Shown: positions 1 to 64,000, numbered from the stretch's first letter. The stretch: DNA of 64,000 nucleotides from Candidatus Latescibacterota bacterium (GCA_965215195.1 CBDCDC010000002.1:2496001-2560000), one strand, 5' to 3'. The notes: a model not told the origin generated them from the letters alone. Made by a program: numbers and translations.

Positions 1-104
1 GAGAATACGGCTTCCTTGAGGCGCGTCGAAGTGAGGCGTATCTGGCGCAGGCGTCGCCCGGAGGGAATCTGCCGACCGCGATAGGTGCCAGTGACAATGC
101 GCAC
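1..104 (-). CDS. rsmD: 16S rRNA m2G966 methyltransferase RsmD, 5' end (runs off window)
   Basis: Hand translation from GTG at 104: MRIVTGTYRGRQIPSGRRLRQIRLTSTRLKEAVF, matching the RsmD N-terminal pattern MRII.G..+GR....RPT..R++EA+F. Not in the ORF track. Confidence 0.75.
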   Translation of the reverse strand, partial: MRIVTGTYRGRQIPSGRRLRQIRLTSTRLKEAVF

Positions 105-169
105 GGGTAAGCCTCGAGTTGGGGTTGATTGAGACGAAAAAGTATCGCGGTTGGGGCTAGCCGCGTCAA

Positions 170-197
170 GCAGGGGCGATTCGCGAACCGCCCCTAC
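170..197 (-). repeat. REP-like palindrome
   Basis: Minus strand GTAGGGGCGGTTCGCGAATCGCCCCTGC: GTAG tetranucleotide followed by an imperfect palindrome, intergenic. Confidence 0.65.
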
Positions 198-230
198 CTA
201 CGGATCGCTCTAACCACTATAATCAAGCTA

Positions 231-1379
231 ATGATCACAGAACAATACGACGTCATCGTCGCCGGGGCCGGCGGCATGGGCAGTGCCGCGCTCTACCACT
301 TGGCCCGCCGCGGCGTACGCGTTTGCGCTGTAGAGCGCTTTGGGCTAGCTCACGACCGGGGGTCTTCGCACGGGGACACCCGCATCATCCGCAAAGCCTA
401 TATGGAGCATCCCGACTACGTGCCCCTGTTGCACCGGGCCTACGCGCTGTGGGAGGAGCTAGAGGCCGAAGAAGCCGGGGAACTCTTTGCCCGCGTCGGG
501 CTGCTAGTGGCGGGCGATCCCACCGCAGAGGCCATGCGGGGGCAGGCGGCCTGCTATCAGGCGTACGATCTGCCGCACGAGGAACTCGATGCGGCAGCCA
601 TTGTCTCGCGCTACCGAGGCTTGGCTTTGCCGGCCGAGTGGAGTGGCTTTTACGATCCCTTGGGCGGCTTTCTCCGGGTCGAGGACTGCGTCCGTCGGCA
701 CGTCGCGTTGGCCCGCAAGCACGGCGCAAAGCTCTACGCCGGGGAGGCCATGCTGTCGTGGCGGCGCGAAGGCAAAGGAGTGGTAGTGGAAACCGAGCGA
801 CGGCGCTTGCTCGCGGCGCGGTTGGTGCTGGCGACCGGGGCTTGGGCCGTGCCGGAGCTATGCCGGCTGGGCGTCGCGGCGTGCGTAGTGCGCAAGGTGC
901 AGTTGTGGTACCAAGGGCGCGGCGTGGACCAGTACGCGCACGGCGCGTTCCCCTGCTTCTTCATCGCCGACGGCGAACACTACTTCTATGGTTTTCCCGC
1001 CCAAGCGCCGTGGGGCCTAAAGTTGGCCGAGCACAACGTGTCGCACGACCCGGTAGCCGACCCGCTCGGCCTCAATCGCGCATTGACTGCCGGCGATCAG
1101 CCCTGCGTCCTCGATTTTCTCGCGCGATTTTTCCCTGCATTGCAACCAGCGCTGAGCAAACACGCGGTCTGCATGTATTCGCTGACGCCGGATAAGCACT
1201 TCGTCTTGGACATCCATCCCGAATGCTCGGCCGTGGTGCTAGGGGCGGGTTTTTCCGGCCACGGCTTCAAATTTGCGCCAGTGGTGGGCGAAATTCTAGC
1301 TGAATTGGCACTGGAAGGCGATACTAAACATCCCATCGAATTCCTGCGTCTTTCCCGTTTTGCACAGAGGAGGTCGTAA
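231..1379 (+). CDS. solA: N-methyl-L-tryptophan/monomeric sarcosine oxidase family FAD oxidoreductase
   Basis: GAGGMG FAD motif, GSSHGDTRIIR, CMYSLTPD, GFSGHGFKFAP. ATG 231 preferred over TTG 129. Confidence 0.85.
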   Translation: MITEQYDVIVAGAGGMGSAALYHLARRGVRVCAVERFGLAHDRGSSHGDTRIIRKAYMEHPDYVPLLHRAYALWEELEAEEAGELFARVGLLVAGDPTAEAMRGQAACYQAYDLPHEELDAAAIVSRYRGLALPAEWSGFYDPLGGFLRVEDCVRRHVALARKHGAKLYAGEAMLSWRREGKGVVVETERRRLLAARLVLATGAWAVPELCRLGVAACVVRKVQLWYQGRGVDQYAHGAFPCFFIADGEHYFYGFPAQAPWGLKLAEHNVSHDPVADPLGLNRALTAGDQPCVLDFLARFFPALQPALSKHAVCMYSLTPDKHFVLDIHPECSAVVLGAGFSGHGFKFAPVVGEILAELALEGDTKHPIEFLRLSRFAQRRS

Positions 1380-2156
1380 ATGGATCTAGGACTGAAAGAC
1401 AAAATTGCCCTGATAACTGGAGGGAGTCGGGGGATTGGCCGGGCCATTGCGTTGGCGCTGGCCAACGAGGGGTGCAAGGTGGCGATTTGCGCCCGCAGCC
1501 AAGAGCCGCTCGAACGCGCCTTGCAGCAGGTGCGGGCGACTGGGGCCGAAGCCATCGCCGCGGTCGCCGACGTGCGCTCGCGCAAGGACGTGGAGGCCGT
1601 TGTTGCGCGCTGTGCGGCCGAGTGGGGAGGCGTGGATATTTTGGTCAACAATGTAGGTGGGGCGGCTGGCGGACAGAGCCTGCTCGAAACCGCGGATGAG
1701 GACTGGGAGGAAACTTTTGACCTAAACGCGCTCCACGCCGTGCGCACGACGCGGGCGGCCCTGCCCTACATGCGGCAGCGCGGTGGGGGCGCGGTGGTGA
1801 TCGTCTCGTCGATCTCGGGGTGGAAGCCCGGACCTAAATCACAGTATGGAAGCGCGAAGGCCGCGGAGATTTTTCTCGCCGGTGCGCTGGCACTGGAGCT
1901 GGCCGAATGCGGGGTGCGGGTCAATGCGGTCGCGCCCGGGTCGATATTTTTTGCCGGCGGTGGATGGGCGCGTTTTCAGGCGGAACAGCCCGAGCGCTTT
2001 GCACAGTTTGTGGACCGGGAGTTTCCCGCCGGGCGCTTGGGGACGCCAGAAGAGGTGGCGGATGTGGTGGCGTTTCTGGTGTCCGAGCGCGCGAATTGGA
2101 TCAACGGAGCGATGATCCCGGTGGATGGGGCGCAGGGCCGGCCGACGGCTTTTTGA
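1380..2156 (+). CDS. SDR family oxidoreductase
   Basis: TGGSRGIG, NNVG, YGSAK; GGAGG RBS; abuts solA. Confidence 0.92.
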   Translation: MDLGLKDKIALITGGSRGIGRAIALALANEGCKVAICARSQEPLERALQQVRATGAEAIAAVADVRSRKDVEAVVARCAAEWGGVDILVNNVGGAAGGQSLLETADEDWEETFDLNALHAVRTTRAALPYMRQRGGGAVVIVSSISGWKPGPKSQYGSAKAAEIFLAGALALELAECGVRVNAVAPGSIFFAGGGWARFQAEQPERFAQFVDREFPAGRLGTPEEVADVVAFLVSERANWINGAMIPVDGAQGRPTAF

Positions 2157-2173
2157 CGGGCAGGTGCTCAACC

Positions 2174-2208
2174 GCAATCAACGCAGTAGGGTGAGCTTGC
2201 GCGTTAAA
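2174..2208 (+). repeat. 35-bp direct repeat, copy 1
   Basis: gcaatcaacgcagtagggtgagcttgcgcgttaaa; 33/35 identical to 2975-3009. Confidence 0.9.
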
Positions 2209-2253
2209 GAGTCTCTTTTTCGGACAGACAGGGGTGTTCGGTGGAGAAGCTCG

Positions 2254-2644
2254 TCAGCGCGATGGGACGATGCGAAATTGGCGCTTGCCGTCGATGCGGT
2301 AGGTCTCGAAGTCGTCGTGATCGATGGTAAAGATCGCAGTAAGCGATTCCCGTTTGGCCAGATGCACTAGCGTTGCGTCGGCGAAATCCATCGGTCGGTC
2401 GTCGTAGCGTTTCATCAGACGCTCCAGATCCGGCAGGTCTGCATCTGTTATGGCACCGGAGCGCAGAAAACGCCAAGCGGCGTTGAGTGCTGGTCGATGA
2501 TCCCCTAGCGGCAAGTACGGCCGCGCTAGTGGCCAACGGCAGCCGCAAAGACGGAAACGCCTCGACACACCGGTCGTGCCACTGGTCGTCGGCATCCAGC
2601 AAGGCTAGGATCGTTCCCGTATCGATCAGACCCTTAGCCCGCAC
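2254..2644 (-). pseudogene. vapC: PIN-domain (VapC-like) toxin, frameshifted
   Basis: N-terminal half MRAKGLIDTGTILALLDADDQWH..AAVLA is in one frame; C-terminal half LGDH..MKRYDDRPMDFADATLVHLA..IFTIDHDDF is in another. Junction at about 2509/2508. Confidence 0.85.
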
Positions 2645-2912
2645 GGCGTTGTTGTAGCTGGTCGCGAACCCGTTGCCCGACCTGCTGTGAACGGAGGGAA
2701 TCGCCGCCCCGGATGGTGCCAAAGGTCTGCATGGCGGCTTTGCGAAGCGCGTCTTGTATTTCGTCGTCCCCAGCTTCCTCTTGGTCGAGCCACTCGGACA
2801 CGATCTGGTCGAGCAGTTGGGCTACGCTCGTCTTATGGGCTCGGGCCGCGGCTTCAAGATCGTTTTTCACTTCGGGCGAGACGCGCCAGCTATATACTTC
2901 GCTTTTGTTCAT
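2634..2912 (-). CDS. putative antitoxin (ribbon-helix-helix-like)
   Basis: 92 aa MNKSEVYSWRVSPEVKNDLEAAARAHKTSVAQLLDQIV; overlaps the start of the PIN gene. Confidence 0.75.
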   Translation of the reverse strand: MNKSEVYSWRVSPEVKNDLEAAARAHKTSVAQLLDQIVSEWLDQEEAGDDEIQDALRKAAMQTFGTIRGGDSLRSQQVGQRVRDQLQQRRAG

Positions 2913-2919
2913 GTAGTAC

Positions 2920-2948
2920 AGTGTAGCACGTAGATGATGCCATTGCAA
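2920..2948 (-). promoter_or_regulatory. sigma70-like promoter of TA operon, probably leaderless
   Basis: TTGCAA-17 nt-TACACT, then 7 nt to ATG; no Shine-Dalgarno. Confidence 0.6.
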
Positions 2949-2974
2949 ACAAGTACATGCCGGTTCCATGCGAT

Positions 2975-3009
2975 GCAATCAGCGCAGCAGGGTGAGCTTG
3001 CGCGTTAAA
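2975..3009 (+). repeat. 35-bp direct repeat, copy 2
   Basis: gcaatcagcgcagcagggtgagcttgcgcgttaaa. Confidence 0.9.
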
Positions 3010-3077
3010 ATTTGCTCGGCGGTCACTAGCCTGTACAATTTGTTCATCCAAGAAGGCGTCGAAATCAGCGGACGCTC

Positions 3078-3860
3078 TCACCCCTGAAACAGCGACAGGG
3101 CCCCATCGACGTACATCTCGGTGCCGGTGATGTAGCTAGCTTCGTCCGAGGCCAAAAAGACAATGGCGTTGGCGACCTCCTCGGCGCTGGCCGCGCGTTG
3201 TTGCAGGGGGATCATGCCTTGGGGGAACTCGCGGGGAATGCGGATCTTGTCGATGTCGCGGGGGAAGGTATTCTCGCCAATGCTGGTTTTGGTGGCCCCG
3301 GGGCAGACCACATTGATGCGGATGTCCCACTGCGCTAGCTCAACTGCGGCCATTTTGGCGAAGGTAACTTGGGCGGCCTTGGAGCAGGAATACGAAGTGA
3401 AGCCGAAGTTGGAGAAGATGCGGTTGCCGTTGACCGAAGAGACGACGACGATGCTGCCACCGCCGGCTGCGCGCAGGTGGGGGATGGCGTATTTGACGGT
3501 GAGGAAGGTGCCGCGCACGTTGATGTTGTGGGTCTGGTCCCACTCCTCGGGCGTGATGTCCTCGATGGGAGCGAAGACCCCGTTGATGCCGGCGTTGGGC
3601 ACCGCGATGTCGAGGCGGCCCCAGCGCTCAACGGTCGCGGCCACCAGTCCGGCCACGTGCTCAGCGTTAGCCACGTCGCCGGGCAGGGCCAAGGCTTGGC
3701 CGCCAAGTCCCTCGATTTCGGCTACGGCTTCCTCGCAGCGCTCGGCGCGGCGGGCCGTCAGCGCGATGTTGGCTCCTTCGCGGGCCATAGCTACGGCCGC
3801 GGCCCGGCCAATGCCGCTGCTGCCCCCGGTGATGAGGGCCACTCTGTCCTTCAGTTTCAT
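3078..3860 (-). CDS. SDR family oxidoreductase
   Basis: TGGSSGIG, NAGING, YSCSK; AAGGAG RBS. Confidence 0.92.
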   Translation of the reverse strand: MKLKDRVALITGGSSGIGRAAAVAMAREGANIALTARRAERCEEAVAEIEGLGGQALALPGDVANAEHVAGLVAATVERWGRLDIAVPNAGINGVFAPIEDITPEEWDQTHNINVRGTFLTVKYAIPHLRAAGGGSIVVVSSVNGNRIFSNFGFTSYSCSKAAQVTFAKMAAVELAQWDIRINVVCPGATKTSIGENTFPRDIDKIRIPREFPQGMIPLQQRAASAEEVANAIVFLASDEASYITGTEMYVDGALSLFQG

Positions 3861-3897
3861 GTCGATCTCCTTAGTTGACGAAAAGGTGGGTGGAATG

Positions 3898-4512
3898 TCA
3901 TTGGTCGGGCGTGAGCGTCCTCAACCGCTTCAGAAACGCCTTAGCGTGCGGACATGCGGCTTTGACGCGAGCGGGATCAACCTGCGCCAACAACTCAAAC
4001 GAGATCTTGCCCTTGGCATAGCGTTTAGAGCAATTGGCGGTGGCGCATTCGAGCGCGTTGAGGACCGTCGTCTTGGATACGTCTTCCAACTGCGGCCATT
4101 GCCTGAGCGCGTTCTCCCCAAACTTTGCGCCAAAATAACGCTTCAATGAATTGCGATCCGCCAGCAACCACGTCTCCATGATCTGCACCATCAGAAAGGC
4201 TTGGTCGTCGCCAGTGCCTGGCGGCCGGTTCCAGCCATCGCGTGCTTGCAGGTGCTGCCAAACTGAGTGCCTCGCCGCAACGCGAGCCTCGCTGTCCACG
4301 AGGAGGAGCGGTACGCGTCTTGGGTCGGGGTGCTCAATCGCCTTTGCAAAAAGGTCAAAGGTTCGATTTCGTCCGCCTCCGCGCACGACTCGCGGCAGAT
4401 GGCCTTGCAACCCGGCGGTTTCAAAGAACTTTGCCCACGAGCGGCGGAAAAGGCGTTCGAGGTCTCGACTGCCGTCGCCACCGCCTTCAATGTAAATCTC
4501 GACACTCACCAC
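3898..4512 (-). CDS. DUF4276-like (TOPRIM-type) protein
   Basis: IYIEGGG, LLVDSE, MVQIMETWLLAD, YAKG; coupled to the upstream ATPase. Confidence 0.75.
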   Translation of the reverse strand: MVSVEIYIEGGGDGSRDLERLFRRSWAKFFETAGLQGHLPRVVRGGGRNRTFDLFAKAIEHPDPRRVPLLLVDSEARVAARHSVWQHLQARDGWNRPPGTGDDQAFLMVQIMETWLLADRNSLKRYFGAKFGENALRQWPQLEDVSKTTVLNALECATANCSKRYAKGKISFELLAQVDPARVKAACPHAKAFLKRLRTLTPDQ

Positions 4513-5714
4513 CGATTACCGCCGAGTTGCCCCGAACCCCAGAGATCGCCGAGGCTGTAGGTGTCCAACCAAGCCTTCAATCTCGCGCTGTCCAACCGCT
4601 CGAACCGCGATTCGCCATTCTCCTGCTCGCACACTACGACGCTCGATGGATAGTCGGTCAGCGCGTCAACCAACATGCTCGAGTGGGTAGTGACCACGAT
4701 CTGCATACGCTGAGAGGCATTGACGAGTAATTCCGCAACGTGAGCGACCACGTCGGGATGAAGGCCCAACTCCGGCTCCTCGATGGCCACCAAAGAAGGC
4801 GGCTCGGGATGCAGCAAAACGGCCAGCAAGCAGAGGTAGCGCAGGGTGCCGTCGGACAGGCGGCTCGCTGGAATCTGGCGTCCGTCCCGTTCCTCCAAGA
4901 AAAGCGACACCGTCCCGCCCGTCACCGGGCAGTTGACGTCCACGATGCCGTCAAAGAGTTCCTGCAATGCCGCGACGAATCTCCTCTTGTGCTCCCCTTG
5001 GAAGTGCGATAGCACGAGGGCTAAATTCGTCCCGCCTTCGTTCAGAAAATCGGAGCGATCGTGCGTACTCTGGTCCCGGCGCAACTCTGCCGCAGGCCCG
5101 AAGGACCAATTTCGGTACAGGCGAATTCGCTCGTACTGCTCCTGTAGGCAGTACAGGGCGGGGTACATTTGTGCGTCGCGGACCTGAGACAGAACGGATT
5201 CTTCCGGCTTTGTTCTCTCGTGGGAAATAGTCAGGCCAAGCGGTTCAGATTTGATGGTAATGGAGCCAGATAGGATAGGACGGGAAGATGTCCTTTGGTC
5301 TCTCGGCTCAGTCTGGACATCGAACGTGTGATGCCCCTGCTGAAGGCGATAGGAGAACTCGGTCTCTGCACATTCGACGCGCTCGTCGGTGACTTCAAAG
5401 CGTCCGCCGCGTTCGGTGAATTCCAGCACGTGTCGCAAGGGACTATCCTTCTCGGGATCATTGACGACGGCTTTTATCGTTGCCTTGCGAGGTGACTCAG
5501 CACCCTTCCAGAGCCATTCCCAGATTCCGCCGCCTCGCTCGATAGGTCTCGCCAGTTCACGCGGCGCAGCCCTCAGCAATGCCAACACTTCCAGTAGGTT
5601 TGACTTCCCCGAACCATTCGGGCCGATCAGGACGTTCAGCGGTTCCATGGGCAGCTCAATTCCCTGCGGCCCGAAGGACAATAGCCCCGACACCTTCAGT
5701 TTATGTATCGTCAT
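4506..5714 (-). CDS. AAA_21/ABC-type ATPase
   Basis: GPNGSGKSN Walker A, LSDGT signature, IEEPELGLHP Walker B/D-loop, TTHS. Confidence 0.88.
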   Translation of the reverse strand: MTIHKLKVSGLLSFGPQGIELPMEPLNVLIGPNGSGKSNLLEVLALLRAAPRELARPIERGGGIWEWLWKGAESPRKATIKAVVNDPEKDSPLRHVLEFTERGGRFEVTDERVECAETEFSYRLQQGHHTFDVQTEPRDQRTSSRPILSGSITIKSEPLGLTISHERTKPEESVLSQVRDAQMYPALYCLQEQYERIRLYRNWSFGPAAELRRDQSTHDRSDFLNEGGTNLALVLSHFQGEHKRRFVAALQELFDGIVDVNCPVTGGTVSLFLEERDGRQIPASRLSDGTLRYLCLLAVLLHPEPPSLVAIEEPELGLHPDVVAHVAELLVNASQRMQIVVTTHSSMLVDALTDYPSSVVVCEQENGESRFERLDSARLKAWLDTYSLGDLWGSGQLGGNRW

Positions 5715-5823
5715 ACCGGCTCCTCGTCCAGCATCTGCCGCGCATAGGGTCAAAGTTGACGGAAAAATGCGGGCGGAATATCATTGGAACCCTAAAATAC
5801 ATCCAGCGAAAGCAGAGGCAATA

Positions 5824-7083
5824 ATGGAAGAAAATGTGAACGCGCACTCCCGACCCTCGGATCTAAAGATCACGGATATGCGCGTCGCCAATGTGCGCGG
5901 TGCGCCGTTCCGCGCAACGCTCGTCCGCATCGACACCAACGAGGGCCTCTCGGGCTACGGCGAGGTGCGCGACGGCGGCAGCCCGACCTACGCGCTGATG
6001 CTCAAAAGCCGCTTGCTCGGGGAAAACCCCTGCAACGTCGATAAGCTCTTCCGCAAGATCAAACAATTCGGCCACCACGCGCGCCAAGCCGGCGGCGTCT
6101 GCGGCGTCGAAATGGCGCTGATGGATTTGGCGGGCAAAGCCTATGGTGTGCCGGCCTACCAACTAGCCGGCGGCAAATTCCGCGACCGGATCCTCTGCTA
6201 CTGCGATACCCCCACGCGGCGCGACGGGCGGGACATGGGGCAGTTGCTCAAGGAGCGGATGGAGCGGGGGTTCAAATTCCTCAAAATGGACGTCGGCATT
6301 GGCTTGCTGCGGGGAGTCGAAGACGCGCTGATCGCCCCGCCGGGCATGCTGGAAAACCACGCCATCATGCACCCATTTACCGGGATCCAGATTACCAACA
6401 AGGGCATCGACATCCTCTGCGAATACGTGGCGCAGGTGCGCGAAGCCATAGGCTATGAAGTTCCCTTGGCCGTCGATCACTTCGGCCACATCGGCGTCGA
6501 GTCCTGCATCCGCTTGGGCAAGGCACTCGATCAGTTCAGCCTAGCTTGGTACGAGGACATGATCCCCTGGCAGTTGGCCGACCAGTGGCAGCGGCTCGCC
6601 GAGGCCGTGGCGACGCCCGTATGCACGGGCGAGGACATCTATCTCAAGGAAAACTTCCTGCCCCTGTTTGAACGGCGCGCCATTGCCGTCGTCCACCCGG
6701 ACTTGGCTTCTTCCGGTGGGATTCTCGAGACCAAAAAGATCGGCGACCTAGCGCAGGAGCACGGCATTGCCATGGCCCTGCACATGGCCATGTCGCCGGT
6801 AGCGGCATTAGCTTCGGTGCATTGCGCGGCCGCGACCGAAAACTTCATGGTGCTCGAAAACCACTCGGTCGATCAATTAGAACAGTGGAGCAGCTTGGTC
6901 GAGGGCTTGCCAGTGCCCCTGATTGAGGACGGGCACATTGCGGTGCCAGAGGGGCCGGGGCTGGGCTTTAGCGGCCTCAACGAAGAAGTGCTGCGGTCGT
7001 TTGCCGATCCCGACCAGCCGGAGATTTTTGGCCCCACCAAAGAGTGGGACGACGAGCGGCCACACGACCGCTTGTGGAGCTAA
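5824..7083 (+). CDS. mandelate racemase/muconate lactonizing enzyme family (probable acid-sugar dehydratase)
   Basis: RIDTNEGLSGYGE, MDLAGKA, FLKMD, DHFGH, WYED, TGED. The ORF-track extension to 5389 overlaps the opposite gene. Confidence 0.88.
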   Translation: MEENVNAHSRPSDLKITDMRVANVRGAPFRATLVRIDTNEGLSGYGEVRDGGSPTYALMLKSRLLGENPCNVDKLFRKIKQFGHHARQAGGVCGVEMALMDLAGKAYGVPAYQLAGGKFRDRILCYCDTPTRRDGRDMGQLLKERMERGFKFLKMDVGIGLLRGVEDALIAPPGMLENHAIMHPFTGIQITNKGIDILCEYVAQVREAIGYEVPLAVDHFGHIGVESCIRLGKALDQFSLAWYEDMIPWQLADQWQRLAEAVATPVCTGEDIYLKENFLPLFERRAIAVVHPDLASSGGILETKKIGDLAQEHGIAMALHMAMSPVAALASVHCAAATENFMVLENHSVDQLEQWSSLVEGLPVPLIEDGHIAVPEGPGLGFSGLNEEVLRSFADPDQPEIFGPTKEWDDERPHDRLWS

Positions 7084-7085
7084 AC

Positions 7086-8144
7086 ATGGCCTACGACATC
7101 GCCGTGCTCAAAGGCGACGGCATCGGGCCGGAGGTCATGGACGAGGCCCTGAAGGTGCTCAATGCGCTGGGGACTCCTGCCCTTGCCTTTGCAGAATATC
7201 CGTGTGGCGCGGGGTGCTATCTGGAGCAAGGGGATCCGCTGCCGGAGGCGACGGTGGAAGGGTGTCGTCGGGCGGATGCAGTGCTGTTGGGAGCGATGGG
7301 GTTGCCGCACGTGCGCTGGCCGGACGGGACGGAGATGCGCCCCCAAGTTGACTTGCGAATCAAACTGGACCTGTACGCCGGGGTGCGGCCAATTTACCTG
7401 TATGCGGCCGCGCATACCCCGCTCAAAGGGTTAGAGGCCGGCGATATTGACTTCGTCGTCCTGCGCGAGAACGTCGAGGGGCTTTTTGCCTCCATGAACG
7501 GCGGCATTCAGTTGCGCGGAGAAGTGGCCGTTGACTCTATGGTCATTACGCGCACGGGCACGGAGCGCGTGGTGCGCTACGCCTTTGAGCTGGCGCGGCA
7601 GCGCGGCCGGACGCCGATGAAGGTGACGTGCGTGGACAAGGCCAATGTCTTTCGCTCAATGGCCTTCTTCCGCCGCGTGTACGACGAAGTCGCCGCCGAG
7701 TACCCAGACGTCGAGCGCGACTACGCGTACATCGACGCCCTGAGCATGTACTTGGTGCAGCAACCGGCCGGATACGACGTGCTGGTCACTGAGAACATGT
7801 ACGGGGACATTATCTCGGACTTGGCCGCTGGCTTGGTCGGCGGCTTGGGGCTGGCTCCTTCGGGGGACATCGGCGAGAACGCAGCCGTGTTCCAACCCTC
7901 GCACGGGACAGCCCCAGACATCGCCGGGCAGGGAAAGGCCAATCCGGTGGCAATGATCCTGTCGGCAGCCTTGCTGCTGCGCTGGTTGGGGGCGCAACAC
8001 GGCGATTCGGAGGCCGCGAGCGGGGCCGAGCGGATCGAAGAGGCGGTGCGTGCGGTAATCGGCGAGCAGGGCGCGGGGACGCCCGATTTAGGGGGTGGGT
8101 TGAGCTGCCGCGCGCTAGGGGAGCGGATTGTCCAAGCACTCTGA
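7086..8144 (+). CDS. isocitrate/isopropylmalate/tartrate dehydrogenase family
   Basis: GDGIGPEV, RENVEG, VDKANV, NMYGDIISD, HGTAPDIAG. Confidence 0.9.
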   Translation: MAYDIAVLKGDGIGPEVMDEALKVLNALGTPALAFAEYPCGAGCYLEQGDPLPEATVEGCRRADAVLLGAMGLPHVRWPDGTEMRPQVDLRIKLDLYAGVRPIYLYAAAHTPLKGLEAGDIDFVVLRENVEGLFASMNGGIQLRGEVAVDSMVITRTGTERVVRYAFELARQRGRTPMKVTCVDKANVFRSMAFFRRVYDEVAAEYPDVERDYAYIDALSMYLVQQPAGYDVLVTENMYGDIISDLAAGLVGGLGLAPSGDIGENAAVFQPSHGTAPDIAGQGKANPVAMILSAALLLRWLGAQHGDSEAASGAERIEEAVRAVIGEQGAGTPDLGGGLSCRALGERIVQAL

Positions 8145-8145
8145 C

Positions 8146-9264
8146 ATGGACCGCCGGACCTTTCTCGGCTTGGGTCTAGGCGCGGCCGCGTGGCCGGCAT
8201 TGGGCCGCGCCGCGCCCGTGCGGCCGCAGCGGGCGCGCCTGCGCGAGTTGGGCATTGTCATTGGCGAGTTGGCGACCGGCCCCCACAACGCCATCACCGA
8301 TGTCGGGGGCGTACAGGTCGGCCACCTGACCCTGATTGAAGATGGGGGTCCGGTGCGCACCGGCGTGACCGCAATTGTGCCGCGTACGCCCGCGTTTGCC
8401 GCCGACTTCACGCTCAACGGCAATGGCGAGCTGATGGGGGTAGGCTCTATGCGCCGCACGGGCCTGTTGGCCGGCCCGGTTCTTTTTACCAACACGTCGA
8501 GCGTCGGCGCGGTGTACGATGGGGCGGTGGAGTGGATGCTGGCGCACGATCCCGACCTGTTCAAAAGCGATTTGCAGCCCGCGCCCATAGTCGGGGAGAC
8601 GTGGGCTGCGTTTCTCCACGACGAAGTCGGGCGACACGTGCAGCCCGCACACGCGGCAGCAGCCCTCAACGCGGCGCGCAGCGGGCCCGTGGCCGAAGGC
8701 TGCGTTGGTGGCGGGACCGGGATGCGGGCCTATGGCTTTAAGGCCGGCATTGGCACGGCGTCGCGCAAAATCCCCTGCGGCGACCAGCTCTACACCGCGG
8801 GCGTACTGGTGCAGGCGAACTTTGGCCGGCGGCCCCAACTGCGCGTCGACGGCGTCCCGGTGGGTCGCGAGATCACCGACCTAATGCCGGCGCGCGGCGG
8901 CAAGAGCAAGTCCATGCTCGCCGCGGTGGCTACGGACGCGCCGTTGATTCCAGTGCAGCTCCAGCGCGTGTGCAAGCGGGTGGCTTTGGGCATGGCGCGC
9001 ACGGGCGCGATCTCCACTCACGGCAGCGGCGACCTCGTGCTGGCCTTTTCCACGGCCTCCCCCGAGTCGCCAGACGCGCTCGCCACGCTGGCCGACCGCT
9101 GGATTTCGGGCGTGTTCCAAGGCGTAGTTGAGGCCACGGAGGAAGCTATTCTCAACGCGCTGACTGCGGCCTACACCATGACCGGCCGCGCCGGCAATAC
9201 CATCCACGCCCTGCCGCTGGACCGCTTGCTCGAGGTCATGCGCGCACACGGTCGGCTCAAGTGA
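8146..9264 (+). CDS. P1/S58 (DmpA-like) aminopeptidase with Tat signal
   Basis: MDRRTFLG twin-arginine motif; NAITDV, NGNGE, GGGTGM, FKAGIGTASR, SMLAAVATD, HGSGD. Confidence 0.88.
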   Translation: MDRRTFLGLGLGAAAWPALGRAAPVRPQRARLRELGIVIGELATGPHNAITDVGGVQVGHLTLIEDGGPVRTGVTAIVPRTPAFAADFTLNGNGELMGVGSMRRTGLLAGPVLFTNTSSVGAVYDGAVEWMLAHDPDLFKSDLQPAPIVGETWAAFLHDEVGRHVQPAHAAAALNAARSGPVAEGCVGGGTGMRAYGFKAGIGTASRKIPCGDQLYTAGVLVQANFGRRPQLRVDGVPVGREITDLMPARGGKSKSMLAAVATDAPLIPVQLQRVCKRVALGMARTGAISTHGSGDLVLAFSTASPESPDALATLADRWISGVFQGVVEATEEAILNALTAAYTMTGRAGNTIHALPLDRLLEVMRAHGRLK

Positions 9265-10202
9265 ACCGCTCGCGCCCGGCCGGCGATGCGGCAGGACCGC
9301 ACAACGCCATCGCCGATGTGGCCGGCGTCAGCGTGGGCCACGTGGATATCCGCACGCCCAGCCTGCACACCGGCCTCACCGCCATCGTTCCGTATCCGGC
9401 CGAGGTTGCCGAGCGCAAGCTGTTTATCGGTCGCTTCTCCATAGACAGCGGCGACGCCATGAGCGGCCTTGGCGTCGCCGAAGACTTTGGCACCTTTTCC
9501 TCGCCCATTGTCCTCGCTCCGGCCCCGGTCGTCGGCCGGGTGTACGAATCCCTAATTCGCCACAGCTTGGGCCGCGACACCGGGCTATCGACCGGGACTG
9601 GCTGGCCGCCGGTCGTGGTGGGGATTGACGACACGGCGGTCAACGACCCCGCGCTCGTCCGCAAGGCCCTGACACACGCCCACGCAGACGCGGCCCTCGC
9701 CAGTGCTGGCAGTGCGGTGCCCACGGGCAATGCCGGGGTCGGCGGCGGTTTGCAAGCCTTCGGCTACAAGGGCGGCATCGGCACGGCCTCGCGCCGGGCC
9801 GGCGAGTACGCGCTGGGCGCGTTGGTAGCGGTCAACGGGGGACGCGAACTGCATTGGGCCGGTCGCGTCCTGCCGGTGGGCACCGGGGCCGGGGGAGCGC
9901 AGACCTTTGCCGCGGTTGTGGCCACGGACGCGCCCCTAATCCCGCGCCAACTAGAGCGTTTGGCTGGCCGCGCCGCGCTGGGGCTGGCGCGGACGGGCTT
10001 GTGGAACCCGCAGACGCGCGAGGGCCTCGTCCTCGCCTTTTCCACCCAAGAGCCGGGCGCAGCGGTGAGGATGGTGGGCGAAGAAAGGCTCTACCCGCTT
10101 TTTGCCGCGGCCGCTGCGGCCGCCGAGGGTGCGGTCGTCAATGCCCTCTTGGCCGCCGAGACTATCGGGGATATCAAAGCCATGCCGGAGGAAGACGGTT
10201 GA
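9261..10202 (+). CDS. divergent P1/S58 (DmpA-like) paralog
   Basis: NAIADV, KGGIGTASR, VATDAPL are retained; NGxGE and SGD are lost. Confidence 0.75.
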   Translation: MNRSRPAGDAAGPHNAIADVAGVSVGHVDIRTPSLHTGLTAIVPYPAEVAERKLFIGRFSIDSGDAMSGLGVAEDFGTFSSPIVLAPAPVVGRVYESLIRHSLGRDTGLSTGTGWPPVVVGIDDTAVNDPALVRKALTHAHADAALASAGSAVPTGNAGVGGGLQAFGYKGGIGTASRRAGEYALGALVAVNGGRELHWAGRVLPVGTGAGGAQTFAAVVATDAPLIPRQLERLAGRAALGLARTGLWNPQTREGLVLAFSTQEPGAAVRMVGEERLYPLFAAAAAAAEGAVVNALLAAETIGDIKAMPEEDG

Positions 10203-11326
10203 GCCGCAGCTTGCTCGACGATCGGGACGCGCTCAGCGCCTTCCGCGCTCGGCTCTTGGCTTGGTATCGCCAAAACAAGCGGCAGACGAGCTGGCGCGAC
10301 AGCGGCAATCCCTATCACGTCTGGGTATCCGAGGTCATGTTGCAACAGACCCGGGTGGATCAGATGGCCCCCTATTTCGAGCGTTTTATCCGCGCATTTC
10401 CCACTCTCCAATCGCTGGCCGCTGCTTCCGCGGACCAAGTGCTCAAGGTCTGGGAGGGTTTGGGCTACTATGCGCGGGCGCGCAACATGCACAAGGCGGC
10501 CAAGCGCATGGCCTTTGAGTTGGGAGGCCGCATACCGGATACGTACCAAGGGCTGATCGAGCTGCCCGGGGTTGGCCAATACACGGCCGCGGCCATCAGC
10601 AGCATTGCCTTCGACCGCGACCACCCGGTGCTCGACGGCAATGTGACCCGCGTACTCTGCCGATTGTTGCGGATTGAGGAAGAGCCGACCCGCGCCCAAG
10701 TCAAGGCGCGGCTCATCGCCGCTGGAGAGGCCCTGCTGGCCCGGGGCGAGGCCGGCGACTTCAATCAGGCGATGATGGAACTGGGGGCGCGGGTCTGCAC
10801 GCCGCAAAGCCCTGCGTGCCCGACGTGTCCGGTCGGCGGCTGGTGTCGGGCCAAGGCCGAGCTAAGCGACCCGACCGCCCTGCCGCGCAAGGCCCCGAAG
10901 AAACAGAAGCCGCATTATCAGGTGGCGGCTGGCTTGATTCGCAAGGGCGACGAGTTGCTAATCGCCCAGCGGCCGGCCGAGGGGATGCTCGGCGGCTTGT
11001 GGGAATTTCCCGGGGGCAAGCAGGAGCCCGGCGAGACCCTGCCCGAATGCTTGGTGCGCGAGATCCGCGAGGAATTGGGCATTGAAATTGAGGTGGGGGC
11101 GCGCCTGACGAGCGTGGATCACGCCTATTCGCATTTTAGCATCACCTTGCATGCGTTTGCCGCCCGCTACGTGCGCGGCACCCCCGAGGCGCTCGGCTGC
11201 GCTGCTTGGCGCTGGGTCGCGCCGGAGGCTTTGGATGACTTTGCCCTGCCGCGGGCCGACCGCCTAATCGTGGAGTTCATGCGCGAGCGCGCACAGCAGA
11301 TGGAGCTGTTTGGTGAAAAAAACTGA
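10199..11326 (+). CDS. mutY: A/G-specific adenine glycosylase with C-terminal Nudix domain
   Basis: WVSEVMLQQT, GLGYYARARN, LPGVGQYTA, 4Fe-4S motif Cx6Cx2Cx5C, GLWEFPGG. Confidence 0.93.
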   Translation: MSRSLLDDRDALSAFRARLLAWYRQNKRQTSWRDSGNPYHVWVSEVMLQQTRVDQMAPYFERFIRAFPTLQSLAAASADQVLKVWEGLGYYARARNMHKAAKRMAFELGGRIPDTYQGLIELPGVGQYTAAAISSIAFDRDHPVLDGNVTRVLCRLLRIEEEPTRAQVKARLIAAGEALLARGEAGDFNQAMMELGARVCTPQSPACPTCPVGGWCRAKAELSDPTALPRKAPKKQKPHYQVAAGLIRKGDELLIAQRPAEGMLGGLWEFPGGKQEPGETLPECLVREIREELGIEIEVGARLTSVDHAYSHFSITLHAFAARYVRGTPEALGCAAWRWVAPEALDDFALPRADRLIVEFMRERAQQMELFGEKN

Positions 11327-12212
11327 GTTGCTAGTCGAGAGCAGACGCCGCGCACCTAAGCTGATCTTGCGCGGGTTGTGCATGGGTGCGGCCGATGTAA
11401 TTCCCGGGGTTTCCGGGGGGACCATCGCCTTGGTCACGGGCATCTACGACGAGTTGGTCGGGACTATTGCCGCAGTTGATCAGCGGCTCGTGAGTGCCTT
11501 GGTGCGGGGGCGCCTGATCGAGGTATTGCAGCGAGTCAATGCCCCCTTCTTAGTGCCGCTGCTGTGCGGCGTGGGCGTGGCCATTGCCTCGCTGGCCAAG
11601 TTCATAACTTGGCTGCTAGCAACGCACCCCCAGCCCGTGTGGGGCTTTTTCACCGGCTTGATCTTGGCCAGTGCGCTCGTGGTCGCTCGGCAGGTCACCG
11701 GATGGAGGGCGGCGCAGTGGGGGCTGACGGCTCTCGGCGCAGTGGCTGGTTACGCCATTACCACGTTGGTGCCGGTCGAGACCGGAGTCGAGGGCTACAA
11801 GTTCGCGCTGGCCGGCATGGTGGCCATCTGCGCGATGATCCTGCCGGGAATTAGCGGCTCGTTTCTGCTGGTGGTCATGGGCAAATACCAGCAGGTCTTA
11901 ACCGCGGTACACGAGTTCGATTGGGCGACCTTGGCCCTCTTCGGGGTTGGGGCGGTTATTGGGCTGCTGGGCTTTGCGCGGCTGCTCAAGCACCTGCTAA
12001 GCCGCTTTCGCGCCGGCACCATGGCTTTGTTGGTGGGGTTGATGTTGGGTTCTTTGCGCAAGGTGTGGCCGTTCCGCCACGCACTGGAGGAAGGGCGCTA
12101 CGAATGCGCGTGGCCGCGGGAGTTCAGCGGCGAGGCTGGGCTGAGCTTGGGGCTGATTGCGGCGGGTGCTGTGTTGGTGTTGGCATTGGAGCGGCTGGGC
12201 AGCAGGGAGTGA
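11310..12212 (+). CDS. DUF368 membrane protein (undecaprenyl-phosphate translocase family)
   Basis: MGAADVIPGVSGGTIA and AMILPGISGS repeats. Confidence 0.9.
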   Translation: MVKKTELLVESRRRAPKLILRGLCMGAADVIPGVSGGTIALVTGIYDELVGTIAAVDQRLVSALVRGRLIEVLQRVNAPFLVPLLCGVGVAIASLAKFITWLLATHPQPVWGFFTGLILASALVVARQVTGWRAAQWGLTALGAVAGYAITTLVPVETGVEGYKFALAGMVAICAMILPGISGSFLLVVMGKYQQVLTAVHEFDWATLALFGVGAVIGLLGFARLLKHLLSRFRAGTMALLVGLMLGSLRKVWPFRHALEEGRYECAWPREFSGEAGLSLGLIAAGAVLVLALERLGSRE

Positions 12213-12395
12213 AACGCTTTCGGCTAGCCATCAAACGGCAAACCGGGCACCGGATCGCGCTTGACCGCACGGAAGCGAAGAACCGCTTACCTCCGAGGCC
12301 GTTGACGCGATTTCCGCCTTCCACCATTTTCGGGCCATGAAGAACATCACCACTACATTGCCAGAGAAACCCGCATCGCGAAGGAGTCCCTCGCC

Positions 12396-12740
12396 ATGAC
12401 CGTAGAATGGCGCTACCACCGCCCCGGCTGAACAAGCTGCAAGCGCGCACGAGAGTTTCTCGTGCAGAACGGCATGGCCGACGGCGTCGTGCAAAGCGCG
12501 ACCAAAGAGCCAATCGTCGGCGCGGCAGCCCTAACCCTGCTGGAGGGCGCGACCGAGCTGTTCGTCGCCCAAGGGCAGCGCGTCCTCCGCTTCGACCTGA
12601 CGCGGCAACGGCCCGCGGACGAGGAGTTGCTCCAGCTTCTGTTGGGACGTTCCGGCAAGCTCCGGGCACCCGCGCTCGGCTGCGGGACGCGCCTAATTGT
12701 CGGCTACAACCAAACACTGCTGCCGATGGCCCTGAGCTGA
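12396..12740 (+). CDS. ArsC/Spx-like thioredoxin-fold selenoprotein (UxxC)
   Basis: AAGGAG RBS, ATG 12396, MTVEWRYHRPG-U(TGA 12429)-TSCKRAREFL, continuing in frame to ..LLGRSGKLRAP..LIVGYN. Confidence 0.85.
12447..12465 (+). promoter_or_regulatory. putative bacterial SECIS hairpin
   Basis: GCACGAGA-GTT-TCTCGTGC, a perfect 8-bp stem starting 15 nt after the in-frame UGA, with GU in the loop. Confidence 0.7.
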
Positions 12741-12829
12741 GCCCATTCAGCACGGCGGCCCTCGATCTACATTCCGGCCCCTTCATCACCTCATTATCCA
12801 ACTACTGATCGCCAGAAAGCACCGGTCTC

Positions 12830-14101
12830 TCACTCCCGCTGGTTGGGTGTTGAGCACTGGGCTGTCAAGGACGAGAGGCTGCCCAAGTTTCTCAGCGAGG
12901 GAAAAAGGCCCGTCCAAGCGGCGACGACCAGCAACGTGCCAATGCCTCCGCTAACGACCGAGAAGACCGGGTTGAAGAGCTGGGCTACCAGCCCGGACTC
13001 AAAGCCGCCGATCTCGTTGGAAGCACCGAAGAAGATGGCAGAGACGGCTTGGACCCGGCCCCGCATCTCGTTGGGCATGCCCATCTGCGAGATGACGCGG
13101 CGGATGACCATGCTGACGTTGTCAAAGGCCCCGGCCAACGCCAGCATCAGCAGCGAGACCCAGAAGTTTTGCGAGAGGCCAAAGACAATGGTTGCCGCGC
13201 CAAAGCCGGCCACGCACCAAAGCAGGGTCTTGCCAGCGCGGCGAATCGGCGGCCGATGGGCAATGGCCAAGGCGGTGATGCTGGCGCCGATGGCCGGGGC
13301 CGCGCGCAGCCAGCCAAGCGCAGCTTCGGGTGCGAGGCCGACCGAGCTGAGGTCGATGATCTCGCGGGCGAAGATGGGCAAGAGGTACACGGCACCGCCT
13401 AGGAGTACGGCGAACAGATCGAGCGAGATCGCACCGAGTAGGAGCGGCTGGTCGCGGACGAAGCGCAGGCCGGCGGCGATCTGAGCGAACATATTGCCTC
13501 CTCGAATGCGCGGAGCAGAAGGCAAAGCCATGGCGCTGAGAAAGAGGATGAAGGCCGCGGAGGAAACGGCGCTGAGGAGGTAGGCGGCTTGGAGATTGAA
13601 GGCAATGACAAAACCGCCAATGGCCAGTCCGGCGATGCCGGTGATCTGCATCAGGCTGGTTGACCACTTGGCGGCGTTTTCAAAGAGCGCGTCCGGCACC
13701 AGCAAAGGCGCAATGGCCCGTTGCGCCGGCCAGCCTAAGCGGAGGAAGGACGAGTCCAAAAAGAGCAGCAAGTACATCCACTGGACCGGCATCTGGTGCC
13801 AGCTAAAGACGGCCAAACCCAGCGAAGCGAGTGTCGCGCCGGCCAAGCTGAGCATCATCAGCTTGCGGCGATCGAAGACGTCGGCTAGATACCCGGCCGG
13901 CAGGGTCAACAGCAACATGGGGATGGCTTGGACGAGGCCGACCATGCCGAGGGAGAGGGCTTGGCCGGTGCGGTCGTACACCTCCCAACCAATGGCCAAG
14001 CCTTGGGCGGCCGTACCCATCCGCACCAGCGAGGAGGCGATGAGATAACGCCGGAAGAGCGGGACGCGCAGGCTGGAGTAGGGGTCGTGTCTTTTGTGCA
14101 A
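12830..14101 (-). CDS. MFS transporter (EntS/DHA3-like)
   Basis: GYLADVFDRRK motif A, about 12 hydrophobic segments, MRGRV. Confidence 0.9.
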   Translation of the reverse strand: MHKRHDPYSSLRVPLFRRYLIASSLVRMGTAAQGLAIGWEVYDRTGQALSLGMVGLVQAIPMLLLTLPAGYLADVFDRRKLMMLSLAGATLASLGLAVFSWHQMPVQWMYLLLFLDSSFLRLGWPAQRAIAPLLVPDALFENAAKWSTSLMQITGIAGLAIGGFVIAFNLQAAYLLSAVSSAAFILFLSAMALPSAPRIRGGNMFAQIAAGLRFVRDQPLLLGAISLDLFAVLLGGAVYLLPIFAREIIDLSSVGLAPEAALGWLRAAPAIGASITALAIAHRPPIRRAGKTLLWCVAGFGAATIVFGLSQNFWVSLLMLALAGAFDNVSMVIRRVISQMGMPNEMRGRVQAVSAIFFGASNEIGGFESGLVAQLFNPVFSVVSGGIGTLLVVAAWTGLFPSLRNLGSLSSLTAQCSTPNQRE

Positions 14102-14120
14102 ATCAGTAGCGGTGTGCTAG

Positions 14121-14312
14121 TTATATGCGGAGTGCGATCTTACCCGGCCGACCGTCGAAATGCACCACCCCAAAGCGCTCGGGCACGTGGAATTGCGGCT
14201 TGGGCGTCAGGGTATTGGACCAAGTGATGTACTCCAGCGCACGGCCGATAATATACTTTACCTCTAGAGTTTCCTCTACTGCTGGCGTAAAAAGCCCGTT
14301 CTCAAACCGCAT
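14121..14312 (-). pseudogene. probable gene remnant (C-terminus of a CBM9-like protein)
   Basis: WSNTLTPKPQFHVPERFGVVHF resembles the W..T.TP.P.FH.PE.FG...F end of CBM9-like proteins; the rest is absent. Confidence 0.45.
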
Positions 14313-14322
14313 GGAGAAATAG

Positions 14323-14351
14323 TTGCAACCGCATTAGCCTTTTCTTACAGT
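14323..14351 (+). promoter_or_regulatory. sigma70-like promoter of the envelope operon
   Basis: TTGCAA-17 nt-TACAGT about 55 nt upstream of ATG 14407. Confidence 0.5.
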
Positions 14352-14406
14352 TTGGGCTAACGTGCAGAATTTGGTGTGCTGGTGTGCTCTTTCTTTGAGA
14401 GGTCCT

Positions 14407-17400
14407 ATGACACCGCTGCTCATTGTAGGCACTTTGCTCGGTCTAGTAGTAGGCTCGTACTTCGTACCAACCCCGGACGAAATACGAGCTTCTTTTAAGC
14501 AGGCGCAGAAGTTCTACGCCGCCGAGGACTACGAGCAAGCCATCGCAACCTACGAGCGCATCAATGCCATTGAAAACCCGCTGCTCTACACCGCGGAGAT
14601 CGAGGTTGCGGTCGGCGAGGTTGCGGCCCCGATCAAAGAAATCGCCCTCTACCAGACAGGTAATAGCTACTTCAAGCGCGCCCAAGAATCCCAACGCCGC
14701 GCCGCCCGGGAGCGCGACCCCGAACGCCAACGCCAACTCGCCGCACGAACGGCGACCTACTTTGCGGAAGCGGCCGCCTACTTCCTCGAGACCGAAGCCC
14801 AGACAACCTCCCCGCAGATGCGGGAATTGGCCCGCAACCGGCTGGTCAACTGCCTCTATGCAAGCGGCGATTACCAGCGCACCATAGAAGAGGGCCGGGC
14901 TTTTCTGCGGCAATATCCCGACAGCCAATACCTCGACAACGCCCTCTACAATATCGGCTGGGCCCATTTTGAATTGGAGCAGTACCGAGAAAGCATCAGT
15001 GCCTTTGAGGAATTGGTGCGGCACTTCCCCAAAGGATACCGCGCAGACCGGGCACTTTTCCAAATCGGCGAAGCCTACTTTCAACAGCAGCACTACGATC
15101 AGGCCACTTCCCATTATCAGGAGGTGGTCGACCGCCAAGACATCGACCGCCTCAGCGAGCGCGACCTGCTGAAGATGCGGCGCGAGAAAATAGCCGGCCT
15201 AGTGGACGAAACCGCGCTAGAACTGGCGGCTAAAGCCCAGATCAAAGTAGGGGATTGCCGCGCCCAAAGCGGGGATTTTGCCGCTGCCGCAACCGCCTAT
15301 GGCAAGGTTATAACCGCCTTCGCCCAAGAACAGAAACTGGTGGCCGAGGCCTATATCCGCCTCGCCGATATGTACACCCAAGGCGGCGACGACCAAGCGG
15401 CCGTGCGCACCTACCGCGAGGCCATCGACGGCAGCCGCAACCGCATCTTTCAGGCCAGCATGCAATCCCTGCTGGCCGAACACTACTACGGCATTGGCAA
15501 CTATCAGCGCGCCATCGCCGAATACCAACTCTACCTAGAGGCATACGGGGATGTGGCCAAAGCGGCTGGTCTGGCACCGCCTTGGGCCCTTTACAAGATC
15601 GGGCGGGCCCATTACGAGCGAGCCGAGGTCCAGCACCAAGCCGCCGCCGCCCGCTCGGCCTACGCACAGGCAATCGCCGCGTACGAACGCATCGCCACCG
15701 ACTACCCCAGCAGCGAACTAGTCCTAGCGGCTACCCCGTTTAATATCGCCCTGTGCAACCAGATGCTCGGGGCCTTGGGCAGTGCCGAGCACGCGGCCCG
15801 CGCCCTGGAGCTCTACCAAGAGATCGTCGAGGCCGGCCAAGACCCAGACTACGTGCGCAGTGCTCTTTTCCAACTGGGCCGCATCCACTACCAGCGAGCA
15901 AACTTCGAGCAGGCCATCGCCGCGTACGAGTCCATTCTGCAAAAATACTCCGAGTCCCCGCAGCGCCACGCAGCCCGCTTTGAATTGGCTCTGTGCTATC
16001 GGGATTTGGGCCAGCCCGGCAGGGCCGTGGAACTGTTCCGACAGCTTGACCGCACCGCAAATTTGTTTCCCAAGGCCATGCTCGAAACGAGCAACCTGCT
16101 AACTGCGGAGGGCGACTTCTCCGGGGCGTTAGAGGCGCTGGAGGCGGGCTTGACAGCGAGTACTGCTAAAGACGAACAGGCCCGCCTCCACTACGTGAAA
16201 GGGCGCACCCTGATCGAAACCGAGGCATTTGTCGCTGCGGTAGAGGCCCTGGGACGCACCATCGAACTAGCCGACGACGACGAGGTACGCCTCGGTGCCC
16301 TCTACGGCCGCGGCGTAAGCCTGCTCAAGCTCAAGCACTACGAGGAAGCCACAGCCGACCTAAAAGTGCTGTTGCACGGCGACAACGAGGACTTGGCTGG
16401 GGCGGCCCAGCGCATGCTTGGTCTGGCCCATCTCGAGTTGGGGCGGGAGGAAGAAGCCATCGAGGACTACCGCGCCCTAGTAGCGGCGGCAGCCGATTCA
16501 ATCGAGCGCGCCGAACACCTAGTGGTGCTGGCCGAACTTCACTACAACCTAAAGGAATTCGCCGAGGTTGAGGCCGTATGCCGGCGGATTCTCTCCTTGG
16601 ACTTGCCCGCTGGGCGCGATGAGCTGCAAGAGAAAGCCTACTTCCTAATGGGCGACGCCCACGAGTCCCGGGGCGACCCCCAAGCCTTAATCAACACCTA
16701 CCAAAAGGCCCTGTCCCGCTACCCAGACTCCTATTACTCGGCCGATATGCGCTTTGCTCTGGGGCAGGCCCTATTCGAGCGGGACGATCTCGCCGGAACC
16801 GTGCGAGTGCTCGCAGCGTACCTGCAGAAAGCACCCGCTCATCGCAACCGCCCCTATGCCCTCTACTACCTCGGATACGCCCATTTCAACCTGACTCAGT
16901 TCGAGCAAGCCGCGGCCGCCTTTGCCGACCTAGCCAGCACCTATCCCCACAGCGAACTGGCACCCGACGCATTGTTCAGGGCCGGAGAGGCCCATTACAA
17001 TTTGGGACAATTTGCAATGGCGCAAGAGCACTACCAGCAATTGCTCGCAATGCACCCGCAAGCGGATGTGGCCGACGATGCCCTCTACAATCTGGCCTGG
17101 TCCCATCTCAATATGAAACGGGAGTCCCAAGCCATCGCCGCCTTCCACAGCGTGGTTTCCAACTACCCAAACAGCCCTCTAGCGGCCAATGCCCAGTTCA
17201 CCATCGGCGACTTTTACTACAATGAAAAGGAATACGACAAAGCCCTGCAGGCCTACCAAGAAGTCAGCCGCCGCTTTCCCAGCAGTCCGGTGGCGCAAAA
17301 GGTGGCCGAATTAATAGATGACCTGCGCGAAGTAGTGGCCTACCTGCGCTACGCCGAAGTCGAGGCGGTCTTTGCCCAAGCCCTTGCAGAGCAGGATCCG

Positions 17401-17634
17401 GTCCAGTTCCGCCGGGCGGCAGCCGGCTTTGCAGAAGTCGCACGCGACTATCCCGGCACCGAAAGCGAGATCGGAGCACTGAGCAATATGGGGGTCTGCT
17501 ACGAGTCATTGGGGCAGTGGAAGGACGCAGTGCAGGTTTACGACCAAGTCCTCAATCGCCTAGCCGACGAGCAGGCCGAAGCCCATCGCTTTGCCCGCAT
17601 GCACAAAGAGTGGATCGAAACCAACCGCTTATAG
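14407..17634 (+). CDS. large TPR protein (BamD/CpoB-type repeats) with N-terminal hydrophobic anchor
   Basis: Many repeats of type ALYNIGWAHF/ALFQIGEAYF..YP.S; GAGAGG RBS. Confidence 0.88.
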   Translation: MTPLLIVGTLLGLVVGSYFVPTPDEIRASFKQAQKFYAAEDYEQAIATYERINAIENPLLYTAEIEVAVGEVAAPIKEIALYQTGNSYFKRAQESQRRAARERDPERQRQLAARTATYFAEAAAYFLETEAQTTSPQMRELARNRLVNCLYASGDYQRTIEEGRAFLRQYPDSQYLDNALYNIGWAHFELEQYRESISAFEELVRHFPKGYRADRALFQIGEAYFQQQHYDQATSHYQEVVDRQDIDRLSERDLLKMRREKIAGLVDETALELAAKAQIKVGDCRAQSGDFAAAATAYGKVITAFAQEQKLVAEAYIRLADMYTQGGDDQAAVRTYREAIDGSRNRIFQASMQSLLAEHYYGIGNYQRAIAEYQLYLEAYGDVAKAAGLAPPWALYKIGRAHYERAEVQHQAAAARSAYAQAIAAYERIATDYPSSELVLAATPFNIALCNQMLGALGSAEHAARALELYQEIVEAGQDPDYVRSALFQLGRIHYQRANFEQAIAAYESILQKYSESPQRHAARFELALCYRDLGQPGRAVELFRQLDRTANLFPKAMLETSNLLTAEGDFSGALEALEAGLTASTAKDEQARLHYVKGRTLIETEAFVAAVEALGRTIELADDDEVRLGALYGRGVSLLKLKHYEEATADLKVLLHGDNEDLAGAAQRMLGLAHLELGREEEAIEDYRALVAAAADSIERAEHLVVLAELHYNLKEFAEVEAVCRRILSLDLPAGRDELQEKAYFLMGDAHESRGDPQALINTYQKALSRYPDSYYSADMRFALGQALFERDDLAGTVRVLAAYLQKAPAHRNRPYALYYLGYAHFNLTQFEQAAAAFADLASTYPHSELAPDALFRAGEAHYNLGQFAMAQEHYQQLLAMHPQADVADDALYNLAWSHLNMKRESQAIAAFHSVVSNYPNSPLAANAQFTIGDFYYNEKEYDKALQAYQEVSRRFPSSPVAQKVAELIDDLREVVAYLRYAEVEAVFAQALAEQDPVQFRRAAAGFAEVARDYPGTESEIGALSNMGVCYESLGQWKDAVQVYDQVLNRLADEQAEAHRFARMHKEWIETNRL

Positions 17635-17641
17635 GAGTACC

Positions 17642-18865
17642 GTGGCCGCGCAAATGGATGCCAAACGCTTTGCCATGCCGACGGACGCGCTCCGTTTGGA
17701 GAAATTGCTGCGCCGACAGCGCGGGGTGCTCTACCGGGCGCTGGCGATAGCTATTGCTCTGTTGGCCATACCCGCAATCTACCTAGCTACCAGGGAAGAA
17801 GAAAAAAGGGCACCCAAACCCCCGCTGATGCACCTCGTAGTGCGCAAGCCGCGCCTGACCAAAGCCTTTGAGTTTGAGAAACGGCAAATCCCCAAACGGC
17901 AGATGACCCGCCAAGTGCAGGCGGCCAAGCCGCAAATCACCCGCAAACCCCAGCTTCGCCTCCCCGACCTAGTCGGCAAGATCAAGACCTTCCGCTTCGG
18001 CGTTGCAAGCGGCGCGGATCTAGGCTTGGAAGTGGTCCAGCCCGCAGTGCAGCGCGTCGCCATCAAAAGCCCCAAAGAGCCGGAAAAGCGCATCAGCATG
18101 CAGGAGGAATTCCTCGACTTGGAAGCGCTGGATATCGGCCGCTATAAGGGGCTGGTAGTCCAAGATCCGACCGACAAACAGAACATCACTGGCTTCGTTT
18201 ACCTAGCCCTAGCCTGGGGCAACGACTTCAAACCGTCGACCCAGCGGGCCATCTTTGAGCTAGTCGAAGCGATTAATGGATTTACCCAGATTCGGGCCGA
18301 AGTAGATGACCATCTCTTCCTCGATTCGCGCGCTATCTTCCGGGCACCCTTCGTGTACATCTCCGTCGATCAAGCCTTTGAACCCACCCAGCAGGAGATC
18401 GCCAATCTGGGCGACTATTTGCGGCAGGGCGGCTTTGTCATGGTGGAGGCCATGAGCGAGTTGGGCCGGGATGCCGCCACCGAGTACACCCCGGCCGAAG
18501 CCTCGCTGCGGGAAATGCTCAAGGCTTCGCTGGGGCGGGATGCGCGCTTCAAGGTCATCCCCAACGACCACCCCATATACCACAGTTTTTACGACTTCGA
18601 CGATGGCCCGCCGCCAAAGCGGACTCAGGAAAGGCTCGTATTTGGCCGCGATTTTCATCCCGAGGTGCCCTTTCTCGAAGGCATCTTTCTGGGCGAGCGG
18701 CTGGTGGCAATTTTCACGACCAAGGAATATGGACGCGCTTGGGAAAAGGAATTCCGCAACGAGCCACAGCTACAAATGGGCGTCAACCTAGTGGTGTTCG
18801 CCCTGACTCAGCAAGGTTCTATTGCCCAGCAACAGATCGATTTCTACACGGAGCAAAACCAATGA
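17642..18865 (+). CDS. membrane-anchored DUF4159 protein
   Basis: TM helix, Lys/Arg/Pro-rich linker, then PFVYI..LGDYLRQGGF..NDHPIYHSFYDF..MGVNLVVFALT; AGGAG RBS with GTG start. Confidence 0.8.
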   Translation: MAAQMDAKRFAMPTDALRLEKLLRRQRGVLYRALAIAIALLAIPAIYLATREEEKRAPKPPLMHLVVRKPRLTKAFEFEKRQIPKRQMTRQVQAAKPQITRKPQLRLPDLVGKIKTFRFGVASGADLGLEVVQPAVQRVAIKSPKEPEKRISMQEEFLDLEALDIGRYKGLVVQDPTDKQNITGFVYLALAWGNDFKPSTQRAIFELVEAINGFTQIRAEVDDHLFLDSRAIFRAPFVYISVDQAFEPTQQEIANLGDYLRQGGFVMVEAMSELGRDAATEYTPAEASLREMLKASLGRDARFKVIPNDHPIYHSFYDFDDGPPPKRTQERLVFGRDFHPEVPFLEGIFLGERLVAIFTTKEYGRAWEKEFRNEPQLQMGVNLVVFALTQQGSIAQQQIDFYTEQNQ

Positions 18866-20085
18866 GCAAAAAGGACACTAGCGCGGTGGGGCTTTGGCTC
18901 ATTGCTCTGTGCGGTCTGCTAGCGGGCTGTTTTCTCTTTCCCACGGCTGTCAAGCGCGAGACCCTGCTGCTGCCGGTCGTCGAGTCCTCGGAAGCGGAAG
19001 GGGCCTATCGCCTGCAGGAGAATGGCGCAATCTCTTGGGAACTAGCCGGTCTGCGCCTCGAGGTGGAGCACATGACCGACGCCAAGCTCAACGCCCTCTT
19101 CCCCGACGAATCCGGGCGCGGCAAGTACTCGACCAATCCCTATACCTACGGCGACTGGATCGACACCCGCCTAGGTTATACGCCCAACCGCTTCACCGTT
19201 TTCAAGGTCACTATTTTTAACCGCACTCTGCCCAAAGTCATGCTCGACCCCTTGGCAGCCGTATTGGACACTGACCAAGGCCAGTTCCTGCGCGCCTATG
19301 GCATCACCTCGTCGTCGCCGCATGGCAATTTCGAAAACTACTACCGCTCGCAGCGGGGCCAGAGCGGCAACGAGTTCTATCGCTTCGAGCTGCGCATGGG
19401 CATGGTGCGCAGCTATAACTACGAGGAGGACCAGCCCATATTTAAGGGCGAGAATTACGGCGGTTTCATCGTCTTCGCTCCGCTTTATCCCGAAACCGAG
19501 GAAGTCGTGCTGACCCTGAAGGACTTTGTCTTGCGTTTCGGGGCTTTTGACAAACCCGTGCAAAAGCGGGATCTGCGCTTTGTCTTTGAGCACAAAGTGG
19601 AAGATCGCGTCGTGCAAAAGAGAGCAACCAGCGGCAAAATCGCCGAAACACTGATGATTTCCGAGAATGGCCCCAGCCGGATCATGGGCAATCTGCCCGG
19701 TGAGCGCACTCGCAGCCTGAGTGCCATTCGGGCCGTGGTGCGGCAGCGTTTGTCGGGTCTCAACCGCTGCTTCGTCCAAGCATTCGACAAAGGAGAGGCC
19801 GCCGCTGGCGCAGTGACTATGCGCTTCACCATTGAGGTGGGCGGAGCCGTTTCCGCGGCCAAGGTCACCAGCTCGAGCGTGAGCAGCCAAGCCGTGGGCC
19901 AGTGCATGCAACAAGAAATTATGCGGTGGGCCTTCCGGCCCATCGATATAGGGGCACTGCAAACGCCGGCGGCTGGCGCAGCAAGTGGAGAGAATGCGAG
20001 CGGTGCCGGAGCGCGGGCCCCACTACCCCGGTTGACGCCACTGCCTGTATTGGTGACGTATCCCTTCACTTTCGAGGTGGAATAG
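18862..20085 (+). CDS. lipoprotein with C-terminal AgmX/PglI (TonB-C-like) domain
   Basis: Lipobox LLAGC; C-terminal IRAVVRQR...LNRCF..GAVTMRFTI...G.V..VGQCM...RWAF..VTYPFTF. Confidence 0.7.
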   Translation: MSKKDTSAVGLWLIALCGLLAGCFLFPTAVKRETLLLPVVESSEAEGAYRLQENGAISWELAGLRLEVEHMTDAKLNALFPDESGRGKYSTNPYTYGDWIDTRLGYTPNRFTVFKVTIFNRTLPKVMLDPLAAVLDTDQGQFLRAYGITSSSPHGNFENYYRSQRGQSGNEFYRFELRMGMVRSYNYEEDQPIFKGENYGGFIVFAPLYPETEEVVLTLKDFVLRFGAFDKPVQKRDLRFVFEHKVEDRVVQKRATSGKIAETLMISENGPSRIMGNLPGERTRSLSAIRAVVRQRLSGLNRCFVQAFDKGEAAAGAVTMRFTIEVGGAVSAAKVTSSSVSSQAVGQCMQQEIMRWAFRPIDIGALQTPAAGAASGENASGAGARAPLPRLTPLPVLVTYPFTFEVE

Positions 20086-20525
20086 TGCCATCCAGCATCT
20101 TCTTTGCAACTTTCTTTTTGCTAGTCGCTTGCGGCCGCGAAGAAGTGCCGCTGCTCGCGGTGCATCAGATATTGCACAAAACCGGAGCAACCTTGCAGGA
20201 GCGCCTCGGCGAGCCGGATTTCGGCTTTGCGCGCTCCGAGAAAGTAACCACCCTCCAGTGGCGAGATGCCGATGGAGATAGCACTTGGGTTTACGTGGAT
20301 TTGCTACACGGCAGCGCGTCTTATGTGACCTATACCTTCAAAAACATGGACCCCTTTGATACGGCAGAGGCACTGCGGCGCATTGGCCTGTCCGTGCCGG
20401 AGCAAGAGCCAGAACACGTCTGGGAAAACGGCTCTAAGCGCTGGAAGCCCTTCGGCCAATACCACCGTTTGGTGGTCAATCCGGTTACCAAAGTCGTCAC
20501 TGTAAGCCTCAACTTCGAGCAATAG
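20085..20525 (+). CDS. hypothetical lipoprotein
   Basis: GTG overlaps the previous stop; lipobox LLVAC. Confidence 0.7.
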   Translation: MPSSIFFATFFLLVACGREEVPLLAVHQILHKTGATLQERLGEPDFGFARSEKVTTLQWRDADGDSTWVYVDLLHGSASYVTYTFKNMDPFDTAEALRRIGLSVPEQEPEHVWENGSKRWKPFGQYHRLVVNPVTKVVTVSLNFEQ

Positions 20526-20532
20526 CTGAAAA

Positions 20533-22584
20533 ATGAAAGTCATGCCAGCGGTAGTGGGTTTTGTTCTGGCGGTGCTTGCGCCCGCGGCGGCGGCCGAGTG
20601 GCAGATCGCGCAGTGGGAGCAGATCGTCTACTACCGGCTTACCTTCAATGCGGCTCAAGCGACACCGGCTGCCTTGCGCCTGACCGCAGTCGATGAATAC
20701 GAGGTTTTTCTCAACGGCGACTCAATGGGCCGCGATAGCGACTGGACGACCGTAGAGGAACTAGCGGTCGAACTGCAAGGCGGCCCTAACCATCTAGCCG
20801 TGCGCGTGGAAAACCGGGGACAGGGCAACGGCAGCGGTCTGATCGTCGAAGTGGTCGCTGGCGAACAGGTGTGGCTGAGTACTACCAGCGGTCTACAGGA
20901 GGTCTGGCGTTGGAGCGGCCATCCCCAGCAAGGCACCGACTGGCTGACTGCGGATGTCGGCGAGATAGCAGGGTGGACAACGGTGCAGCGCGGTCGGCTG
21001 GAGCGCCACCGGCTTTCCGGCTGGGACGACGCCCGCGCAGCGGAAGTAATCGCTGGCTATCCCGGGGGCGTTGACGTGGGCGGCGACGGGCTGAGCTTGC
21101 GCACGGTCGAGGGCGAAAACCTCGCACTGAGTCAGTCGGCAAACCGGCCGGAGGTATTTGACGGCCAAGCCGAAAGCGTCTGGACGATCGAACCCGACGA
21201 GCTGAACAGCTTTGCCCGCGTCGATCTGGGCATCCAGCGCTTGATAGGCGAAGTGCGGGTCTTTACCGCCGGAAAAAATGCCGCAGACTTTGCCGCCAAC
21301 ACCCTACAGGGATATGCCGTCGAGGTCAGCAACGACGGTTTTCAGTGGCGCGAAGTCGGCGCCATTAGCGGCATTGCCGATTTTGCGCAAACCGCCGTTG
21401 CCTTTGAGCCGATCTTCGGCCGCTTTTTGCGCGTGGTCGCCATCGAACTCGATCCACTGCGGCGGGCCCGCGTCGCCGATATTCAGGTGACCGGGCAGGG
21501 GGTGGCCCCGGCGGGCACTTTCACTTCGGCACCGCTGGACCTGGGCTTGCCCGGCCAGCGCAAGCTCTACGACCGCTTTCGCTGGACCGGACAGCGGCCC
21601 GCCGGCACCGCCCTGAGCGTGCAGTTCCGCACTTCGCACGACGGCCTCACCTGGAGCGACTGGAGCCCTGAGACCGACGCCCCAGAAGCCGCTGTGCAGG
21701 TGCCCGAACCGCGAGACTTGCTGCAATATCGGGTCAATTTCTCCACTGATTTCGAAGACGTCGGCCCGCGCCTAGACAGTCTGATCATTGCTTTCTCCGA
21801 GCAGACGCCCGCCTCGGCCGCCCGCGTGCGGGTGGAACCGAACCGGGGGGTAGTGGGGCGCGAGGCCGAATTCGTCTATCACCTCGAAGTCGAAATCGAA
21901 GAGGGCGATTTGGGCGTGGAGCGCATCCGCATCGCTATGCCGAGCCTAGCCGAAGTGACAGAAATTGTGCCACCCCCGGGGATGGAAGTCGCCCGCACCA
22001 CTATTGCGGGAGACGCGCTGGAGTTGGTATGGGCCGATCCCTGGCGCCAGTCTGGCCAGTTGCAACTGCGTTTCAGGGCGCGGTTGCTGACCAACCAGTT
22101 CGCCTTTTTCACGCGCCTTTTTAGCCCACAGGCAGCTATCTCACTCGATGCCGAGGAGAACGCCGCCTCTGATCCAGCCACCGGAGCCCGGTACTCTTGG
22201 AGTGTGCGGGCGCTCGACGCGTTTGGGCCGATATTGGACCAAGTGCGGACCAACCCGCCCGTTTTCACCCCCAACGGCGACCATATCAACGACCATACCG
22301 TCGTTGAATTCGTCCTCTCCCGGGTCAGTGTGCCGCAGAAAATCGACGTGGACATTTTCGACTTGGGGGGCCGCTTGGTGCGCCAGCTAAACACCGGCTC
22401 GCTGGGCGGCGGCCAATACGTGCGCCCTCCAGCCGGAGGCGACCCGGCGCTCAGCCCGGGTTTTTGGGACGGCCGCGACGACGACGGCACCTTGGTGGCA
22501 CCGGGCCTATACCTCGTGCGGGTGCGGGCCCAATTGGATCAGGGCGACAAAACCGCAGTATGCACCGCAGCGGTGCTGTACTGA
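20533..22584 (+). CDS. exported discoidin (F5/8C)-like protein with FlgD-Ig/T9SS-like C-terminal domain
   Basis: Signal peptide; YAVEVSNDGFQW..GRFLRV; C-terminal VFTPNGDHIND..IFDLGGRLVR..WDGRDDDG.LVAPGLY. Confidence 0.8.
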   Translation: MKVMPAVVGFVLAVLAPAAAAEWQIAQWEQIVYYRLTFNAAQATPAALRLTAVDEYEVFLNGDSMGRDSDWTTVEELAVELQGGPNHLAVRVENRGQGNGSGLIVEVVAGEQVWLSTTSGLQEVWRWSGHPQQGTDWLTADVGEIAGWTTVQRGRLERHRLSGWDDARAAEVIAGYPGGVDVGGDGLSLRTVEGENLALSQSANRPEVFDGQAESVWTIEPDELNSFARVDLGIQRLIGEVRVFTAGKNAADFAANTLQGYAVEVSNDGFQWREVGAISGIADFAQTAVAFEPIFGRFLRVVAIELDPLRRARVADIQVTGQGVAPAGTFTSAPLDLGLPGQRKLYDRFRWTGQRPAGTALSVQFRTSHDGLTWSDWSPETDAPEAAVQVPEPRDLLQYRVNFSTDFEDVGPRLDSLIIAFSEQTPASAARVRVEPNRGVVGREAEFVYHLEVEIEEGDLGVERIRIAMPSLAEVTEIVPPPGMEVARTTIAGDALELVWADPWRQSGQLQLRFRARLLTNQFAFFTRLFSPQAAISLDAEENAASDPATGARYSWSVRALDAFGPILDQVRTNPPVFTPNGDHINDHTVVEFVLSRVSVPQKIDVDIFDLGGRLVRQLNTGSLGGGQYVRPPAGGDPALSPGFWDGRDDDGTLVAPGLYLVRVRAQLDQGDKTAVCTAAVLY

Positions 22585-22585
22585 G

Positions 22586-25291
22586 ATGCGCTACCTTAAA
22601 ACAACCTGCCTGTTTTTGCTAGTGCTGAGCGGCTTTTTTGACCGCTCCCACGGCCAGTACCTCAACCGCGAATACTATCCCCTGTGGGCCAACGAGGAGT
22701 ACGAGAACTACGCTCATTTTTCCTACCGCGATATCCGTCTGCGGCGCCTAGCCGGCGGCTTCTTCCTCGACGAGGAGACGCGCGTTTACGACCCCTTTGG
22801 CTTCACCCTGCTCAACGGGGCCGATCTCTACCGCACCCAAGAATTCCGCACCATTTCGCCTTTTGGCGGCAGCATCATTTTTAAGGATGACGCCTACCGA
22901 GACCTTTTTCAGAATCTGGTCGTCGCCAGTGATTCCTATCAGGACTGGGGTTCGTCGGTCATCCTCGGCCGGGCCGTGGAGGCTCGCTTCAAGCCCATGA
23001 TGTTATCGATCAACCGCATGAATGGCATCCGCTGGGACTCCAATTCGCAGCGCAACCGCTTCACGGTGTTGGGCTCGCGCATTTCCGATCCCCTGCGCAA
23101 CTTCGCTTCTTCGCGGCCGCTCGACTTTGCGACCTATCTCTTCGGCGGACACTGGAAAACCCAGATCGGCAGCGTCTTGCAATTTGGTGCTTCGTACGTC
23201 AATACCCATATCACCGACACCTTGCTGGGGCGTCGGGAGGGCTCTTTCCGCAAAGGCGCTTTCCCCACCAACTTGGTCACACCCAGCGAAGTTTTTCTCG
23301 CCATCAGCGATGATTCGCCCGACGATGGCGTTGGTGCCCAAGTCCACGATGTACAGATGATCGTCAATGGCCAGCCCAGCCAGACAGCTCCAGAAGTGCG
23401 CCGAATCGCCGATCTGGTGTCCCTAGGCAAAGATCGGCGCATGATTTCCGCCCGTCTGCGTCTCGAAGACGTGCCACACCTGCGCCGCCGGCAGTCTTGG
23501 CTACCGCACACCGTTGGTTTCGGTAGTCTTTTCGGTTCGCGCGGCGGCCTGTTCAGCAGTGCCGAAGTAGTGGAGTTAGACGGCGAAGATGCCCTCCAAG
23601 CCGACGGCTACAGCGTATTGCTGTTCCGCTTTGCAGTGCCGCCCGAGGCCGAACATATCTCCTTTAGGGTCCTAGCGGCCAACGACTATGCCATCGACCT
23701 AGGGGCCCCCATCGGCCGGAGCGGCGTGGCCGGCTCAGCGTGGGAAGACTGGCGCAATGTGGTGCGGGCCGAGGGCAACGTCCGCAACGGTTCGAATATG
23801 GGCTGGGTTGAGTTCGACTACGGCTTCCCCTCGGGTCTGGAACTCTACGGCGCCAATCTCGAACTGGATCTGCTCGGCTTTGAAGTGCGCGGCGACCTCA
23901 ATACCAGCACCCACCACCTCATCTTTCCCGCCCAAGAGGGCCGCCGGCACAAGCGACCGGTACGCGCTTATTCGCTACAGGGCAAGCGCCTGTTGGCGAA
24001 CTTCGCCGTGGGCTGGGAGCTGTTCCGAGTACCACCCCAATACCGCACCTCTTTCACTTATTTCGACGAATTCGTACCCGCCCTGAAAGAATTCGCATTA
24101 GTCGATGACAACGACGATCTGGACCCTTGGCCCGATTCTTGGGAACACGACGATCCCCTAAACCTGCGCTTCCACAACGACATCACCGAGGCGGCCATTG
24201 AGGTCAAAGAAAACCTCTTTCCCGGCTCCCTGCGCGACGTCGGCTTCGGGGTATTCCCCGGCCTAGATGACAACGGCGACGGCATCTTCGACACCAATGT
24301 CAACGACAATCTGCTGCCCGACTACCAAGAGCCCTTTCTCATGTACTTCGTCGAGTCTGAAGACTTCGTGTACGGCGACGATTTCAACAACAACGGCGTG
24401 ATCGACTCGCGCGAAAACGACAACAAACCCGACTACCCGTACGAGCGCGACAGCAAAGGGCAGCACGTATTCTTTACCTTCAACCCCACTTCCCAGCTCG
24501 AGTTGCGGCTGGGCGGACACGCCATCGAACAAATTGCCGGGGGAGGGCGCAATCGCGCCTTGTACGCCAAACTCGAGTACAGCCGACCCCTGTTCGACCG
24601 CATCCACCTAAACCTGCGCCACCGCAGCAAACGCGTACAGGACGATATCCCCGACCCGCTCTACCAATACGCGTCCAATCCGCTGCTGCGGGGCCGCTAC
24701 GAAATCGGCTTGCGCGACGATCCCTTGCGTTACCGCAACAGCCATGCCCATCTGAGCTATGTGAAATTCAACTACACCGGCGTCGACCACCTGACGCTCA
24801 ACAATACTTGGCGCTGGGAACTCAACCACCGCTTTGCCGACGGCCAGACGCAAAATTCGGGCAATGACTGGTCTCTGGCCTTAGTAAATCGGGTCGACTA
24901 CGTCTGGCAGCCGCGCCAGCAACTGACCCTGACCCCCATGCTCAAATGGACCTATCGCCGCTCAGCCTCAGCACTACTGGGCGACCTAGTGGACGAGACC
25001 AATCTAGCGCCGATTGTGCGGCTCAATTTTTTCTTGACCAAACGCACCACCATAAAGGCCGGCATCCAAGGCTTTCCCCTCTTGAAGCATCGCTTGCGCG
25101 ATGCCGTGGCCCCCTCCGACGATTTCAATGCTTGGCACTATATCATCGGCTTGCACAACAATAGCAGCTACACCGGCTACCGGATCAGCATGAACCTAGG
25201 ACTGCGAAAATCCTTTACCGACTTTGTCCACTCCAGCACGACCGGCACGGTGGAGACTTCGGAGTTTTTCCTGCAGGTGAGGACGAATTGA
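22586..25291 (+). CDS. exported beta-rich protein with Asp-rich block, paralog 1 (putative outer-membrane protein)
   Basis: Signal peptide, amphipathic beta segments, GVFPGLDDNGDG..DTN.N.N..PDY.EPFL. Confidence 0.75.
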   Translation: MRYLKTTCLFLLVLSGFFDRSHGQYLNREYYPLWANEEYENYAHFSYRDIRLRRLAGGFFLDEETRVYDPFGFTLLNGADLYRTQEFRTISPFGGSIIFKDDAYRDLFQNLVVASDSYQDWGSSVILGRAVEARFKPMMLSINRMNGIRWDSNSQRNRFTVLGSRISDPLRNFASSRPLDFATYLFGGHWKTQIGSVLQFGASYVNTHITDTLLGRREGSFRKGAFPTNLVTPSEVFLAISDDSPDDGVGAQVHDVQMIVNGQPSQTAPEVRRIADLVSLGKDRRMISARLRLEDVPHLRRRQSWLPHTVGFGSLFGSRGGLFSSAEVVELDGEDALQADGYSVLLFRFAVPPEAEHISFRVLAANDYAIDLGAPIGRSGVAGSAWEDWRNVVRAEGNVRNGSNMGWVEFDYGFPSGLELYGANLELDLLGFEVRGDLNTSTHHLIFPAQEGRRHKRPVRAYSLQGKRLLANFAVGWELFRVPPQYRTSFTYFDEFVPALKEFALVDDNDDLDPWPDSWEHDDPLNLRFHNDITEAAIEVKENLFPGSLRDVGFGVFPGLDDNGDGIFDTNVNDNLLPDYQEPFLMYFVESEDFVYGDDFNNNGVIDSRENDNKPDYPYERDSKGQHVFFTFNPTSQLELRLGGHAIEQIAGGGRNRALYAKLEYSRPLFDRIHLNLRHRSKRVQDDIPDPLYQYASNPLLRGRYEIGLRDDPLRYRNSHAHLSYVKFNYTGVDHLTLNNTWRWELNHRFADGQTQNSGNDWSLALVNRVDYVWQPRQQLTLTPMLKWTYRRSASALLGDLVDETNLAPIVRLNFFLTKRTTIKAGIQGFPLLKHRLRDAVAPSDDFNAWHYIIGLHNNSSYTGYRISMNLGLRKSFTDFVHSSTTGTVETSEFFLQVRTN

Positions 25292-25295
25292 GTCC

Positions 25296-28022
25296 ATGCT
25301 GAAAGCGATCTCAATAGGCGCACTTATAGCGGCCCTAGCGACGATGGTGCGCGGCGAAGGCGAGCCTAGGCTTGTCGAGCCCCACACCACCGGCACCCGC
25401 CTGATGCTCTACCGCCCCGGCCTACTCACCTACGACAACTACGGCCTAGAGGGCTACCGGACTTGGCCGCGCAATGTCATCACGCGCACGGCCAACCCGG
25501 TGTACGACGAGTTCGGCGACTTTCTGGTAAACGGCGTTGAGGTGTACCACCTGCGGGAAAACCGCCGCTTCGACGATCCGGCCCAAGTATTCAGCGGCAG
25601 CACCATTGCCAAGCCGAACAATTACGAAGGGTTTCTCAACCGCCTGATGGTGGCCGACGACAGCTATAATAGCTGGCAGACGCGGCTGATCATCGGCGAT
25701 CGCATTCGCACCCACTTCTCGCCGTTGATCCTAGATCTGGCCGCCCTCAATGGCATCCGCTGGGACCTAGCCAGTGAAAGGCACAACTTCTCGGTCCTCG
25801 CCTCGCGCATGGACAGGCCCGTACTGTCCCAAGAGGACGCCAGCGCCCTGAGCACGGCCGCCTTTGCCTCGTACCTGTTGGGCGGCCACTGGCAATGGCG
25901 CTGGCGCACCATTGACCTGAGTACCTCTTATGTCAATCTCTTCCGCATTGACACCCGCTCGCCGCCCGATTGGAACGGCATGAAGGGTCAGTTGCCCAAC
26001 CGAGTACAGGTAATCGACTACTTGGTGGTGCGCATTGAAGACACCTCGCCTTTGGACGGCGACGGGGCCCGGGTCTTTGCCGTCAATATCCTGCTCAACG
26101 GCGAGCGGCGAGACGACATTGAGCCTTTTGTCACGCGCCACAACACCGAGGATTTTAATCCTAACTTTCCCAACAAGGACTTCTTCTTCAAACGGCCGAT
26201 TCCGCCCTACGTGGAAGTGTTGCAGGGCCGCCGCTTGGGCACCTATCCGCTGCAGCCCCCCGAACCCGGTGGTTTTTTCCGCGCCGATGGCAAGAACTAT
26301 GTCCTGTTCTGGTTCCCGCTGCCCGAGGACGAGGAAGTGGTGTCGGCCTCCTTCGAGGCCCTGCTGAGCGGCAATTATCGCGTCAGCGCGTCGGAGGTCT
26401 ACGCGGTTGACCCGCGCGAATCCCGCAGTGAACCGGCTCAGCGCAACCGCGCAACTTTTTACAAAAGTTTGGCCGGCGCCAAAGGACGCGGGTCCGCCGG
26501 CGCCGATATTGAGCAGATCCGCTTTGACTACGGCCGCCAGACCGGACTCACCTTGGCGGGCCTAGGCCTGAGCACGGACGTAAAAGGCTTCCGCTTCAAG
26601 GGCGAGTGGGCCCACAGCTTCAACTTCCTCCAGTACCCCGTCCACGATCACCGCGGCCGGCGTCACGACCGCGGTGGCCACGCCTATCTGTTCAATATCG
26701 AGCGGGAATTAACCCGGAAAATTGCCGTGGGCGGGGAGCTATTTCGCCTCGACCCCGAGTACCGGACGCAGCTTTCGGTGACCGACCTGACGCTGGGGGC
26801 CTACGCGGCCGCTGGCACCGGGCCATTCGCCGGTGCGCTAGGTTCGACCGACGAGAGCCTGAACAATACCCTCGACCTGAACACCGTTGACGACAACGAC
26901 GACAAGGATCCTTTTCCAGACGATTTCTTTATACCCAGTTTCGAGGACCAAAACGGGGTTTTCCCCGGCCTAGACAAGGACCAAGACGGCACCCCCGACA
27001 CCAACCGCAATCGCAACCAAGTACCCGATTACTTCGAGCCCTTTTTGCTCTACGACGTCGATCCCGACGACTTCGACTACGGCGACGACCTGAACAACAA
27101 TGGCGTCATTGACGTGCGCGAAAACGACGACAAGCCGGACTACCCGTACGACCTCAACCGCCAAGGCTACCACGTCTTTGTGCGCCTTCAGCCCCAGCGC
27201 GTACTGGAACTGACCTTCGGGCGCTACGATATGGAAGCCATCTGGGGCGGCCAACGGGCGGATGTGTGGTACGCCAAAGCCGAGTACCAGCGGCGCTTCG
27301 GTAGCTGGGGCCAACTGCGGGCCGTGGACTTCTTCAAGCGGGTGCAGGACGATATTCCCGACGGGGTATTCCGCTTTGGCGACGTAGCCAATTTCGCCAT
27401 CTTTAATCCGCGTGCCACCATTGAAACTTTTGTCGAAGACGAGTTGTTGCTGCAGGACAGCGCCGTCAACACCGCCTTCATCGACTTCGCCTTTCGGGGG
27501 GTGCGCAACCTCTTTATCGGGACCAATCTCAAGTTTGAAGTCAACCGGCAGCTCACTGCCAACAGCGGCGACAATGCGATTCAGCTATGGACCTCGGTGT
27601 TGCGCGCAGATTACCGCTGGCGCTTGGGCGGGCTAGAAGTATCGCCGCGCTACAAGCTCATGCTGCGCCGCCGCACCGACGCCGCCGGGCGCATTCAGCC
27701 GCTGTCCGAGGTCTTCGGCTTTCCCATGATAGTGGCCGACTTCAAATTCACCGAGCGCACCTTCCTGCGCGGCGGCCTCCAGGGGCTATCCGCGCTGCCT
27801 AGCATCTACCGCAATGGCCAAAATCAGGACCAAGACTACAACACCCGCGATGCGCTCTTCATGCTGGTCAATCGCTTTGAATACGCTGGTTTCGACATGG
27901 CGCTTACGGCCGGCTACGAGATTAGCCGACGCCGCATGAAGGACCGCACGCGGAAATTCGCGGATATTGATTTCGAACAGTTTTTTATCCGCATGGTCGT
28001 GGGACTGGAGCCGGTGCAATAA
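25296..28022 (+). CDS. exported beta-rich protein with Asp-rich block, paralog 2
   Basis: Same conserved blocks as 22586..25291. Confidence 0.75.
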   Translation: MLKAISIGALIAALATMVRGEGEPRLVEPHTTGTRLMLYRPGLLTYDNYGLEGYRTWPRNVITRTANPVYDEFGDFLVNGVEVYHLRENRRFDDPAQVFSGSTIAKPNNYEGFLNRLMVADDSYNSWQTRLIIGDRIRTHFSPLILDLAALNGIRWDLASERHNFSVLASRMDRPVLSQEDASALSTAAFASYLLGGHWQWRWRTIDLSTSYVNLFRIDTRSPPDWNGMKGQLPNRVQVIDYLVVRIEDTSPLDGDGARVFAVNILLNGERRDDIEPFVTRHNTEDFNPNFPNKDFFFKRPIPPYVEVLQGRRLGTYPLQPPEPGGFFRADGKNYVLFWFPLPEDEEVVSASFEALLSGNYRVSASEVYAVDPRESRSEPAQRNRATFYKSLAGAKGRGSAGADIEQIRFDYGRQTGLTLAGLGLSTDVKGFRFKGEWAHSFNFLQYPVHDHRGRRHDRGGHAYLFNIERELTRKIAVGGELFRLDPEYRTQLSVTDLTLGAYAAAGTGPFAGALGSTDESLNNTLDLNTVDDNDDKDPFPDDFFIPSFEDQNGVFPGLDKDQDGTPDTNRNRNQVPDYFEPFLLYDVDPDDFDYGDDLNNNGVIDVRENDDKPDYPYDLNRQGYHVFVRLQPQRVLELTFGRYDMEAIWGGQRADVWYAKAEYQRRFGSWGQLRAVDFFKRVQDDIPDGVFRFGDVANFAIFNPRATIETFVEDELLLQDSAVNTAFIDFAFRGVRNLFIGTNLKFEVNRQLTANSGDNAIQLWTSVLRADYRWRLGGLEVSPRYKLMLRRRTDAAGRIQPLSEVFGFPMIVADFKFTERTFLRGGLQGLSALPSIYRNGQNQDQDYNTRDALFMLVNRFEYAGFDMALTAGYEISRRRMKDRTRKFADIDFEQFFIRMVVGLEPVQ

Positions 28023-30067
28023 TGTGGACGAAAACAGCTACCCAGTTGCGCCCATTGCTACTGGCTACAGCCTTGCTGGTGGGCAGCGCGGGCCACGCCG
28101 AGGAATGGACCGTTGACCAGTGGGAGCAGGCCGTGTACTACCGGCATACCCTCAATGCACCCGAGGCCGGCGCCGCCCTGCTGCGCCTGACCGCGATAGA
28201 CGAATACGAGATTTTCCTCAACGGCGAAGCCATCAGCAGCGACGACAATTGGACCACTATGGAAGAGTACCCGGTCGAGCTCAAGCGACGCAAAAACGAG
28301 CTGGCCGTGCGCGTCGTCAATCGCGGCGAGGGCCACGGCAGCGGCCTCGTTGTGGAGGTGAGCACCGCACAGCAGTCATGGGTCAGCACCTTTGGTGCTT
28401 TGCAAAATTTGTGGTACTGGAGCGGCGAACCCCAAGCAGACGCGGGTTGGCAGACAACGGATGTGAGCCGGCTAGACGCCTGGCAGCCAGTGCAGCGCGG
28501 CCAGCTAGACAGGACGGGCGTATCCGGCTGGTCCGATACGCTGAAGGCAGATGTAATCGCCGGCTTTCCCGGTGGCATCGACATAGGCCAGCCAGCCGGC
28601 GGCTTGAGCTTGCGTTCAGTGGAGGGAGAAAACCTAGCGTTGAGGCTGCCCTCCAACCGCCCGGAAGTATTCGACGGCCGCTCCAATACCGGCTGGACCG
28701 TAGATCCGACCGAGTTGAACGCCATGGCCCGAGTGGATCTGTTGCACCGGCGTCTAATCAGCGAGGTACGGGTCCTGACCCAAGGCCGGAACGCCGACGA
28801 GTTTGTCCAGAATACCCTGCGCGGCTATGCCGTCCAAGTGAGTAACGATCAGTTTGAGTGGCGCGAGGTGGGCGTACTGCACGGCATTGCTCAGCCCGAG
28901 CGCACCGCCATTGCCTTTGCCCCGCTCTTGGCCCGTTACCTGCAAGTGATCATCGCCGAAGTCGATGCGGTGCAGCGCGCCAAAGTAGCCGAGATTCAGG
29001 TGCTGGGCAGGGGTATTGCCCCAGCGGGCCGCTTTGTCTCTCCGCCCCTAGACTTGGGACAGCCCGGAGAACGCAAGAATTTCACCTCCGCGCACTGGGA
29101 TGGCCAAGTGCCGGCCGGCACTGCGCTCGGGCTGCAATTCCGCAGCTCGAATGACGGCAGCACTTGGAGCGGCTGGAGTGCGCCTGTGCATACTAGCCCG
29201 GCGCTGCTGCAAGTGCCCGAACCGCGCACTTTCCTGCAGTACCGAGTCCAGATGGAAACTCAATCCGAAGAGCTGGGCCCGCGCCTGGACCGTCTGATTG
29301 TCGACTTCACCGACCAAGTGCCGGCCTCGCGGGTCCGCGGCTGGGTTGAGCCCAATCGGGCCGTGCTGGGCCGCGATACCCTTTTCACGTATCGCCTAGA
29401 GCTAAATTTCAGTGCGGACGATCTGGGGGTGGAGCGGGTGCGCGTTGCCCTGCCCAGTCAGATCGAGCTAGAGGAAATTGTGCCCCCGCTTGGAGTGGAA
29501 ATCGCCGCAAACACAGCATCGAGCACCGCGCTGGAGCTAGTACTAGCCGAGCCTTGGCACCAAGCGGGTATCCTAGAAGTGCGCTTTCGCGGACGGCTGC
29601 TGAGCCATGCCTTCGAGTTCCGCGCCCAAGTTTCTGGTCCAGACGGGGGCGCGACACTCGATGCCGAAGAGAACGTTGAACCCGATCCACACAGCGGTCA
29701 GCCGCGCTCTTGGCAGGTGTCGGCCAGCGGTGTCGCGGGGGCCCTGTTGAGTCAAGTGCGCCCGGTACCAAAGGCATTCAGCCCCAACGGCGACGGTATC
29801 AACGACGCAACAGCGATCGAATTCACCTTGGCGCGGGTGAGCGAGCCCCAACCAGTAGAAGTGGACATATTCGATGTCGAGGGCCGACCTGTGCGCGCCC
29901 TATATGCCGGCCCCCTGAGCGCGGGCGAATACTCCGCGCCGGGCCTGTGGGACGGCAGGGACGATGCCGGCGAACTGGTGGCACCAGGACTCTACCTAGT
30001 GCGCGTGCGGATCCTTCTGGAGCGCAAACAAGAAAGCCGCCTGCGCACCGTAGCCGTGGCGTACTGA
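28022..30067 (+). CDS. exported discoidin-like protein with FlgD-Ig/T9SS-like CTD, paralog of 20533..22584
   Basis: Full-length colinear similarity (QWEQ.VYYR, LRLTA.DEYE.FLNG, VEGENLAL, VPEPR..LQYRV, FSPNGDGIND). Confidence 0.8.
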   Translation: MWTKTATQLRPLLLATALLVGSAGHAEEWTVDQWEQAVYYRHTLNAPEAGAALLRLTAIDEYEIFLNGEAISSDDNWTTMEEYPVELKRRKNELAVRVVNRGEGHGSGLVVEVSTAQQSWVSTFGALQNLWYWSGEPQADAGWQTTDVSRLDAWQPVQRGQLDRTGVSGWSDTLKADVIAGFPGGIDIGQPAGGLSLRSVEGENLALRLPSNRPEVFDGRSNTGWTVDPTELNAMARVDLLHRRLISEVRVLTQGRNADEFVQNTLRGYAVQVSNDQFEWREVGVLHGIAQPERTAIAFAPLLARYLQVIIAEVDAVQRAKVAEIQVLGRGIAPAGRFVSPPLDLGQPGERKNFTSAHWDGQVPAGTALGLQFRSSNDGSTWSGWSAPVHTSPALLQVPEPRTFLQYRVQMETQSEELGPRLDRLIVDFTDQVPASRVRGWVEPNRAVLGRDTLFTYRLELNFSADDLGVERVRVALPSQIELEEIVPPLGVEIAANTASSTALELVLAEPWHQAGILEVRFRGRLLSHAFEFRAQVSGPDGGATLDAEENVEPDPHSGQPRSWQVSASGVAGALLSQVRPVPKAFSPNGDGINDATAIEFTLARVSEPQPVEVDIFDVEGRPVRALYAGPLSAGEYSAPGLWDGRDDAGELVAPGLYLVRVRILLERKQESRLRTVAVAY

Positions 30068-30083
30068 TGGAAATGGGCCCATC

Positions 30084-33020
30084 GTGAAAAAACCGACAAT
30101 ACAAATCGGCCGCGTACTCCCAGTGCTGCTGTGGGCAATAGTCCCGAGCTGGGCAGAAACGCCGCGCCTGGGCATTCCCGAGATTCTGCCCTCCCAAGAC
30201 TTTCTCGGGCGGCAGTTGCCCCAGTACAATAACTACGCCTTTCAGGGCTATTCCAACTACCCGGACCACACCTTCCCCTACGCCGACCGACCCCGGGCCT
30301 TCTACGATTCCTTCGGCGATCCCCTCATCACCGGGTACGACCTGTACGACTGGACCGAGCGCCGCACACTCGGTCAGGAATACGGCAGTAGCATTTTCAA
30401 GGATCGCAACCAGTGGAGCACGGTTTTCGATTTTCTGGTGGTGGGCCGCGACAGCTATAACAACTGGGGATACAGCGCCATTGTCGGCGATGGGCTGATT
30501 GCCCGCTTCACGCCGCTGACCCTGTCGCAAGTTGACTTTAATGGCACCCGCTTCGACTTGGCCACGCCCTACGCCCGCTTCACCTTCTTGGGATCGCGCA
30601 TCGAGCGCCCCCATTTTTACGTTGAATCCATTCCCCCTTGGGCCATCGAAAATACGCACTTTGCCGACGCTTCGACCATGCTGCTGGGGAGCCGGCTGGA
30701 GACGGATATTGGGGCCTTGCGGCTGGGCCTGAACGGCGTGAACACGCACGTGTACCAAAGCACCCAAGACGACAACAGCCTCAAAGGCTCTCTGAGGCCC
30801 AGCCTGCCGTCCATGGACCAGATTGTGGTGCGCTTTACCGACGACTCGCCCCAAGACGGCCGCGGCGGGGCCTTGGTGCAGGAAGCGCAACTCGTACTCA
30901 ACGGCGAAGCCCGGCCCGATATCGCGCCAACAGTGATTCGCCATTCCGAAGGCGTGGATACGCAGGTGGGCACTATCTCCCGGCTGACCGGCCAATTCAA
31001 CCCGACCATTTACACCAACCCCCGGGGGTATTACCAGACAGCCACGCTCTACTACCGCGGCCGAAGCGATATGCCGCTCTTTGCCGATTACCTCTATCGC
31101 GCCGACCACGAGGCCGGCCTTGACGTGAGTAAGAATACCAACCTCGAAGGTTTGCTGGCTGCCTTCAAACTCGAATCGTCTGAGGAGATCCTACGAGCCG
31201 ACGGCAACGAGCAATTGGTGTTCCTCTTCGATTTGTCGCAGGAGCCTTACGTGGAATCAGTGGCCGTGGAAGCGGCGCTGGCCAACGACTACCGGGTAGA
31301 AGTGGCCACCCTCCATCTCAACAACCCGCGGGGACGCGGCTATCCCAACCAGTACGTGAGCACATTCTACCGGCCTGTCCTGCGCGCCGAGGGCAATGTG
31401 CAGGACGGCACCAATCTAGCCAGAAAGCGGATCAATGTGGGCGAAAACACGGCGCTTTTCACCTACAGTGCCGATATGCAGCTTGCCCTAGCCGGCCTCG
31501 AAATCAACGGCGAGTACGCCCGCTCAGCGCGCTACTCCCGCTTTCCAGCGCGCATGGACGAGACCGCCCTGTACGATCGGGGACCGCGTTTTTCCGAGAA
31601 AGGATCGGCCTATTTCATCAATGCCGTGCGCTGGTTCGCGGGAGGCCGCTTGGGGGCCGAAGCCTTTGCCGTGAACCCAGACTTCCACACGGAAATGCGC
31701 ACCTTTGTACCATTCGAAATCGGTTTGACAGAGACTTCGCTGGCCGGCCTGACCAACAACACCATCTTCTGGGACCTGGTGCAGGACAACGAGGACGGCG
31801 ACCGCTACCCAGACAAGCGCGTGGGCAACCTGCAGGGGCAGCCCAACGACCGCGAAGACGAGGACGTCGACGGCGTATTTCCCGGGCAGGACGACGACAA
31901 CGACGGCCTGCCCGACACCAATCGCAACTTCAACGATGTGCCCGACTACGTCGAGCCCTTCCTCATGTACTACGTCGAATCCAACGACTTCTTCTACGGC
32001 CTCGACCGCAACAACAACGACGATCCCGACGTGCGCGAGGACGATCTGGACCCCGACTACCCCTACGACTCCGACCAGCGCGGCTTCCACCTATTCGGCC
32101 AGCTAGATCTGACGCCCCAGTGGTCTTTGGGGGTGGGGCGCTACGACATCGAACAAATCGCCGGCGGCGGGCGCAACGAGTCGAGCTACGCACTGGTGAA
32201 CTACCGGCGCGAAGGGCTGGGGCGGCTGCAGCGGCTGTTTTTCGAAAACCACCTGCGCCGCGTCAAAGACGATATCGCCGACGAATTCTCCGTGCTGGTC
32301 GAACGACCGCGGCGCGTAGATACGGATTTTCGCGGCCTGACCGCCGGCAACAAGCCCTCTTTCACCAATAATTTCCGCGCCGATCCGCTGCTGTATCGCA
32401 ACAGCTACGTCAACGAGACCTACCTGGAGAGCTGGCTCAATCCCTGGTCCACCCTTCAGATGGTCCACAAAATCCGCCTGCGTCTCAACTGGCAACGAGC
32501 CGGCTCTTTGCCCGGCGGCCTAGTCCAGCGCGACAAACGGCTCGACTTCTTCACTTGGGTCAGCCGCGCCGACTACACTTGGCATTGGCACCGGCTGCAG
32601 ATCCAACCCCAGTTCAAGGTCCTGCTGCTGCGCCTAGTCGATCGGGCCGCCGATCGCCAAACCGATGGCCACTACGCCCGCCGCACCGTGCGCTCGGAGT
32701 TCAGCGTCATTCCCATCCTGCGCTGTACCCTGCCGCTGATGCAGCGCAGCCAACTACAGCTAGGCATCCAAGGCTTGGGGCCGCTGCCCTACCGGGTCGA
32801 GGACCGGGTCAATGCACGCAACAGTTTTGACCAGCGCACCTTGTATCTCAACGTGAACAATCGCTCGAAGTACTTCGGCTACGATCTGCGCACGATCGTG
32901 GGGTTGCAGCGGGAGGTCAAGGCATTCGACGAGGAATCGCGGGCGGACGATGCCTTTGATGCGCTGACTTTTTTCGCCCGCGTCCTCATCGGCTTCACCG
33001 AATATGGACGGCTCCTATAA
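30084..33020 (+). CDS. exported beta-rich protein with Asp-rich block, paralog 3
   Basis: Same conserved blocks; signal peptide ending SWA. Confidence 0.75.
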   Translation: MKKPTIQIGRVLPVLLWAIVPSWAETPRLGIPEILPSQDFLGRQLPQYNNYAFQGYSNYPDHTFPYADRPRAFYDSFGDPLITGYDLYDWTERRTLGQEYGSSIFKDRNQWSTVFDFLVVGRDSYNNWGYSAIVGDGLIARFTPLTLSQVDFNGTRFDLATPYARFTFLGSRIERPHFYVESIPPWAIENTHFADASTMLLGSRLETDIGALRLGLNGVNTHVYQSTQDDNSLKGSLRPSLPSMDQIVVRFTDDSPQDGRGGALVQEAQLVLNGEARPDIAPTVIRHSEGVDTQVGTISRLTGQFNPTIYTNPRGYYQTATLYYRGRSDMPLFADYLYRADHEAGLDVSKNTNLEGLLAAFKLESSEEILRADGNEQLVFLFDLSQEPYVESVAVEAALANDYRVEVATLHLNNPRGRGYPNQYVSTFYRPVLRAEGNVQDGTNLARKRINVGENTALFTYSADMQLALAGLEINGEYARSARYSRFPARMDETALYDRGPRFSEKGSAYFINAVRWFAGGRLGAEAFAVNPDFHTEMRTFVPFEIGLTETSLAGLTNNTIFWDLVQDNEDGDRYPDKRVGNLQGQPNDREDEDVDGVFPGQDDDNDGLPDTNRNFNDVPDYVEPFLMYYVESNDFFYGLDRNNNDDPDVREDDLDPDYPYDSDQRGFHLFGQLDLTPQWSLGVGRYDIEQIAGGGRNESSYALVNYRREGLGRLQRLFFENHLRRVKDDIADEFSVLVERPRRVDTDFRGLTAGNKPSFTNNFRADPLLYRNSYVNETYLESWLNPWSTLQMVHKIRLRLNWQRAGSLPGGLVQRDKRLDFFTWVSRADYTWHWHRLQIQPQFKVLLLRLVDRAADRQTDGHYARRTVRSEFSVIPILRCTLPLMQRSQLQLGIQGLGPLPYRVEDRVNARNSFDQRTLYLNVNNRSKYFGYDLRTIVGLQREVKAFDEESRADDAFDALTFFARVLIGFTEYGRLL

Positions 33021-33045
33021 CTGATTTTCTGCCAAGGGCAAAACC

Positions 33046-34596
33046 ATGATTTCTCCCATCCGCAACCAGCGCCCCCCCTACAAATTGCCGTCGCATATTA
33101 TCTACTTTCACGACTGGCGCTACGTCCATCACGGCAGCCATTCGACCGGCTGGCGCAACGCGGCCGGGGATTGGCTGCGCATCTGGACCAACGACGAGAG
33201 GCCACCCCTGCTACACGAGCCGAATTACATGCCCAGCGGCATTCGCCTGTGCGCCAAACCGGCGACTAAGAGCGAGCCTTTCCTGCTGCCGGCCGCGGAC
33301 GAAGGCTTTATCTGGCCCGGCACCGTGCTTTGCACAGAGGGAGGCTACCGTCTCTGGTACGAGTTGTTCGCGGGCGAACACATCGGCCACGAAAAGTACC
33401 CCATAGGCGCGGCCAACTACGTCTGCTACGCCGAATCGGACGACGGTGAAAACTGGCGTTTTCCCGCGCAGGGGCGGATCGAGCGCAAGGGCACCAAGGA
33501 CAACAACATTGTTTACGGGCTGCCTCAGATCGAAGAGACCGGTTTGCACGGTGCCACGGTGTTCGAGGATGCGTCGGCCTATGCTGCGGAGCGCTACAAA
33601 ATGATCTACGTGGGCCAGCTAAGTGCGGCGCAAAAGGAGCACTACCTGCAACAGAGGCCCGGCGAAGTGGGGGCACTCAATCTGGAAGCAGAACAGTGGG
33701 ACGGCCTGTTCGGCGCCATCTCGCCCGATGGCTTTAGCTGGACGCCCATCGCCGAGCCGCTCGTCGCCCAAATCAGCGACACCCACAATGTCTGCGAGTA
33801 CGATCCCGTGCTGGGACAGTACGTGGCCTATTGCCGCAGCCATTTCTTCAACCGCCGCAGCATTGGTCGCACCGCTTGTGCGGATTTCCGCCGCCTGCCC
33901 CTGTCCGAGGAAGTCTTCTGGCCCAACGCCGCGGCCGAACCCTACGATTTGTGGTACGCCAATTCCAAGACAAAAATGCCGGGCACCACCGACTATCACC
34001 TCATGTTCCCCCTGCGCTGGCGCTTGATCGACGACTCCTTCAGCTTTGTGCTGGCCGCCAGTCCGGACAATGTGGTGTGGAACTTCGTGCCCGGCGGACC
34101 AGTGTGCGAACCCGGCGATGGGGGCGCATGGGTCGAGGGCGCGGTGTCAGCCGGCGTCGGCCTAGTGCCATTGCCCGGCGAGCGCATGGGCATCACTATA
34201 TGCGGCTCGCCGGAACCGCACAAGCACCTGCGCCAGCCGCCGCACGGGCACATTGCCTGGGCCTGGTGGCCCAAGGGACGGCTCGCGGCCTTGGAAGCAC
34301 CGGTAGAGGGGCGCTTCCGAACCTTTCAGCTAGCAATTGAGCAGCGCCGCGTCCACCTCAACTTCAAGACCGCGCCCGGAGGCAGCGTAAAGGTGCAGGT
34401 CATGGACCGCAAGTACCAGCCCCTGCCCGGCCGCTCCTTCGCGGACTGCGACTGGCTGGTGGGCGACCAGCTAGACCGCGAAGTGAGTTGGCAAGGCGCG
34501 GCCGACCTAGGCCACCAAGGCGAGGGGCCGATCTCGCTGGGCTTTGAGATCCGCTGCGGCGAGCTCTACAGCGTCGAATTCAAAAATCCCGACTGA
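33046..34596 (+). CDS. five-bladed beta-propeller glycosidase-like protein (GH32/43-like fold)
   Basis: CYAESDDGENW, RYKM, SPDGFSW, YDPVLGQY, plus a C-terminal beta-sandwich; no signal peptide. Confidence 0.65.
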   Translation: MISPIRNQRPPYKLPSHIIYFHDWRYVHHGSHSTGWRNAAGDWLRIWTNDERPPLLHEPNYMPSGIRLCAKPATKSEPFLLPAADEGFIWPGTVLCTEGGYRLWYELFAGEHIGHEKYPIGAANYVCYAESDDGENWRFPAQGRIERKGTKDNNIVYGLPQIEETGLHGATVFEDASAYAAERYKMIYVGQLSAAQKEHYLQQRPGEVGALNLEAEQWDGLFGAISPDGFSWTPIAEPLVAQISDTHNVCEYDPVLGQYVAYCRSHFFNRRSIGRTACADFRRLPLSEEVFWPNAAAEPYDLWYANSKTKMPGTTDYHLMFPLRWRLIDDSFSFVLAASPDNVVWNFVPGGPVCEPGDGGAWVEGAVSAGVGLVPLPGERMGITICGSPEPHKHLRQPPHGHIAWAWWPKGRLAALEAPVEGRFRTFQLAIEQRRVHLNFKTAPGGSVKVQVMDRKYQPLPGRSFADCDWLVGDQLDREVSWQGAADLGHQGEGPISLGFEIRCGELYSVEFKNPD

Positions 34597-34869
34597 TCGC
34601 GCCGAGAACTTGAGACATTCGCACTCGGCGGTTTGTACATGCCGTCTTATGGAACAAGGCGCTGAGCGAGCAATACCAGACTCAAGTGCTTGGAAAATTA
34701 GGCGCGAGAACCTCTTAACAAAATGCTTGACAGGCTCGTCTAAAAGTCATATCTCCTTACGAACAAATGCGGCGATAAGCCTATTACCTATCTCAACTTA
34801 TTAATTTTTATTGAGTTATTGATTTTGCGGAAGGTAGTCATTCACTTTTTCTCAAACAAAGGAGGCACC

Positions 34870-36747
34870 ATGCGCAAATTGCGTATTTTAGCCATTAGCT
34901 GGTCCATAGCAGCACTCGCCGTCAGTGCAACGTGGGCACAGGACGAGCAGACCTTCCCCTCAGGCCCTGACTACGGAGACGCATTTGAGCTACCTGACAT
35001 CTCCGGCGAGTTCAATCCAATGGTCGTTTCGACTCAGGATGTGGCCTACGACGGCAACGGCAGTGTGGACATTCCCTTCACCGTCAACCAGCGCGCCACG
35101 GTCTGGGTAGTGATCTACCGCAAAGGTAGCAGCGAAACCGGCGAGCGGGGGCCAGCCGGCGCTTGGCTGCGCTTAGAGCCCCAAGATATGTACATCGCCA
35201 CCACCCCAAGTCAGGTCTCCGAAGCCGGCGATGGCACCGCTGCTTGGGACGGCAACGACTGGGAGGGCAATGCCGCGGGAGCCGGCGACTACGAATTTGA
35301 CGTGGTCGCGATCAACAATCTCGACTTGCCGGTGCTCGCCGGTCCTGGAGCGGGCCCCACGGGGTTCACCTTCCCCAACATTGACACCTCGCAGGACCCG
35401 CCCGAAATCTGGGTCCAAGAGTACGAGCGCGAAGTGCCCGACCGGGGCCACACGGCCGGCGACATGGTCCGCGGCACGCTGGGCACGGACTACTTGGCCA
35501 ACCCCAACGCTTGGGAACGCTGGAATTTCGACTTCGGCTTTGAGGGGGCCCGCACCTTGGGCGGCATGCGCATAGACGATCAGGATCCAGAGATTTTTTG
35601 GACCTCCCATCGCCGCGAAGAGTTCGGCGGCCTGTACAAACTCCGCATCAACCGCGCCGCCCAATCTTGGGACCGGGTCACCGACTTCGGCACCAACGGC
35701 CAGTCGCCCAATGCCAACGGCGACCGCATCGTCGAATTTGAGCCCAAAGGCGATGTGGTGTTCAACGCCCTCTGGGGCAAGCAAGAAGTGCCCTTCAACG
35801 CCGTTGAAGTGCGCGACAAGACCACGGGCGAAATTACCCAAGCATTCGACGTGACCGAGTTCTACAACAGGCTCAGAGTCGATGATGACGGCAACGAGAG
35901 CATAACCGGCGAAGGTCCCGCTCAGATTTCGGTGACCGACGACGGCATCTGGGTCTCTTCGTGGGCCCACCCCAACATTCTGCGCCTAGACCACGACGGC
36001 AATGTGGTGTGGGCCAACCGCAACGGCGATTTGTGCGGCGACGCTATTTCCAATGAAGAAGCCGCCGCCATCGGTGCCTTGGGCGGCTCCGCCATAAACA
36101 ACTTGGGCGTCACCGCGGACAAAACCGGCAACATCGTCTTTATCAATGCCGGCAGTCGGGCGGCCACCATAAGTGCCCTCGGACGCGACGGGGCCTGCGC
36201 CTTTGAAATCGAATTCCCCGCTAGCTGGGGCCGGATGCGGCCGGGGGGCACCCGTTTCAACCTATTGCAGGAAGGCGGCCCCTACGACGGTCTCTATACG
36301 AGAAACGGCATGCGCCTAGAGACCTTTTCGTACGGCTACGGGGACGACGAGACCACTAACCCCTACGGCCCCCATCTGCTGCTCTATACGCCTGTGGCCT
36401 TGGCCTCGGGCAAGATGGGTGCCGACGCCACCGCTGTGCTGGAGGTGGCCGCTGCCAACACCCCCGACGCGTATAGTCTGGGCCATGCCACTCCCAACCC
36501 CTTCAACCCGAGCACTGTCATCGAGTTTACTGTGCCCGCTGCCGCAGCACACGTGAAGTTGCAAGTATTCAATGCGGCCGGTCAGCTAGTGGCCACCCTA
36601 GCCGATCAGACCATGGCCGCGGGCAAATACCGGGCCGATTGGGATGCGCGCGATGCCAGCGGCAAGCTGGTCTCCAGCGGCGTTTATTACTACCGCATGG
36701 AGGCGGGCTCGTTCGTCGAAACGCGGGCTATGACCTTCCTCAAATAA
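34870..36747 (+). CDS. exported protein with FlgD-Ig/T9SS type A-like CTD
   Basis: AAGGAGG RBS; signal peptide ending TWA; C-terminal PNPFNPST.I.F..VFNAAGQLV..WDARDASG.LVSSGVYYYR..MTFLK. Confidence 0.85.
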   Translation: MRKLRILAISWSIAALAVSATWAQDEQTFPSGPDYGDAFELPDISGEFNPMVVSTQDVAYDGNGSVDIPFTVNQRATVWVVIYRKGSSETGERGPAGAWLRLEPQDMYIATTPSQVSEAGDGTAAWDGNDWEGNAAGAGDYEFDVVAINNLDLPVLAGPGAGPTGFTFPNIDTSQDPPEIWVQEYEREVPDRGHTAGDMVRGTLGTDYLANPNAWERWNFDFGFEGARTLGGMRIDDQDPEIFWTSHRREEFGGLYKLRINRAAQSWDRVTDFGTNGQSPNANGDRIVEFEPKGDVVFNALWGKQEVPFNAVEVRDKTTGEITQAFDVTEFYNRLRVDDDGNESITGEGPAQISVTDDGIWVSSWAHPNILRLDHDGNVVWANRNGDLCGDAISNEEAAAIGALGGSAINNLGVTADKTGNIVFINAGSRAATISALGRDGACAFEIEFPASWGRMRPGGTRFNLLQEGGPYDGLYTRNGMRLETFSYGYGDDETTNPYGPHLLLYTPVALASGKMGADATAVLEVAAANTPDAYSLGHATPNPFNPSTVIEFTVPAAAAHVKLQVFNAAGQLVATLADQTMAAGKYRADWDARDASGKLVSSGVYYYRMEAGSFVETRAMTFLK

Positions 36748-36777
36748 GGCCCTGCGCCGAGAGCGCAGCCAATCTCA

Positions 36778-36813
36778 AAGAAGCCGTCTTGGGTCTTTCC
36801 AAGACGGCTTCTT
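36778..36813 (+). terminator. stem-loop terminator or mRNA-stabilising hairpin
   Basis: Perfect 15-bp inverted repeat aagaagccgtcttgg-6 nt-ccaagacggcttctt. Confidence 0.75.
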
Positions 36814-36839
36814 ACTAGCACCCGAGGGAGGTTAGGGCA

Positions 36840-38558
36840 CTGGCGCCAACAATTAATTTACTGCTCCTAGCCGCCCTCCTCGGCACTGCCATCTGCAATG
36901 CCCAACCCCGCTTCTCCGATGCAACTCGGGAGGCCGGGCTGGCCTTCCGCAATTGGTACGGCAATAACAACGCCCTCACGATCCTAGAAACGACCGGGTC
37001 CGGTGCCGCCTTTTTCGACTACGATGACGACGGCCAGCTCGACCTGTACATCGTCAACGGCGGCTTGGGCTTTACCGGTGTGCGCTATGCCGATCTGCCG
37101 CGCGACGTGCGGCCTCCGGCCAACGGCGAAGTTCCGCACAACGCCCTGTTTCGCAATCGGGGCGACGGCACCTTCTTCAATGTCGGCGAACAGTCCGCTG
37201 TCAATGCTAGCGGCTGGGGCACCGGCTGTGTGGCTGGGGACTACGACAACGATGGCGACGCCGACCTGTACGTCACCTACTACGGCCCCAACCTCCTCTT
37301 TGCCAACCAAGGCGACGGCACCTTTGCCGAGACCGGAGCACAGGCCGAGGCCGACGACGATGGCTACGGCACGGCCTGTGCCTTCGGGGACTACGACAAC
37401 GACGGCGACCTAGACCTTTTTGCCGGCAATTACGTGGTCTTCGATCCACAGACCACCCTGCTGCCCGGCGAGCAGCGCGACGGCTTCTTCGGCGGCCAGC
37501 GCGGAGTGGCCAGCGTAGCCTCGCCCGAAGCGTTTGCCGGCCAGCCCGATGTGCTGTATCGCAACGACGGCCACGGCGCGTTCGCCGATGTCAGCGCTGG
37601 TGCCGGCCTCAACGCCGTCCCGGGCAAGGCACTGGGGGCCACCTTCTTGGACTGGAACGACGACGGCGATCTGGACCTCTACGTGGCCAACGACGCCACT
37701 CCCAACTTCCTCTACACCAACCAAGGCGACGGCACTTTTGCCGAAGAGGCCCTAACCTTGGGCGTAGCCTACGATGCCGATGGCCGACCCGAGGGCAGCA
37801 TGGGGCTGGCCGCCGGCGACTGGGACAACGACGGCGATTTGGACCTAGCGGTGAGCAATTACGAAGGGCAGACCGCCACCCTTCACCGCAACGACGGCCG
37901 CGCCTTCGCCAATATCTCCTTTGCCGCTGGCGTCGCCCGCACCACCTTCATGCCGCTGCAGTGGGGCACAGCTCTCTTCGACTGGGACCGCGATGGCGAT
38001 CTGGATATCTTCATTGCCAACGGCCACGTCACGGCTGCCCTAGAGGATTATTTTCCCCAGTCGAGCTACGCCCAAAAGAACAACCTCTTTCGCAACGATG
38101 GTGTCGCCTTCGTCGATTTGAGTGCGCGAGCCGGCCCGGGTCTGCAGATCGTCAAGTCGAGCCGGGGCACGGCGGTCGGCGATTACGATGGCGACGGCGA
38201 TGAAGATCTTTTCGTGGTCGCCAAAAACGACCTGCCCACCTTACTGCGCAACGACACCGCCAGCGGCAATCACTGGCTAACCATCCGCACCTTGGGCATC
38301 AACAGCAACCGCGACGGCATCGGCACCAGAGTGCGCCTAGTCGCCGGCGGCCAGCAACAGCTCAGAGAAGTGGCCGCCGGCTCTAGCTACCTATCGCACA
38401 ACAGCCTGTGGCTCACTTTCGGACTAGGGCCGAGCGTCGCAGTGGATACCCTCGAAATCCGCTGGCCCAGCGGTTTAATCGACCAATACACCCAAGTGGC
38501 GGGAGATCGCTTTGTGGTAGTAGAAGAAGGCCGGGGCATGGCCGCTGCAAAGCACTGA
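36840..38558 (+). CDS. CRTAC1-family protein (FG-GAP repeats plus ASPIC/UnbV), probable CTG start
   Basis: Repeated GDYDNDGD.DL; C-terminal NRDGIG..SSYLS..FGLG..IRWPSG. The frame extends upstream of TTG 37065 through a signal peptide to CTG 36840. Confidence 0.85.
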   Translation: MAPTINLLLLAALLGTAICNAQPRFSDATREAGLAFRNWYGNNNALTILETTGSGAAFFDYDDDGQLDLYIVNGGLGFTGVRYADLPRDVRPPANGEVPHNALFRNRGDGTFFNVGEQSAVNASGWGTGCVAGDYDNDGDADLYVTYYGPNLLFANQGDGTFAETGAQAEADDDGYGTACAFGDYDNDGDLDLFAGNYVVFDPQTTLLPGEQRDGFFGGQRGVASVASPEAFAGQPDVLYRNDGHGAFADVSAGAGLNAVPGKALGATFLDWNDDGDLDLYVANDATPNFLYTNQGDGTFAEEALTLGVAYDADGRPEGSMGLAAGDWDNDGDLDLAVSNYEGQTATLHRNDGRAFANISFAAGVARTTFMPLQWGTALFDWDRDGDLDIFIANGHVTAALEDYFPQSSYAQKNNLFRNDGVAFVDLSARAGPGLQIVKSSRGTAVGDYDGDGDEDLFVVAKNDLPTLLRNDTASGNHWLTIRTLGINSNRDGIGTRVRLVAGGQQQLREVAAGSSYLSHNSLWLTFGLGPSVAVDTLEIRWPSGLIDQYTQVAGDRFVVVEEGRGMAAAKH

Positions 38559-38560
38559 AC

Positions 38561-39712
38561 CTAGGGTTTTTCCCCCATAGCGCGGAGGATTTGTTGCGCC
38601 ATGCGCCGCAAGTGATCATCGTCGCCGGTGGCGATAATGGCGCGGTACTGCTGGACGGCGGCCGCCTCATTGCCCTGCTCCTGCAGGATGGTGGCCAACC
38701 CAAATCGCGGGCCGGCAAAGTCGGGCTTGAGGCGGATGGCCTGCTGGTAGGCCTGGACCGCAGCAACCCTATCGCCGCGGGCGTAGAGCGCGGCCCCTAG
38801 GTGGTTGTAGGCGCGGACATGGCCCGGGCGCAGGCGCAGAGCAGCACCGAACGCTTGCACGGCCTCGTGGATCCGCCCCTGCTTTTTGCAGGCCAGACCC
38901 AAGTTGAAGTGGGCTTGGGCGTAGTCGGGGTTTAGTTCGAGGGCGCGTTGCAAGAGTGCCACCGCGCCAATGACATCACCGCGACTGTAGAGGATGTGGC
39001 CTAAATTGTTGTGGGCGCGGCTGTGCTTGGGGTCTAGGGAGATGATCTGGCGGTACTGGGCGCTGGCCTCTGCTGCATGGCCCCGCTCATAGAGCAGCAG
39101 GGCCAAACTGTAGCGGGCTGGAACGTAGGTAGAATCGGCCTGAATGGCGCGCCGAAAGGATTGGACCGCTTTCTCCGAATCGCCTTTTTTTTTAAGGGCC
39201 AAGCCCAAGTTGTAGTGCGCCTGTACATGGTCGCGCTCTAGCGCGACTGCCCGGCTGCACGCGGCAATGGCCCCTTCCACATCGCCTAGTCCGTAGAGGA
39301 TGGCCCCTAGGTCGCTGTGGGCTTGGGCCAATGCAGGGTCCAGCGCAATGGCGCGGCCATAGGACCGCACCGCGCCCTCGACATCCCGGCGGCTGTACAG
39401 CACATTGCCTAGATAGCTGTGCGCCAGCGCGTGCTCGGGATCGAGGCGCAGGACCGTGCGGAATGCTGTTAGAGCACCGTCGGCATCGCCGAGCTGAAAG
39501 AGGGCGACGCCCAGCTCGAGGTGGGCGGCGAGGCGCTGGGGATCGAGCGCAATGGCGCGGCCATAGGACCGCACCGCGCCCTCCAAGTCGCCTTTCTCCA
39601 AGAGCACCTTGGCGCTGTGATGAGCAATAGCCGCCGCCGCGGAAGCGTCCCTAGCCTGAGCGTACGCACTGGCGACGGCAGCAAGCAGAATAAAAAGAAC
39701 CAAGCGAGCCAT
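38561..39712 (-). CDS. exported TPR protein
   Basis: Signal peptide ending AYA; about 10 canonical 34-aa TPRs. Confidence 0.9.
   Translation of the reverse strand: MARLVLFILLAAVASAYAQARDASAAAAIAHHSAKVLLEKGDLEGAVRSYGRAIALDPQRLAAHLELGVALFQLGDADGALTAFRTVLRLDPEHALAHSYLGNVLYSRRDVEGAVRSYGRAIALDPALAQAHSDLGAILYGLGDVEGAIAACSRAVALERDHVQAHYNLGLALKKKGDSEKAVQSFRRAIQADSTYVPARYSLALLLYERGHAAEASAQYRQIISLDPKHSRAHNNLGHILYSRGDVIGAVALLQRALELNPDYAQAHFNLGLACKKQGRIHEAVQAFGAALRLRPGHVRAYNHLGAALYARGDRVAAVQAYQQAIRLKPDFAGPRFGLATILQEQGNEAAAVQQYRAIIATGDDDHLRRMAQQILRAMGEKP
39342..39583. repeat. 38-bp exact intragenic direct repeat (39342-39379 and 39546-39583)
   Basis: agcgcaatggcgcggccataggaccgcaccgcgccctc twice, 204 bp apart (two TPR units). 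Confidence 0.85.
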
Positions 39713-39782
39713 ATTCTATGCGATTCGGGAAGCAGCAATACATAGGCTCTTTCTTCCCATAACACAGGTTTTATACCAATCC

Positions 39783-41723
39783 ATGAGCGGTTCGCCGCAG
39801 ATCACCGCGCGCGCTATTGTCCTCGGTGCCCTGACCATAGCCGCCAACTTCTACTACATTGTCAACGTGGGCCAGCGCCTAGGGATAGGCAGCTACGTCC
39901 ACTCGCAATTCCCCATGGCCACTTTCATGCCCTTTGTGCTGTGGCTCTTCCTCAATACCGCGCTCAGGGCACTCTGGCCGCGCCTAGCGCTCAGCCGCGG
40001 CGAATTGCTGACCCTGTTCTCCATGCTCTGGGTGGTGGGTACCATTCCGCAGCTAGGCTGGATGACCTACTGGGCCTCGATCATGGGGGCACCAAGTTAC
40101 TTTGCCACGGCCGAGAACCAGTGGGAAGAGACCTTCTTCGACTACCTTCCCTGGCACGTCTTTGCCAATACCGCTCCCCGGGTAATCGATCCATTTTGGT
40201 TTGGCCTGCCCGAAGGAGGCTCCATTCCCTATGACGGGTGGATTGGTGCCATCGGCCAATGGCTCGGCGTTTCCATGGGCATGGTGGTCTTCGGCTTCTG
40301 CCTAATCGCCCTTTTCCACAAACAGTGGGTCGAGGCCGAGAAGCTGACCTTTCCACTGGCGCAAATGCCCCTAGACCTGACCCGCGGCTTTGAAGACAAG
40401 CAGCGGCCCGAGCTATTCCGCAAGCCCGCCTTCTGGATTGGCTGCGCCCTAGTTTTCCTGCCCATACTCTACAATATCGCCACGTACTTCGCCCTAGGCC
40501 TGCCACCCATCGAATTCTACTGGAAATTCTACGATATTCACTTGACGCCGGACTTTTTTCTGACCGTGCGCATCCTGCCCCTGATCATGGCCGTGACCTA
40601 TCTGTGTCCAGTGGATATCCTCGGCAGCCTGATCTTTTTCCACTTACTCGCTGCGCTCAAGATAGCCATAATGAAGCGAACCGGCTTTTCCATTGGCGGC
40701 TTTGCCGTGGGCGCGGCCGGCCAGCAGCCCGAGGCGCAAAACATCCTCTACATGGAGAGCTACGGCGCCCTAGTCTTCATCGGCCTGTGGTCCATCTGGG
40801 TGGCCCGCCGCCACTTGCGTCAGGTGTGGCATCAGGTGCGCAGCGGCGAGGGCGAGCCGCGCCAAGTCGCGCTCTACCGGCTGGCCCTCGCTGGCCTGAT
40901 TCTGTCGGCGCTCAGCGTCATCGGCTGGGGGGTGCAACTGGGCATGAGCTTGCCGGTGGCTATGGGCGCTTTCCTGCTGATGACGCTGACCTACTTCGTC
41001 ATAGCCAAACTCGTCGCCGCCACCGGCTTTGCCTATCTCTTGCCCAATAAGCCCCATATCAAGGGCGATTCCTTCCTCATCGAGCTAGTCGGTTCGGCCT
41101 TCCAATCGCCGCGCAGCCTAGTGGCGTTTAAGGTATTCACCAGCAATGCCTTCTTCGGCACCTTCCGCATCCCGGCTTGGCCGGCTCTGCCCCACTGCTT
41201 CCGCCTGTTCTCCCTAGAGCGGCAGCCCGGGCGGCTGACGGCCATGGTCCTGATCGCCTTTCCCATCGGATTTGTCGCATTGGCCATTGAGACGATCAGC
41301 CTCGCCTATGAAGAGGGCGGCCTGCTTTTCCTCGGCGACAAGGCCAACTGGGTCTTCCAAGATATGGTTTATCTGCTCAACAACCCCATGCTGCCCGACC
41401 CGGGCAAGTGGGCGGTGTGGCTCTTAGGCTTTGGCGAAGCCGCGCTCATCGCCCTGCTGCGCGGCTATTTCCACTGGTTCCCCCTCCATCCCATCGGCCT
41501 AGCCTTTCAGCACACCTTCGGTCTCCGCCTCTACTGGTTCAGTCTGTTCATCGTGTGGATTGTCAAAGTAACTCTGCTGCGCTACGGCGGGACCAGGGCC
41601 TACCGCGCTGGCAAACCCCTGTTCTACGGCTTGGCCATCGGTTACGTGGTCGGGGTAGTTTTTTCCATGGTCGTAGATTTGATCTGGTTCCCGGCCGAGG
41701 GACACCGCATGCACGGGTGGTAA
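39783..41723 (+). CDS. DUF6785/DUF6784 polytopic membrane protein (putative transporter)
   Basis: LSRGELL, QWVEAEKLTFPLAQMP, WFPLHPIG, LRYGG..Y..KPLFYGL. Confidence 0.75.
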   Translation: MSGSPQITARAIVLGALTIAANFYYIVNVGQRLGIGSYVHSQFPMATFMPFVLWLFLNTALRALWPRLALSRGELLTLFSMLWVVGTIPQLGWMTYWASIMGAPSYFATAENQWEETFFDYLPWHVFANTAPRVIDPFWFGLPEGGSIPYDGWIGAIGQWLGVSMGMVVFGFCLIALFHKQWVEAEKLTFPLAQMPLDLTRGFEDKQRPELFRKPAFWIGCALVFLPILYNIATYFALGLPPIEFYWKFYDIHLTPDFFLTVRILPLIMAVTYLCPVDILGSLIFFHLLAALKIAIMKRTGFSIGGFAVGAAGQQPEAQNILYMESYGALVFIGLWSIWVARRHLRQVWHQVRSGEGEPRQVALYRLALAGLILSALSVIGWGVQLGMSLPVAMGAFLLMTLTYFVIAKLVAATGFAYLLPNKPHIKGDSFLIELVGSAFQSPRSLVAFKVFTSNAFFGTFRIPAWPALPHCFRLFSLERQPGRLTAMVLIAFPIGFVALAIETISLAYEEGGLLFLGDKANWVFQDMVYLLNNPMLPDPGKWAVWLLGFGEAALIALLRGYFHWFPLHPIGLAFQHTFGLRLYWFSLFIVWIVKVTLLRYGGTRAYRAGKPLFYGLAIGYVVGVVFSMVVDLIWFPAEGHRMHGW

Positions 41724-41809
41724 TAGCTAACCACCGCAAACCGACGAATTTTTCGCCACCATCGCCCAATCGGCCGGCGTGATGGGCTAACATTCATTGA
41801 GGAGAGAAT

Positions 41810-42388
41810 GTGATAAAAAACAACTTCGACAAAGGGCCAGAAGGCTGGTGTTCGTACGACTACCACGCCAGCATGGTGGCCGACGGTAGCAATATCTTCA
41901 TCCTAGCCACGTGGGCCGCGCAGGGCGGTGAGGACAATGGGAGCTTTATCTGGACCGATCACCGGCGCTGGAGCGCCGATACCCCGGAGCACCCCCTGTC
42001 CATCCTGCCGCTGCTGTGCTACCGCAGTTGGGTCGGCGCTGACCCGCTCGATATGCGCCAGTCCGCAGTTGCGGTCCACCTGAGGGCCGATCGGCTGCGT
42101 TTGGACGGTGCCCAGTGTTTCTTCTGGGTACACGCCGCTAGCACGCGCTGGCACTACACAGCCCACCCTCTCGCTCTAGAAGAGGGCGTTTGGACGGCCA
42201 ATCGCCTTGCACTTGCAGCAGACGAAAACCAATGGCACCGCAGTTGGTCCGCCGACCCGGGCCATCCCGTCGCCCTCGAACAGGTGTTGAGCCGGGCCGA
42301 GAGTTACGGTTTCTCCTTCGTCGGATTTTCCAGCGAAGTTACCGGCAGGTTGTCAATGAGCCAATTTTCTATCACCGCTGGGACGTAG
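41810..42388 (+). CDS. hypothetical protein (Trp-rich beta-sandwich-like)
   Basis: GAGGAG RBS; fills the gap; no family recognised. Confidence 0.7.
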   Translation: MIKNNFDKGPEGWCSYDYHASMVADGSNIFILATWAAQGGEDNGSFIWTDHRRWSADTPEHPLSILPLLCYRSWVGADPLDMRQSAVAVHLRADRLRLDGAQCFFWVHAASTRWHYTAHPLALEEGVWTANRLALAADENQWHRSWSADPGHPVALEQVLSRAESYGFSFVGFSSEVTGRLSMSQFSITAGT

Positions 42389-42480
42389 ATAGTGCGGCCG
42401 TTCCCACTCGAAACCGTCCCTGCTCTCTGTAGCCGTTGAAACGCGCCCCTCCTTCTTCCTCTCCCGAAGTCCAAAACCAC

Positions 42481-43533
42481 CTAGCCAGCTACTTCTCTGA
42501 AAACGCGAATAAAATTGCCGCCCATAATCCCGGCGATCGCCTCGGCCTGGTGCCCGCGCTGCTGCAAGCCCTCGACGATATTTTGGCTCTTGCCAATATC
42601 TTCTAACCCGACCGGCCGGGCGTTGAGCTGGTCGAGCAGGTCCGTACCAAAGCCAACGTGGGCAGATCCAACCAGCGCAACTATGTAATCAATGTGATCC
42701 AGCAATATCTCCAGACTGGCTTTTTCATCCCCGGGTCCCAGCGGCATCGGACTAGGGCATATCAGGCCCCCGGTAGCGGCCACCGCCCGGAGCTGGTCGT
42801 CGCTCAAGTAGCGCACGGTGTCCCGCAGCGCCCGCGCATTGCCGTGCGTGGCAACGACCGGCGCACGGGCGACTTCCAGCGCGTCCCAAAAACCGGTCTC
42901 AATTAGATGCGTGATATCGACGAGCATGCCCAGCCGGTTCATCTCGCCAATGATCTGCCGGCCAGCCTCGGTCAGCCGGCCCGGCGGATCGACCTTGCTG
43001 TCGTAAAGCCGCATGGTCGGCCCGTTCCACACCTGCGTCGCCGTGCCCAAGTCGTTGCGTCCTTCGTGTACCAAGCCGAGGTGCCGCAACCCCAAGCGAT
43101 AGAGCGTACGCAATACGCTCAAGTCGCCCTTGAGCGCATCGCCGCCCTCCAAGCCTAAAACAAAGGCGACTTTCCCACTCTTGTGTGCCTCTTCGATGTG
43201 ATCGGCAGTAGTGGCCAACACTGCGTATTCCCCGGCTTCGCCTTCGAGTTGGCGATGTAGATAGTCGATGATTCGCAAAACCTCCTGCAGGGGATGCCGA
43301 CTGCCGTGAGGACCGCCGATCCTCGCATCTGGCACCCAACAAGCGGTTAGCTGAGCCGCGACCCCACCGGCGCACATCAGGGGAACATCGGTCAGGCCGC
43401 CCAAACCTTGGTGCAGCTTGCGCCCCGACTTGAAGGCCAGATCCAAGGTATGGCCGTGGGCGTCAATGATCGGCACTGTTAGGGAATTGTCCATGCTCGT
43501 CGCCGCGTGGATATCCACTCTATTGTCTTTCAC
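42481..43533 (-). CDS. membrane dipeptidase (M19) family
   Basis: IIDAH, LEGG, EMNRLGMLVDITH, THGNARAL, HVGFGTD. Confidence 0.88.
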   Translation of the reverse strand: MKDNRVDIHAATSMDNSLTVPIIDAHGHTLDLAFKSGRKLHQGLGGLTDVPLMCAGGVAAQLTACWVPDARIGGPHGSRHPLQEVLRIIDYLHRQLEGEAGEYAVLATTADHIEEAHKSGKVAFVLGLEGGDALKGDLSVLRTLYRLGLRHLGLVHEGRNDLGTATQVWNGPTMRLYDSKVDPPGRLTEAGRQIIGEMNRLGMLVDITHLIETGFWDALEVARAPVVATHGNARALRDTVRYLSDDQLRAVAATGGLICPSPMPLGPGDEKASLEILLDHIDYIVALVGSAHVGFGTDLLDQLNARPVGLEDIGKSQNIVEGLQQRGHQAEAIAGIMGGNFIRVFREVAG

Positions 43534-44483
43534 GGGGCCTCCGCGGCCCTCCGGCGCGTTGCCTGTCGGCGTGCTTCGCCCGCGGCCGTGAGTTTGCCCT
43601 CTTCATCGTAGTAGCCGTCCTGCTGTCCGGCGACTAGAGGCCCGTACAGATCGGGCCGGCGTGCTACAAAGCGCCTTTTGTCCCGTTGCGGCAAGTGGAC
43701 GTACTGTACGCTGACGCATTCGGTTTCGTACTTCTCCAAGTGCAATTCCCCGCTGGGGCTGATGATTACTGCGCTCCAAGTGTTGGCAATGACAATCCAG
43801 CAGTGATTGTCCCGGGCCCGCCAGCGCATTTTCTCGGTGTTCTCCGGCCCGCCGCTACCGTCCATGGGAATGAAAATGACCTGTGCCCCCTGGACCCCCA
43901 GCACCGCGCAATTGTCCACGGTGCGGTCGCTACACAGCAGAAAGCCCAACCGGCCTAGGGGCGTGTCGAACGGTTGCAGCGCACGCCCTGGCGTGATGGC
44001 GTACTCTCCCGCGGTGGTAATTTTGCGGTAATGGGCGATCACCTCGCCTTGCGGATCGAGCATGACACAGGCGTTGAACAGGGTCTGGTCTTCCCGTTCC
44101 AGAAAGCCGAATATCAGGTAAATTCCCAATTCTTTGCACAACGCGCCCGCTCGCTGGATATAGGAGCCATCCGGCGCGGTCTGGGCGATTTTTAGCATAT
44201 CCGCCAATTGGGATGTGGGGTCTTCGTTAAACACATAACCATCTAGCACGGACTCGGGCGCGACAATCACTTGGGCGCGACGCCCGGCCGCTTCCCGGAC
44301 ATAGACCTCCAGCCGGCAGAAGTTATCCTCCAATTCCCAAGGGGCCGATTTCAAGGTGACAATTCCAACCAGCATGCTCTGTCTCCTATCAGAGGGTAAC
44401 GGCAAGCGGTCTTGGTCCAACTCCACCAGTTCTGGCGTCGGGTAGACGAGAGCAGGTATGGTTTTGGCCTGTAACTCGTCCAT
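43530..44483 (-). CDS. carbon-nitrogen hydrolase family
   Basis: Catalytic E-K-C triad (APES, YRKI, LLCSD); ARDN; RRPDLY. Confidence 0.88.
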   Translation of the reverse strand: MDELQAKTIPALVYPTPELVELDQDRLPLPSDRRQSMLVGIVTLKSAPWELEDNFCRLEVYVREAAGRRAQVIVAPESVLDGYVFNEDPTSQLADMLKIAQTAPDGSYIQRAGALCKELGIYLIFGFLEREDQTLFNACVMLDPQGEVIAHYRKITTAGEYAITPGRALQPFDTPLGRLGFLLCSDRTVDNCAVLGVQGAQVIFIPMDGSGGPENTEKMRWRARDNHCWIVIANTWSAVIISPSGELHLEKYETECVSVQYVHLPQRDKRRFVARRPDLYGPLVAGQQDGYYDEEGKLTAAGEARRQATRRRAAEAP

Positions 44484-44497
44484 TGGTCTTTTCTCCT

Positions 44498-45979
44498 TTA
44501 GTACCTATCTCCGGTTCGATAGGCGTACAGGCTCGTGGCGTTGTCGGCGCGAAAGTGCAAGCGGATACTCCGGCCGACAAAAGGCGTCAGGTCGCGCCGC
44601 TCCTTTCCCCACGTAACCTCGCAATCCGTCTCGTCTCCCTGTTCCAACCCATTGCACGAGTCAAAGTCAAAGCCCTCCGGCACGGAGGCCTCCGCGATGA
44701 CGCGCACTTGCAGGCATCCGAATAAACAAGTGGCATTGACCCCGAGCCTAGGACCGCTGACGGCAATGGGTTCGGTCATCAATTCGCCGCCCCGGATGCC
44801 GCAGCGCAGCGCCACAAAGCGATCCTTGCGCAGCGTCACTAGGCCAATCGCACTGGTGGAATTGCCCTCGGTGCCGTGGGCTTGGGGACGGCCCGAATAC
44901 CACATGTACAGTGTGTCCCCCACAAGAGCGGGGGGATTGGACGACAGGGAGGACCAAGCCCCGTCCCAAGTGCCCGGCGAGCCGACCGGCAAAAATTCCT
45001 CGCGCCGGCCCACCCGCTGCCAGTGGTCCAGATGCCGCGCCGTAGCCAGTTGCACCGGGCCCAGCTCGGTGGCCGAGTGCAGCATGCCGATAAAACCAAT
45101 GTACTGGCTGCCATAGACAAAGGGCGTCATCGCGTATAGCTGATCGCTGGGATCGTCGAAATCGTCCGGTTTGAGAATGGTCCTCAGGGGCGTCCAGTGG
45201 ATGAAATCCTCGCTGCTGGACAGGGCAATGACGCGGCGGTACTGCTTCCACTCGAGCACGAAGTGGTCCATCAGCGTTTCAAAGCGGCGCGAAACCGCTA
45301 GGTAGCGCTGCTGCATGGGATCGTACACCAGTGCGCCGGCATCGCCGGAGCGGGGTACGCAATTGCGGTCGTCCAGCCGCCAGTGAATGCCGTCTGGCGA
45401 GAAGGCCGCGTACATGCCGTGGCGGTCGCGGATTTTATCGAAGAGCACTTGGCGCAGGGCATTGCGCACTTGGCGCTCCATAGCGGGCGTTTCCTGCGGA
45501 GCGTCCGCGGTGGGGCGCTGTTGGTACATACCCATCTTATACCGTTTGGACGGATCTTGCTCCTGCGGGTCTTTGACCACGCCCCACGGATCTAGGCCGT
45601 AGTGAACACCCGGCGGCGGATAGACGATATTGTTGGCGCGGGAGCCCTCGCAGGCCACGAGCCCCAGTTCCGGCTTTTCCCACGCGATGCCTTCTTTTGA
45701 GGTGGCGTAACACATAAAGTGCCCTTGGCCAGTGCGCTCGTACAGGTCGTTGTTGATCGCATAATACCACATCTTGAAGCGGTTTTCGTCGTCGTCGTAG
45801 AGCACCGAGCCCCACAGCTGCACGGCTTTCCCCTCCCAAGGCCGATCGGGTTTTAATACCGGCTCGGTCTGTACGCGCTCGGGCCGCTGCACCTTGCGCA
45901 CAAAGCCGGGGTGATCTTGTACTTCCACGTCATCGAGAAATAGGTGCAAATTAGGGTCGTAAAAATTATTGCCGTTCAC
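44498..45979 (-). CDS. five-bladed beta-propeller glycosidase-like protein, related to 33046..34596
   Basis: PVLKPDRPWEG, CYATSKEGIAWEKP, RYKM, SPDGIHW, SEDFIHW; GTG 45979. Confidence 0.7.
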   Translation of the reverse strand: MNGNNFYDPNLHLFLDDVEVQDHPGFVRKVQRPERVQTEPVLKPDRPWEGKAVQLWGSVLYDDDENRFKMWYYAINNDLYERTGQGHFMCYATSKEGIAWEKPELGLVACEGSRANNIVYPPPGVHYGLDPWGVVKDPQEQDPSKRYKMGMYQQRPTADAPQETPAMERQVRNALRQVLFDKIRDRHGMYAAFSPDGIHWRLDDRNCVPRSGDAGALVYDPMQQRYLAVSRRFETLMDHFVLEWKQYRRVIALSSSEDFIHWTPLRTILKPDDFDDPSDQLYAMTPFVYGSQYIGFIGMLHSATELGPVQLATARHLDHWQRVGRREEFLPVGSPGTWDGAWSSLSSNPPALVGDTLYMWYSGRPQAHGTEGNSTSAIGLVTLRKDRFVALRCGIRGGELMTEPIAVSGPRLGVNATCLFGCLQVRVIAEASVPEGFDFDSCNGLEQGDETDCEVTWGKERRDLTPFVGRSIRLHFRADNATSLYAYRTGDRY

Positions 45980-47063
45980 GGTTCCGCTCCACAGATTGGC
46001 CGGTGATATAGGATTTGGTGATAGCGATAATGAGCTCCACGTCGTGGCGCGCTTCCGCGAGGGGCGTGCGGCACACCACCCCCTCGGTGATACAGGCGTG
46101 GAAGTGGCGCAACTCCGCAGTGAAGGCACTCTCCCAGGGAATGGCCGGCTCTTTGCGGTAGCTGGTGCCGTGCTCGTCAATGCCCTGGACAGTCAGGGTG
46201 GAGAGTACGCGGCGCGAAAAACCGGTCGGATAGGTGAGCAGCACGCGCTTGTCGTCGCCGTAGATTTCGAGGGTCTCGCGAAAATCCCACAGCTTTTCCA
46301 AGTCAACCCGACTGATGACGCAGCGCGCGCCGTTGGCGTATTCCAGCACCGCGGTAATCGCTCGGTTGTTCTTCCAGATTTCAGTGCTAACCACGGCGCG
46401 GGGCAAGCCCACCATCGCGCGCAAGCTGTAGAGATCGTGGATCAGGCCATAGGTGATGCCGCAGACCGGCTCAGCGCACACGAAAAGGTCGCCAAAAGCC
46501 TGGCGCAGTGTTTCTCTATAGGCGCGCCGGCGTTGGGCGGCGATTGCGGGGCGTTGGGCATCAGCGTATTGCACGTTGAAGTGGTCGAGGTGAAGCTCAT
46601 TGCTCGGGTGTAGGTGGTTGATCTGGATAAAACTGTAATCCAAACCCTCCACCTCTCTTTTGGCCAGCGCAAAGGCCGGATCGTAGGCCTTCATGTAGGC
46701 CGCTTGGCCCACGGTGCCAGCTTCGCGCATGGCCGCGATCATGGCGTCGGCTTCTTGCATGGAAGCGCAGATGGGCTTTTCGATGAGCACGTGTTTGCCG
46801 GCCGCAAAAGCAGCGATGGCCGCGTCGCTTTTGGGGTCGGTATGGCAAAGGAGGACCGCGTCGATATCAGCGCTCAGCAAGTCGTCGAGGGTGCTGACGT
46901 GCCGAGGGATGGCAAAGCGTTGGGCGACATAGGCCGCTTGGTCGGGGGACAGGTCGCAGACAACGGGAACGGCAAATTCCTCGTCGAGTTCCAACAGGTT
47001 GGGTAGGTGCTGGACCTGAGCTATGGCCCCACAGCCCAAAACACCAATGCGTACGCGGGCCAT
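45966..47063 (-). CDS. Gfo/Idh/MocA oxidoreductase
   Basis: GCGAIA, KHVLIEKP; AGGAG RBS. Confidence 0.9.
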   Translation of the reverse strand: MARVRIGVLGCGAIAQVQHLPNLLELDEEFAVPVVCDLSPDQAAYVAQRFAIPRHVSTLDDLLSADIDAVLLCHTDPKSDAAIAAFAAGKHVLIEKPICASMQEADAMIAAMREAGTVGQAAYMKAYDPAFALAKREVEGLDYSFIQINHLHPSNELHLDHFNVQYADAQRPAIAAQRRRAYRETLRQAFGDLFVCAEPVCGITYGLIHDLYSLRAMVGLPRAVVSTEIWKNNRAITAVLEYANGARCVISRVDLEKLWDFRETLEIYGDDKRVLLTYPTGFSRRVLSTLTVQGIDEHGTSYRKEPAIPWESAFTAELRHFHACITEGVVCRTPLAEARHDVELIIAITKSYITGQSVERNRERQ

Positions 47064-47203
47064 GTAAAGAACTCCTGCTAATGCTCTCCGGTTGCCAAGG
47101 GTCGTTTGAGTTAAGCCCCTTGAAATCCAGAGCCGTATTTAGTTACTTAGAATCCTACGTCGTCAATATAAGTCGTCAGCCAGTGCGATCACAGGAAAAC
47201 GAG

Positions 47204-48061
47204 ATGATGACCCCGGAACAGCGCTATTTTTTTGATCTAACCGGTTATCTCCACTTGCGCGGCGTTCTGCGCGAGAGCGAACTCCGATCCGCCCAAGATG
47301 CGGCCCAGCGCTACATCGACACGCCGCCGGACCAAGTGCCGGAGGGCTTTCGCATTGATTTCAACCGCGAGCACTTCAACTGGTATCTCTACGCCTTCGC
47401 CTTTGACAAAGCCCTCGAACGGCTGACAGTGCATCCTCAAACTTGGCCCATCCTGCTCGAACTGACCGGCGGCAAACCCCGGCTAGGCGGCGGCAATATG
47501 ATGGTCGACGTCCACGGCAAACCCTTTCATCCCCTGCATTCGGGACGCGAATCAGCCCGGCGGAAAGGCCAGCCAGGCTGGCGCCGCAGTTTTGTCAAGG
47601 ATGGCAAAATATACAACAATGACTTGGTGTTTTTCTTTTATCTGTCCGATGTTTTCCCCGGCGACGGCGGACTCATTGTCGTACCCGGCTCGCACAAGTC
47701 CAATTTCCCGCGCGAAAACCACTACTTCTATCCGCAAAGCTACACCGCAGACGGGGGATACAACGACGATTATTTTAGCACCGCAGTGCCCGAAGGAGTG
47801 ACCAATTTTACCCCCAGAGCCGGCGACGTGGTCATCATGTCCGAACACCTCACCCACGGCGCACTCTCTTGGGTTCCCAAAGACCGGGAGCGCCGCTTTC
47901 TCACCCTGCGCTATAGCGTGCAGCACATCGGCCCCTCCGACCCTTTTCCCGACGGCGTCAAGGCCAAATTGTCGCCAGAAACCTTGGAACTGATCGCCGT
48001 GCGCGATTTTAAGGACCGCAAGGAAATTACCACGCGCACTACAATAGAGTTGACTGTATGA
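47204..48061 (+). CDS. PhyH-family Fe(II)/2OG oxygenase (HxG variant)
   Basis: FFDLTGYL, LHSG, GGLIVVPGSHK, AGDVVI..THG..W..RR. Confidence 0.85.
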   Translation: MMTPEQRYFFDLTGYLHLRGVLRESELRSAQDAAQRYIDTPPDQVPEGFRIDFNREHFNWYLYAFAFDKALERLTVHPQTWPILLELTGGKPRLGGGNMMVDVHGKPFHPLHSGRESARRKGQPGWRRSFVKDGKIYNNDLVFFFYLSDVFPGDGGLIVVPGSHKSNFPRENHYFYPQSYTADGGYNDDYFSTAVPEGVTNFTPRAGDVVIMSEHLTHGALSWVPKDRERRFLTLRYSVQHIGPSDPFPDGVKAKLSPETLELIAVRDFKDRKEITTRTTIELTV

Positions 48062-48080
48062 ACGAACCGAGAGGTGCGAC

Positions 48081-48938
48081 ATGACTCCCGAGCAGCGCTA
48101 CTTCTTTGACCTGACCGGCTACCTCCACCTCAAAGGCGTGCTGCAAGGAGCAGAATTAAAAGCAGCCCAAGACGCGGCTCAGTGCTACATTGACACGCCC
48201 CTAGAGGAAGTGCCCGCCGGCCTCGAAATCAATCTCGAGCGCGAACATTTCAACTGGTATATCAATGCCTTTGCCTTTGACAAGGCCCTCGAAGCCCTGA
48301 CCCTACACCGCAAAACTTGGCCCATTCTCAAGGAGTTGACCGACGATCGGCCGCGCCTGACTAGCGGCAATCTGATGGTCGATGTCCACGGCAAGCCCTT
48401 CCATCCCCTGCACTCCGGCGTACCCGGGGCACCGGCCCGCAACCCAGAGCAAGGACGCTACAGCGCGGTCGGCGGCAGAATCCAGTGCAATGACCTAGTC
48501 TTCTTCTTCTACCTGACCGACGTCTATCCCGGCGACGGGGGGCTTATCATTCTGCCCTGCAGCCACAAGAGCCACTTCGACTATCCGCGGTCGCTTTTCT
48601 ATCCCGAGAGCTATACGGCCGAGGAGGGGTACAACGACAAATACTTTAGCACCCAAGTGCCCGAGGGCGTGCTCAATGTAACGCCCAAGGCCGGCGATGT
48701 GGTCATCATCTCCGAATTGGTCACCCACGGCGCACTCTCTTGGGTGCCCCAAGACCGGGACCGCCGCTTTCTCACCCTGCGCTACATGCAGCAGCACGAA
48801 AGTGTGCGCGGCGGCCTGGACCGTTTCTCCCCGGAGGTCAAGGCGCGACTTGCGCCGGAAACCCTCGAACTGGCTGCACCGGCTTCCTTTAGCCACACCA
48901 AGGAAATCGTCAAACGGGAAGTCGTCGCGCTGAGCTGA
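48081..48938 (+). CDS. PhyH-family Fe(II)/2OG oxygenase (HxG variant), tandem paralog
   Basis: Highly similar to the preceding gene (identical MTPEQRYFFDLTGYLHL start); LHSG. Confidence 0.85.
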   Translation: MTPEQRYFFDLTGYLHLKGVLQGAELKAAQDAAQCYIDTPLEEVPAGLEINLEREHFNWYINAFAFDKALEALTLHRKTWPILKELTDDRPRLTSGNLMVDVHGKPFHPLHSGVPGAPARNPEQGRYSAVGGRIQCNDLVFFFYLTDVYPGDGGLIILPCSHKSHFDYPRSLFYPESYTAEEGYNDKYFSTQVPEGVLNVTPKAGDVVIISELVTHGALSWVPQDRDRRFLTLRYMQQHESVRGGLDRFSPEVKARLAPETLELAAPASFSHTKEIVKREVVALS

Positions 48939-48942
48939 GCAC

Positions 48943-49128
48943 TCAAGCGATCTCTTCTAGAGCAATGGCCCGGGTCCGAGTAGGTGTGACCCGCTGCATC
49001 TTGAGCGGCAGGGCGATGAAAAAGACCCGGTCTTTTGTGAGTTGATCCAATCCCGCGAGGGCGATTGCCGTAGAGAGGGCTGGCCATCGCCCGCTGCTGG
49101 TCGGTCCGTTTGTGGTCTGCTCCCTCAA
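48943..49128 (-). pseudogene. probable remnant of a cyclase/kynurenine formamidase family gene
   Basis: LAGLDQLTKDRVFFIALPLK....RAIALEE resembles the cyclase-family C-terminus only. Confidence 0.5.
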
Positions 49129-50573
49129 TTTTCATCCGCGGCCAGCGGCCCCACTACCCCCAAACGCAGCGCGGGATAGAGCGTTGCAAAAAGTGGCGTG
49201 TCGCCGGTATCGCGGGCATAACGCCAATACAGCCGCGTCATTTTTTTGACCTGCTCGGCATAGGCGGGATCCCGCGCCAGATTCTTCATCTCGTATGGGT
49301 CTTCGTCTAGCTGGTACAATTCGTCGAAATCAAAGCCGTTAAACACAAACTTCCACGCCCCGTCCCACACCACCCGCTGCGTCAGCCGGTGGCGGTTGCC
49401 AAAGTATTCGGCATACCCTCGGGTCCATTCGTCGGCGACATGGGCCGGTTCGCGCAACAGCCCGACAAAAGAGCGGGAATCGGCCACCTCAATAGGCTCG
49501 CAGCCGGCCAGTTCCAACAGGGTCGGGCACAGATCGTGCAAACCGACTCGGCCCGCGCAAACAGCATTCCTCGCAATGTTAGGGCCACGCACAATAAGCG
49601 GCACCTGATACACTTCTTCAAAAGCGGAAATATCCTTGAAAAACAGACCGTGCGCTCCCAACAAATCCCCGTGGTCGGCGCACAGTACAACGATCGCGTC
49701 GTCGAGTTTGCCCGCCTCTGCGAGAAAGTCGATCATCCGCCCGAACTGGGCATCTATTTCGCTAATCGACGCGAAATAACACGCCCGCGCCGTGCGCTTG
49801 TGCTCCTCGTTGAGCTGCCGCCAAATGCCCTGCGCCCGGCGATAAAGCCCCGGCCGATCCGCCAGATCATCATCGGCATTGGGCGGCGGCGGCAGCGCTT
49901 GAGCGGCATAGCGGTCGTAAAACTCGCGGCCGGCAATAAAGGGATCGTGCGGCTCCTGAAAACTGACGAAAGCACACCACGGATCGTCGCCTTGTACTAC
50001 CTCCTCCAGATAGCGCAGCGCCAGCGTCGTCGTCAGCCCCATGCCGCGCTCTTCGGCTGGCCGATCGGTCACCCCGTAGAGCAGATGGGGCCCATAGCCG
50101 TGCGGCTCTTCGAGATAATGCGCCGGCTCGCACGCCGGCCGCAGCGGCTTACCGCCCAGCACCTCGGCGACCAATGCATCGTAGAGCGCACCACCGACGA
50201 CTCCGTTGACCTGCCAGCCGAAGCGGCCCAGCGCATTATCGCGCTCAATGTGCCACTTGCCGAAATACCCGGTGCGATAGCCAGCGTCGACCATGCGCTC
50301 GGCCCAATGCGCCTTGTCGGGGCGCAGCGCATGCAAATCCGGCACCTTGGGATAGAGCACCTCCAGCACCCCGTGGTTGTGCGGCATCAGCCCGGTCATC
50401 AGGCTCGCCCGGGTCGGCGAGCAAATGTTATTGGGCGTATAGGCGCGAGTAAAACGCACCCCCTCCCCGGTCAACCGATCCAAGTGCGGAGTTTGACAGA
50501 CGTGATCCGGCTCGAGCACGCGGGCCTGCATCTGGTCGGCCATCAAAAAGAGAATGTTGGGCCTATTGCTCAT
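49125..50573 (-). CDS. formylglycine-dependent sulfatase
   Basis: PNILFLMADQ, CSPTRASLMTG, GKWH, PHDP, DHG, ELY.L.EDPYE..NLA. Confidence 0.92.
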   Translation of the reverse strand: MSNRPNILFLMADQMQARVLEPDHVCQTPHLDRLTGEGVRFTRAYTPNNICSPTRASLMTGLMPHNHGVLEVLYPKVPDLHALRPDKAHWAERMVDAGYRTGYFGKWHIERDNALGRFGWQVNGVVGGALYDALVAEVLGGKPLRPACEPAHYLEEPHGYGPHLLYGVTDRPAEERGMGLTTTLALRYLEEVVQGDDPWCAFVSFQEPHDPFIAGREFYDRYAAQALPPPPNADDDLADRPGLYRRAQGIWRQLNEEHKRTARACYFASISEIDAQFGRMIDFLAEAGKLDDAIVVLCADHGDLLGAHGLFFKDISAFEEVYQVPLIVRGPNIARNAVCAGRVGLHDLCPTLLELAGCEPIEVADSRSFVGLLREPAHVADEWTRGYAEYFGNRHRLTQRVVWDGAWKFVFNGFDFDELYQLDEDPYEMKNLARDPAYAEQVKKMTRLYWRYARDTGDTPLFATLYPALRLGVVGPLAADEN

Positions 50574-50621
50574 TGCTATTTGCTTTCGGCCATGGCCATT
50601 TGCGGCACTCTAACACATCCA

Positions 50622-51542
50622 TCACACAAAGGTCAACCATCCGTGCCGATCCTCGACTTCGACGCGAATCACGGCGAAAAAGGCGTCCTGTATCTGCGCG
50701 GTAATCGGCCCGCACTTCCCACAGCCGATCGGCACTTGGTCTATGGCGCGGATCGGCGTGATTTCGGCGGCCGTGCCGGTGAAGAACACCTCGTCGGCGA
50801 TGTAGAGGAACTCGCGCGGAATACCGCGTTGCTCAACCCGCATCCCCAGATCGCGTATCAGGGTAATGGCGGTGTGGCGGGTAACGCCCGGCAGGATGGC
50901 AAAATTCGACGCGGGCGTGTAGATCGAGCCGTTCTTGATGACAAAGATGTTCTCGCCGCTGCCCTCGCTCACCAACCCATCCGTTCCCAAGACAATACCC
51001 TCGTCGTAGCCGTTCGTATTGGCTTCGATCCGCACGAGTTGGGAGTTGAGGTAGTTGCCGCCCGCTTTGGCCAAGGCGGGAAGCGTATTGGCGGCCATGC
51101 GATTCCACGACGAAGTGCAGACTGAAACGCCGTTTTTGAGCGCCGCCTCTCCGAGGTACTCTCCCCACTCCCAAACGGCGATCACTACGTCAACCGGGCA
51201 CCCCATTGGATCGACTCCTAGGTTCTCATAGCCGCGGAAGACGACCGGGCGGATATAGCAGGCCGCGAGCTGGTTGACCCGAATCGTCTCGACAATGGCC
51301 TCTTTGATCGCCTCCCGCGTATAGGGAATTTCCATGCGGTAGATCTTGGCCGAATCAAAGAGCCTGTTGACGTGCTCGTCGAGGCGGAATACGGCCGAGC
51401 CTTTCGCTGTCTTGTAGCAGCGAATGCCTTCAAAGACGCTCGAGCCGTAGTGTACTACGTGGGAGAGCACATGGATCTTGGCGTCGTCCCAATCGACCAA
51501 TTGGCCATTGAACCAGATTTTATCGCATTTGGGCAGGGGCAT
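50622..51542 (-). CDS. ilvE: branched-chain amino acid aminotransferase
   Basis: [39 protein letters not shown]. Confidence 0.95.
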
Positions 51543-51617
51543 ACGGAAAATCTCCTTGGGCAAGTATGCGATTAATTAAGGTAACACCACTGCGAAACCG
51601 TTACCAATGTTAAGCGA

Positions 51618-53573
51618 TTACAGCGATCGCGTATAGGTCACATTCAGGCTGTTAAACGTGCCGACGCGCTGGTGACTGCGGCTGCCGCGCAAGATGAGCT
51701 TGTTGTTGCTGCCGGCCGGGTTGTAGTTGAAGTTCGCCAACAGGTTCCGGTGCTTATTGCGGCGGTTGAGGGAGCGCGACTGGGCGAGCGTGGAGTAGTT
51801 GTAATCCCACTGGCGGTCGAGCTTGTAGGAGTAGCTGGCACCGGCCGAATAGTCGGCGCTGGGCGAGTAGGTCATGCCGAATTGGAGGGTGTATCTGGCG
51901 TTTTCCTCTTCGACAATCTGGGCCCCGTTTTCCAAGATCAAGGTGCCGTCGTCGTCGGCCGAGTAGTCGTAGCGCGCGTTGAGCGCAAGGTCGTCAACTA
52001 CCTTGCGCCGGAGCGAGTGCGACATGCTCCAGCCGCGGCGGATATTGCTTTTGCGCGACGATTCGCGGCGATTGACTTCGCGGTCAAAATCGTAGAGGAT
52101 GCGCCTCGCAGAGACGCTAAATCTGTGCGAAAAGGACGCGTCCAAGCGCTCGTAATTGGTGCCGATGTTGAGCGAGAGGTCGCGGTTGCGCGAGTTGTCC
52201 CCGGCGCGGGTGGCGTGCAGGTTTACGCGGTGCAGAAAGCTGTTTTTGAGATCGACGCTCAGCTTGGCACCCGAGCGCAGGGTGCCGTCGTAGCTGAGGG
52301 TAACGCTGTTGTTGAAAGTGTCGCGGTCCTGCTTGGGATCCCCGGGGTTTTCCGAGCGTTTGATCTCGCCAAAGGTCGCCAGTCGCAGCGAGTGCGCATC
52401 GGACAGGGGCCAGTTGAGAGAGCCGTTGAGAAAGAGGTTGCGGTCGCTCAGATCGGAACTTGGATCGCGGCACGTTCCGTCCGCCGTGCGCGTGAAGTAG
52501 CTGTCGCAAAGACTGGTATCGGGCACCCGCACCGCCAGCCTGCGCGCGTCGCGGCCCTTGAAGCGAACGCTGGTGGCGAAGACCAGTTTCTCGACTAGCT
52601 TGCCCGAAAGGGACGCGTCCCAGCTAAAGTTCTCGCTGAGGCGGTCCTTGCCAAAGTAGCGGTTGTTTAAGTCTTGGGCCGCATTGGCAGTGTTGGTGTT
52701 CTCGTTCTGACTGTACGAAGCGCGGTTCTTGATCTTGAATCGCCCTAGATCGAACTCCACGTTGGAGGACAGGCTGGTGCCGTGCGTTTCCGATAGCTCG
52801 GCACTGACCATCGTATCGCGCAACGCGGCTTCCCCTACCTCGCTGATGATGGCGCGTGTGAGACCCCGCAGCGAGCGGCTTTCGGACAAACTCAGACCGA
52901 CGCGCACCTCGCCGGGAAAGGTATAGCTCACGTTGCCGCTCAGCCGCTCGCTGCGATTCTTGTTGTGCTCGAGCGTATCGTCCGTTTTGCTCAGCGAAAT
53001 CGAGTTGTTCAGCTTCTTGTCCGCAATCTCGATGTCGGGCGAGACACTCAGCGAAGCATTGTAGCGGATCCCGGTCTCCTTGATAGTGCTGTCGAGGCTC
53101 GCACGGCTCGCGCGGGTGGCAGAGATTAGGCTCGGTCTCAGGTTGGCACTCAGGCTCTTGAATGGGCCACTACTCAGCGGCTTGGACTTAAATCCAAAGG
53201 TAAAGGACCGGTTGAATGTCTTCTGCTGCTGTAGCGTTACGTTGCGCGTACTCATACTGGCACCGAGGCTGATGGTAGCCTTTGGACCGAGAATGGGATA
53301 GTTGATCGAAGATCGGCCAGAGGCATTGTCCTGCCAACTCTTGCCGCCGCTGCGATCGTCGAGGGTAAATCCCATACTCGCGTTCGCGCTAATCGTCAGC
53401 TTGGACGTCGAGTCCCCCACCGCTGAAAACCGCACGGGCGTCGAGTAGGTCCAGCTAGGAAAAGAGGGCTTCCAAGAGGTTCGGGAACTGGTGCGGCTGA
53501 AGTTAAGCGAGTACTGGGCATCGGCCGCTGCCCATGCGGCCAAGACGAGCCAACCCACCTGCCACAGTTTCAC
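51618..53573 (-). CDS. hypothetical exported beta-strand-rich protein (putative outer-membrane barrel)
   Basis: Signal peptide MKLWQVGWLVLAAWAAADA; Ser/Asn/Arg-rich alternating strands; ends LNVTYTRSL; GTGA overlap with rsmA. Confidence 0.7.
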   Translation of the reverse strand: MKLWQVGWLVLAAWAAADAQYSLNFSRTSSRTSWKPSFPSWTYSTPVRFSAVGDSTSKLTISANASMGFTLDDRSGGKSWQDNASGRSSINYPILGPKATISLGASMSTRNVTLQQQKTFNRSFTFGFKSKPLSSGPFKSLSANLRPSLISATRASRASLDSTIKETGIRYNASLSVSPDIEIADKKLNNSISLSKTDDTLEHNKNRSERLSGNVSYTFPGEVRVGLSLSESRSLRGLTRAIISEVGEAALRDTMVSAELSETHGTSLSSNVEFDLGRFKIKNRASYSQNENTNTANAAQDLNNRYFGKDRLSENFSWDASLSGKLVEKLVFATSVRFKGRDARRLAVRVPDTSLCDSYFTRTADGTCRDPSSDLSDRNLFLNGSLNWPLSDAHSLRLATFGEIKRSENPGDPKQDRDTFNNSVTLSYDGTLRSGAKLSVDLKNSFLHRVNLHATRAGDNSRNRDLSLNIGTNYERLDASFSHRFSVSARRILYDFDREVNRRESSRKSNIRRGWSMSHSLRRKVVDDLALNARYDYSADDDGTLILENGAQIVEEENARYTLQFGMTYSPSADYSAGASYSYKLDRQWDYNYSTLAQSRSLNRRNKHRNLLANFNYNPAGSNNKLILRGSRSHQRVGTFNSLNVTYTRSL

Positions 53574-54397
53574 GGCCTCTCCTTTCCCAAGCGCGAGCAG
53601 GCGTCGCTCAGCCGGACAAATTCCTCTAGCGACAATTCCTCCGGGCGGCGCGTTAGTTCGATACCTGCCTGCTGGCCCAGCTCTTCCAGCCAAGGCCGGC
53701 CGCCGTCGGGATTGAGGCCGAGGAGCGAATTGCGCAGCATCTTGCGCCGCTGGCCAAAGGCTCGGCGCACCAAGCGGTCGAAACAGCCCGCGTCCTCTAC
53801 TGCGTAGCGGGGCTTGGGGGCAAAGCGCAGCTCGACTACGGACGAATTCACGGCCGGCACGGGCCGGAAGCAATCGCGCCCCACCTGCAAGCGCAGCTCC
53901 ACTTGGGCGCGCATGGCCACCAGCACTGATAGCAAGCTGTAATCCTTTGAACCGGGGCTGGCGACCAAGCGCCGAGCTACTTCGCGTTGGACCATGACGA
54001 TGGCGCGGCTAATACAATCGGCGTGGGCGAGGAGGTGAAAGATCAGCGGAGCGGTGATATTGTAGGGCAGGTTGCCGACAATCAGCAGTCGGTGCCCGCC
54101 CGCGTCCCGCAAGACCTCCCCGAGATCGACTTGCAGAATATCTCCTTCGATCAAGCGCAGCCGACACGCGCCTTGGCGCGTGCGCAGCAAGGCCACCAAG
54201 TCGCGGTCGATTTCCACGGCCACTAGGCGATCCACAGAAGCGAGTAGAACCTCGGTCAACGCGCCCCGGCCCGGGCCGATCTCGACGACCACCTCGCCAG
54301 CGGCTGGGCGCACCAGCCCAGCAATGGCCTCTATGACACCTCGGGCCACGAGGAAGTGCTGGGCAAAGCGCGGCCGCGGTCGGTGGGCGTTTACCAA
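53570..54397 (-). CDS. rsmA: 16S rRNA dimethyltransferase
   Basis: QHFL, EIGPGRGALT, VEID, GNLPYNI, MVQREV, QRRKMLRN. Confidence 0.95.
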   Translation of the reverse strand: MVNAHRPRPRFAQHFLVARGVIEAIAGLVRPAAGEVVVEIGPGRGALTEVLLASVDRLVAVEIDRDLVALLRTRQGACRLRLIEGDILQVDLGEVLRDAGGHRLLIVGNLPYNITAPLIFHLLAHADCISRAIVMVQREVARRLVASPGSKDYSLLSVLVAMRAQVELRLQVGRDCFRPVPAVNSSVVELRFAPKPRYAVEDAGCFDRLVRRAFGQRRKMLRNSLLGLNPDGGRPWLEELGQQAGIELTRRPEELSLEEFVRLSDACSRLGKERP

Positions 54398-55530
54398 CGC
54401 CGCGCCTTCGCCAAGCTGGGGTCGGGTGGAGGCACCAGCGCTGTTCCCCCGCGGCGCAAGCCGCGCCACAGGTCGGTCAGCACCAACTGCGGATTGGCAT
54501 TGTGCCCCAAGGCCGCGGCCGCTCGGTCGATCTCCAAGGCGACTCGGGCAGCGTCTATTTTATCCAGCAGGTTTTCCAAATAAGGACGCCGATCTACCTG
54601 GACGACGGACGCGCCGCGGCCGTGTGCCAACAGGAATAGATCCCGTAGATACAGGCCGCAGACTTGCAAAAAACGCTCTAGCTGGCCCCGATCCCCCCCC
54701 AGTTCCTCGAGGACGCTCCAATAGACCTCGTCCCGCCGCTCCGAGCCACCAGAGAGAAACGACTCGACCAAGCGCCGCGTTCCGTCAAACGCCCCGGCAG
54801 CCACCTCTTTGGCCTGCTGCAACGAGCCAGCCCCCATGCGCACGGCAAGCTCTAAGCGCTCCTCAGCCACGCCCTCTAGTTCGAGCTGCGCCCGCAAGGT
54901 CGCCGCATCTAAGGGACTCAACATCATGCGCTGGCAGCGCGAGAGCACGGTGGGCAGGAGGCGCTCCGGGGCCGCCGAAACTAGCGCGACGACAGCCCGG
55001 GGCGGCGGCTCTTCCAAGAGCTTGAGCAGGGAATTGGCACCCGCCGGTTGCATTCGCTCGGCCGCGAAGATCAGGCCGACTTTGCGCGGAGATTCGGTCG
55101 GCGCAAACGCCAGTTCCCGTTGCAACTGGCGCAGGTGATCAACCGCGATATTGGCGTTGCTGGGCAAAGCCGCGCCCGCGCCGCGGACGTACTCTATTAC
55201 GGACTCGCGCAAGTCCGCCGGCGAAGGCTTTTGCTTGCCCCGGCGAGGGGGTAGCGGCAATGCGGTGTGGAGGTCGGGGTGCATGAACGAGGCGACCTTG
55301 CGGCAACTCGGGCAGCGGTTGCAGGCGGAAGGACCGCTGCCAATGCACAGCAGGGCTTTCGCCCACGCGAGCGCAAAGCGCCGTTTGCCGGTTCCCTCAG
55401 CCCCGCAGATGAGAACCGCATGGGGGATGCGGCCCGATTCGAGCCAAGCTGCGGCCACGGCCCCAGCCCGATCTCGACGAGCTAGATCGCTAAACTCCCC
55501 GGTGTGCGGGGTGCCGCCCGTGCTGTACAA
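54391..55530 (-). CDS. holB: DNA polymerase III delta' subunit
   Basis: GAEGTGK, Zn-binding C..CNRCPSC, HPD, ANSLLKLLEEPP, TVLSRCQ. Confidence 0.9.
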   Translation of the reverse strand: MYSTGGTPHTGEFSDLARRDRAGAVAAAWLESGRIPHAVLICGAEGTGKRRFALAWAKALLCIGSGPSACNRCPSCRKVASFMHPDLHTALPLPPRRGKQKPSPADLRESVIEYVRGAGAALPSNANIAVDHLRQLQRELAFAPTESPRKVGLIFAAERMQPAGANSLLKLLEEPPPRAVVALVSAAPERLLPTVLSRCQRMMLSPLDAATLRAQLELEGVAEERLELAVRMGAGSLQQAKEVAAGAFDGTRRLVESFLSGGSERRDEVYWSVLEELGGDRGQLERFLQVCGLYLRDLFLLAHGRGASVVQVDRRPYLENLLDKIDAARVALEIDRAAAALGHNANPQLVLTDLWRGLRRGGTALVPPPDPSLAKARRW

Positions 55531-55538
55531 TCCAGTCC

Positions 55539-56648
55539 CTATTTCTGCAACAGGCTCTCTTGGTTATCCAGAGCAAAAAAGTGGGCTTTGTCGATCTCGA
55601 CGGCCAACCGTACCGTTTGGTCAACCTGCGGCATGTGCAGCGGATCGACGCGAGCGACGAAAGCGGTCTTGCCAGTGGTCAGGTTGAGGAAGACCTCGTT
55701 GCCCATCGGTTCGACCACTTCGACTTTGGCCGCAATTTCCACGGTCTCGACATTGCGGCCAATGGTATCCGGGTCGTGGATATCTTCCGGGCGGATGCCC
55801 AGCGTCACCTCCTGATCCACGTACCGGCCTAGCTGTGCGCCGTGGCCGGTGGGCAGGGCGAGTTGCACATTGCCTTCGTCGAAGACTAGGCCGCTGCCGT
55901 TGGAGGACAGTGTGCCGCGGATGAAGTTCATGGAGGGGCTGCCGATAAAGCCGGCGACGAACTGGTTGACGGGTTTGTTGTAGAGATGGAGGGGCTTGTC
56001 GATCTGCTGGATTAGGCCATCGCGCATGACCACGATGCGGTCTCCCATGGTCATGGCCTCAACTTGGTCGTGCGTCACGTACACCATGGTGGCCCCTAGG
56101 CGGGTGTGCAACTTGCTGATCTCGGTGCGCATCTGCACCCTCAGCTTGGCGTCGAGGTTAGAGAGCGGTTCGTCAAAGAGGAATACCTTGGGCTTGCGGA
56201 CGATGGCGCGCCCCACCGCCACGCGCTGACGCTGACCGCCCGAAAGCGCCTTGGGCTTGCGCTCTAGCAATTCTTGGATGCCGAGTATATCGGCCGCTTC
56301 TTGCACCCGCGCCTCAATCTCGTCTTTGGGATATTTCCGCAGCTTAAGCCCAAAGGCCATGTTTTGATAGACGCTCATGTGCGGGTAGAGCGCGTAATTC
56401 TGGAAGACCATGGCAATGTCGCGGTCCTTGGGGGGCACGTCGTTGACGACCGCCCCATCTATCGAAATCTCGCCGGCAGTGATTTCCTCAAGCCCGGCAA
56501 TCATTCGCAGCGTCGTAGACTTGCCACAGCCCGAAGGACCGACGAGCACCACGAATTCCTTGTCTTTGATCTCGATGTTGGCGTCATCTACTGCCACCAC
56601 GTCTTTGTCGTACACCTTGCGGATATTCTTCAGAATTACTTCAGCCAT
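55539..56648 (-). CDS. sugar ABC transporter ATPase (MalK/MsmX/UgpC family), orphan
   Basis: [35 protein letters not shown]-terminal TOBE domain. Confidence 0.93.
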
Positions 56649-56719
56649 CGCGTCCCTCTTCTGCTGTTATGACCTTTGGCGGTTATTTGTCGAGAAAGAG
56701 CTAGAGTATAATAAATAAA

Positions 56720-57175
56720 TTACAAAATCTCTATGTCGCGTTTCATTAAAACGGCGTCGTCCGGGGGATCTGTGTAGTACGCCGTACGCCGCCCTACGGT
56801 TCGGAACCCCGCCTTGCAGTAGAGTGCCCGCGCGGGCCGATTTGTCGAGCGCACTTCGAGCGCGCAACAGCTAGCGCCCTGCTCTGCGGCCAAGCGCAAT
56901 ATCCGCCCCAACAACTGCCCAGCCCACCCCCGGTTCCGACGTGCCGGATCCACCGCGAGATTGGCTAGGTGAAAATCGCGGCCGGCAAAATAACCGAGCG
57001 CGTAGCCAATCAGTGCGCCGCTGTGCAAAAGCCCCAAACACAGGGCGTCTCTATCTGTAAGTAAGTAGCAAAAATCGGCCTCGCTCCACGGATTGGCGAA
57101 AGAGCCTCGCTCAATCTCCATCAGGCGATGTAGGTGGATTGACCCTAGCAGAACGAAGCGACTCTCGCCGCTCAT
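56720..57175 (-). CDS. rimI: ribosomal-protein-alanine N-acetyltransferase
   Basis: IE..SF.NPWS, NLAV, LEVR.TN..A..LY...GF...GRR..YY..P.DDA. Confidence 0.9.
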   Translation of the reverse strand: MSGESRFVLLGSIHLHRLMEIERGSFANPWSEADFCYLLTDRDALCLGLLHSGALIGYALGYFAGRDFHLANLAVDPARRNRGWAGQLLGRILRLAAEQGASCCALEVRSTNRPARALYCKAGFRTVGRRTAYYTDPPDDAVLMKRDIEIL

Positions 57176-57870
57176 GCCCGCGCTAGGGGACGGGCGTCGG
57201 GCGGGCGCAAATACTCGGGTTCCACTGAATCCAAGTCCGCGGTCTGGCCCTTCTCTAGCTTGGAAAGCGCCAGCCAACCAATAGCCCCGGCGTCGGGACG
57301 GGCGCAGGGCAGGGGGGCAAAGTGCGCGGCCGAGTTGTCCGCCAACAGATCGCGATAGGCCGTGGCTCCGTCTCCGGTGTAAATGGTCGGCGCACTAGTC
57401 CGCTCGCGGGCCAACTGCGCTGGCGCGATGGCCCGGGGCGCTGCCAACTCGACTGGAACGCCCGTCGCCGTGTCGTAAAGAGCGGCATAGACCTCGCGCT
57501 TGCGCGCGTCGAGGACAGTACAAACGGGCAGGCGCGCAAAGGGCAAACGGGCCGCCAGTGCTTCGAGCGTTGAAACGGTCACTAGATCCTTGACTGCGGC
57601 CAAACACAAGCCCTTAGCTGCGCTCAGCCCGATCCGCAGGCCCGTAAACGAACCCGGCCCAATCGCGATGGCTACGGCCCGCACTTCCCCGACGCCCACG
57701 CCTGCGGCCTCTAGCGCGGCCTCCACCTCGCCGAAGAGCCGCTGTGAATGCTGCAATCCCACATCGAAATAGCGGCTGACGACGATCCCTTCTGCCGCAC
57801 AGAGCGCCACGCTGCCGACCGGGGTAGCCGTATCCAACGCCAGAATCGCGTCGCGGCCGTGTGCGCTCAT
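57172..57870 (-). CDS. tsaB: t6A biosynthesis protein TsaB
   Basis: LALDTAT, GPGSFTGLRIG, DARKREVY, PEYLR. Confidence 0.93.
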   Translation of the reverse strand: MSAHGRDAILALDTATPVGSVALCAAEGIVVSRYFDVGLQHSQRLFGEVEAALEAAGVGVGEVRAVAIAIGPGSFTGLRIGLSAAKGLCLAAVKDLVTVSTLEALAARLPFARLPVCTVLDARKREVYAALYDTATGVPVELAAPRAIAPAQLARERTSAPTIYTGDGATAYRDLLADNSAAHFAPLPCARPDAGAIGWLALSKLEKGQTADLDSVEPEYLRPPDARPLARA

Positions 57871-58892
57871 AGAAGCTCCAACTGCTCGCCGGGGCTTGGC
57901 GGCGGCTCGAAGCCGAGGCGATCCCAAGCCCGCGGCATGGCCACGCGGCCCTTGGGGGTGCGCTTGATAAACCCTTCCTTGATCAAATAAGGCTCAACCA
58001 CTTCCTCGATTGTCTCGGCTTCCTCGCCGATTGTGGCCGCCAGATTGCTCAGGCCGACCGGGCCGCCGTTAAATTTTTCAACAATGGCTCGCAGCAACGT
58101 GATATCCATTTTATCAAGCCCCATCTCGTCGACATCTTGGATGACGAGTGCCTTTTGCACTACCTCGGCATCTATCTCGCCTTCGCCTTCCACTTGGGCA
58201 AAATCGCGCGCACGGCGCAGCCAGCGCTTGGCAATCCGCGCCGTGCCACGGGAGCGACGGGCAATTTCCATCGCGCCCGACTCTGAGACCGATAAATTCA
58301 GCAGGCGAGCGTCGCGCTTGACGATCTCGGCGAGTTCGGCGACCGAGTAGTAGTCGAGGTGGGCAGTAAGCCCAAAGCGAGCGCGCATCGGCGAAGTCAA
58401 CAAACCCTGGCGCGTCGTGGCCCCGACTAAGGTGAAAGGATCTAGCGGTACGCTGACCGAGCGGGCCGCTGGGCCTTGGTCGATTATGATGTCAATTTTG
58501 AAGTCCTCCATCGCCGAGTACAGGTATTCCTCGACCACGCGGTTGACGCGGTGCATCTCGTCGATGAAGAGCACGTCGCGTGGTGCCATGGTCGTGAGCA
58601 TGCCAGCCAAGTCGCCCGGACGCTCGAGCAAAGGCCCTGAAGTGGGATAGATTTCAACGCCTAGCTCTTTGGCGATCACGTGCGAAAGCGTGGTCTTGCC
58701 CAGACCGGGCGGACCGTATAGCAGCACGTGATCCATGGCTTCGCCGCGCTGCCGAGCGGCTTCAATGGCAATGCCGAGCTGTTGCTTGGTCTTCTCTTGA
58801 CCCAGCATTTCGGCAAGGGACTGAGGACGCAGCGTATTGTCGAACTGAAGGTCGTCGTCTCCGCCACTAGGGTCGATGGGTCGATGGTCCAT
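57867..58892 (-). CDS. ruvB: Holliday junction helicase RuvB
   Basis: LRPQ, GPPGLGKT, FIDEMHR, GATTR, EPYL, RTPKGR. Confidence 0.96.
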   Translation of the reverse strand: MDHRPIDPSGGDDDLQFDNTLRPQSLAEMLGQEKTKQQLGIAIEAARQRGEAMDHVLLYGPPGLGKTTLSHVIAKELGVEIYPTSGPLLERPGDLAGMLTTMAPRDVLFIDEMHRVNRVVEEYLYSAMEDFKIDIIIDQGPAARSVSVPLDPFTLVGATTRQGLLTSPMRARFGLTAHLDYYSVAELAEIVKRDARLLNLSVSESGAMEIARRSRGTARIAKRWLRRARDFAQVEGEGEIDAEVVQKALVIQDVDEMGLDKMDITLLRAIVEKFNGGPVGLSNLAATIGEEAETIEEVVEPYLIKEGFIKRTPKGRVAMPRAWDRLGFEPPPSPGEQLELL

Positions 58893-58902
58893 AGCCGGGC
58901 CT

Positions 58903-59493
58903 TCAGCGTTCCTTGAGGGCTAGTTTGATTAGCTGTGGCACGCTCAGGTCGGTGCCGTGCTTTTCGACAGCCTTGCGCACCGCCTGGCGAGCAACAGGTG
59001 CTGCGTATCCCAACGTCATCAGTGCCTTTGCCGCCTCCTCGCTCGCGCCAGCATGAGCCTCCAAGGCCGCTTCGCCAGCCGCCGGGGTACTCAAGCGGAC
59101 CTTGTCCTTTAGATCGAGCACCAAGCGTTCCGCGGTCTTGCGCCCAATGCCCTTGACCGCGGTCAGTTCGGTTACGCGCTCCTGCAAGATGGCCTCCTGC
59201 AAATCGCGCAGGGTCATGCCCGACAGCACGGTCAAGGCCGAATGAGGGCCAATGCCCGAAACGCCGATCAGCAACTCGAAGACCTCCCGCTCTTCCTCAT
59301 CGGCAAAGCCGAAAAGCTCCATGCGGTCTTCGCGCACGTAGAGATAGGTAGCCAAATGGACCGCCTCGGCGGCTGGGGGTAGTTGGTCGAAAGTTATCAG
59401 GGATATAGCCAAGCCATACCCCACGCCCCCGACGTCGACGACGGCTTGGGTAGGTGATTTGGATAGGAGTGTTCCGCGCAGGTGTGTTATCAC
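58903..59493 (-). CDS. ruvA: Holliday junction binding protein RuvA
   Basis: DVGGVGY, VRED..LFGF, VSGIGP, GIGRKTAER. Confidence 0.95.
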   Translation of the reverse strand: MITHLRGTLLSKSPTQAVVDVGGVGYGLAISLITFDQLPPAAEAVHLATYLYVREDRMELFGFADEEEREVFELLIGVSGIGPHSALTVLSGMTLRDLQEAILQERVTELTAVKGIGRKTAERLVLDLKDKVRLSTPAAGEAALEAHAGASEEAAKALMTLGYAAPVARQAVRKAVEKHGTDLSVPQLIKLALKER

Positions 59494-59501
59494 GGATATA
59501 C

Positions 59502-60041
59502 CTAACGCCGGACCATGCGGCTGAACAAGGCCTCTATCTCGGGCTTGCGCTGCCCTCGGCTCTCGCATAAAATCCGGCCGGACTGCTGGGTGTGGCATAG
59601 CGCAACGGCCAAGGCGTCTGACGCATCGAGGGGCTTGGGCCGTTCCCTCAGACCCAAGCTGCGGGCCACCATGAACTGGACCTGTTGCTTGGTCGCTTGG
59701 CCATTCCCGGTCACCGATCTTTTAATCACCGTCGGCGTATAGTGGGCAATCGGCAAGCCGGCTTTGCGCATGGCGATGATCAGGCCTCCTCTCGCTTGGC
59801 CCAGCTTGGCCACCGCTGCGGCGTCCTTGCCGAAGAACGTGGTTTCGATCGCGCCCTCGTCTGGGGAGTATTCGCCGATGAGCCGCGTCATCTCGTCGAA
59901 CATGCAAACCAGCCGATCCTCGAATTCACCTTCTCTAGGGCGGATGCAGCCGCAGGCGACATAGCGGGCCTTGCGCTTGCTATATTCGACGAATCCGTAG
60001 CCAGTGCTCGTGCTGCTAGGATCTACTCCAAGAACAAGCAA
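59502..60041 (-). CDS. ruvC: Holliday junction resolvase RuvC
   Basis: LGVDP, KLGQARG, VTGNG.A.K.QV, DASDALA. Confidence 0.95.
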   Translation of the reverse strand: MLVLGVDPSSTSTGYGFVEYSKRKARYVACGCIRPREGEFEDRLVCMFDEMTRLIGEYSPDEGAIETTFFGKDAAAVAKLGQARGGLIIAMRKAGLPIAHYTPTVIKRSVTGNGQATKQQVQFMVARSLGLRERPKPLDASDALAVALCHTQQSGRILCESRGQRKPEIEALFSRMVRR

Positions 60042-60053
60042 AGCGAAGCCCCA

Positions 60054-60812
60054 CTAGGCCTGAGCTATGAGTTTTTCGAGCTCGTCTTCTCGGAGATCGA
60101 AATTGGAAAAGACCTTCTGTACATCATCTAGATCCTCCAATGCCTCGAGGAGGCGAATAATTTTCTCGGCCTCTTCGCCTTGTACTTCGAGGACATTTTC
60201 GCTTTTGGGCATCCAAGCCAACGTCGCTTGGGCAAAGGCAATGCCGTTGTCCTCCAGTGCCTTTTTAACCGGCTCTAAGTCGGCAACCGGGGTCATTACT
60301 TCGTGGATTTGGTCGCCGTCTTGGATATCCTCGCCCCCTGCATCTACGACCGCCAATAGGAGGTCGTCTTCGGAAACATTGGTCTTTTCTACTTCGATAA
60401 CGCCCTTGTGTTCAAACATCCAAGCTACCGCCCCACTTTCTGCGAGATTGCCGTTGTACTTAGTAAATACGTGGCGGATTTCGGAAACCGCACGGTTGCG
60501 GTTGTCCGATAGGGTTTCGACTATGATGGCCACTCCACCGGGTCCATAGCCTTCAAAGAGTCCTTCCTCGTATATCGCCCCTAGCTCGTCGCCGGTGCCG
60601 CGGCGTATGGCACGCTCAATTGTTGCCGCGGGCATATTGGCCACTTTGGCATTCTGGACTGCCGTGCGCAGACTCGGGTTGGTCCCCTCATCACCTCCGC
60701 TGCGGGCGGCCACTGAAAGCTCGCGGATCAACTTCGTAAAGATCTTGCCGCGCTTGGCGTCGTTAGCGCCTTTTTTGCGCTTGATCGTACTCCATTTGGA
60801 GTGGCCGGACAT
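60054..60812 (-). CDS. yebC: YebC/PmpR family protein
   Basis: MSGHSKWSTIKRKK, EGYGPGG, DNRNR, DDVQ. Confidence 0.95.
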   Translation of the reverse strand: MSGHSKWSTIKRKKGANDAKRGKIFTKLIRELSVAARSGGDEGTNPSLRTAVQNAKVANMPAATIERAIRRGTGDELGAIYEEGLFEGYGPGGVAIIVETLSDNRNRAVSEIRHVFTKYNGNLAESGAVAWMFEHKGVIEVEKTNVSEDDLLLAVVDAGGEDIQDGDQIHEVMTPVADLEPVKKALEDNGIAFAQATLAWMPKSENVLEVQGEEAEKIIRLLEALEDLDDVQKVFSNFDLREDELEKLIAQA

Positions 60813-60930
60813 CGGCTTTATCTCCTTGCCAATCCCCGCACTCGCTCCCATTGCTCAAAGCAGAAGCATTGCTCGGGGAAAATCGGCTGTTTTCTATGAC
60901 AATATGAAGATAAAAAAACCCACGCAATCC

Positions 60931-60970
60931 AAAAAGCAAAGGGCCGCCGACCGCTTGGCCGACCGCCCTT
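60931..60970 (-). terminator. probable intrinsic terminator after the EF-G-like gene
   Basis: AAGGGCGGTCGGCC-AAGC-GGTCGGCGGCCCTT followed by TGCTTTTT. Confidence 0.55.
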
Positions 60971-60992
60971 CACAACGGGTAAAGCAAGTCGC

Positions 60993-63062
60993 TTACGCCG
61001 CTTCTCTGCCCTTGTCTTTCTGCGAATCCTCGATGATTTTAGCCATGATATCCCCGGGTACGTCCTCGTAGCGGTCGAATCTCTGCGCGTGGAATCCCTT
61101 GCCCTGCGTCATGGAGCGCAGCAATGTGGCGTAACGATCTATTTCGGCCAAGGGGGCCTCGGCGTGGATGACCTGGAAATGGCCTGATGTGTCCATACCG
61201 CTGATCCGACCCCGTCGCGAAGAGAGATCGCCCATTACGTCTCCCATAAATTCCTCGGGCACTGTAATCTCTAACTGGTAAATAGGTTCTAGCAGGATCG
61301 GTTTGGCTTTGAGGAAGGCGTCCCTGAAGGCATGGGAGCTGGCCAACTTAAAAGAAACTTCGTCCGAGTCTACCGGGTGATGCTTACCGTCGTATACAGT
61401 AACAGCCACGTCAATGACTTGGTAACCGGCCACTGGCCCCTCGCTCAGCGTCTCGACGATGCCCTTTTCCACCGCAGGGATGAAGTTGCTCGGGATATTG
61501 CCGCCGACGACCTCGTTGAGAAACTCAAAACCTTCACCGCGCCCCTTGGGAGCAATGCGCAGAAACACTTCTCCAAACTGCCCTCGTCCGCCCGACTGCT
61601 TCTTGTGCCGGTATTGCGCATCGGCATTGCCGCGGATCGTTTCTCGGTAAGGAATCCGCGGCACCTCCATATCGATCTCCACGCTAAAGCGCTCTTTAAG
61701 ACGGCTAACGATAGTCTCCAGATGCAACTCACCTTGGGTAAGCAAGATTGTTTGGCGGACTTCGCCATCGTATTTCAAGATGAAGCTCGGATCTTCCTCG
61801 TGCAATTGAGAAAGCCCGGTAGCGACGCGGTCCTCGCCGCCCTGCTCCTTGGCGTGAATCGCCACGCGAATTAGCGGCTCGGGGAATTCAATGCCCGGAA
61901 GTTGTAGCAATTGACCCTTGGCGCAAAGCGTATCGGTCGTATGCGTGTCCTTGAGCTTGACTAAGGCAACGATATCGCCAGCCTCGGCACTTTCGACCTC
62001 GGTCCGTTTGTTGCCGTTAAGGTGATAGATCTGACCAATGCGCTCGGTAGTACGATTGCTTGAGTTAGCCACTTCGTCGCCGGGCTTAATCGCTCCAGAG
62101 AAGAGGCGCAACAGAGAAAGCTCACCTACGTGCTGCTCGGCCAAGATCTTGAACACCAGAGCAGCCAAGGGCACTGTAGCGGTACCTTCAAGCTCAACTT
62201 CCTGTTCCTCGCCATCCTCGAACCTGAGTCCTGCGGCTTCGACCGGCGACGGCCCGTATTGCACCAAGGCGTCCAGCAGCCGGTCGATGCCGACATTGTT
62301 GTAGGCATCTCCGAAAAAGACCGGAAAAATTTCGCGCTGTAACACAGCCTGGCGCAGACCAGCAACCATATCCTCTGTGGTCAATTCGCCCTCGCTGAAA
62401 TACTTCTCCATCAGGTCTTCGGCGGTCTCGGCGATGGATTCTACCAGTTGCTCGCGTAACTCTTCGGCGCGGCTCTGGACCTCGTCAGGGATGTCTCCCT
62501 CAGTGGCCTTACCATCTTGGTACGCATAGGCTCTCATGGTAACCAAATCGACAATATGGTTGAATCCCTCACCTGGGTTTACTGTCATCTGTAAAGACAC
62601 GACTTGACGCCCGAAACGCTCTTGAACCATCTCTAAGATCTGGTCGGCGTCGGCATCGGCGCGATCCATCTTGTTGATGAATAGTACTCGGGGCAAATTG
62701 TAATCGGCAGCGAAATTCCAAGTCCGCTCAGTGCCGATCTCTACTCCGGCAACTGAATCGACGACAGCGACTACCGCGTCGGACACGCGCAGTGCCGCCT
62801 TGGCCTCGGAGATAAAATCTGCATAGCCCGGCGTATCAATTATGTTAAGGTGGTGACCCTGCCACTGGCCATTTAGCAAAGAAACCTTGAGCGAAATCTG
62901 GCGCTCAATCTCGGCCGAATCGTAATCCGATGTCGTCGTCCCGTCATCAATGCGTCCCAAGCGGTTTAAGACGCCCATGTTGAATAACATGGCCTCCGAT
63001 AGCGCTGTTTTACCCGCGCTGCTATGGCCACACAGAGAAAAATTCCTCGTTTGTTCGCTCAA
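60993..63062 (-). CDS. elongation factor G-like protein (EF-G2 type)
   Basis: GHSSAGKT, DTPG, NKMD, HKKQSGGRGQFG, HPVDS, LLEP; divergent switch I (RQIS instead of RGIT). Confidence 0.9.
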   Translation of the reverse strand: MSEQTRNFSLCGHSSAGKTALSEAMLFNMGVLNRLGRIDDGTTTSDYDSAEIERQISLKVSLLNGQWQGHHLNIIDTPGYADFISEAKAALRVSDAVVAVVDSVAGVEIGTERTWNFAADYNLPRVLFINKMDRADADADQILEMVQERFGRQVVSLQMTVNPGEGFNHIVDLVTMRAYAYQDGKATEGDIPDEVQSRAEELREQLVESIAETAEDLMEKYFSEGELTTEDMVAGLRQAVLQREIFPVFFGDAYNNVGIDRLLDALVQYGPSPVEAAGLRFEDGEEQEVELEGTATVPLAALVFKILAEQHVGELSLLRLFSGAIKPGDEVANSSNRTTERIGQIYHLNGNKRTEVESAEAGDIVALVKLKDTHTTDTLCAKGQLLQLPGIEFPEPLIRVAIHAKEQGGEDRVATGLSQLHEEDPSFILKYDGEVRQTILLTQGELHLETIVSRLKERFSVEIDMEVPRIPYRETIRGNADAQYRHKKQSGGRGQFGEVFLRIAPKGRGEGFEFLNEVVGGNIPSNFIPAVEKGIVETLSEGPVAGYQVIDVAVTVYDGKHHPVDSDEVSFKLASSHAFRDAFLKAKPILLEPIYQLEITVPEEFMGDVMGDLSSRRGRISGMDTSGHFQVIHAEAPLAEIDRYATLLRSMTQGKGFHAQRFDRYEDVPGDIMAKIIEDSQKDKGREAA

Positions 63063-63141
63063 TTTGACCCCTCCTGAATTTAAGAGAAGTGCTTAATTAA
63101 TTGGCCTACATTGGCGTTGTCAAGGTATTTTCATAAGACAT

Positions 63142-63172
63142 AAAAAAAGCCCACCCCTAAAGGGATGGGCTT
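63142..63172 (-). terminator. rRNA operon intrinsic terminator
   Basis: AAGCCCATCCC-TTTA-GGGGTGGGCTTTTTTT immediately after 5S. Confidence 0.85.
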
Positions 63173-63179
63173 CAAAAAA

Positions 63180-63296
63180 TCCGGCGGCGTCCTACTCTCC
63201 CACTAGGCGACCCCAGCAGTACCATCGGCGCAAGAGGGCTTAACGGCTCTGTTCGGAATGGGAAGAGGTGTTTCCCCTCCGCTATAACCACCGGAA
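63180..63296 (-). rRNA. rrf: 5S rRNA
   Basis: CCCATTCCGAAC..GTTAAG..GCCGATGGTAC..GGGAGAGTAGG with paired ends. Confidence 0.96.
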
Positions 63297-63376
63297 AACT
63301 CAAATCCTCTTCAACAACCGAATACAGGCCCACACCAAAAGCGATGCAAAACTCCAGTATTGCTGCGACAATAAAT

Positions 63377-64000
<624 letters not shown>

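Follow-up and report, generated by a model that had tools for sequence, protein, structure and literature searches.

Three paralogous, predicted outer-membrane barrel proteins sharing an aspartate-rich block in Candidatus Latescibacterota

The three barrel genes and their products

We have analyzed a window of 64,000 nucleotides from a Candidatus Latescibacterota bacterium (GCA_965215195.1, CBDCDC010000002.1:2496001-2560000), in which three large genes on the + strand encode related proteins that are referred to here as A, B and C. The first gene of this triad, A (22586..25291; P0001, 901 aa), is defined by its ORF, translation, alignment, tree clade and dN/dS; it is followed in second position by B (25296..28022; P0002, 908 aa; ORF, alignment, tree clade), whose product was modeled with AlphaFold2 (AF2) and searched with Foldseek, and in third position by C (30084..33020; P0003, 978 aa, GTG start; ORF, alignment, tree clade). 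The pairwise identities of the three products are 31.8%, 31.6% and 30.0% over 864-992 columns (BLASTP E = 4.6e-99, 3.6e-97 and 1.1e-102), and the description of three divergent paralogs in an earlier note on this DNA is confirmed in coordinates, strand and relatedness (30-32% identity, E ~1e-97 to 1e-103). A, B and C are real genes, because their dN/dS values relative to their orthologs in locus L001 (~92% identity) are 0.14, 0.12 and 0.15, respectively.

Each of the motif blocks that had been reported as shared by the three proteins corresponds to invariant columns in a three-way MAFFT alignment. In P0001 numbering, these blocks consist of Y68, D69, F71, G72, L75, G78, Y82, E86 and R88; L111, V113, D116, S117, Y118, W121, I126 and G128; N146, G147, R149 and D151; F159, L162, S164 and R165; D242, S244, P245, D247 and G248; A339, D340 and G341; V506, D508, N509, D511, D513, P516 and D517; and the GVFPG...PDYPY run at 555-619. 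A conserved FF pair (F894 and F895 in P0001) is located in the last strand, with 6-15 residues remaining C-terminal of it across the three proteins. The N-termini of all three proteins, judged by eye, show a hydrophobic core and then a small-residue site (e.g. ...ALATMVRG/EGE in P0002), and these signal-peptide-like features agree with the proposal that the proteins are exported.

The family had also been described as unrecognised, and this description stands, as all three proteins stay below the Pfam and NCBIfam cut-offs. Pfam searches at E <= 0.1 gave no match for P0001 or P0002, residues 428-549 of P0003 match SlpA_C weakly (20.9 bits, compared with a Pfam cut-off of 35), and NCBIfam searches with the three proteins returned nothing meaningful. 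No confident full-length match to a characterised family was found for the three proteins or for the relatives searched.

Genes adjoining the barrels

The genes from 14362 to 34596 adjoin or overlap one another, and all of the features described in this section lie on the + strand. The stop codon of the gene for a lectin-like secreted protein (P0004, 683 aa; 20533..22584) is 1 base before barrel A. This protein contains an F5/8 type C domain (Pfam F5_F8_type_C_2, 40.2 bits, cut-off 27.8) and a FlgD-Ig/T9SS-like C-terminal domain, for which FlgD_ig and CHU_C score below cut-off. A second lectin-like secreted protein (P0005, 681 aa; 28022..30067), which is 54% identical to the first, is encoded between barrels B and C and matches F5_F8_type_C (39.5 bits) and FlgD_ig (30.6 bits, cut-off 27) in Pfam. 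Upstream are the genes for a giant TPR protein (P0180, 1090 aa; 14362..17634) with a hydrophobic anchor or signal at its N-terminus, matches to Pfam TPR families and repeated YbgF/CpoB-like and BamD-like TPR matches, and for a membrane-anchored DUF4159 protein (P0179; 17591..18865, likely start near 17654; Pfam DUF4159, 103 bits), in which a TM helix, a Pro/Lys-rich linker and the DUF4159 domain follow one another.

Two further genes in this region encode lipoprotein-like products. One of these (P0178; 18739..20085) has a likely ATG at 18862, a lipobox (LLAGC) and an AgmX/PglI (TonB-C-terminal-like) domain (NF033768, 65.3 bits, cut-off 40); its conserved middle domain, which matches no family, recurs in 31 ORFs, whereas the C-terminal domain is limited to the ~11 closest homologs. 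The other, a small ORF (P0181; 19902..20525, likely start near 20085, lipobox LVAC), also matches no family and belongs to a cluster of 9 ORFs from 8 sources. Downstream of barrel C lies the gene for the unannotated 'P6' protein (P0006, 516 aa; 33046..34596), which by eye has no signal peptide, contains Asp-box-like SxDxGxxW strings and has no match in Pfam, NCBIfam or PDB. The link of P6 to glycoside hydrolases is an atlas lead only, to BNR_2/GH32-like clusters (0.92). The next feature, at 34819..36747, encodes a secreted protein with a FlgD_ig/T9SS type-A sorting tail (Pfam FlgD_ig, 69.8 bits; TIGR04183, 26.2 bits, cut-off 23), whose cluster is represented in 27 sources. Two P6 genes, one sulfatase, two PhyH genes and one GFO/IDH/MocA gene are also found near the operon in the window.

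Predicted fold of the barrel proteins

The AF2 model of P0002 was built on a 92-sequence alignment of relatives (pLDDT 86, pTM 0.86) and consists of nearly all long antiparallel strands, 23 of which are assigned by DSSP within residues 117-904. The model predicts a barrel of about 24 strands, where the number of strands, their closure, the openness of the lumen and the side on which the inserts lie have been read from the DSSP string of P0002. A conserved N-terminal region (residues ~36-116; 25401..25643, +), recognized by conservation and in the model, precedes the first confident barrel strand, and its motifs (viz. Y.NYA...Y..Y, YD..G..L..G...Y...E.R and GS.I.K) are kept across all four subfamilies described below. 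The segment before residue 117 is modeled as short strands with pLDDT of 55-82 and is a candidate for the 24th strand or for a lumen segment.

The predicted barrel carries two inserts. The first is a beta-sandwich of ~185 residues (~220-405; 25953..26510, +) located between two barrel strands in the DSSP of the model; its strands (239-249, 258-267, 278-283, 334-341, 351-359 and 361-370) have pLDDT mostly >85, and the D.SP.DG and ADG blocks lie inside it. The second, of ~125 residues (about 497-621), is Asp-rich. As read from the DSSP string, the six 2-residue turns without exception lie at the barrel end where the C-terminus is found, and the two inserts lie at the other end; taking strand parity from a periplasmic C-terminus, both inserts would thus lie in loops that face the cell exterior or are folded back into the pore.

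Two models were compared with the PDB by Foldseek, which returned 64 and 51 matches with E <= 0.001, and all of the rows listed are outer-membrane barrels. Among the matches listed, MtrB (E 3.8e-9) ranks first and SlpA (3e-8 to 5e-8) next, followed by LptD, BtuB and SusC, with TM-scores so low (<=0.40 on the target) that the match singles out no particular family. The strands and two inserts of the model, together with these barrel matches, agree with the earlier proposal of large beta-barrels with inserted soluble domains, and a soluble non-barrel fold was not seen. On the strength of the model, A, B and C are very probably outer-membrane barrels, and they belong to an unnamed family of such proteins of very large size.

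The aspartate-rich block

The Asp-rich block was delimited by a block HMM, alignment and motif counts at 24083..24454 in A, 26868..27161 in B (residues ~525-622) and 31761..32078 in C (all +), with profile boundaries within about 20 bases of those first reported. It is present in 136/141 barrel ORFs and is more strongly conserved than any other region in the family, with near-invariant columns and an Asp content of 21.5%, compared with 8.1% for the whole protein. The loops in the block of B are VDDNDDKD, DKDQDGTPD and DLNNNGVIDVRE, the last of which exemplifies the loop consensus D-x-[DN]-x-[DN]-G-x-x-D-x-x-E that is found in 135 of the 136 blocks; a DxDxDG-like string is found in every one (136/136). 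In the P0002 model the block is mostly coil with 3-residue helices (pLDDT 82-94), and Pfam detects no EF-hand or TSP_3 match in A, B or C; the sole matches of the block profile among PDB sequences are EF-hand proteins at non-significant E values (0.03-2). The designation 'Ca-binding-like' therefore holds for the sequence motifs, but it does not extend to a helix-loop-helix or to membership of the EF-hand or TSP_3 families.

Comparison with known outer-membrane barrels

SlpA of Deinococcus radiodurans (PF21620; PDB 8ae1, 8agd and 7zgx) is likewise a very large single-chain outer-membrane barrel within the top Foldseek group, and no Pfam family other than SlpA_C gives a sequence signal in the barrel family. 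In addition to P0003, SlpA_C is detected in 9/52 diverse members (E <= 0.01) and 12/15 selected relatives, and a precomputed PF21620.6 label is attached to 13 of the 120 relatives listed. These observations favor the alternative in which the barrels resemble SlpA/OmpM, but are not tethered to peptidoglycan, and serve as abundant general porins or in a structural capacity in the outer membrane; their Asp-rich inserts would merely stabilize the fold, and their genes would have no specific tie to the neighboring ones. OmpM-type relatives reportedly double as nutrient channels, which also counts in its favor. SlpA is reported to form trimers and to have large, metal-stabilised insertions that line the inside of the pore and are held by Asp metal sites, and a scaffold role has been argued for it (PMC9388160).

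We nevertheless consider this alternative rather improbable. The matches to SlpA_C are local ones, confined to ~80 of the 656 model positions, and score at or below the cut-off (the window proteins below it, some relatives at ~35 bits), and profiles of the barrel family recover no SlpA chains by sequence. A, B and C have neither an SLH domain nor a coiled-coil stalk, and only ~95 residues, with no long helix, precede the barrel of P0002; the model has about 24 strands where SlpA has 30, and TM-scores are 0.16-0.22. SlpA is known from Deinococcus-Thermus and Terrabacteria, whereas A, B and C are proteins of FCB-group phyla that come as three-paralog sets in another gene neighborhood. A tight conserved operon and the presence of 9-11 copies per chromosome in differing catabolic contexts argue for specialised roles.

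The best Foldseek match, MtrB of the Shewanella MtrCAB complex (PDB 6r2q_B; TM 0.26 query/0.34 target), forms a barrel of 26 strands and functions together with two partners, one in the periplasm and one at the surface. However, A, B and C have no MtrB_PioB Pfam match, no multihaem cytochrome families were detected among the window ORFs scanned, and MtrB is not known to have an Asp-rich insert. LptD (LptDE; PDB 8h1s and 4q35), a large barrel at Foldseek ranks 5-8, needs a lipoprotein partner, and a conserved lipoprotein gene is part of the operon in the window; A, B and C differ from it in having no LptD/OstA match in Pfam or NCBIfam, in TM-scores of 0.15-0.20 and in the many copies of their family per genome, LptD being single-copy.

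Subfamilies and conserved gene neighborhoods

The barrel family comprises 880 clusters at 50% identity, mainly from Latescibacterota and Gemmatimonadota, with a few loci in other, mostly FCB-group, phyla. The phylogenetic tree divides it into subfamilies A, B and C, whose order A-B-C is kept, and a single-copy type D. P0001 groups with first-position barrels (clade of 27; support 99, and 100 in a second tree), P0002 groups with second-position barrels (clade of 27; support 100) and P0003 belongs to a clade of 54 (support 100), and the three clades agree with gene position in the triad. The locus patterns are ABC (19), ABCD (1), CAB (1) and AB (4), where 3 of the 4 AB loci end at a contig end. 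Subfamily C also occurs alone or in C-only triads, in 18 loci of which 17 are genuine (L018 being a cut-off triad), and in L048, L050 and L057 C-type paralogs form an independent second triad whose order is also conserved. With respect to whether the three subfamilies always co-occur, as the earlier note had asked, A, B and C are thus nearly always found together in this order, but C is also found without A and B. The frequent co-occurrence of these three old subfamilies is consistent with the hetero-oligomer that the earlier note had raised as a possibility. As many as 9-11 barrel ORFs are found on single chromosomes, and paralog expansion is usual in uptake-channel families.

The A/B/C and D loci have in common genes for a T9SS-tailed lectin-like protein (25/29 AB(C) loci and 18/19 D loci), a ~1,050-aa TPR protein (21/29 and 16/19), a DUF4159 protein (19/29 and 14/19) and a lipoprotein (19/29 and 11/19). 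Of the 43 sources with a lectin homolog, 35 have it immediately upstream of a barrel, and a PorP/SprF/PorV-like gene is found in 7/19 D loci, in 5 of them exactly between lectin and barrel. This arrangement, the FlgD_ig match of P0005 and the weaker CHU_C and TIGR04131 type-B matches of the lectin tails, and the TIGR04183 match of the 34819..36747 product could mean that the barrels are type IX secretion accessories which receive, anchor or help to export FlgD-Ig/T9SS-tailed cargo, comparable to PorP/SprF or PorV in Bacteroidota. Gemmatimonadetes, Ignavibacteriota and other FCB phyla are reported as possible carriers of this system (PMC11285876). We regard such a role as distinctly improbable, since the PorV, PorP/SprF and SprA models of NCBIfam and Pfam match neither the three proteins nor any of 52 diverse relatives (0/52 for NCBIfam T9SS models), the PorP-like gene is absent from AB(C) loci (0/29), the lectin gene is absent from all 17 genuine C-only loci, and SprA appears only at Foldseek rank 24.

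The TPR gene is the most constant neighbor, its homolog being found in 38/67 sources and forming the next ORF after the barrel in 30 of these 38. Genes for ExbB are present in 4/29 AB(C) loci and 6/19 D loci (<=10 kb away in 10 of the 48), and ExbB and ExbD are encoded within the operon of D-type loci such as L063 and L065. An unlikely alternative is that the barrels form the outer-membrane module of an envelope-spanning machine of the Tol/Ton/Agl-Glt kind, which would serve in adhesion, in movement over surfaces or in tethering the outer membrane and not in import. In such a machine, a proton-driven ExbB/ExbD-type motor, a long TPR scaffold in the periplasm and connectors of the TonB-C-like or DUF4159 type would work on barrels that hold the lectin-like protein as a surface adhesin.

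The GltG/GltJ-type C-terminal domain of P0178 and the TonB/TolA-like layout of P0179, with the DUF4159 domain as its globular part, are consistent with this alternative. In the AlphaFold model reported for the Myxococcus xanthus Agl-Glt machinery, the long TPR protein GltD is the docking site for the TonB-CTD-like domains of GltG and GltJ, and the adhesin CglB is held by the paralogous outer-membrane barrels GltA/B/H/K (PMC11761067). A 'core complex' of TolQR/ExbBD-type motor, TPR and TonB-like components is described as having an unknown function and as occurring also outside gliders (PMC3169522). Against these resemblances in motor, scaffold, paralogous barrels and adhesin-like surface protein (PMC11761067, PMC3169522), the single domain that is demonstrably shared is the C-terminal domain of P0178, which alone matches NCBIfam Glt models and is not kept across its lipoprotein family. 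P0180 matches generic TPR families and no GltD or GltE model in NCBIfam, the barrels match no Glt model, and tblastn with locus homologs found no ExbB/ExbD in the 64-kb window. C-type barrels are without any such partners in the 17 genuine C-only loci. Also counting against this alternative, A, B and C are 3-4 times the size of GltA/B and unrelated to them in sequence.

The C-only loci, which are without lectin or TPR genes, show another kind of neighborhood. P6 genes, which are multiplied beside C-type barrels, occur in 7/18 of these loci, together with genes for sulfatase (4/18), PhyH (6/18), UxuA/TIM (5/18) and enolase-superfamily proteins (4/18). A further 61 C-only neighbors that were scanned include GH32, GH38, GHL6, DUF4838, sulfatase, GFO/IDH/MocA and xylose-isomerase-like proteins and a Reg_prop hybrid two-component sensor; 30 of the 61 match no family at E <= 1e-10, and the catabolic surroundings are heterogeneous.

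A possible glycan-uptake channel set

The features described above are tentatively best explained, with a probability that we place a little short of even for the mechanism as a whole, if A, B and C form a Ca-stabilised channel set for the uptake of glycans. The barrels would act as channels specific for the import of glycans, which may be acidic or sulfated. The Asp/Asn-rich block contains three EF-hand/DxDxDG-like loops; it is most likely a Ca2+-binding element and would make a cap or constriction rigid. In D. radiodurans SlpA, pore-lining insertions are reported to be held by Asp metal sites (PMC9388160). By analogy with the trimers of porins or of SlpA, A, B and C would be one working set, plausibly a heterotrimer.

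The neighboring lectin-like, T9SS-exported proteins would feed this channel set; F5/8 type C domains bind many ligands, sugars among others. In the periplasm, the channels may be coupled to three other products of their operon, viz. the lipoprotein, the TPR protein and the membrane protein with the DUF4159 domain; in relatives, the operon also encodes an ExbB/ExbD motor. Energisation is weakly supported, because ExbB/ExbD are absent from the window and are found <=10 kb away in only 10/48 loci.

By analogy, the A/B/C system may work like the SusC/SusD-type transporters (utilisomes; PDB 5fq6 and 8a9y), in which a barrel is likewise located beside a surface carbohydrate-binding protein, with paralog expansion and catabolic neighbors; ExbB/ExbD are encoded near some loci, and SusC is among the Foldseek matches at E about 1e-4. 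The two systems differ in their barrel families, as neither Plug (PF07715) nor TonB_dep_Rec (PF00593) was found in A, B and C (E <= 0.1) or in 52 diverse relatives (E <= 0.01). They also differ in the partner: no SusD-like gene is found beside the barrels, and the F5/8-type-C proteins encoded there, which have a T9SS-like tail in addition to a signal peptide, are secreted proteins and not lipoproteins. If this reading is correct, A, B and C would represent a glycan channel set in little-studied bacterial phyla.

Three Divergent Barrel Paralogs Outside Existing Family Models

Our analyses have identified three neighboring genes on the forward strand of the window, viz. barrel A (P0001, 22586–25291, a 901 aa ORF), barrel B (P0002, 25296–28022, 908 aa) and barrel C (P0003, 30084–33020, 978 aa), whose products are clear paralogs. 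That they are paralogs had been proposed in an earlier note on this DNA. In pairwise BLASTP comparisons over 864–992 columns they are 30–32% identical to one another (E = 4.6e-99, 3.6e-97, and 1.1e-102), and the ordered motif blocks described in that note are all invariant columns of the three-way alignment, including the FF pair near the C-terminus. The N-termini of all three proteins, read by eye, resemble signal peptides. The dN/dS values of the three genes against ~92% identical orthologs in a relative's locus (L001) are 0.12–0.15, and hence they are under purifying selection.

The description of these proteins as an unrecognized family also holds, as none of the three has a Pfam match above the cut-off. 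The Pfam scan found no family for P0001 or P0002; its one match, to SlpA_C in P0003, is sub-threshold (20.9 bits vs. a cut-off of 35). The NCBIfam scan of all three found nothing meaningful. A search with P0002 for longer relatives (1590–4540 aa) revealed no fused forms, which is weak evidence.

Predicted Barrel Fold

The structure of barrel B was modeled with AlphaFold2, for which a first run on 30 sequences gave a pLDDT of 72.5 and a second run on 92 sequences, taken from an exhaustive HMM search, gave a pLDDT of 86 and a pTM of 0.86. The model consists nearly throughout of long antiparallel strands, 23 of them across residues 117–904, which are broken by two large insertions. The first insertion is a beta-sandwich (residues about 220–405) that holds the D.SP.DG and ADG blocks, and the second (about 497–621) is the Asp-rich block, which is mostly coil with a pLDDT of 82–94. 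The conserved N-terminal region of ~80 residues is modeled with weaker confidence (pLDDT 55–82) and, on this model, must either provide a 24th strand or run through the lumen. The Tyr-rich motif near the N-terminus was considered as a TonB box and rejected, since it is equally conserved in barrels of C-only loci that have no partner genes, and it is more likely structural.

Foldseek searches of the PDB with both models listed outer-membrane barrels only, so that the idea of large beta-barrels with inserted soluble domains agrees with both the strand pattern and the structural matches. The best matches were to MtrB (E = 3.8e-9), SlpA/SDBC of D. radiodurans (3e-8 to 5e-8), LptD, BtuB, and Occ porins, with SusC and SprA lower among them; by predicted structure the nearest solved proteins are thus MtrB, SlpA, and LptD. 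The TM-scores are low (0.11–0.40), and together with the uniform nature of the listed matches this makes the fold class clear while indicating that no close family has been solved. For a prediction, the identity of P0001–P0003 as outer-membrane barrels appears secure. The C-terminus of outer-membrane barrels is periplasmic, and when the strands are counted back from it along the DSSP string, all six two-residue turns would be periplasmic and both inserts would lie on the opposite side.

The defining features of known barrel families were sought in the window barrels and were found to be lacking, viz. those of SlpA (a cut-off score, an SLH domain, and a coiled coil), of TonB-dependent transporters (Plug and TonB_dep_Rec), and of MtrB/PioB, LptD, and the barrels of the type IX secretion system (T9SS). 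Hence, these proteins are best regarded as a new family of giant outer-membrane barrels.

A Conserved Asp-Rich Insert

The block profile places the Asp-rich block at 24083–24454 in barrel A, 26868–27161 in barrel B (residues ~525–622 of P0002, with three loops), and 31761–32078 in barrel C (all + strand), essentially where the earlier note had put it. This block, with its near-invariant alignment columns, is the most conserved part of the family. Of the 141 barrel ORFs in 67 sources, 136 were found to carry it by a search with a block HMM. A DxDxDG-like string occurs in all 136 blocks and the string [DE]DN[DE]D.D in 119, and 135 contain a complete EF-hand-type loop of 12 residues, D-x-[DN]-x-[DN]-G-x-x-D-x-x-E; in P0002 this loop reads DLNNNGVIDVRE. 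Aspartate makes up 21.5% of the block vs. 8.1% of the whole proteins. The earlier label of the block as Ca-binding-like therefore stands at the level of these motifs and finds no counterpart among Pfam families, as scans of P0001–P0003 gave no EF-hand or TSP3 match; a PDB search with the block profile returned EF-hand proteins only (SCaMC-1 and ALG-2), at non-significant E values of 0.03–2. From the conserved loops and the Asp enrichment, set beside these matches, we infer on good grounds that the block binds Ca2+. A precedent is found in SlpA of D. radiodurans, whose large intra-barrel insertions are held by Asp-based metal sites (PMC9388160).

Family Size and the Border with SlpA_C

A word-indexed search yielded 27 relatives, none of them labeled by Pfam and all, where a source name was given, called "hypothetical protein". 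At 50% identity, the relatives retrieved by an exhaustive profile search fall into 880 clusters with E ≤ 1e-3, of which 605 reach E ≤ 1e-10 and 292 reach E ≤ 1e-30. The genome scan gave 613 pattern matches; tblastn confirmed 517 of them, and the set retained comprises 66 loci. Single chromosomes carry 9–11 barrel ORFs in this set alone, with fragments counted. Judged by their record titles, these loci belong to Latescibacterota (40), Gemmatimonadota (14), Ignavibacteriota (3), and Bacteroidota (2), and one locus each, always under a MAG label, to KSB1, Zhuqueibacterota, Kryptoniota, Myxococcota, and Chloroflexota; two loci are unclassified. Relatives also occur in cultured lineages, as a Gemmatimonas phototrophica MAG (L052) and Ignavibacterium-type loci (L062) show. 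Two of the loci lie in MAGs labeled outside the FCB group, viz. L013 (Myxococcales) and L055 (Dehalococcoidia, a 2.4-kb contig). For L013, mis-binning seems more likely than gene transfer, because it carries a full operon of the Latescibacterota/Gemmatimonadota type.

None of 52 diverse family members matched any NCBIfam model, and the sole recurrent Pfam match was SlpA_C, in nine of the 52 (best E 2e-7). A query with a D-type (single-copy) barrel listed 120 relatives, 13 with a precomputed PF21620.6 label; a rescan of 15 such proteins gave local, cut-off-level matches in 12, spanning about 80 of 656 model positions, and a profile of the rescanned proteins did not find the SlpA chains by sequence. 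The family profiles A2 and A8 retrieved no outer-membrane protein and no SlpA from the PDB sequences at E ≤ 1 or ≤ 10. The sequence signal to known families is thus a local, borderline SlpA_C match only, and the family borders on SlpA_C without being covered by it. A generic porin or scaffold like SlpA or OmpM would be in keeping with this border and with the structural matches to SlpA; set beside the missing SlpA features, we consider such an assignment improbable.

Three Ancient Subfamilies in Fixed Order

Groups A–D were defined on a FastTree tree of 130 barrels of 800–1300 aa (11 of the 141 ORFs being excluded by length), and gene position provides an independent label. Three marked clades of this tree coincide with gene position. 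Clade A, which includes P0001, comprises 15 first-of-three, 11 first-of-two, and 1 single barrel (27 rows); clade B, with P0002, comprises 15 second-of-three, 10 second-of-two, and 2 single barrels (27 rows); and clade C, with P0003, comprises all 16 third-of-three barrels together with many singles and C-only sets (54 rows). The other 22 rows, nearly all single barrels, form group D, which adjoins A. In an IQ-TREE analysis of 51 rows each group falls on one side of a branch, with SH-aLRT values of 100 for A, B, and C, and 93 for D.

The commonest locus patterns are ABC (19, with the window counted), D (17), C (10), AB (4), and CCC (4), followed by CC (3), A (2), DD (2), and BC, ABCD, B, CAB, and CCCC (1 each). 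Three of the four AB loci (L002, L009, and L056) end with their contig in or just past a third barrel, and the fourth (L016) lacks a called third barrel. One of the two pattern-A loci is a 2.4-kb contig; the other holds an 1850-aa ORF that is likely B and C read through. This ORF, in L011 at ~9.9–15.5 kb, is a single barrel ORF in place of separate B and C genes, between the first barrel and a TPR gene starting at 15521; either B and C are naturally fused in it, or the MAG sequence has a frameshift or a missed stop. Within clade C, the tandem triplets of L048, L050, and L057 group largely by position and constitute a second, independent ordered triad. The phylogeny, a check that the earlier note had proposed, thus indicates that A, B, and C are old and occur together nearly always, which fits the possible hetero-oligomer that had been suggested for them. 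SlpA and classical porins are trimers.

A Conserved Set of Neighboring Genes

Between 14362 and 34596 the genes of the window lie end to end or overlap, with gaps of −184 to +25 bases (uncorrected ORF starts). The first gene of this operon, on the + strand from 14362, encodes a TPR protein (P0180) of 1090 aa with an N-terminal hydrophobic segment. It is followed by a DUF4159 protein (P0179, 17591–18865, +), in which a TM helix and a Pro/Lys-rich linker precede the DUF4159 domain in a layout like that of TonB or TolA, and by a lipoprotein (P0178, 18739–20085, +, likely start 18862) with the lipobox LLAGC and an AgmX/PglI C-terminal domain (65.3 bits vs. a cut-off of 40). After a small lipoprotein-like ORF come lectin-like protein 1 (P0004), barrel A, barrel B, lectin-like protein 2 (P0005), barrel C, and P6 (P0006). 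The two lectin-like proteins are 54% identical. Each has an F5/8 type C domain that scores above the cut-off, and their FlgD-Ig-like tails give weak T9SS signals of type B; their sole match among PDB sequences is FlgD, in the tail (E = 0.003).

The middle domain of the lipoprotein (residues ~55–290) is conserved in 31 ORFs and belongs to no family, and its GltG/GltJ-type (AgmX/PglI) C-terminal domain is limited to its ~11 closest homologs; other loci have a separate gene of ~310 aa (c18) after a shorter form of the lipoprotein. The DUF4159 protein is a constant member of the barrel operon and, in L011 and L063, forms a fusion with the lipoprotein. That P0179 and P0178 are paralogs was rejected, as direct BLASTP showed no similarity; the ORFs of L011 and L063 that had linked them in clustering are fused or over-long. 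A literature search on DUF4159 brought up the Pfam database article only.

A census of neighbors covered 66 typed sources, with one more, lacking a barrel of 800–1300 aa, left untyped; its counts are lower bounds because contig ends or the 10-kb flank cut many loci. For AB(C), D, and C-only loci, respectively, lectin genes were found in 25/29, 18/19, and 0/18; TPR genes in 21/29, 16/19, and 1/18; DUF4159 genes in 19/29, 14/19, and 1/18; lipoprotein genes in 19/29, 11/19, and 1/18; ExbB in 4/29, 6/19, and 1/18; ExbD in 3/29, 4/19, and 1/18; and PorP/SprF/PorV-like genes in 0/29, 7/19, and 0/18. Wherever a lone C-only locus is positive it is L018, a truncated triad. The lectin gene immediately precedes a barrel in 35 of 43 sources that hold one, and in 30 of the 38 sources with a TPR gene, this gene directly follows a barrel. 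A PorP-like gene sits exactly between lectin and barrel in five loci.

Such PorP-like genes and the tails of the lectin-like proteins would suit barrels that anchor or export tailed cargo in connection with T9SS, a system reported as possibly present in Gemmatimonadetes and other FCB phyla (PMC11285876). Our literature search found no paper that treats type IX secretion in Gemmatimonadota and Latescibacterota together. Given the lack of T9SS barrel features we regard this role as distinctly unlikely.

Two conserved genes of no known family, c10 (~185 aa, membrane-like) and c11 (~127 aa, lipoprotein-like), occur in 8 of 29 AB(C) loci. They lie between the TPR and DUF4159 genes (L012, L014, L018, L040, L043, and others), the position of ExbB/ExbD in D-type loci. 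Their identity as divergent ExbB/ExbD was rejected (hhalign probability <1%), and tblastn of the window found no homolog of ExbB, ExbD, c10, c11, c17, or c18. ExbB/ExbD-type energization of the barrels is thinly supported by these gene neighborhoods.

C-Only Loci, P6, and Other Window Genes

The C-only loci hold genes for P6 (7/18), PhyH (6/18), UxuA/TIM-barrel (5/18), sulfatase (4/18), and enolase-superfamily proteins (4/18). Of 94 ORFs of ≥200 aa within three genes of the barrel, 33 had been typed already or came from L018. A scan of the other 61 revealed GH32, GH38, GHL6, DUF4838, a further sulfatase, a Reg_prop hybrid two-component sensor, three GFO/IDH/MocA oxidoreductases, two xylose-isomerase-like proteins, and two PhyH; 30 of the 61 had no family at E ≤ 1e-10.

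P6 is a ~500-aa family with two copies in the window, at 33046–34596 (+) and 44498–46180 (−), and with up to six copies around the C-type triads (L048, L050, and L057). It has Asp-box-like SxDxGxxW strings, no signal peptide by eye, and no match in Pfam, NCBIfam, or PDB sequences. An atlas lead to BNR_2/GH32-like clusters (0.92), commonest in Planctomycetota and Latescibacterota, suggests that P6 may be a new cytoplasmic glycoside-hydrolase-like family.

Downstream of the operon lie a secreted protein with a FlgD_ig/TIGR04183 tail (34819–36747, +), an FG-GAP/ASPIC (UnbV) protein (37065–38558, +), and a 646-aa DUF6785+DUF6784 protein (39783–41723, +); their families recur near barrels in 27, 9, and 7 (as a cluster, in barrel-holding sources) sources, respectively. 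Elsewhere, two Peptidase_S58 (DmpA-type) paralogs overlap in tandem (8128–9264 and 9261–10202, +), and an AAA_21/AbiEii-type ATPase ORF (4506–5753, −) overlaps the over-long N-terminus of an enolase-superfamily ORF (5389–7083), whose true start probably lies further downstream. ORFs 51618–53873 (−, 751 aa) and 41810–42388 (+, 192 aa) have no Pfam family at E ≤ 0.05, and GC drops from ~0.60 to 0.54 around EF-G and YebC-type genes at 60001–64000.

Proposed Function and Significance

The reading that we favor, which is plausible if not quite probable, is that glycans would enter through A, B, and C as specific outer-membrane channels, with the Ca2+-stabilized insert serving as a cap or constriction. 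The three barrels would act as one working set, assisted by the lectin-like surface proteins encoded next to them and linked to the products of the TPR, DUF4159, and lipoprotein genes. This uptake role is suggested mainly by the catabolic surroundings of those C-type barrels that lack the partners, by the expansion of paralogs, by the carbohydrate-binding-type domain of the constant upstream neighbor, and by the tightness of the operon.

The same partners might instead belong to an envelope machine like Tol, Ton, or Agl-Glt that acts in adhesion, movement, or tethering. Its parts list is similar to that of the published Agl-Glt model, in which the long TPR protein GltD is the docking site of TonB-CTD-like domains and an adhesin is held by paralogous barrels (PMC11761067, PMC3169522); however, one domain alone is demonstrably common to both, and we hold this role to be rather unlikely. 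A complex prediction combining barrel A 24–116, TPR 38–460, and the AgmX/PglI-type region of P0178 (300–448) scored 0.00 twice and gives no verdict either way.

A bolder extension of the uptake reading, unlikely in our judgment, is that A, B, and C would form an obligate heterotrimer whose inserts make up a shared Ca2+-wired gate, at the outer-membrane end of an undescribed pmf-coupled machine for glycan capture and import. Its parts would be a T9SS-delivered lectin, a TPR scaffold, a DUF4159 transducer, the lipoprotein, and ExbB/ExbD. In Latescibacterota, Gemmatimonadota, and phyla related to them it would stand in for systems of the SusCD type, and the second ordered triad in subfamily C would reflect selection for three-membered assemblies.

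New in this family are the invariant Ca-binding-like insert together with ordered triads, and the conserved association with lectin-like T9SS-type cargo and the TPR/DUF4159/lipoprotein set. Our literature search, which was not exhaustive, found no description of the barrels, and the accessible part of a 2015 analysis of Latescibacteria genomes mentions nothing beyond non-specific porins and receptors with a Plug domain.

The uptake and surface machinery of the outer membrane has been mapped well for Proteobacteria and Bacteroidota. To our knowledge almost nothing is known of such machinery in the abundant and largely uncultured bacteria of Latescibacterota, Gemmatimonadota, KSB1, Ignavibacteriota, and related groups. 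The present work describes a large family (880 clusters, at least 517 genomic matches, and up to ~11 copies per chromosome) without a covering Pfam or NCBIfam model. It provides a structural model of good confidence, together with a strongly conserved Ca-binding-like signature that can serve annotation. Its organization is testable, with three ancient subfamilies in fixed order that are tied to lectin-like T9SS cargo and the TPR/DUF4159/lipoprotein set. If the barrels are uptake channels, they would be the outer-membrane step that has been missing from the picture of how these phyla use polysaccharides; if they belong to a machine, it would be a new envelope-spanning system. Either way, there is a family for Pfam and NCBIfam to build and a functional context for DUF4159.
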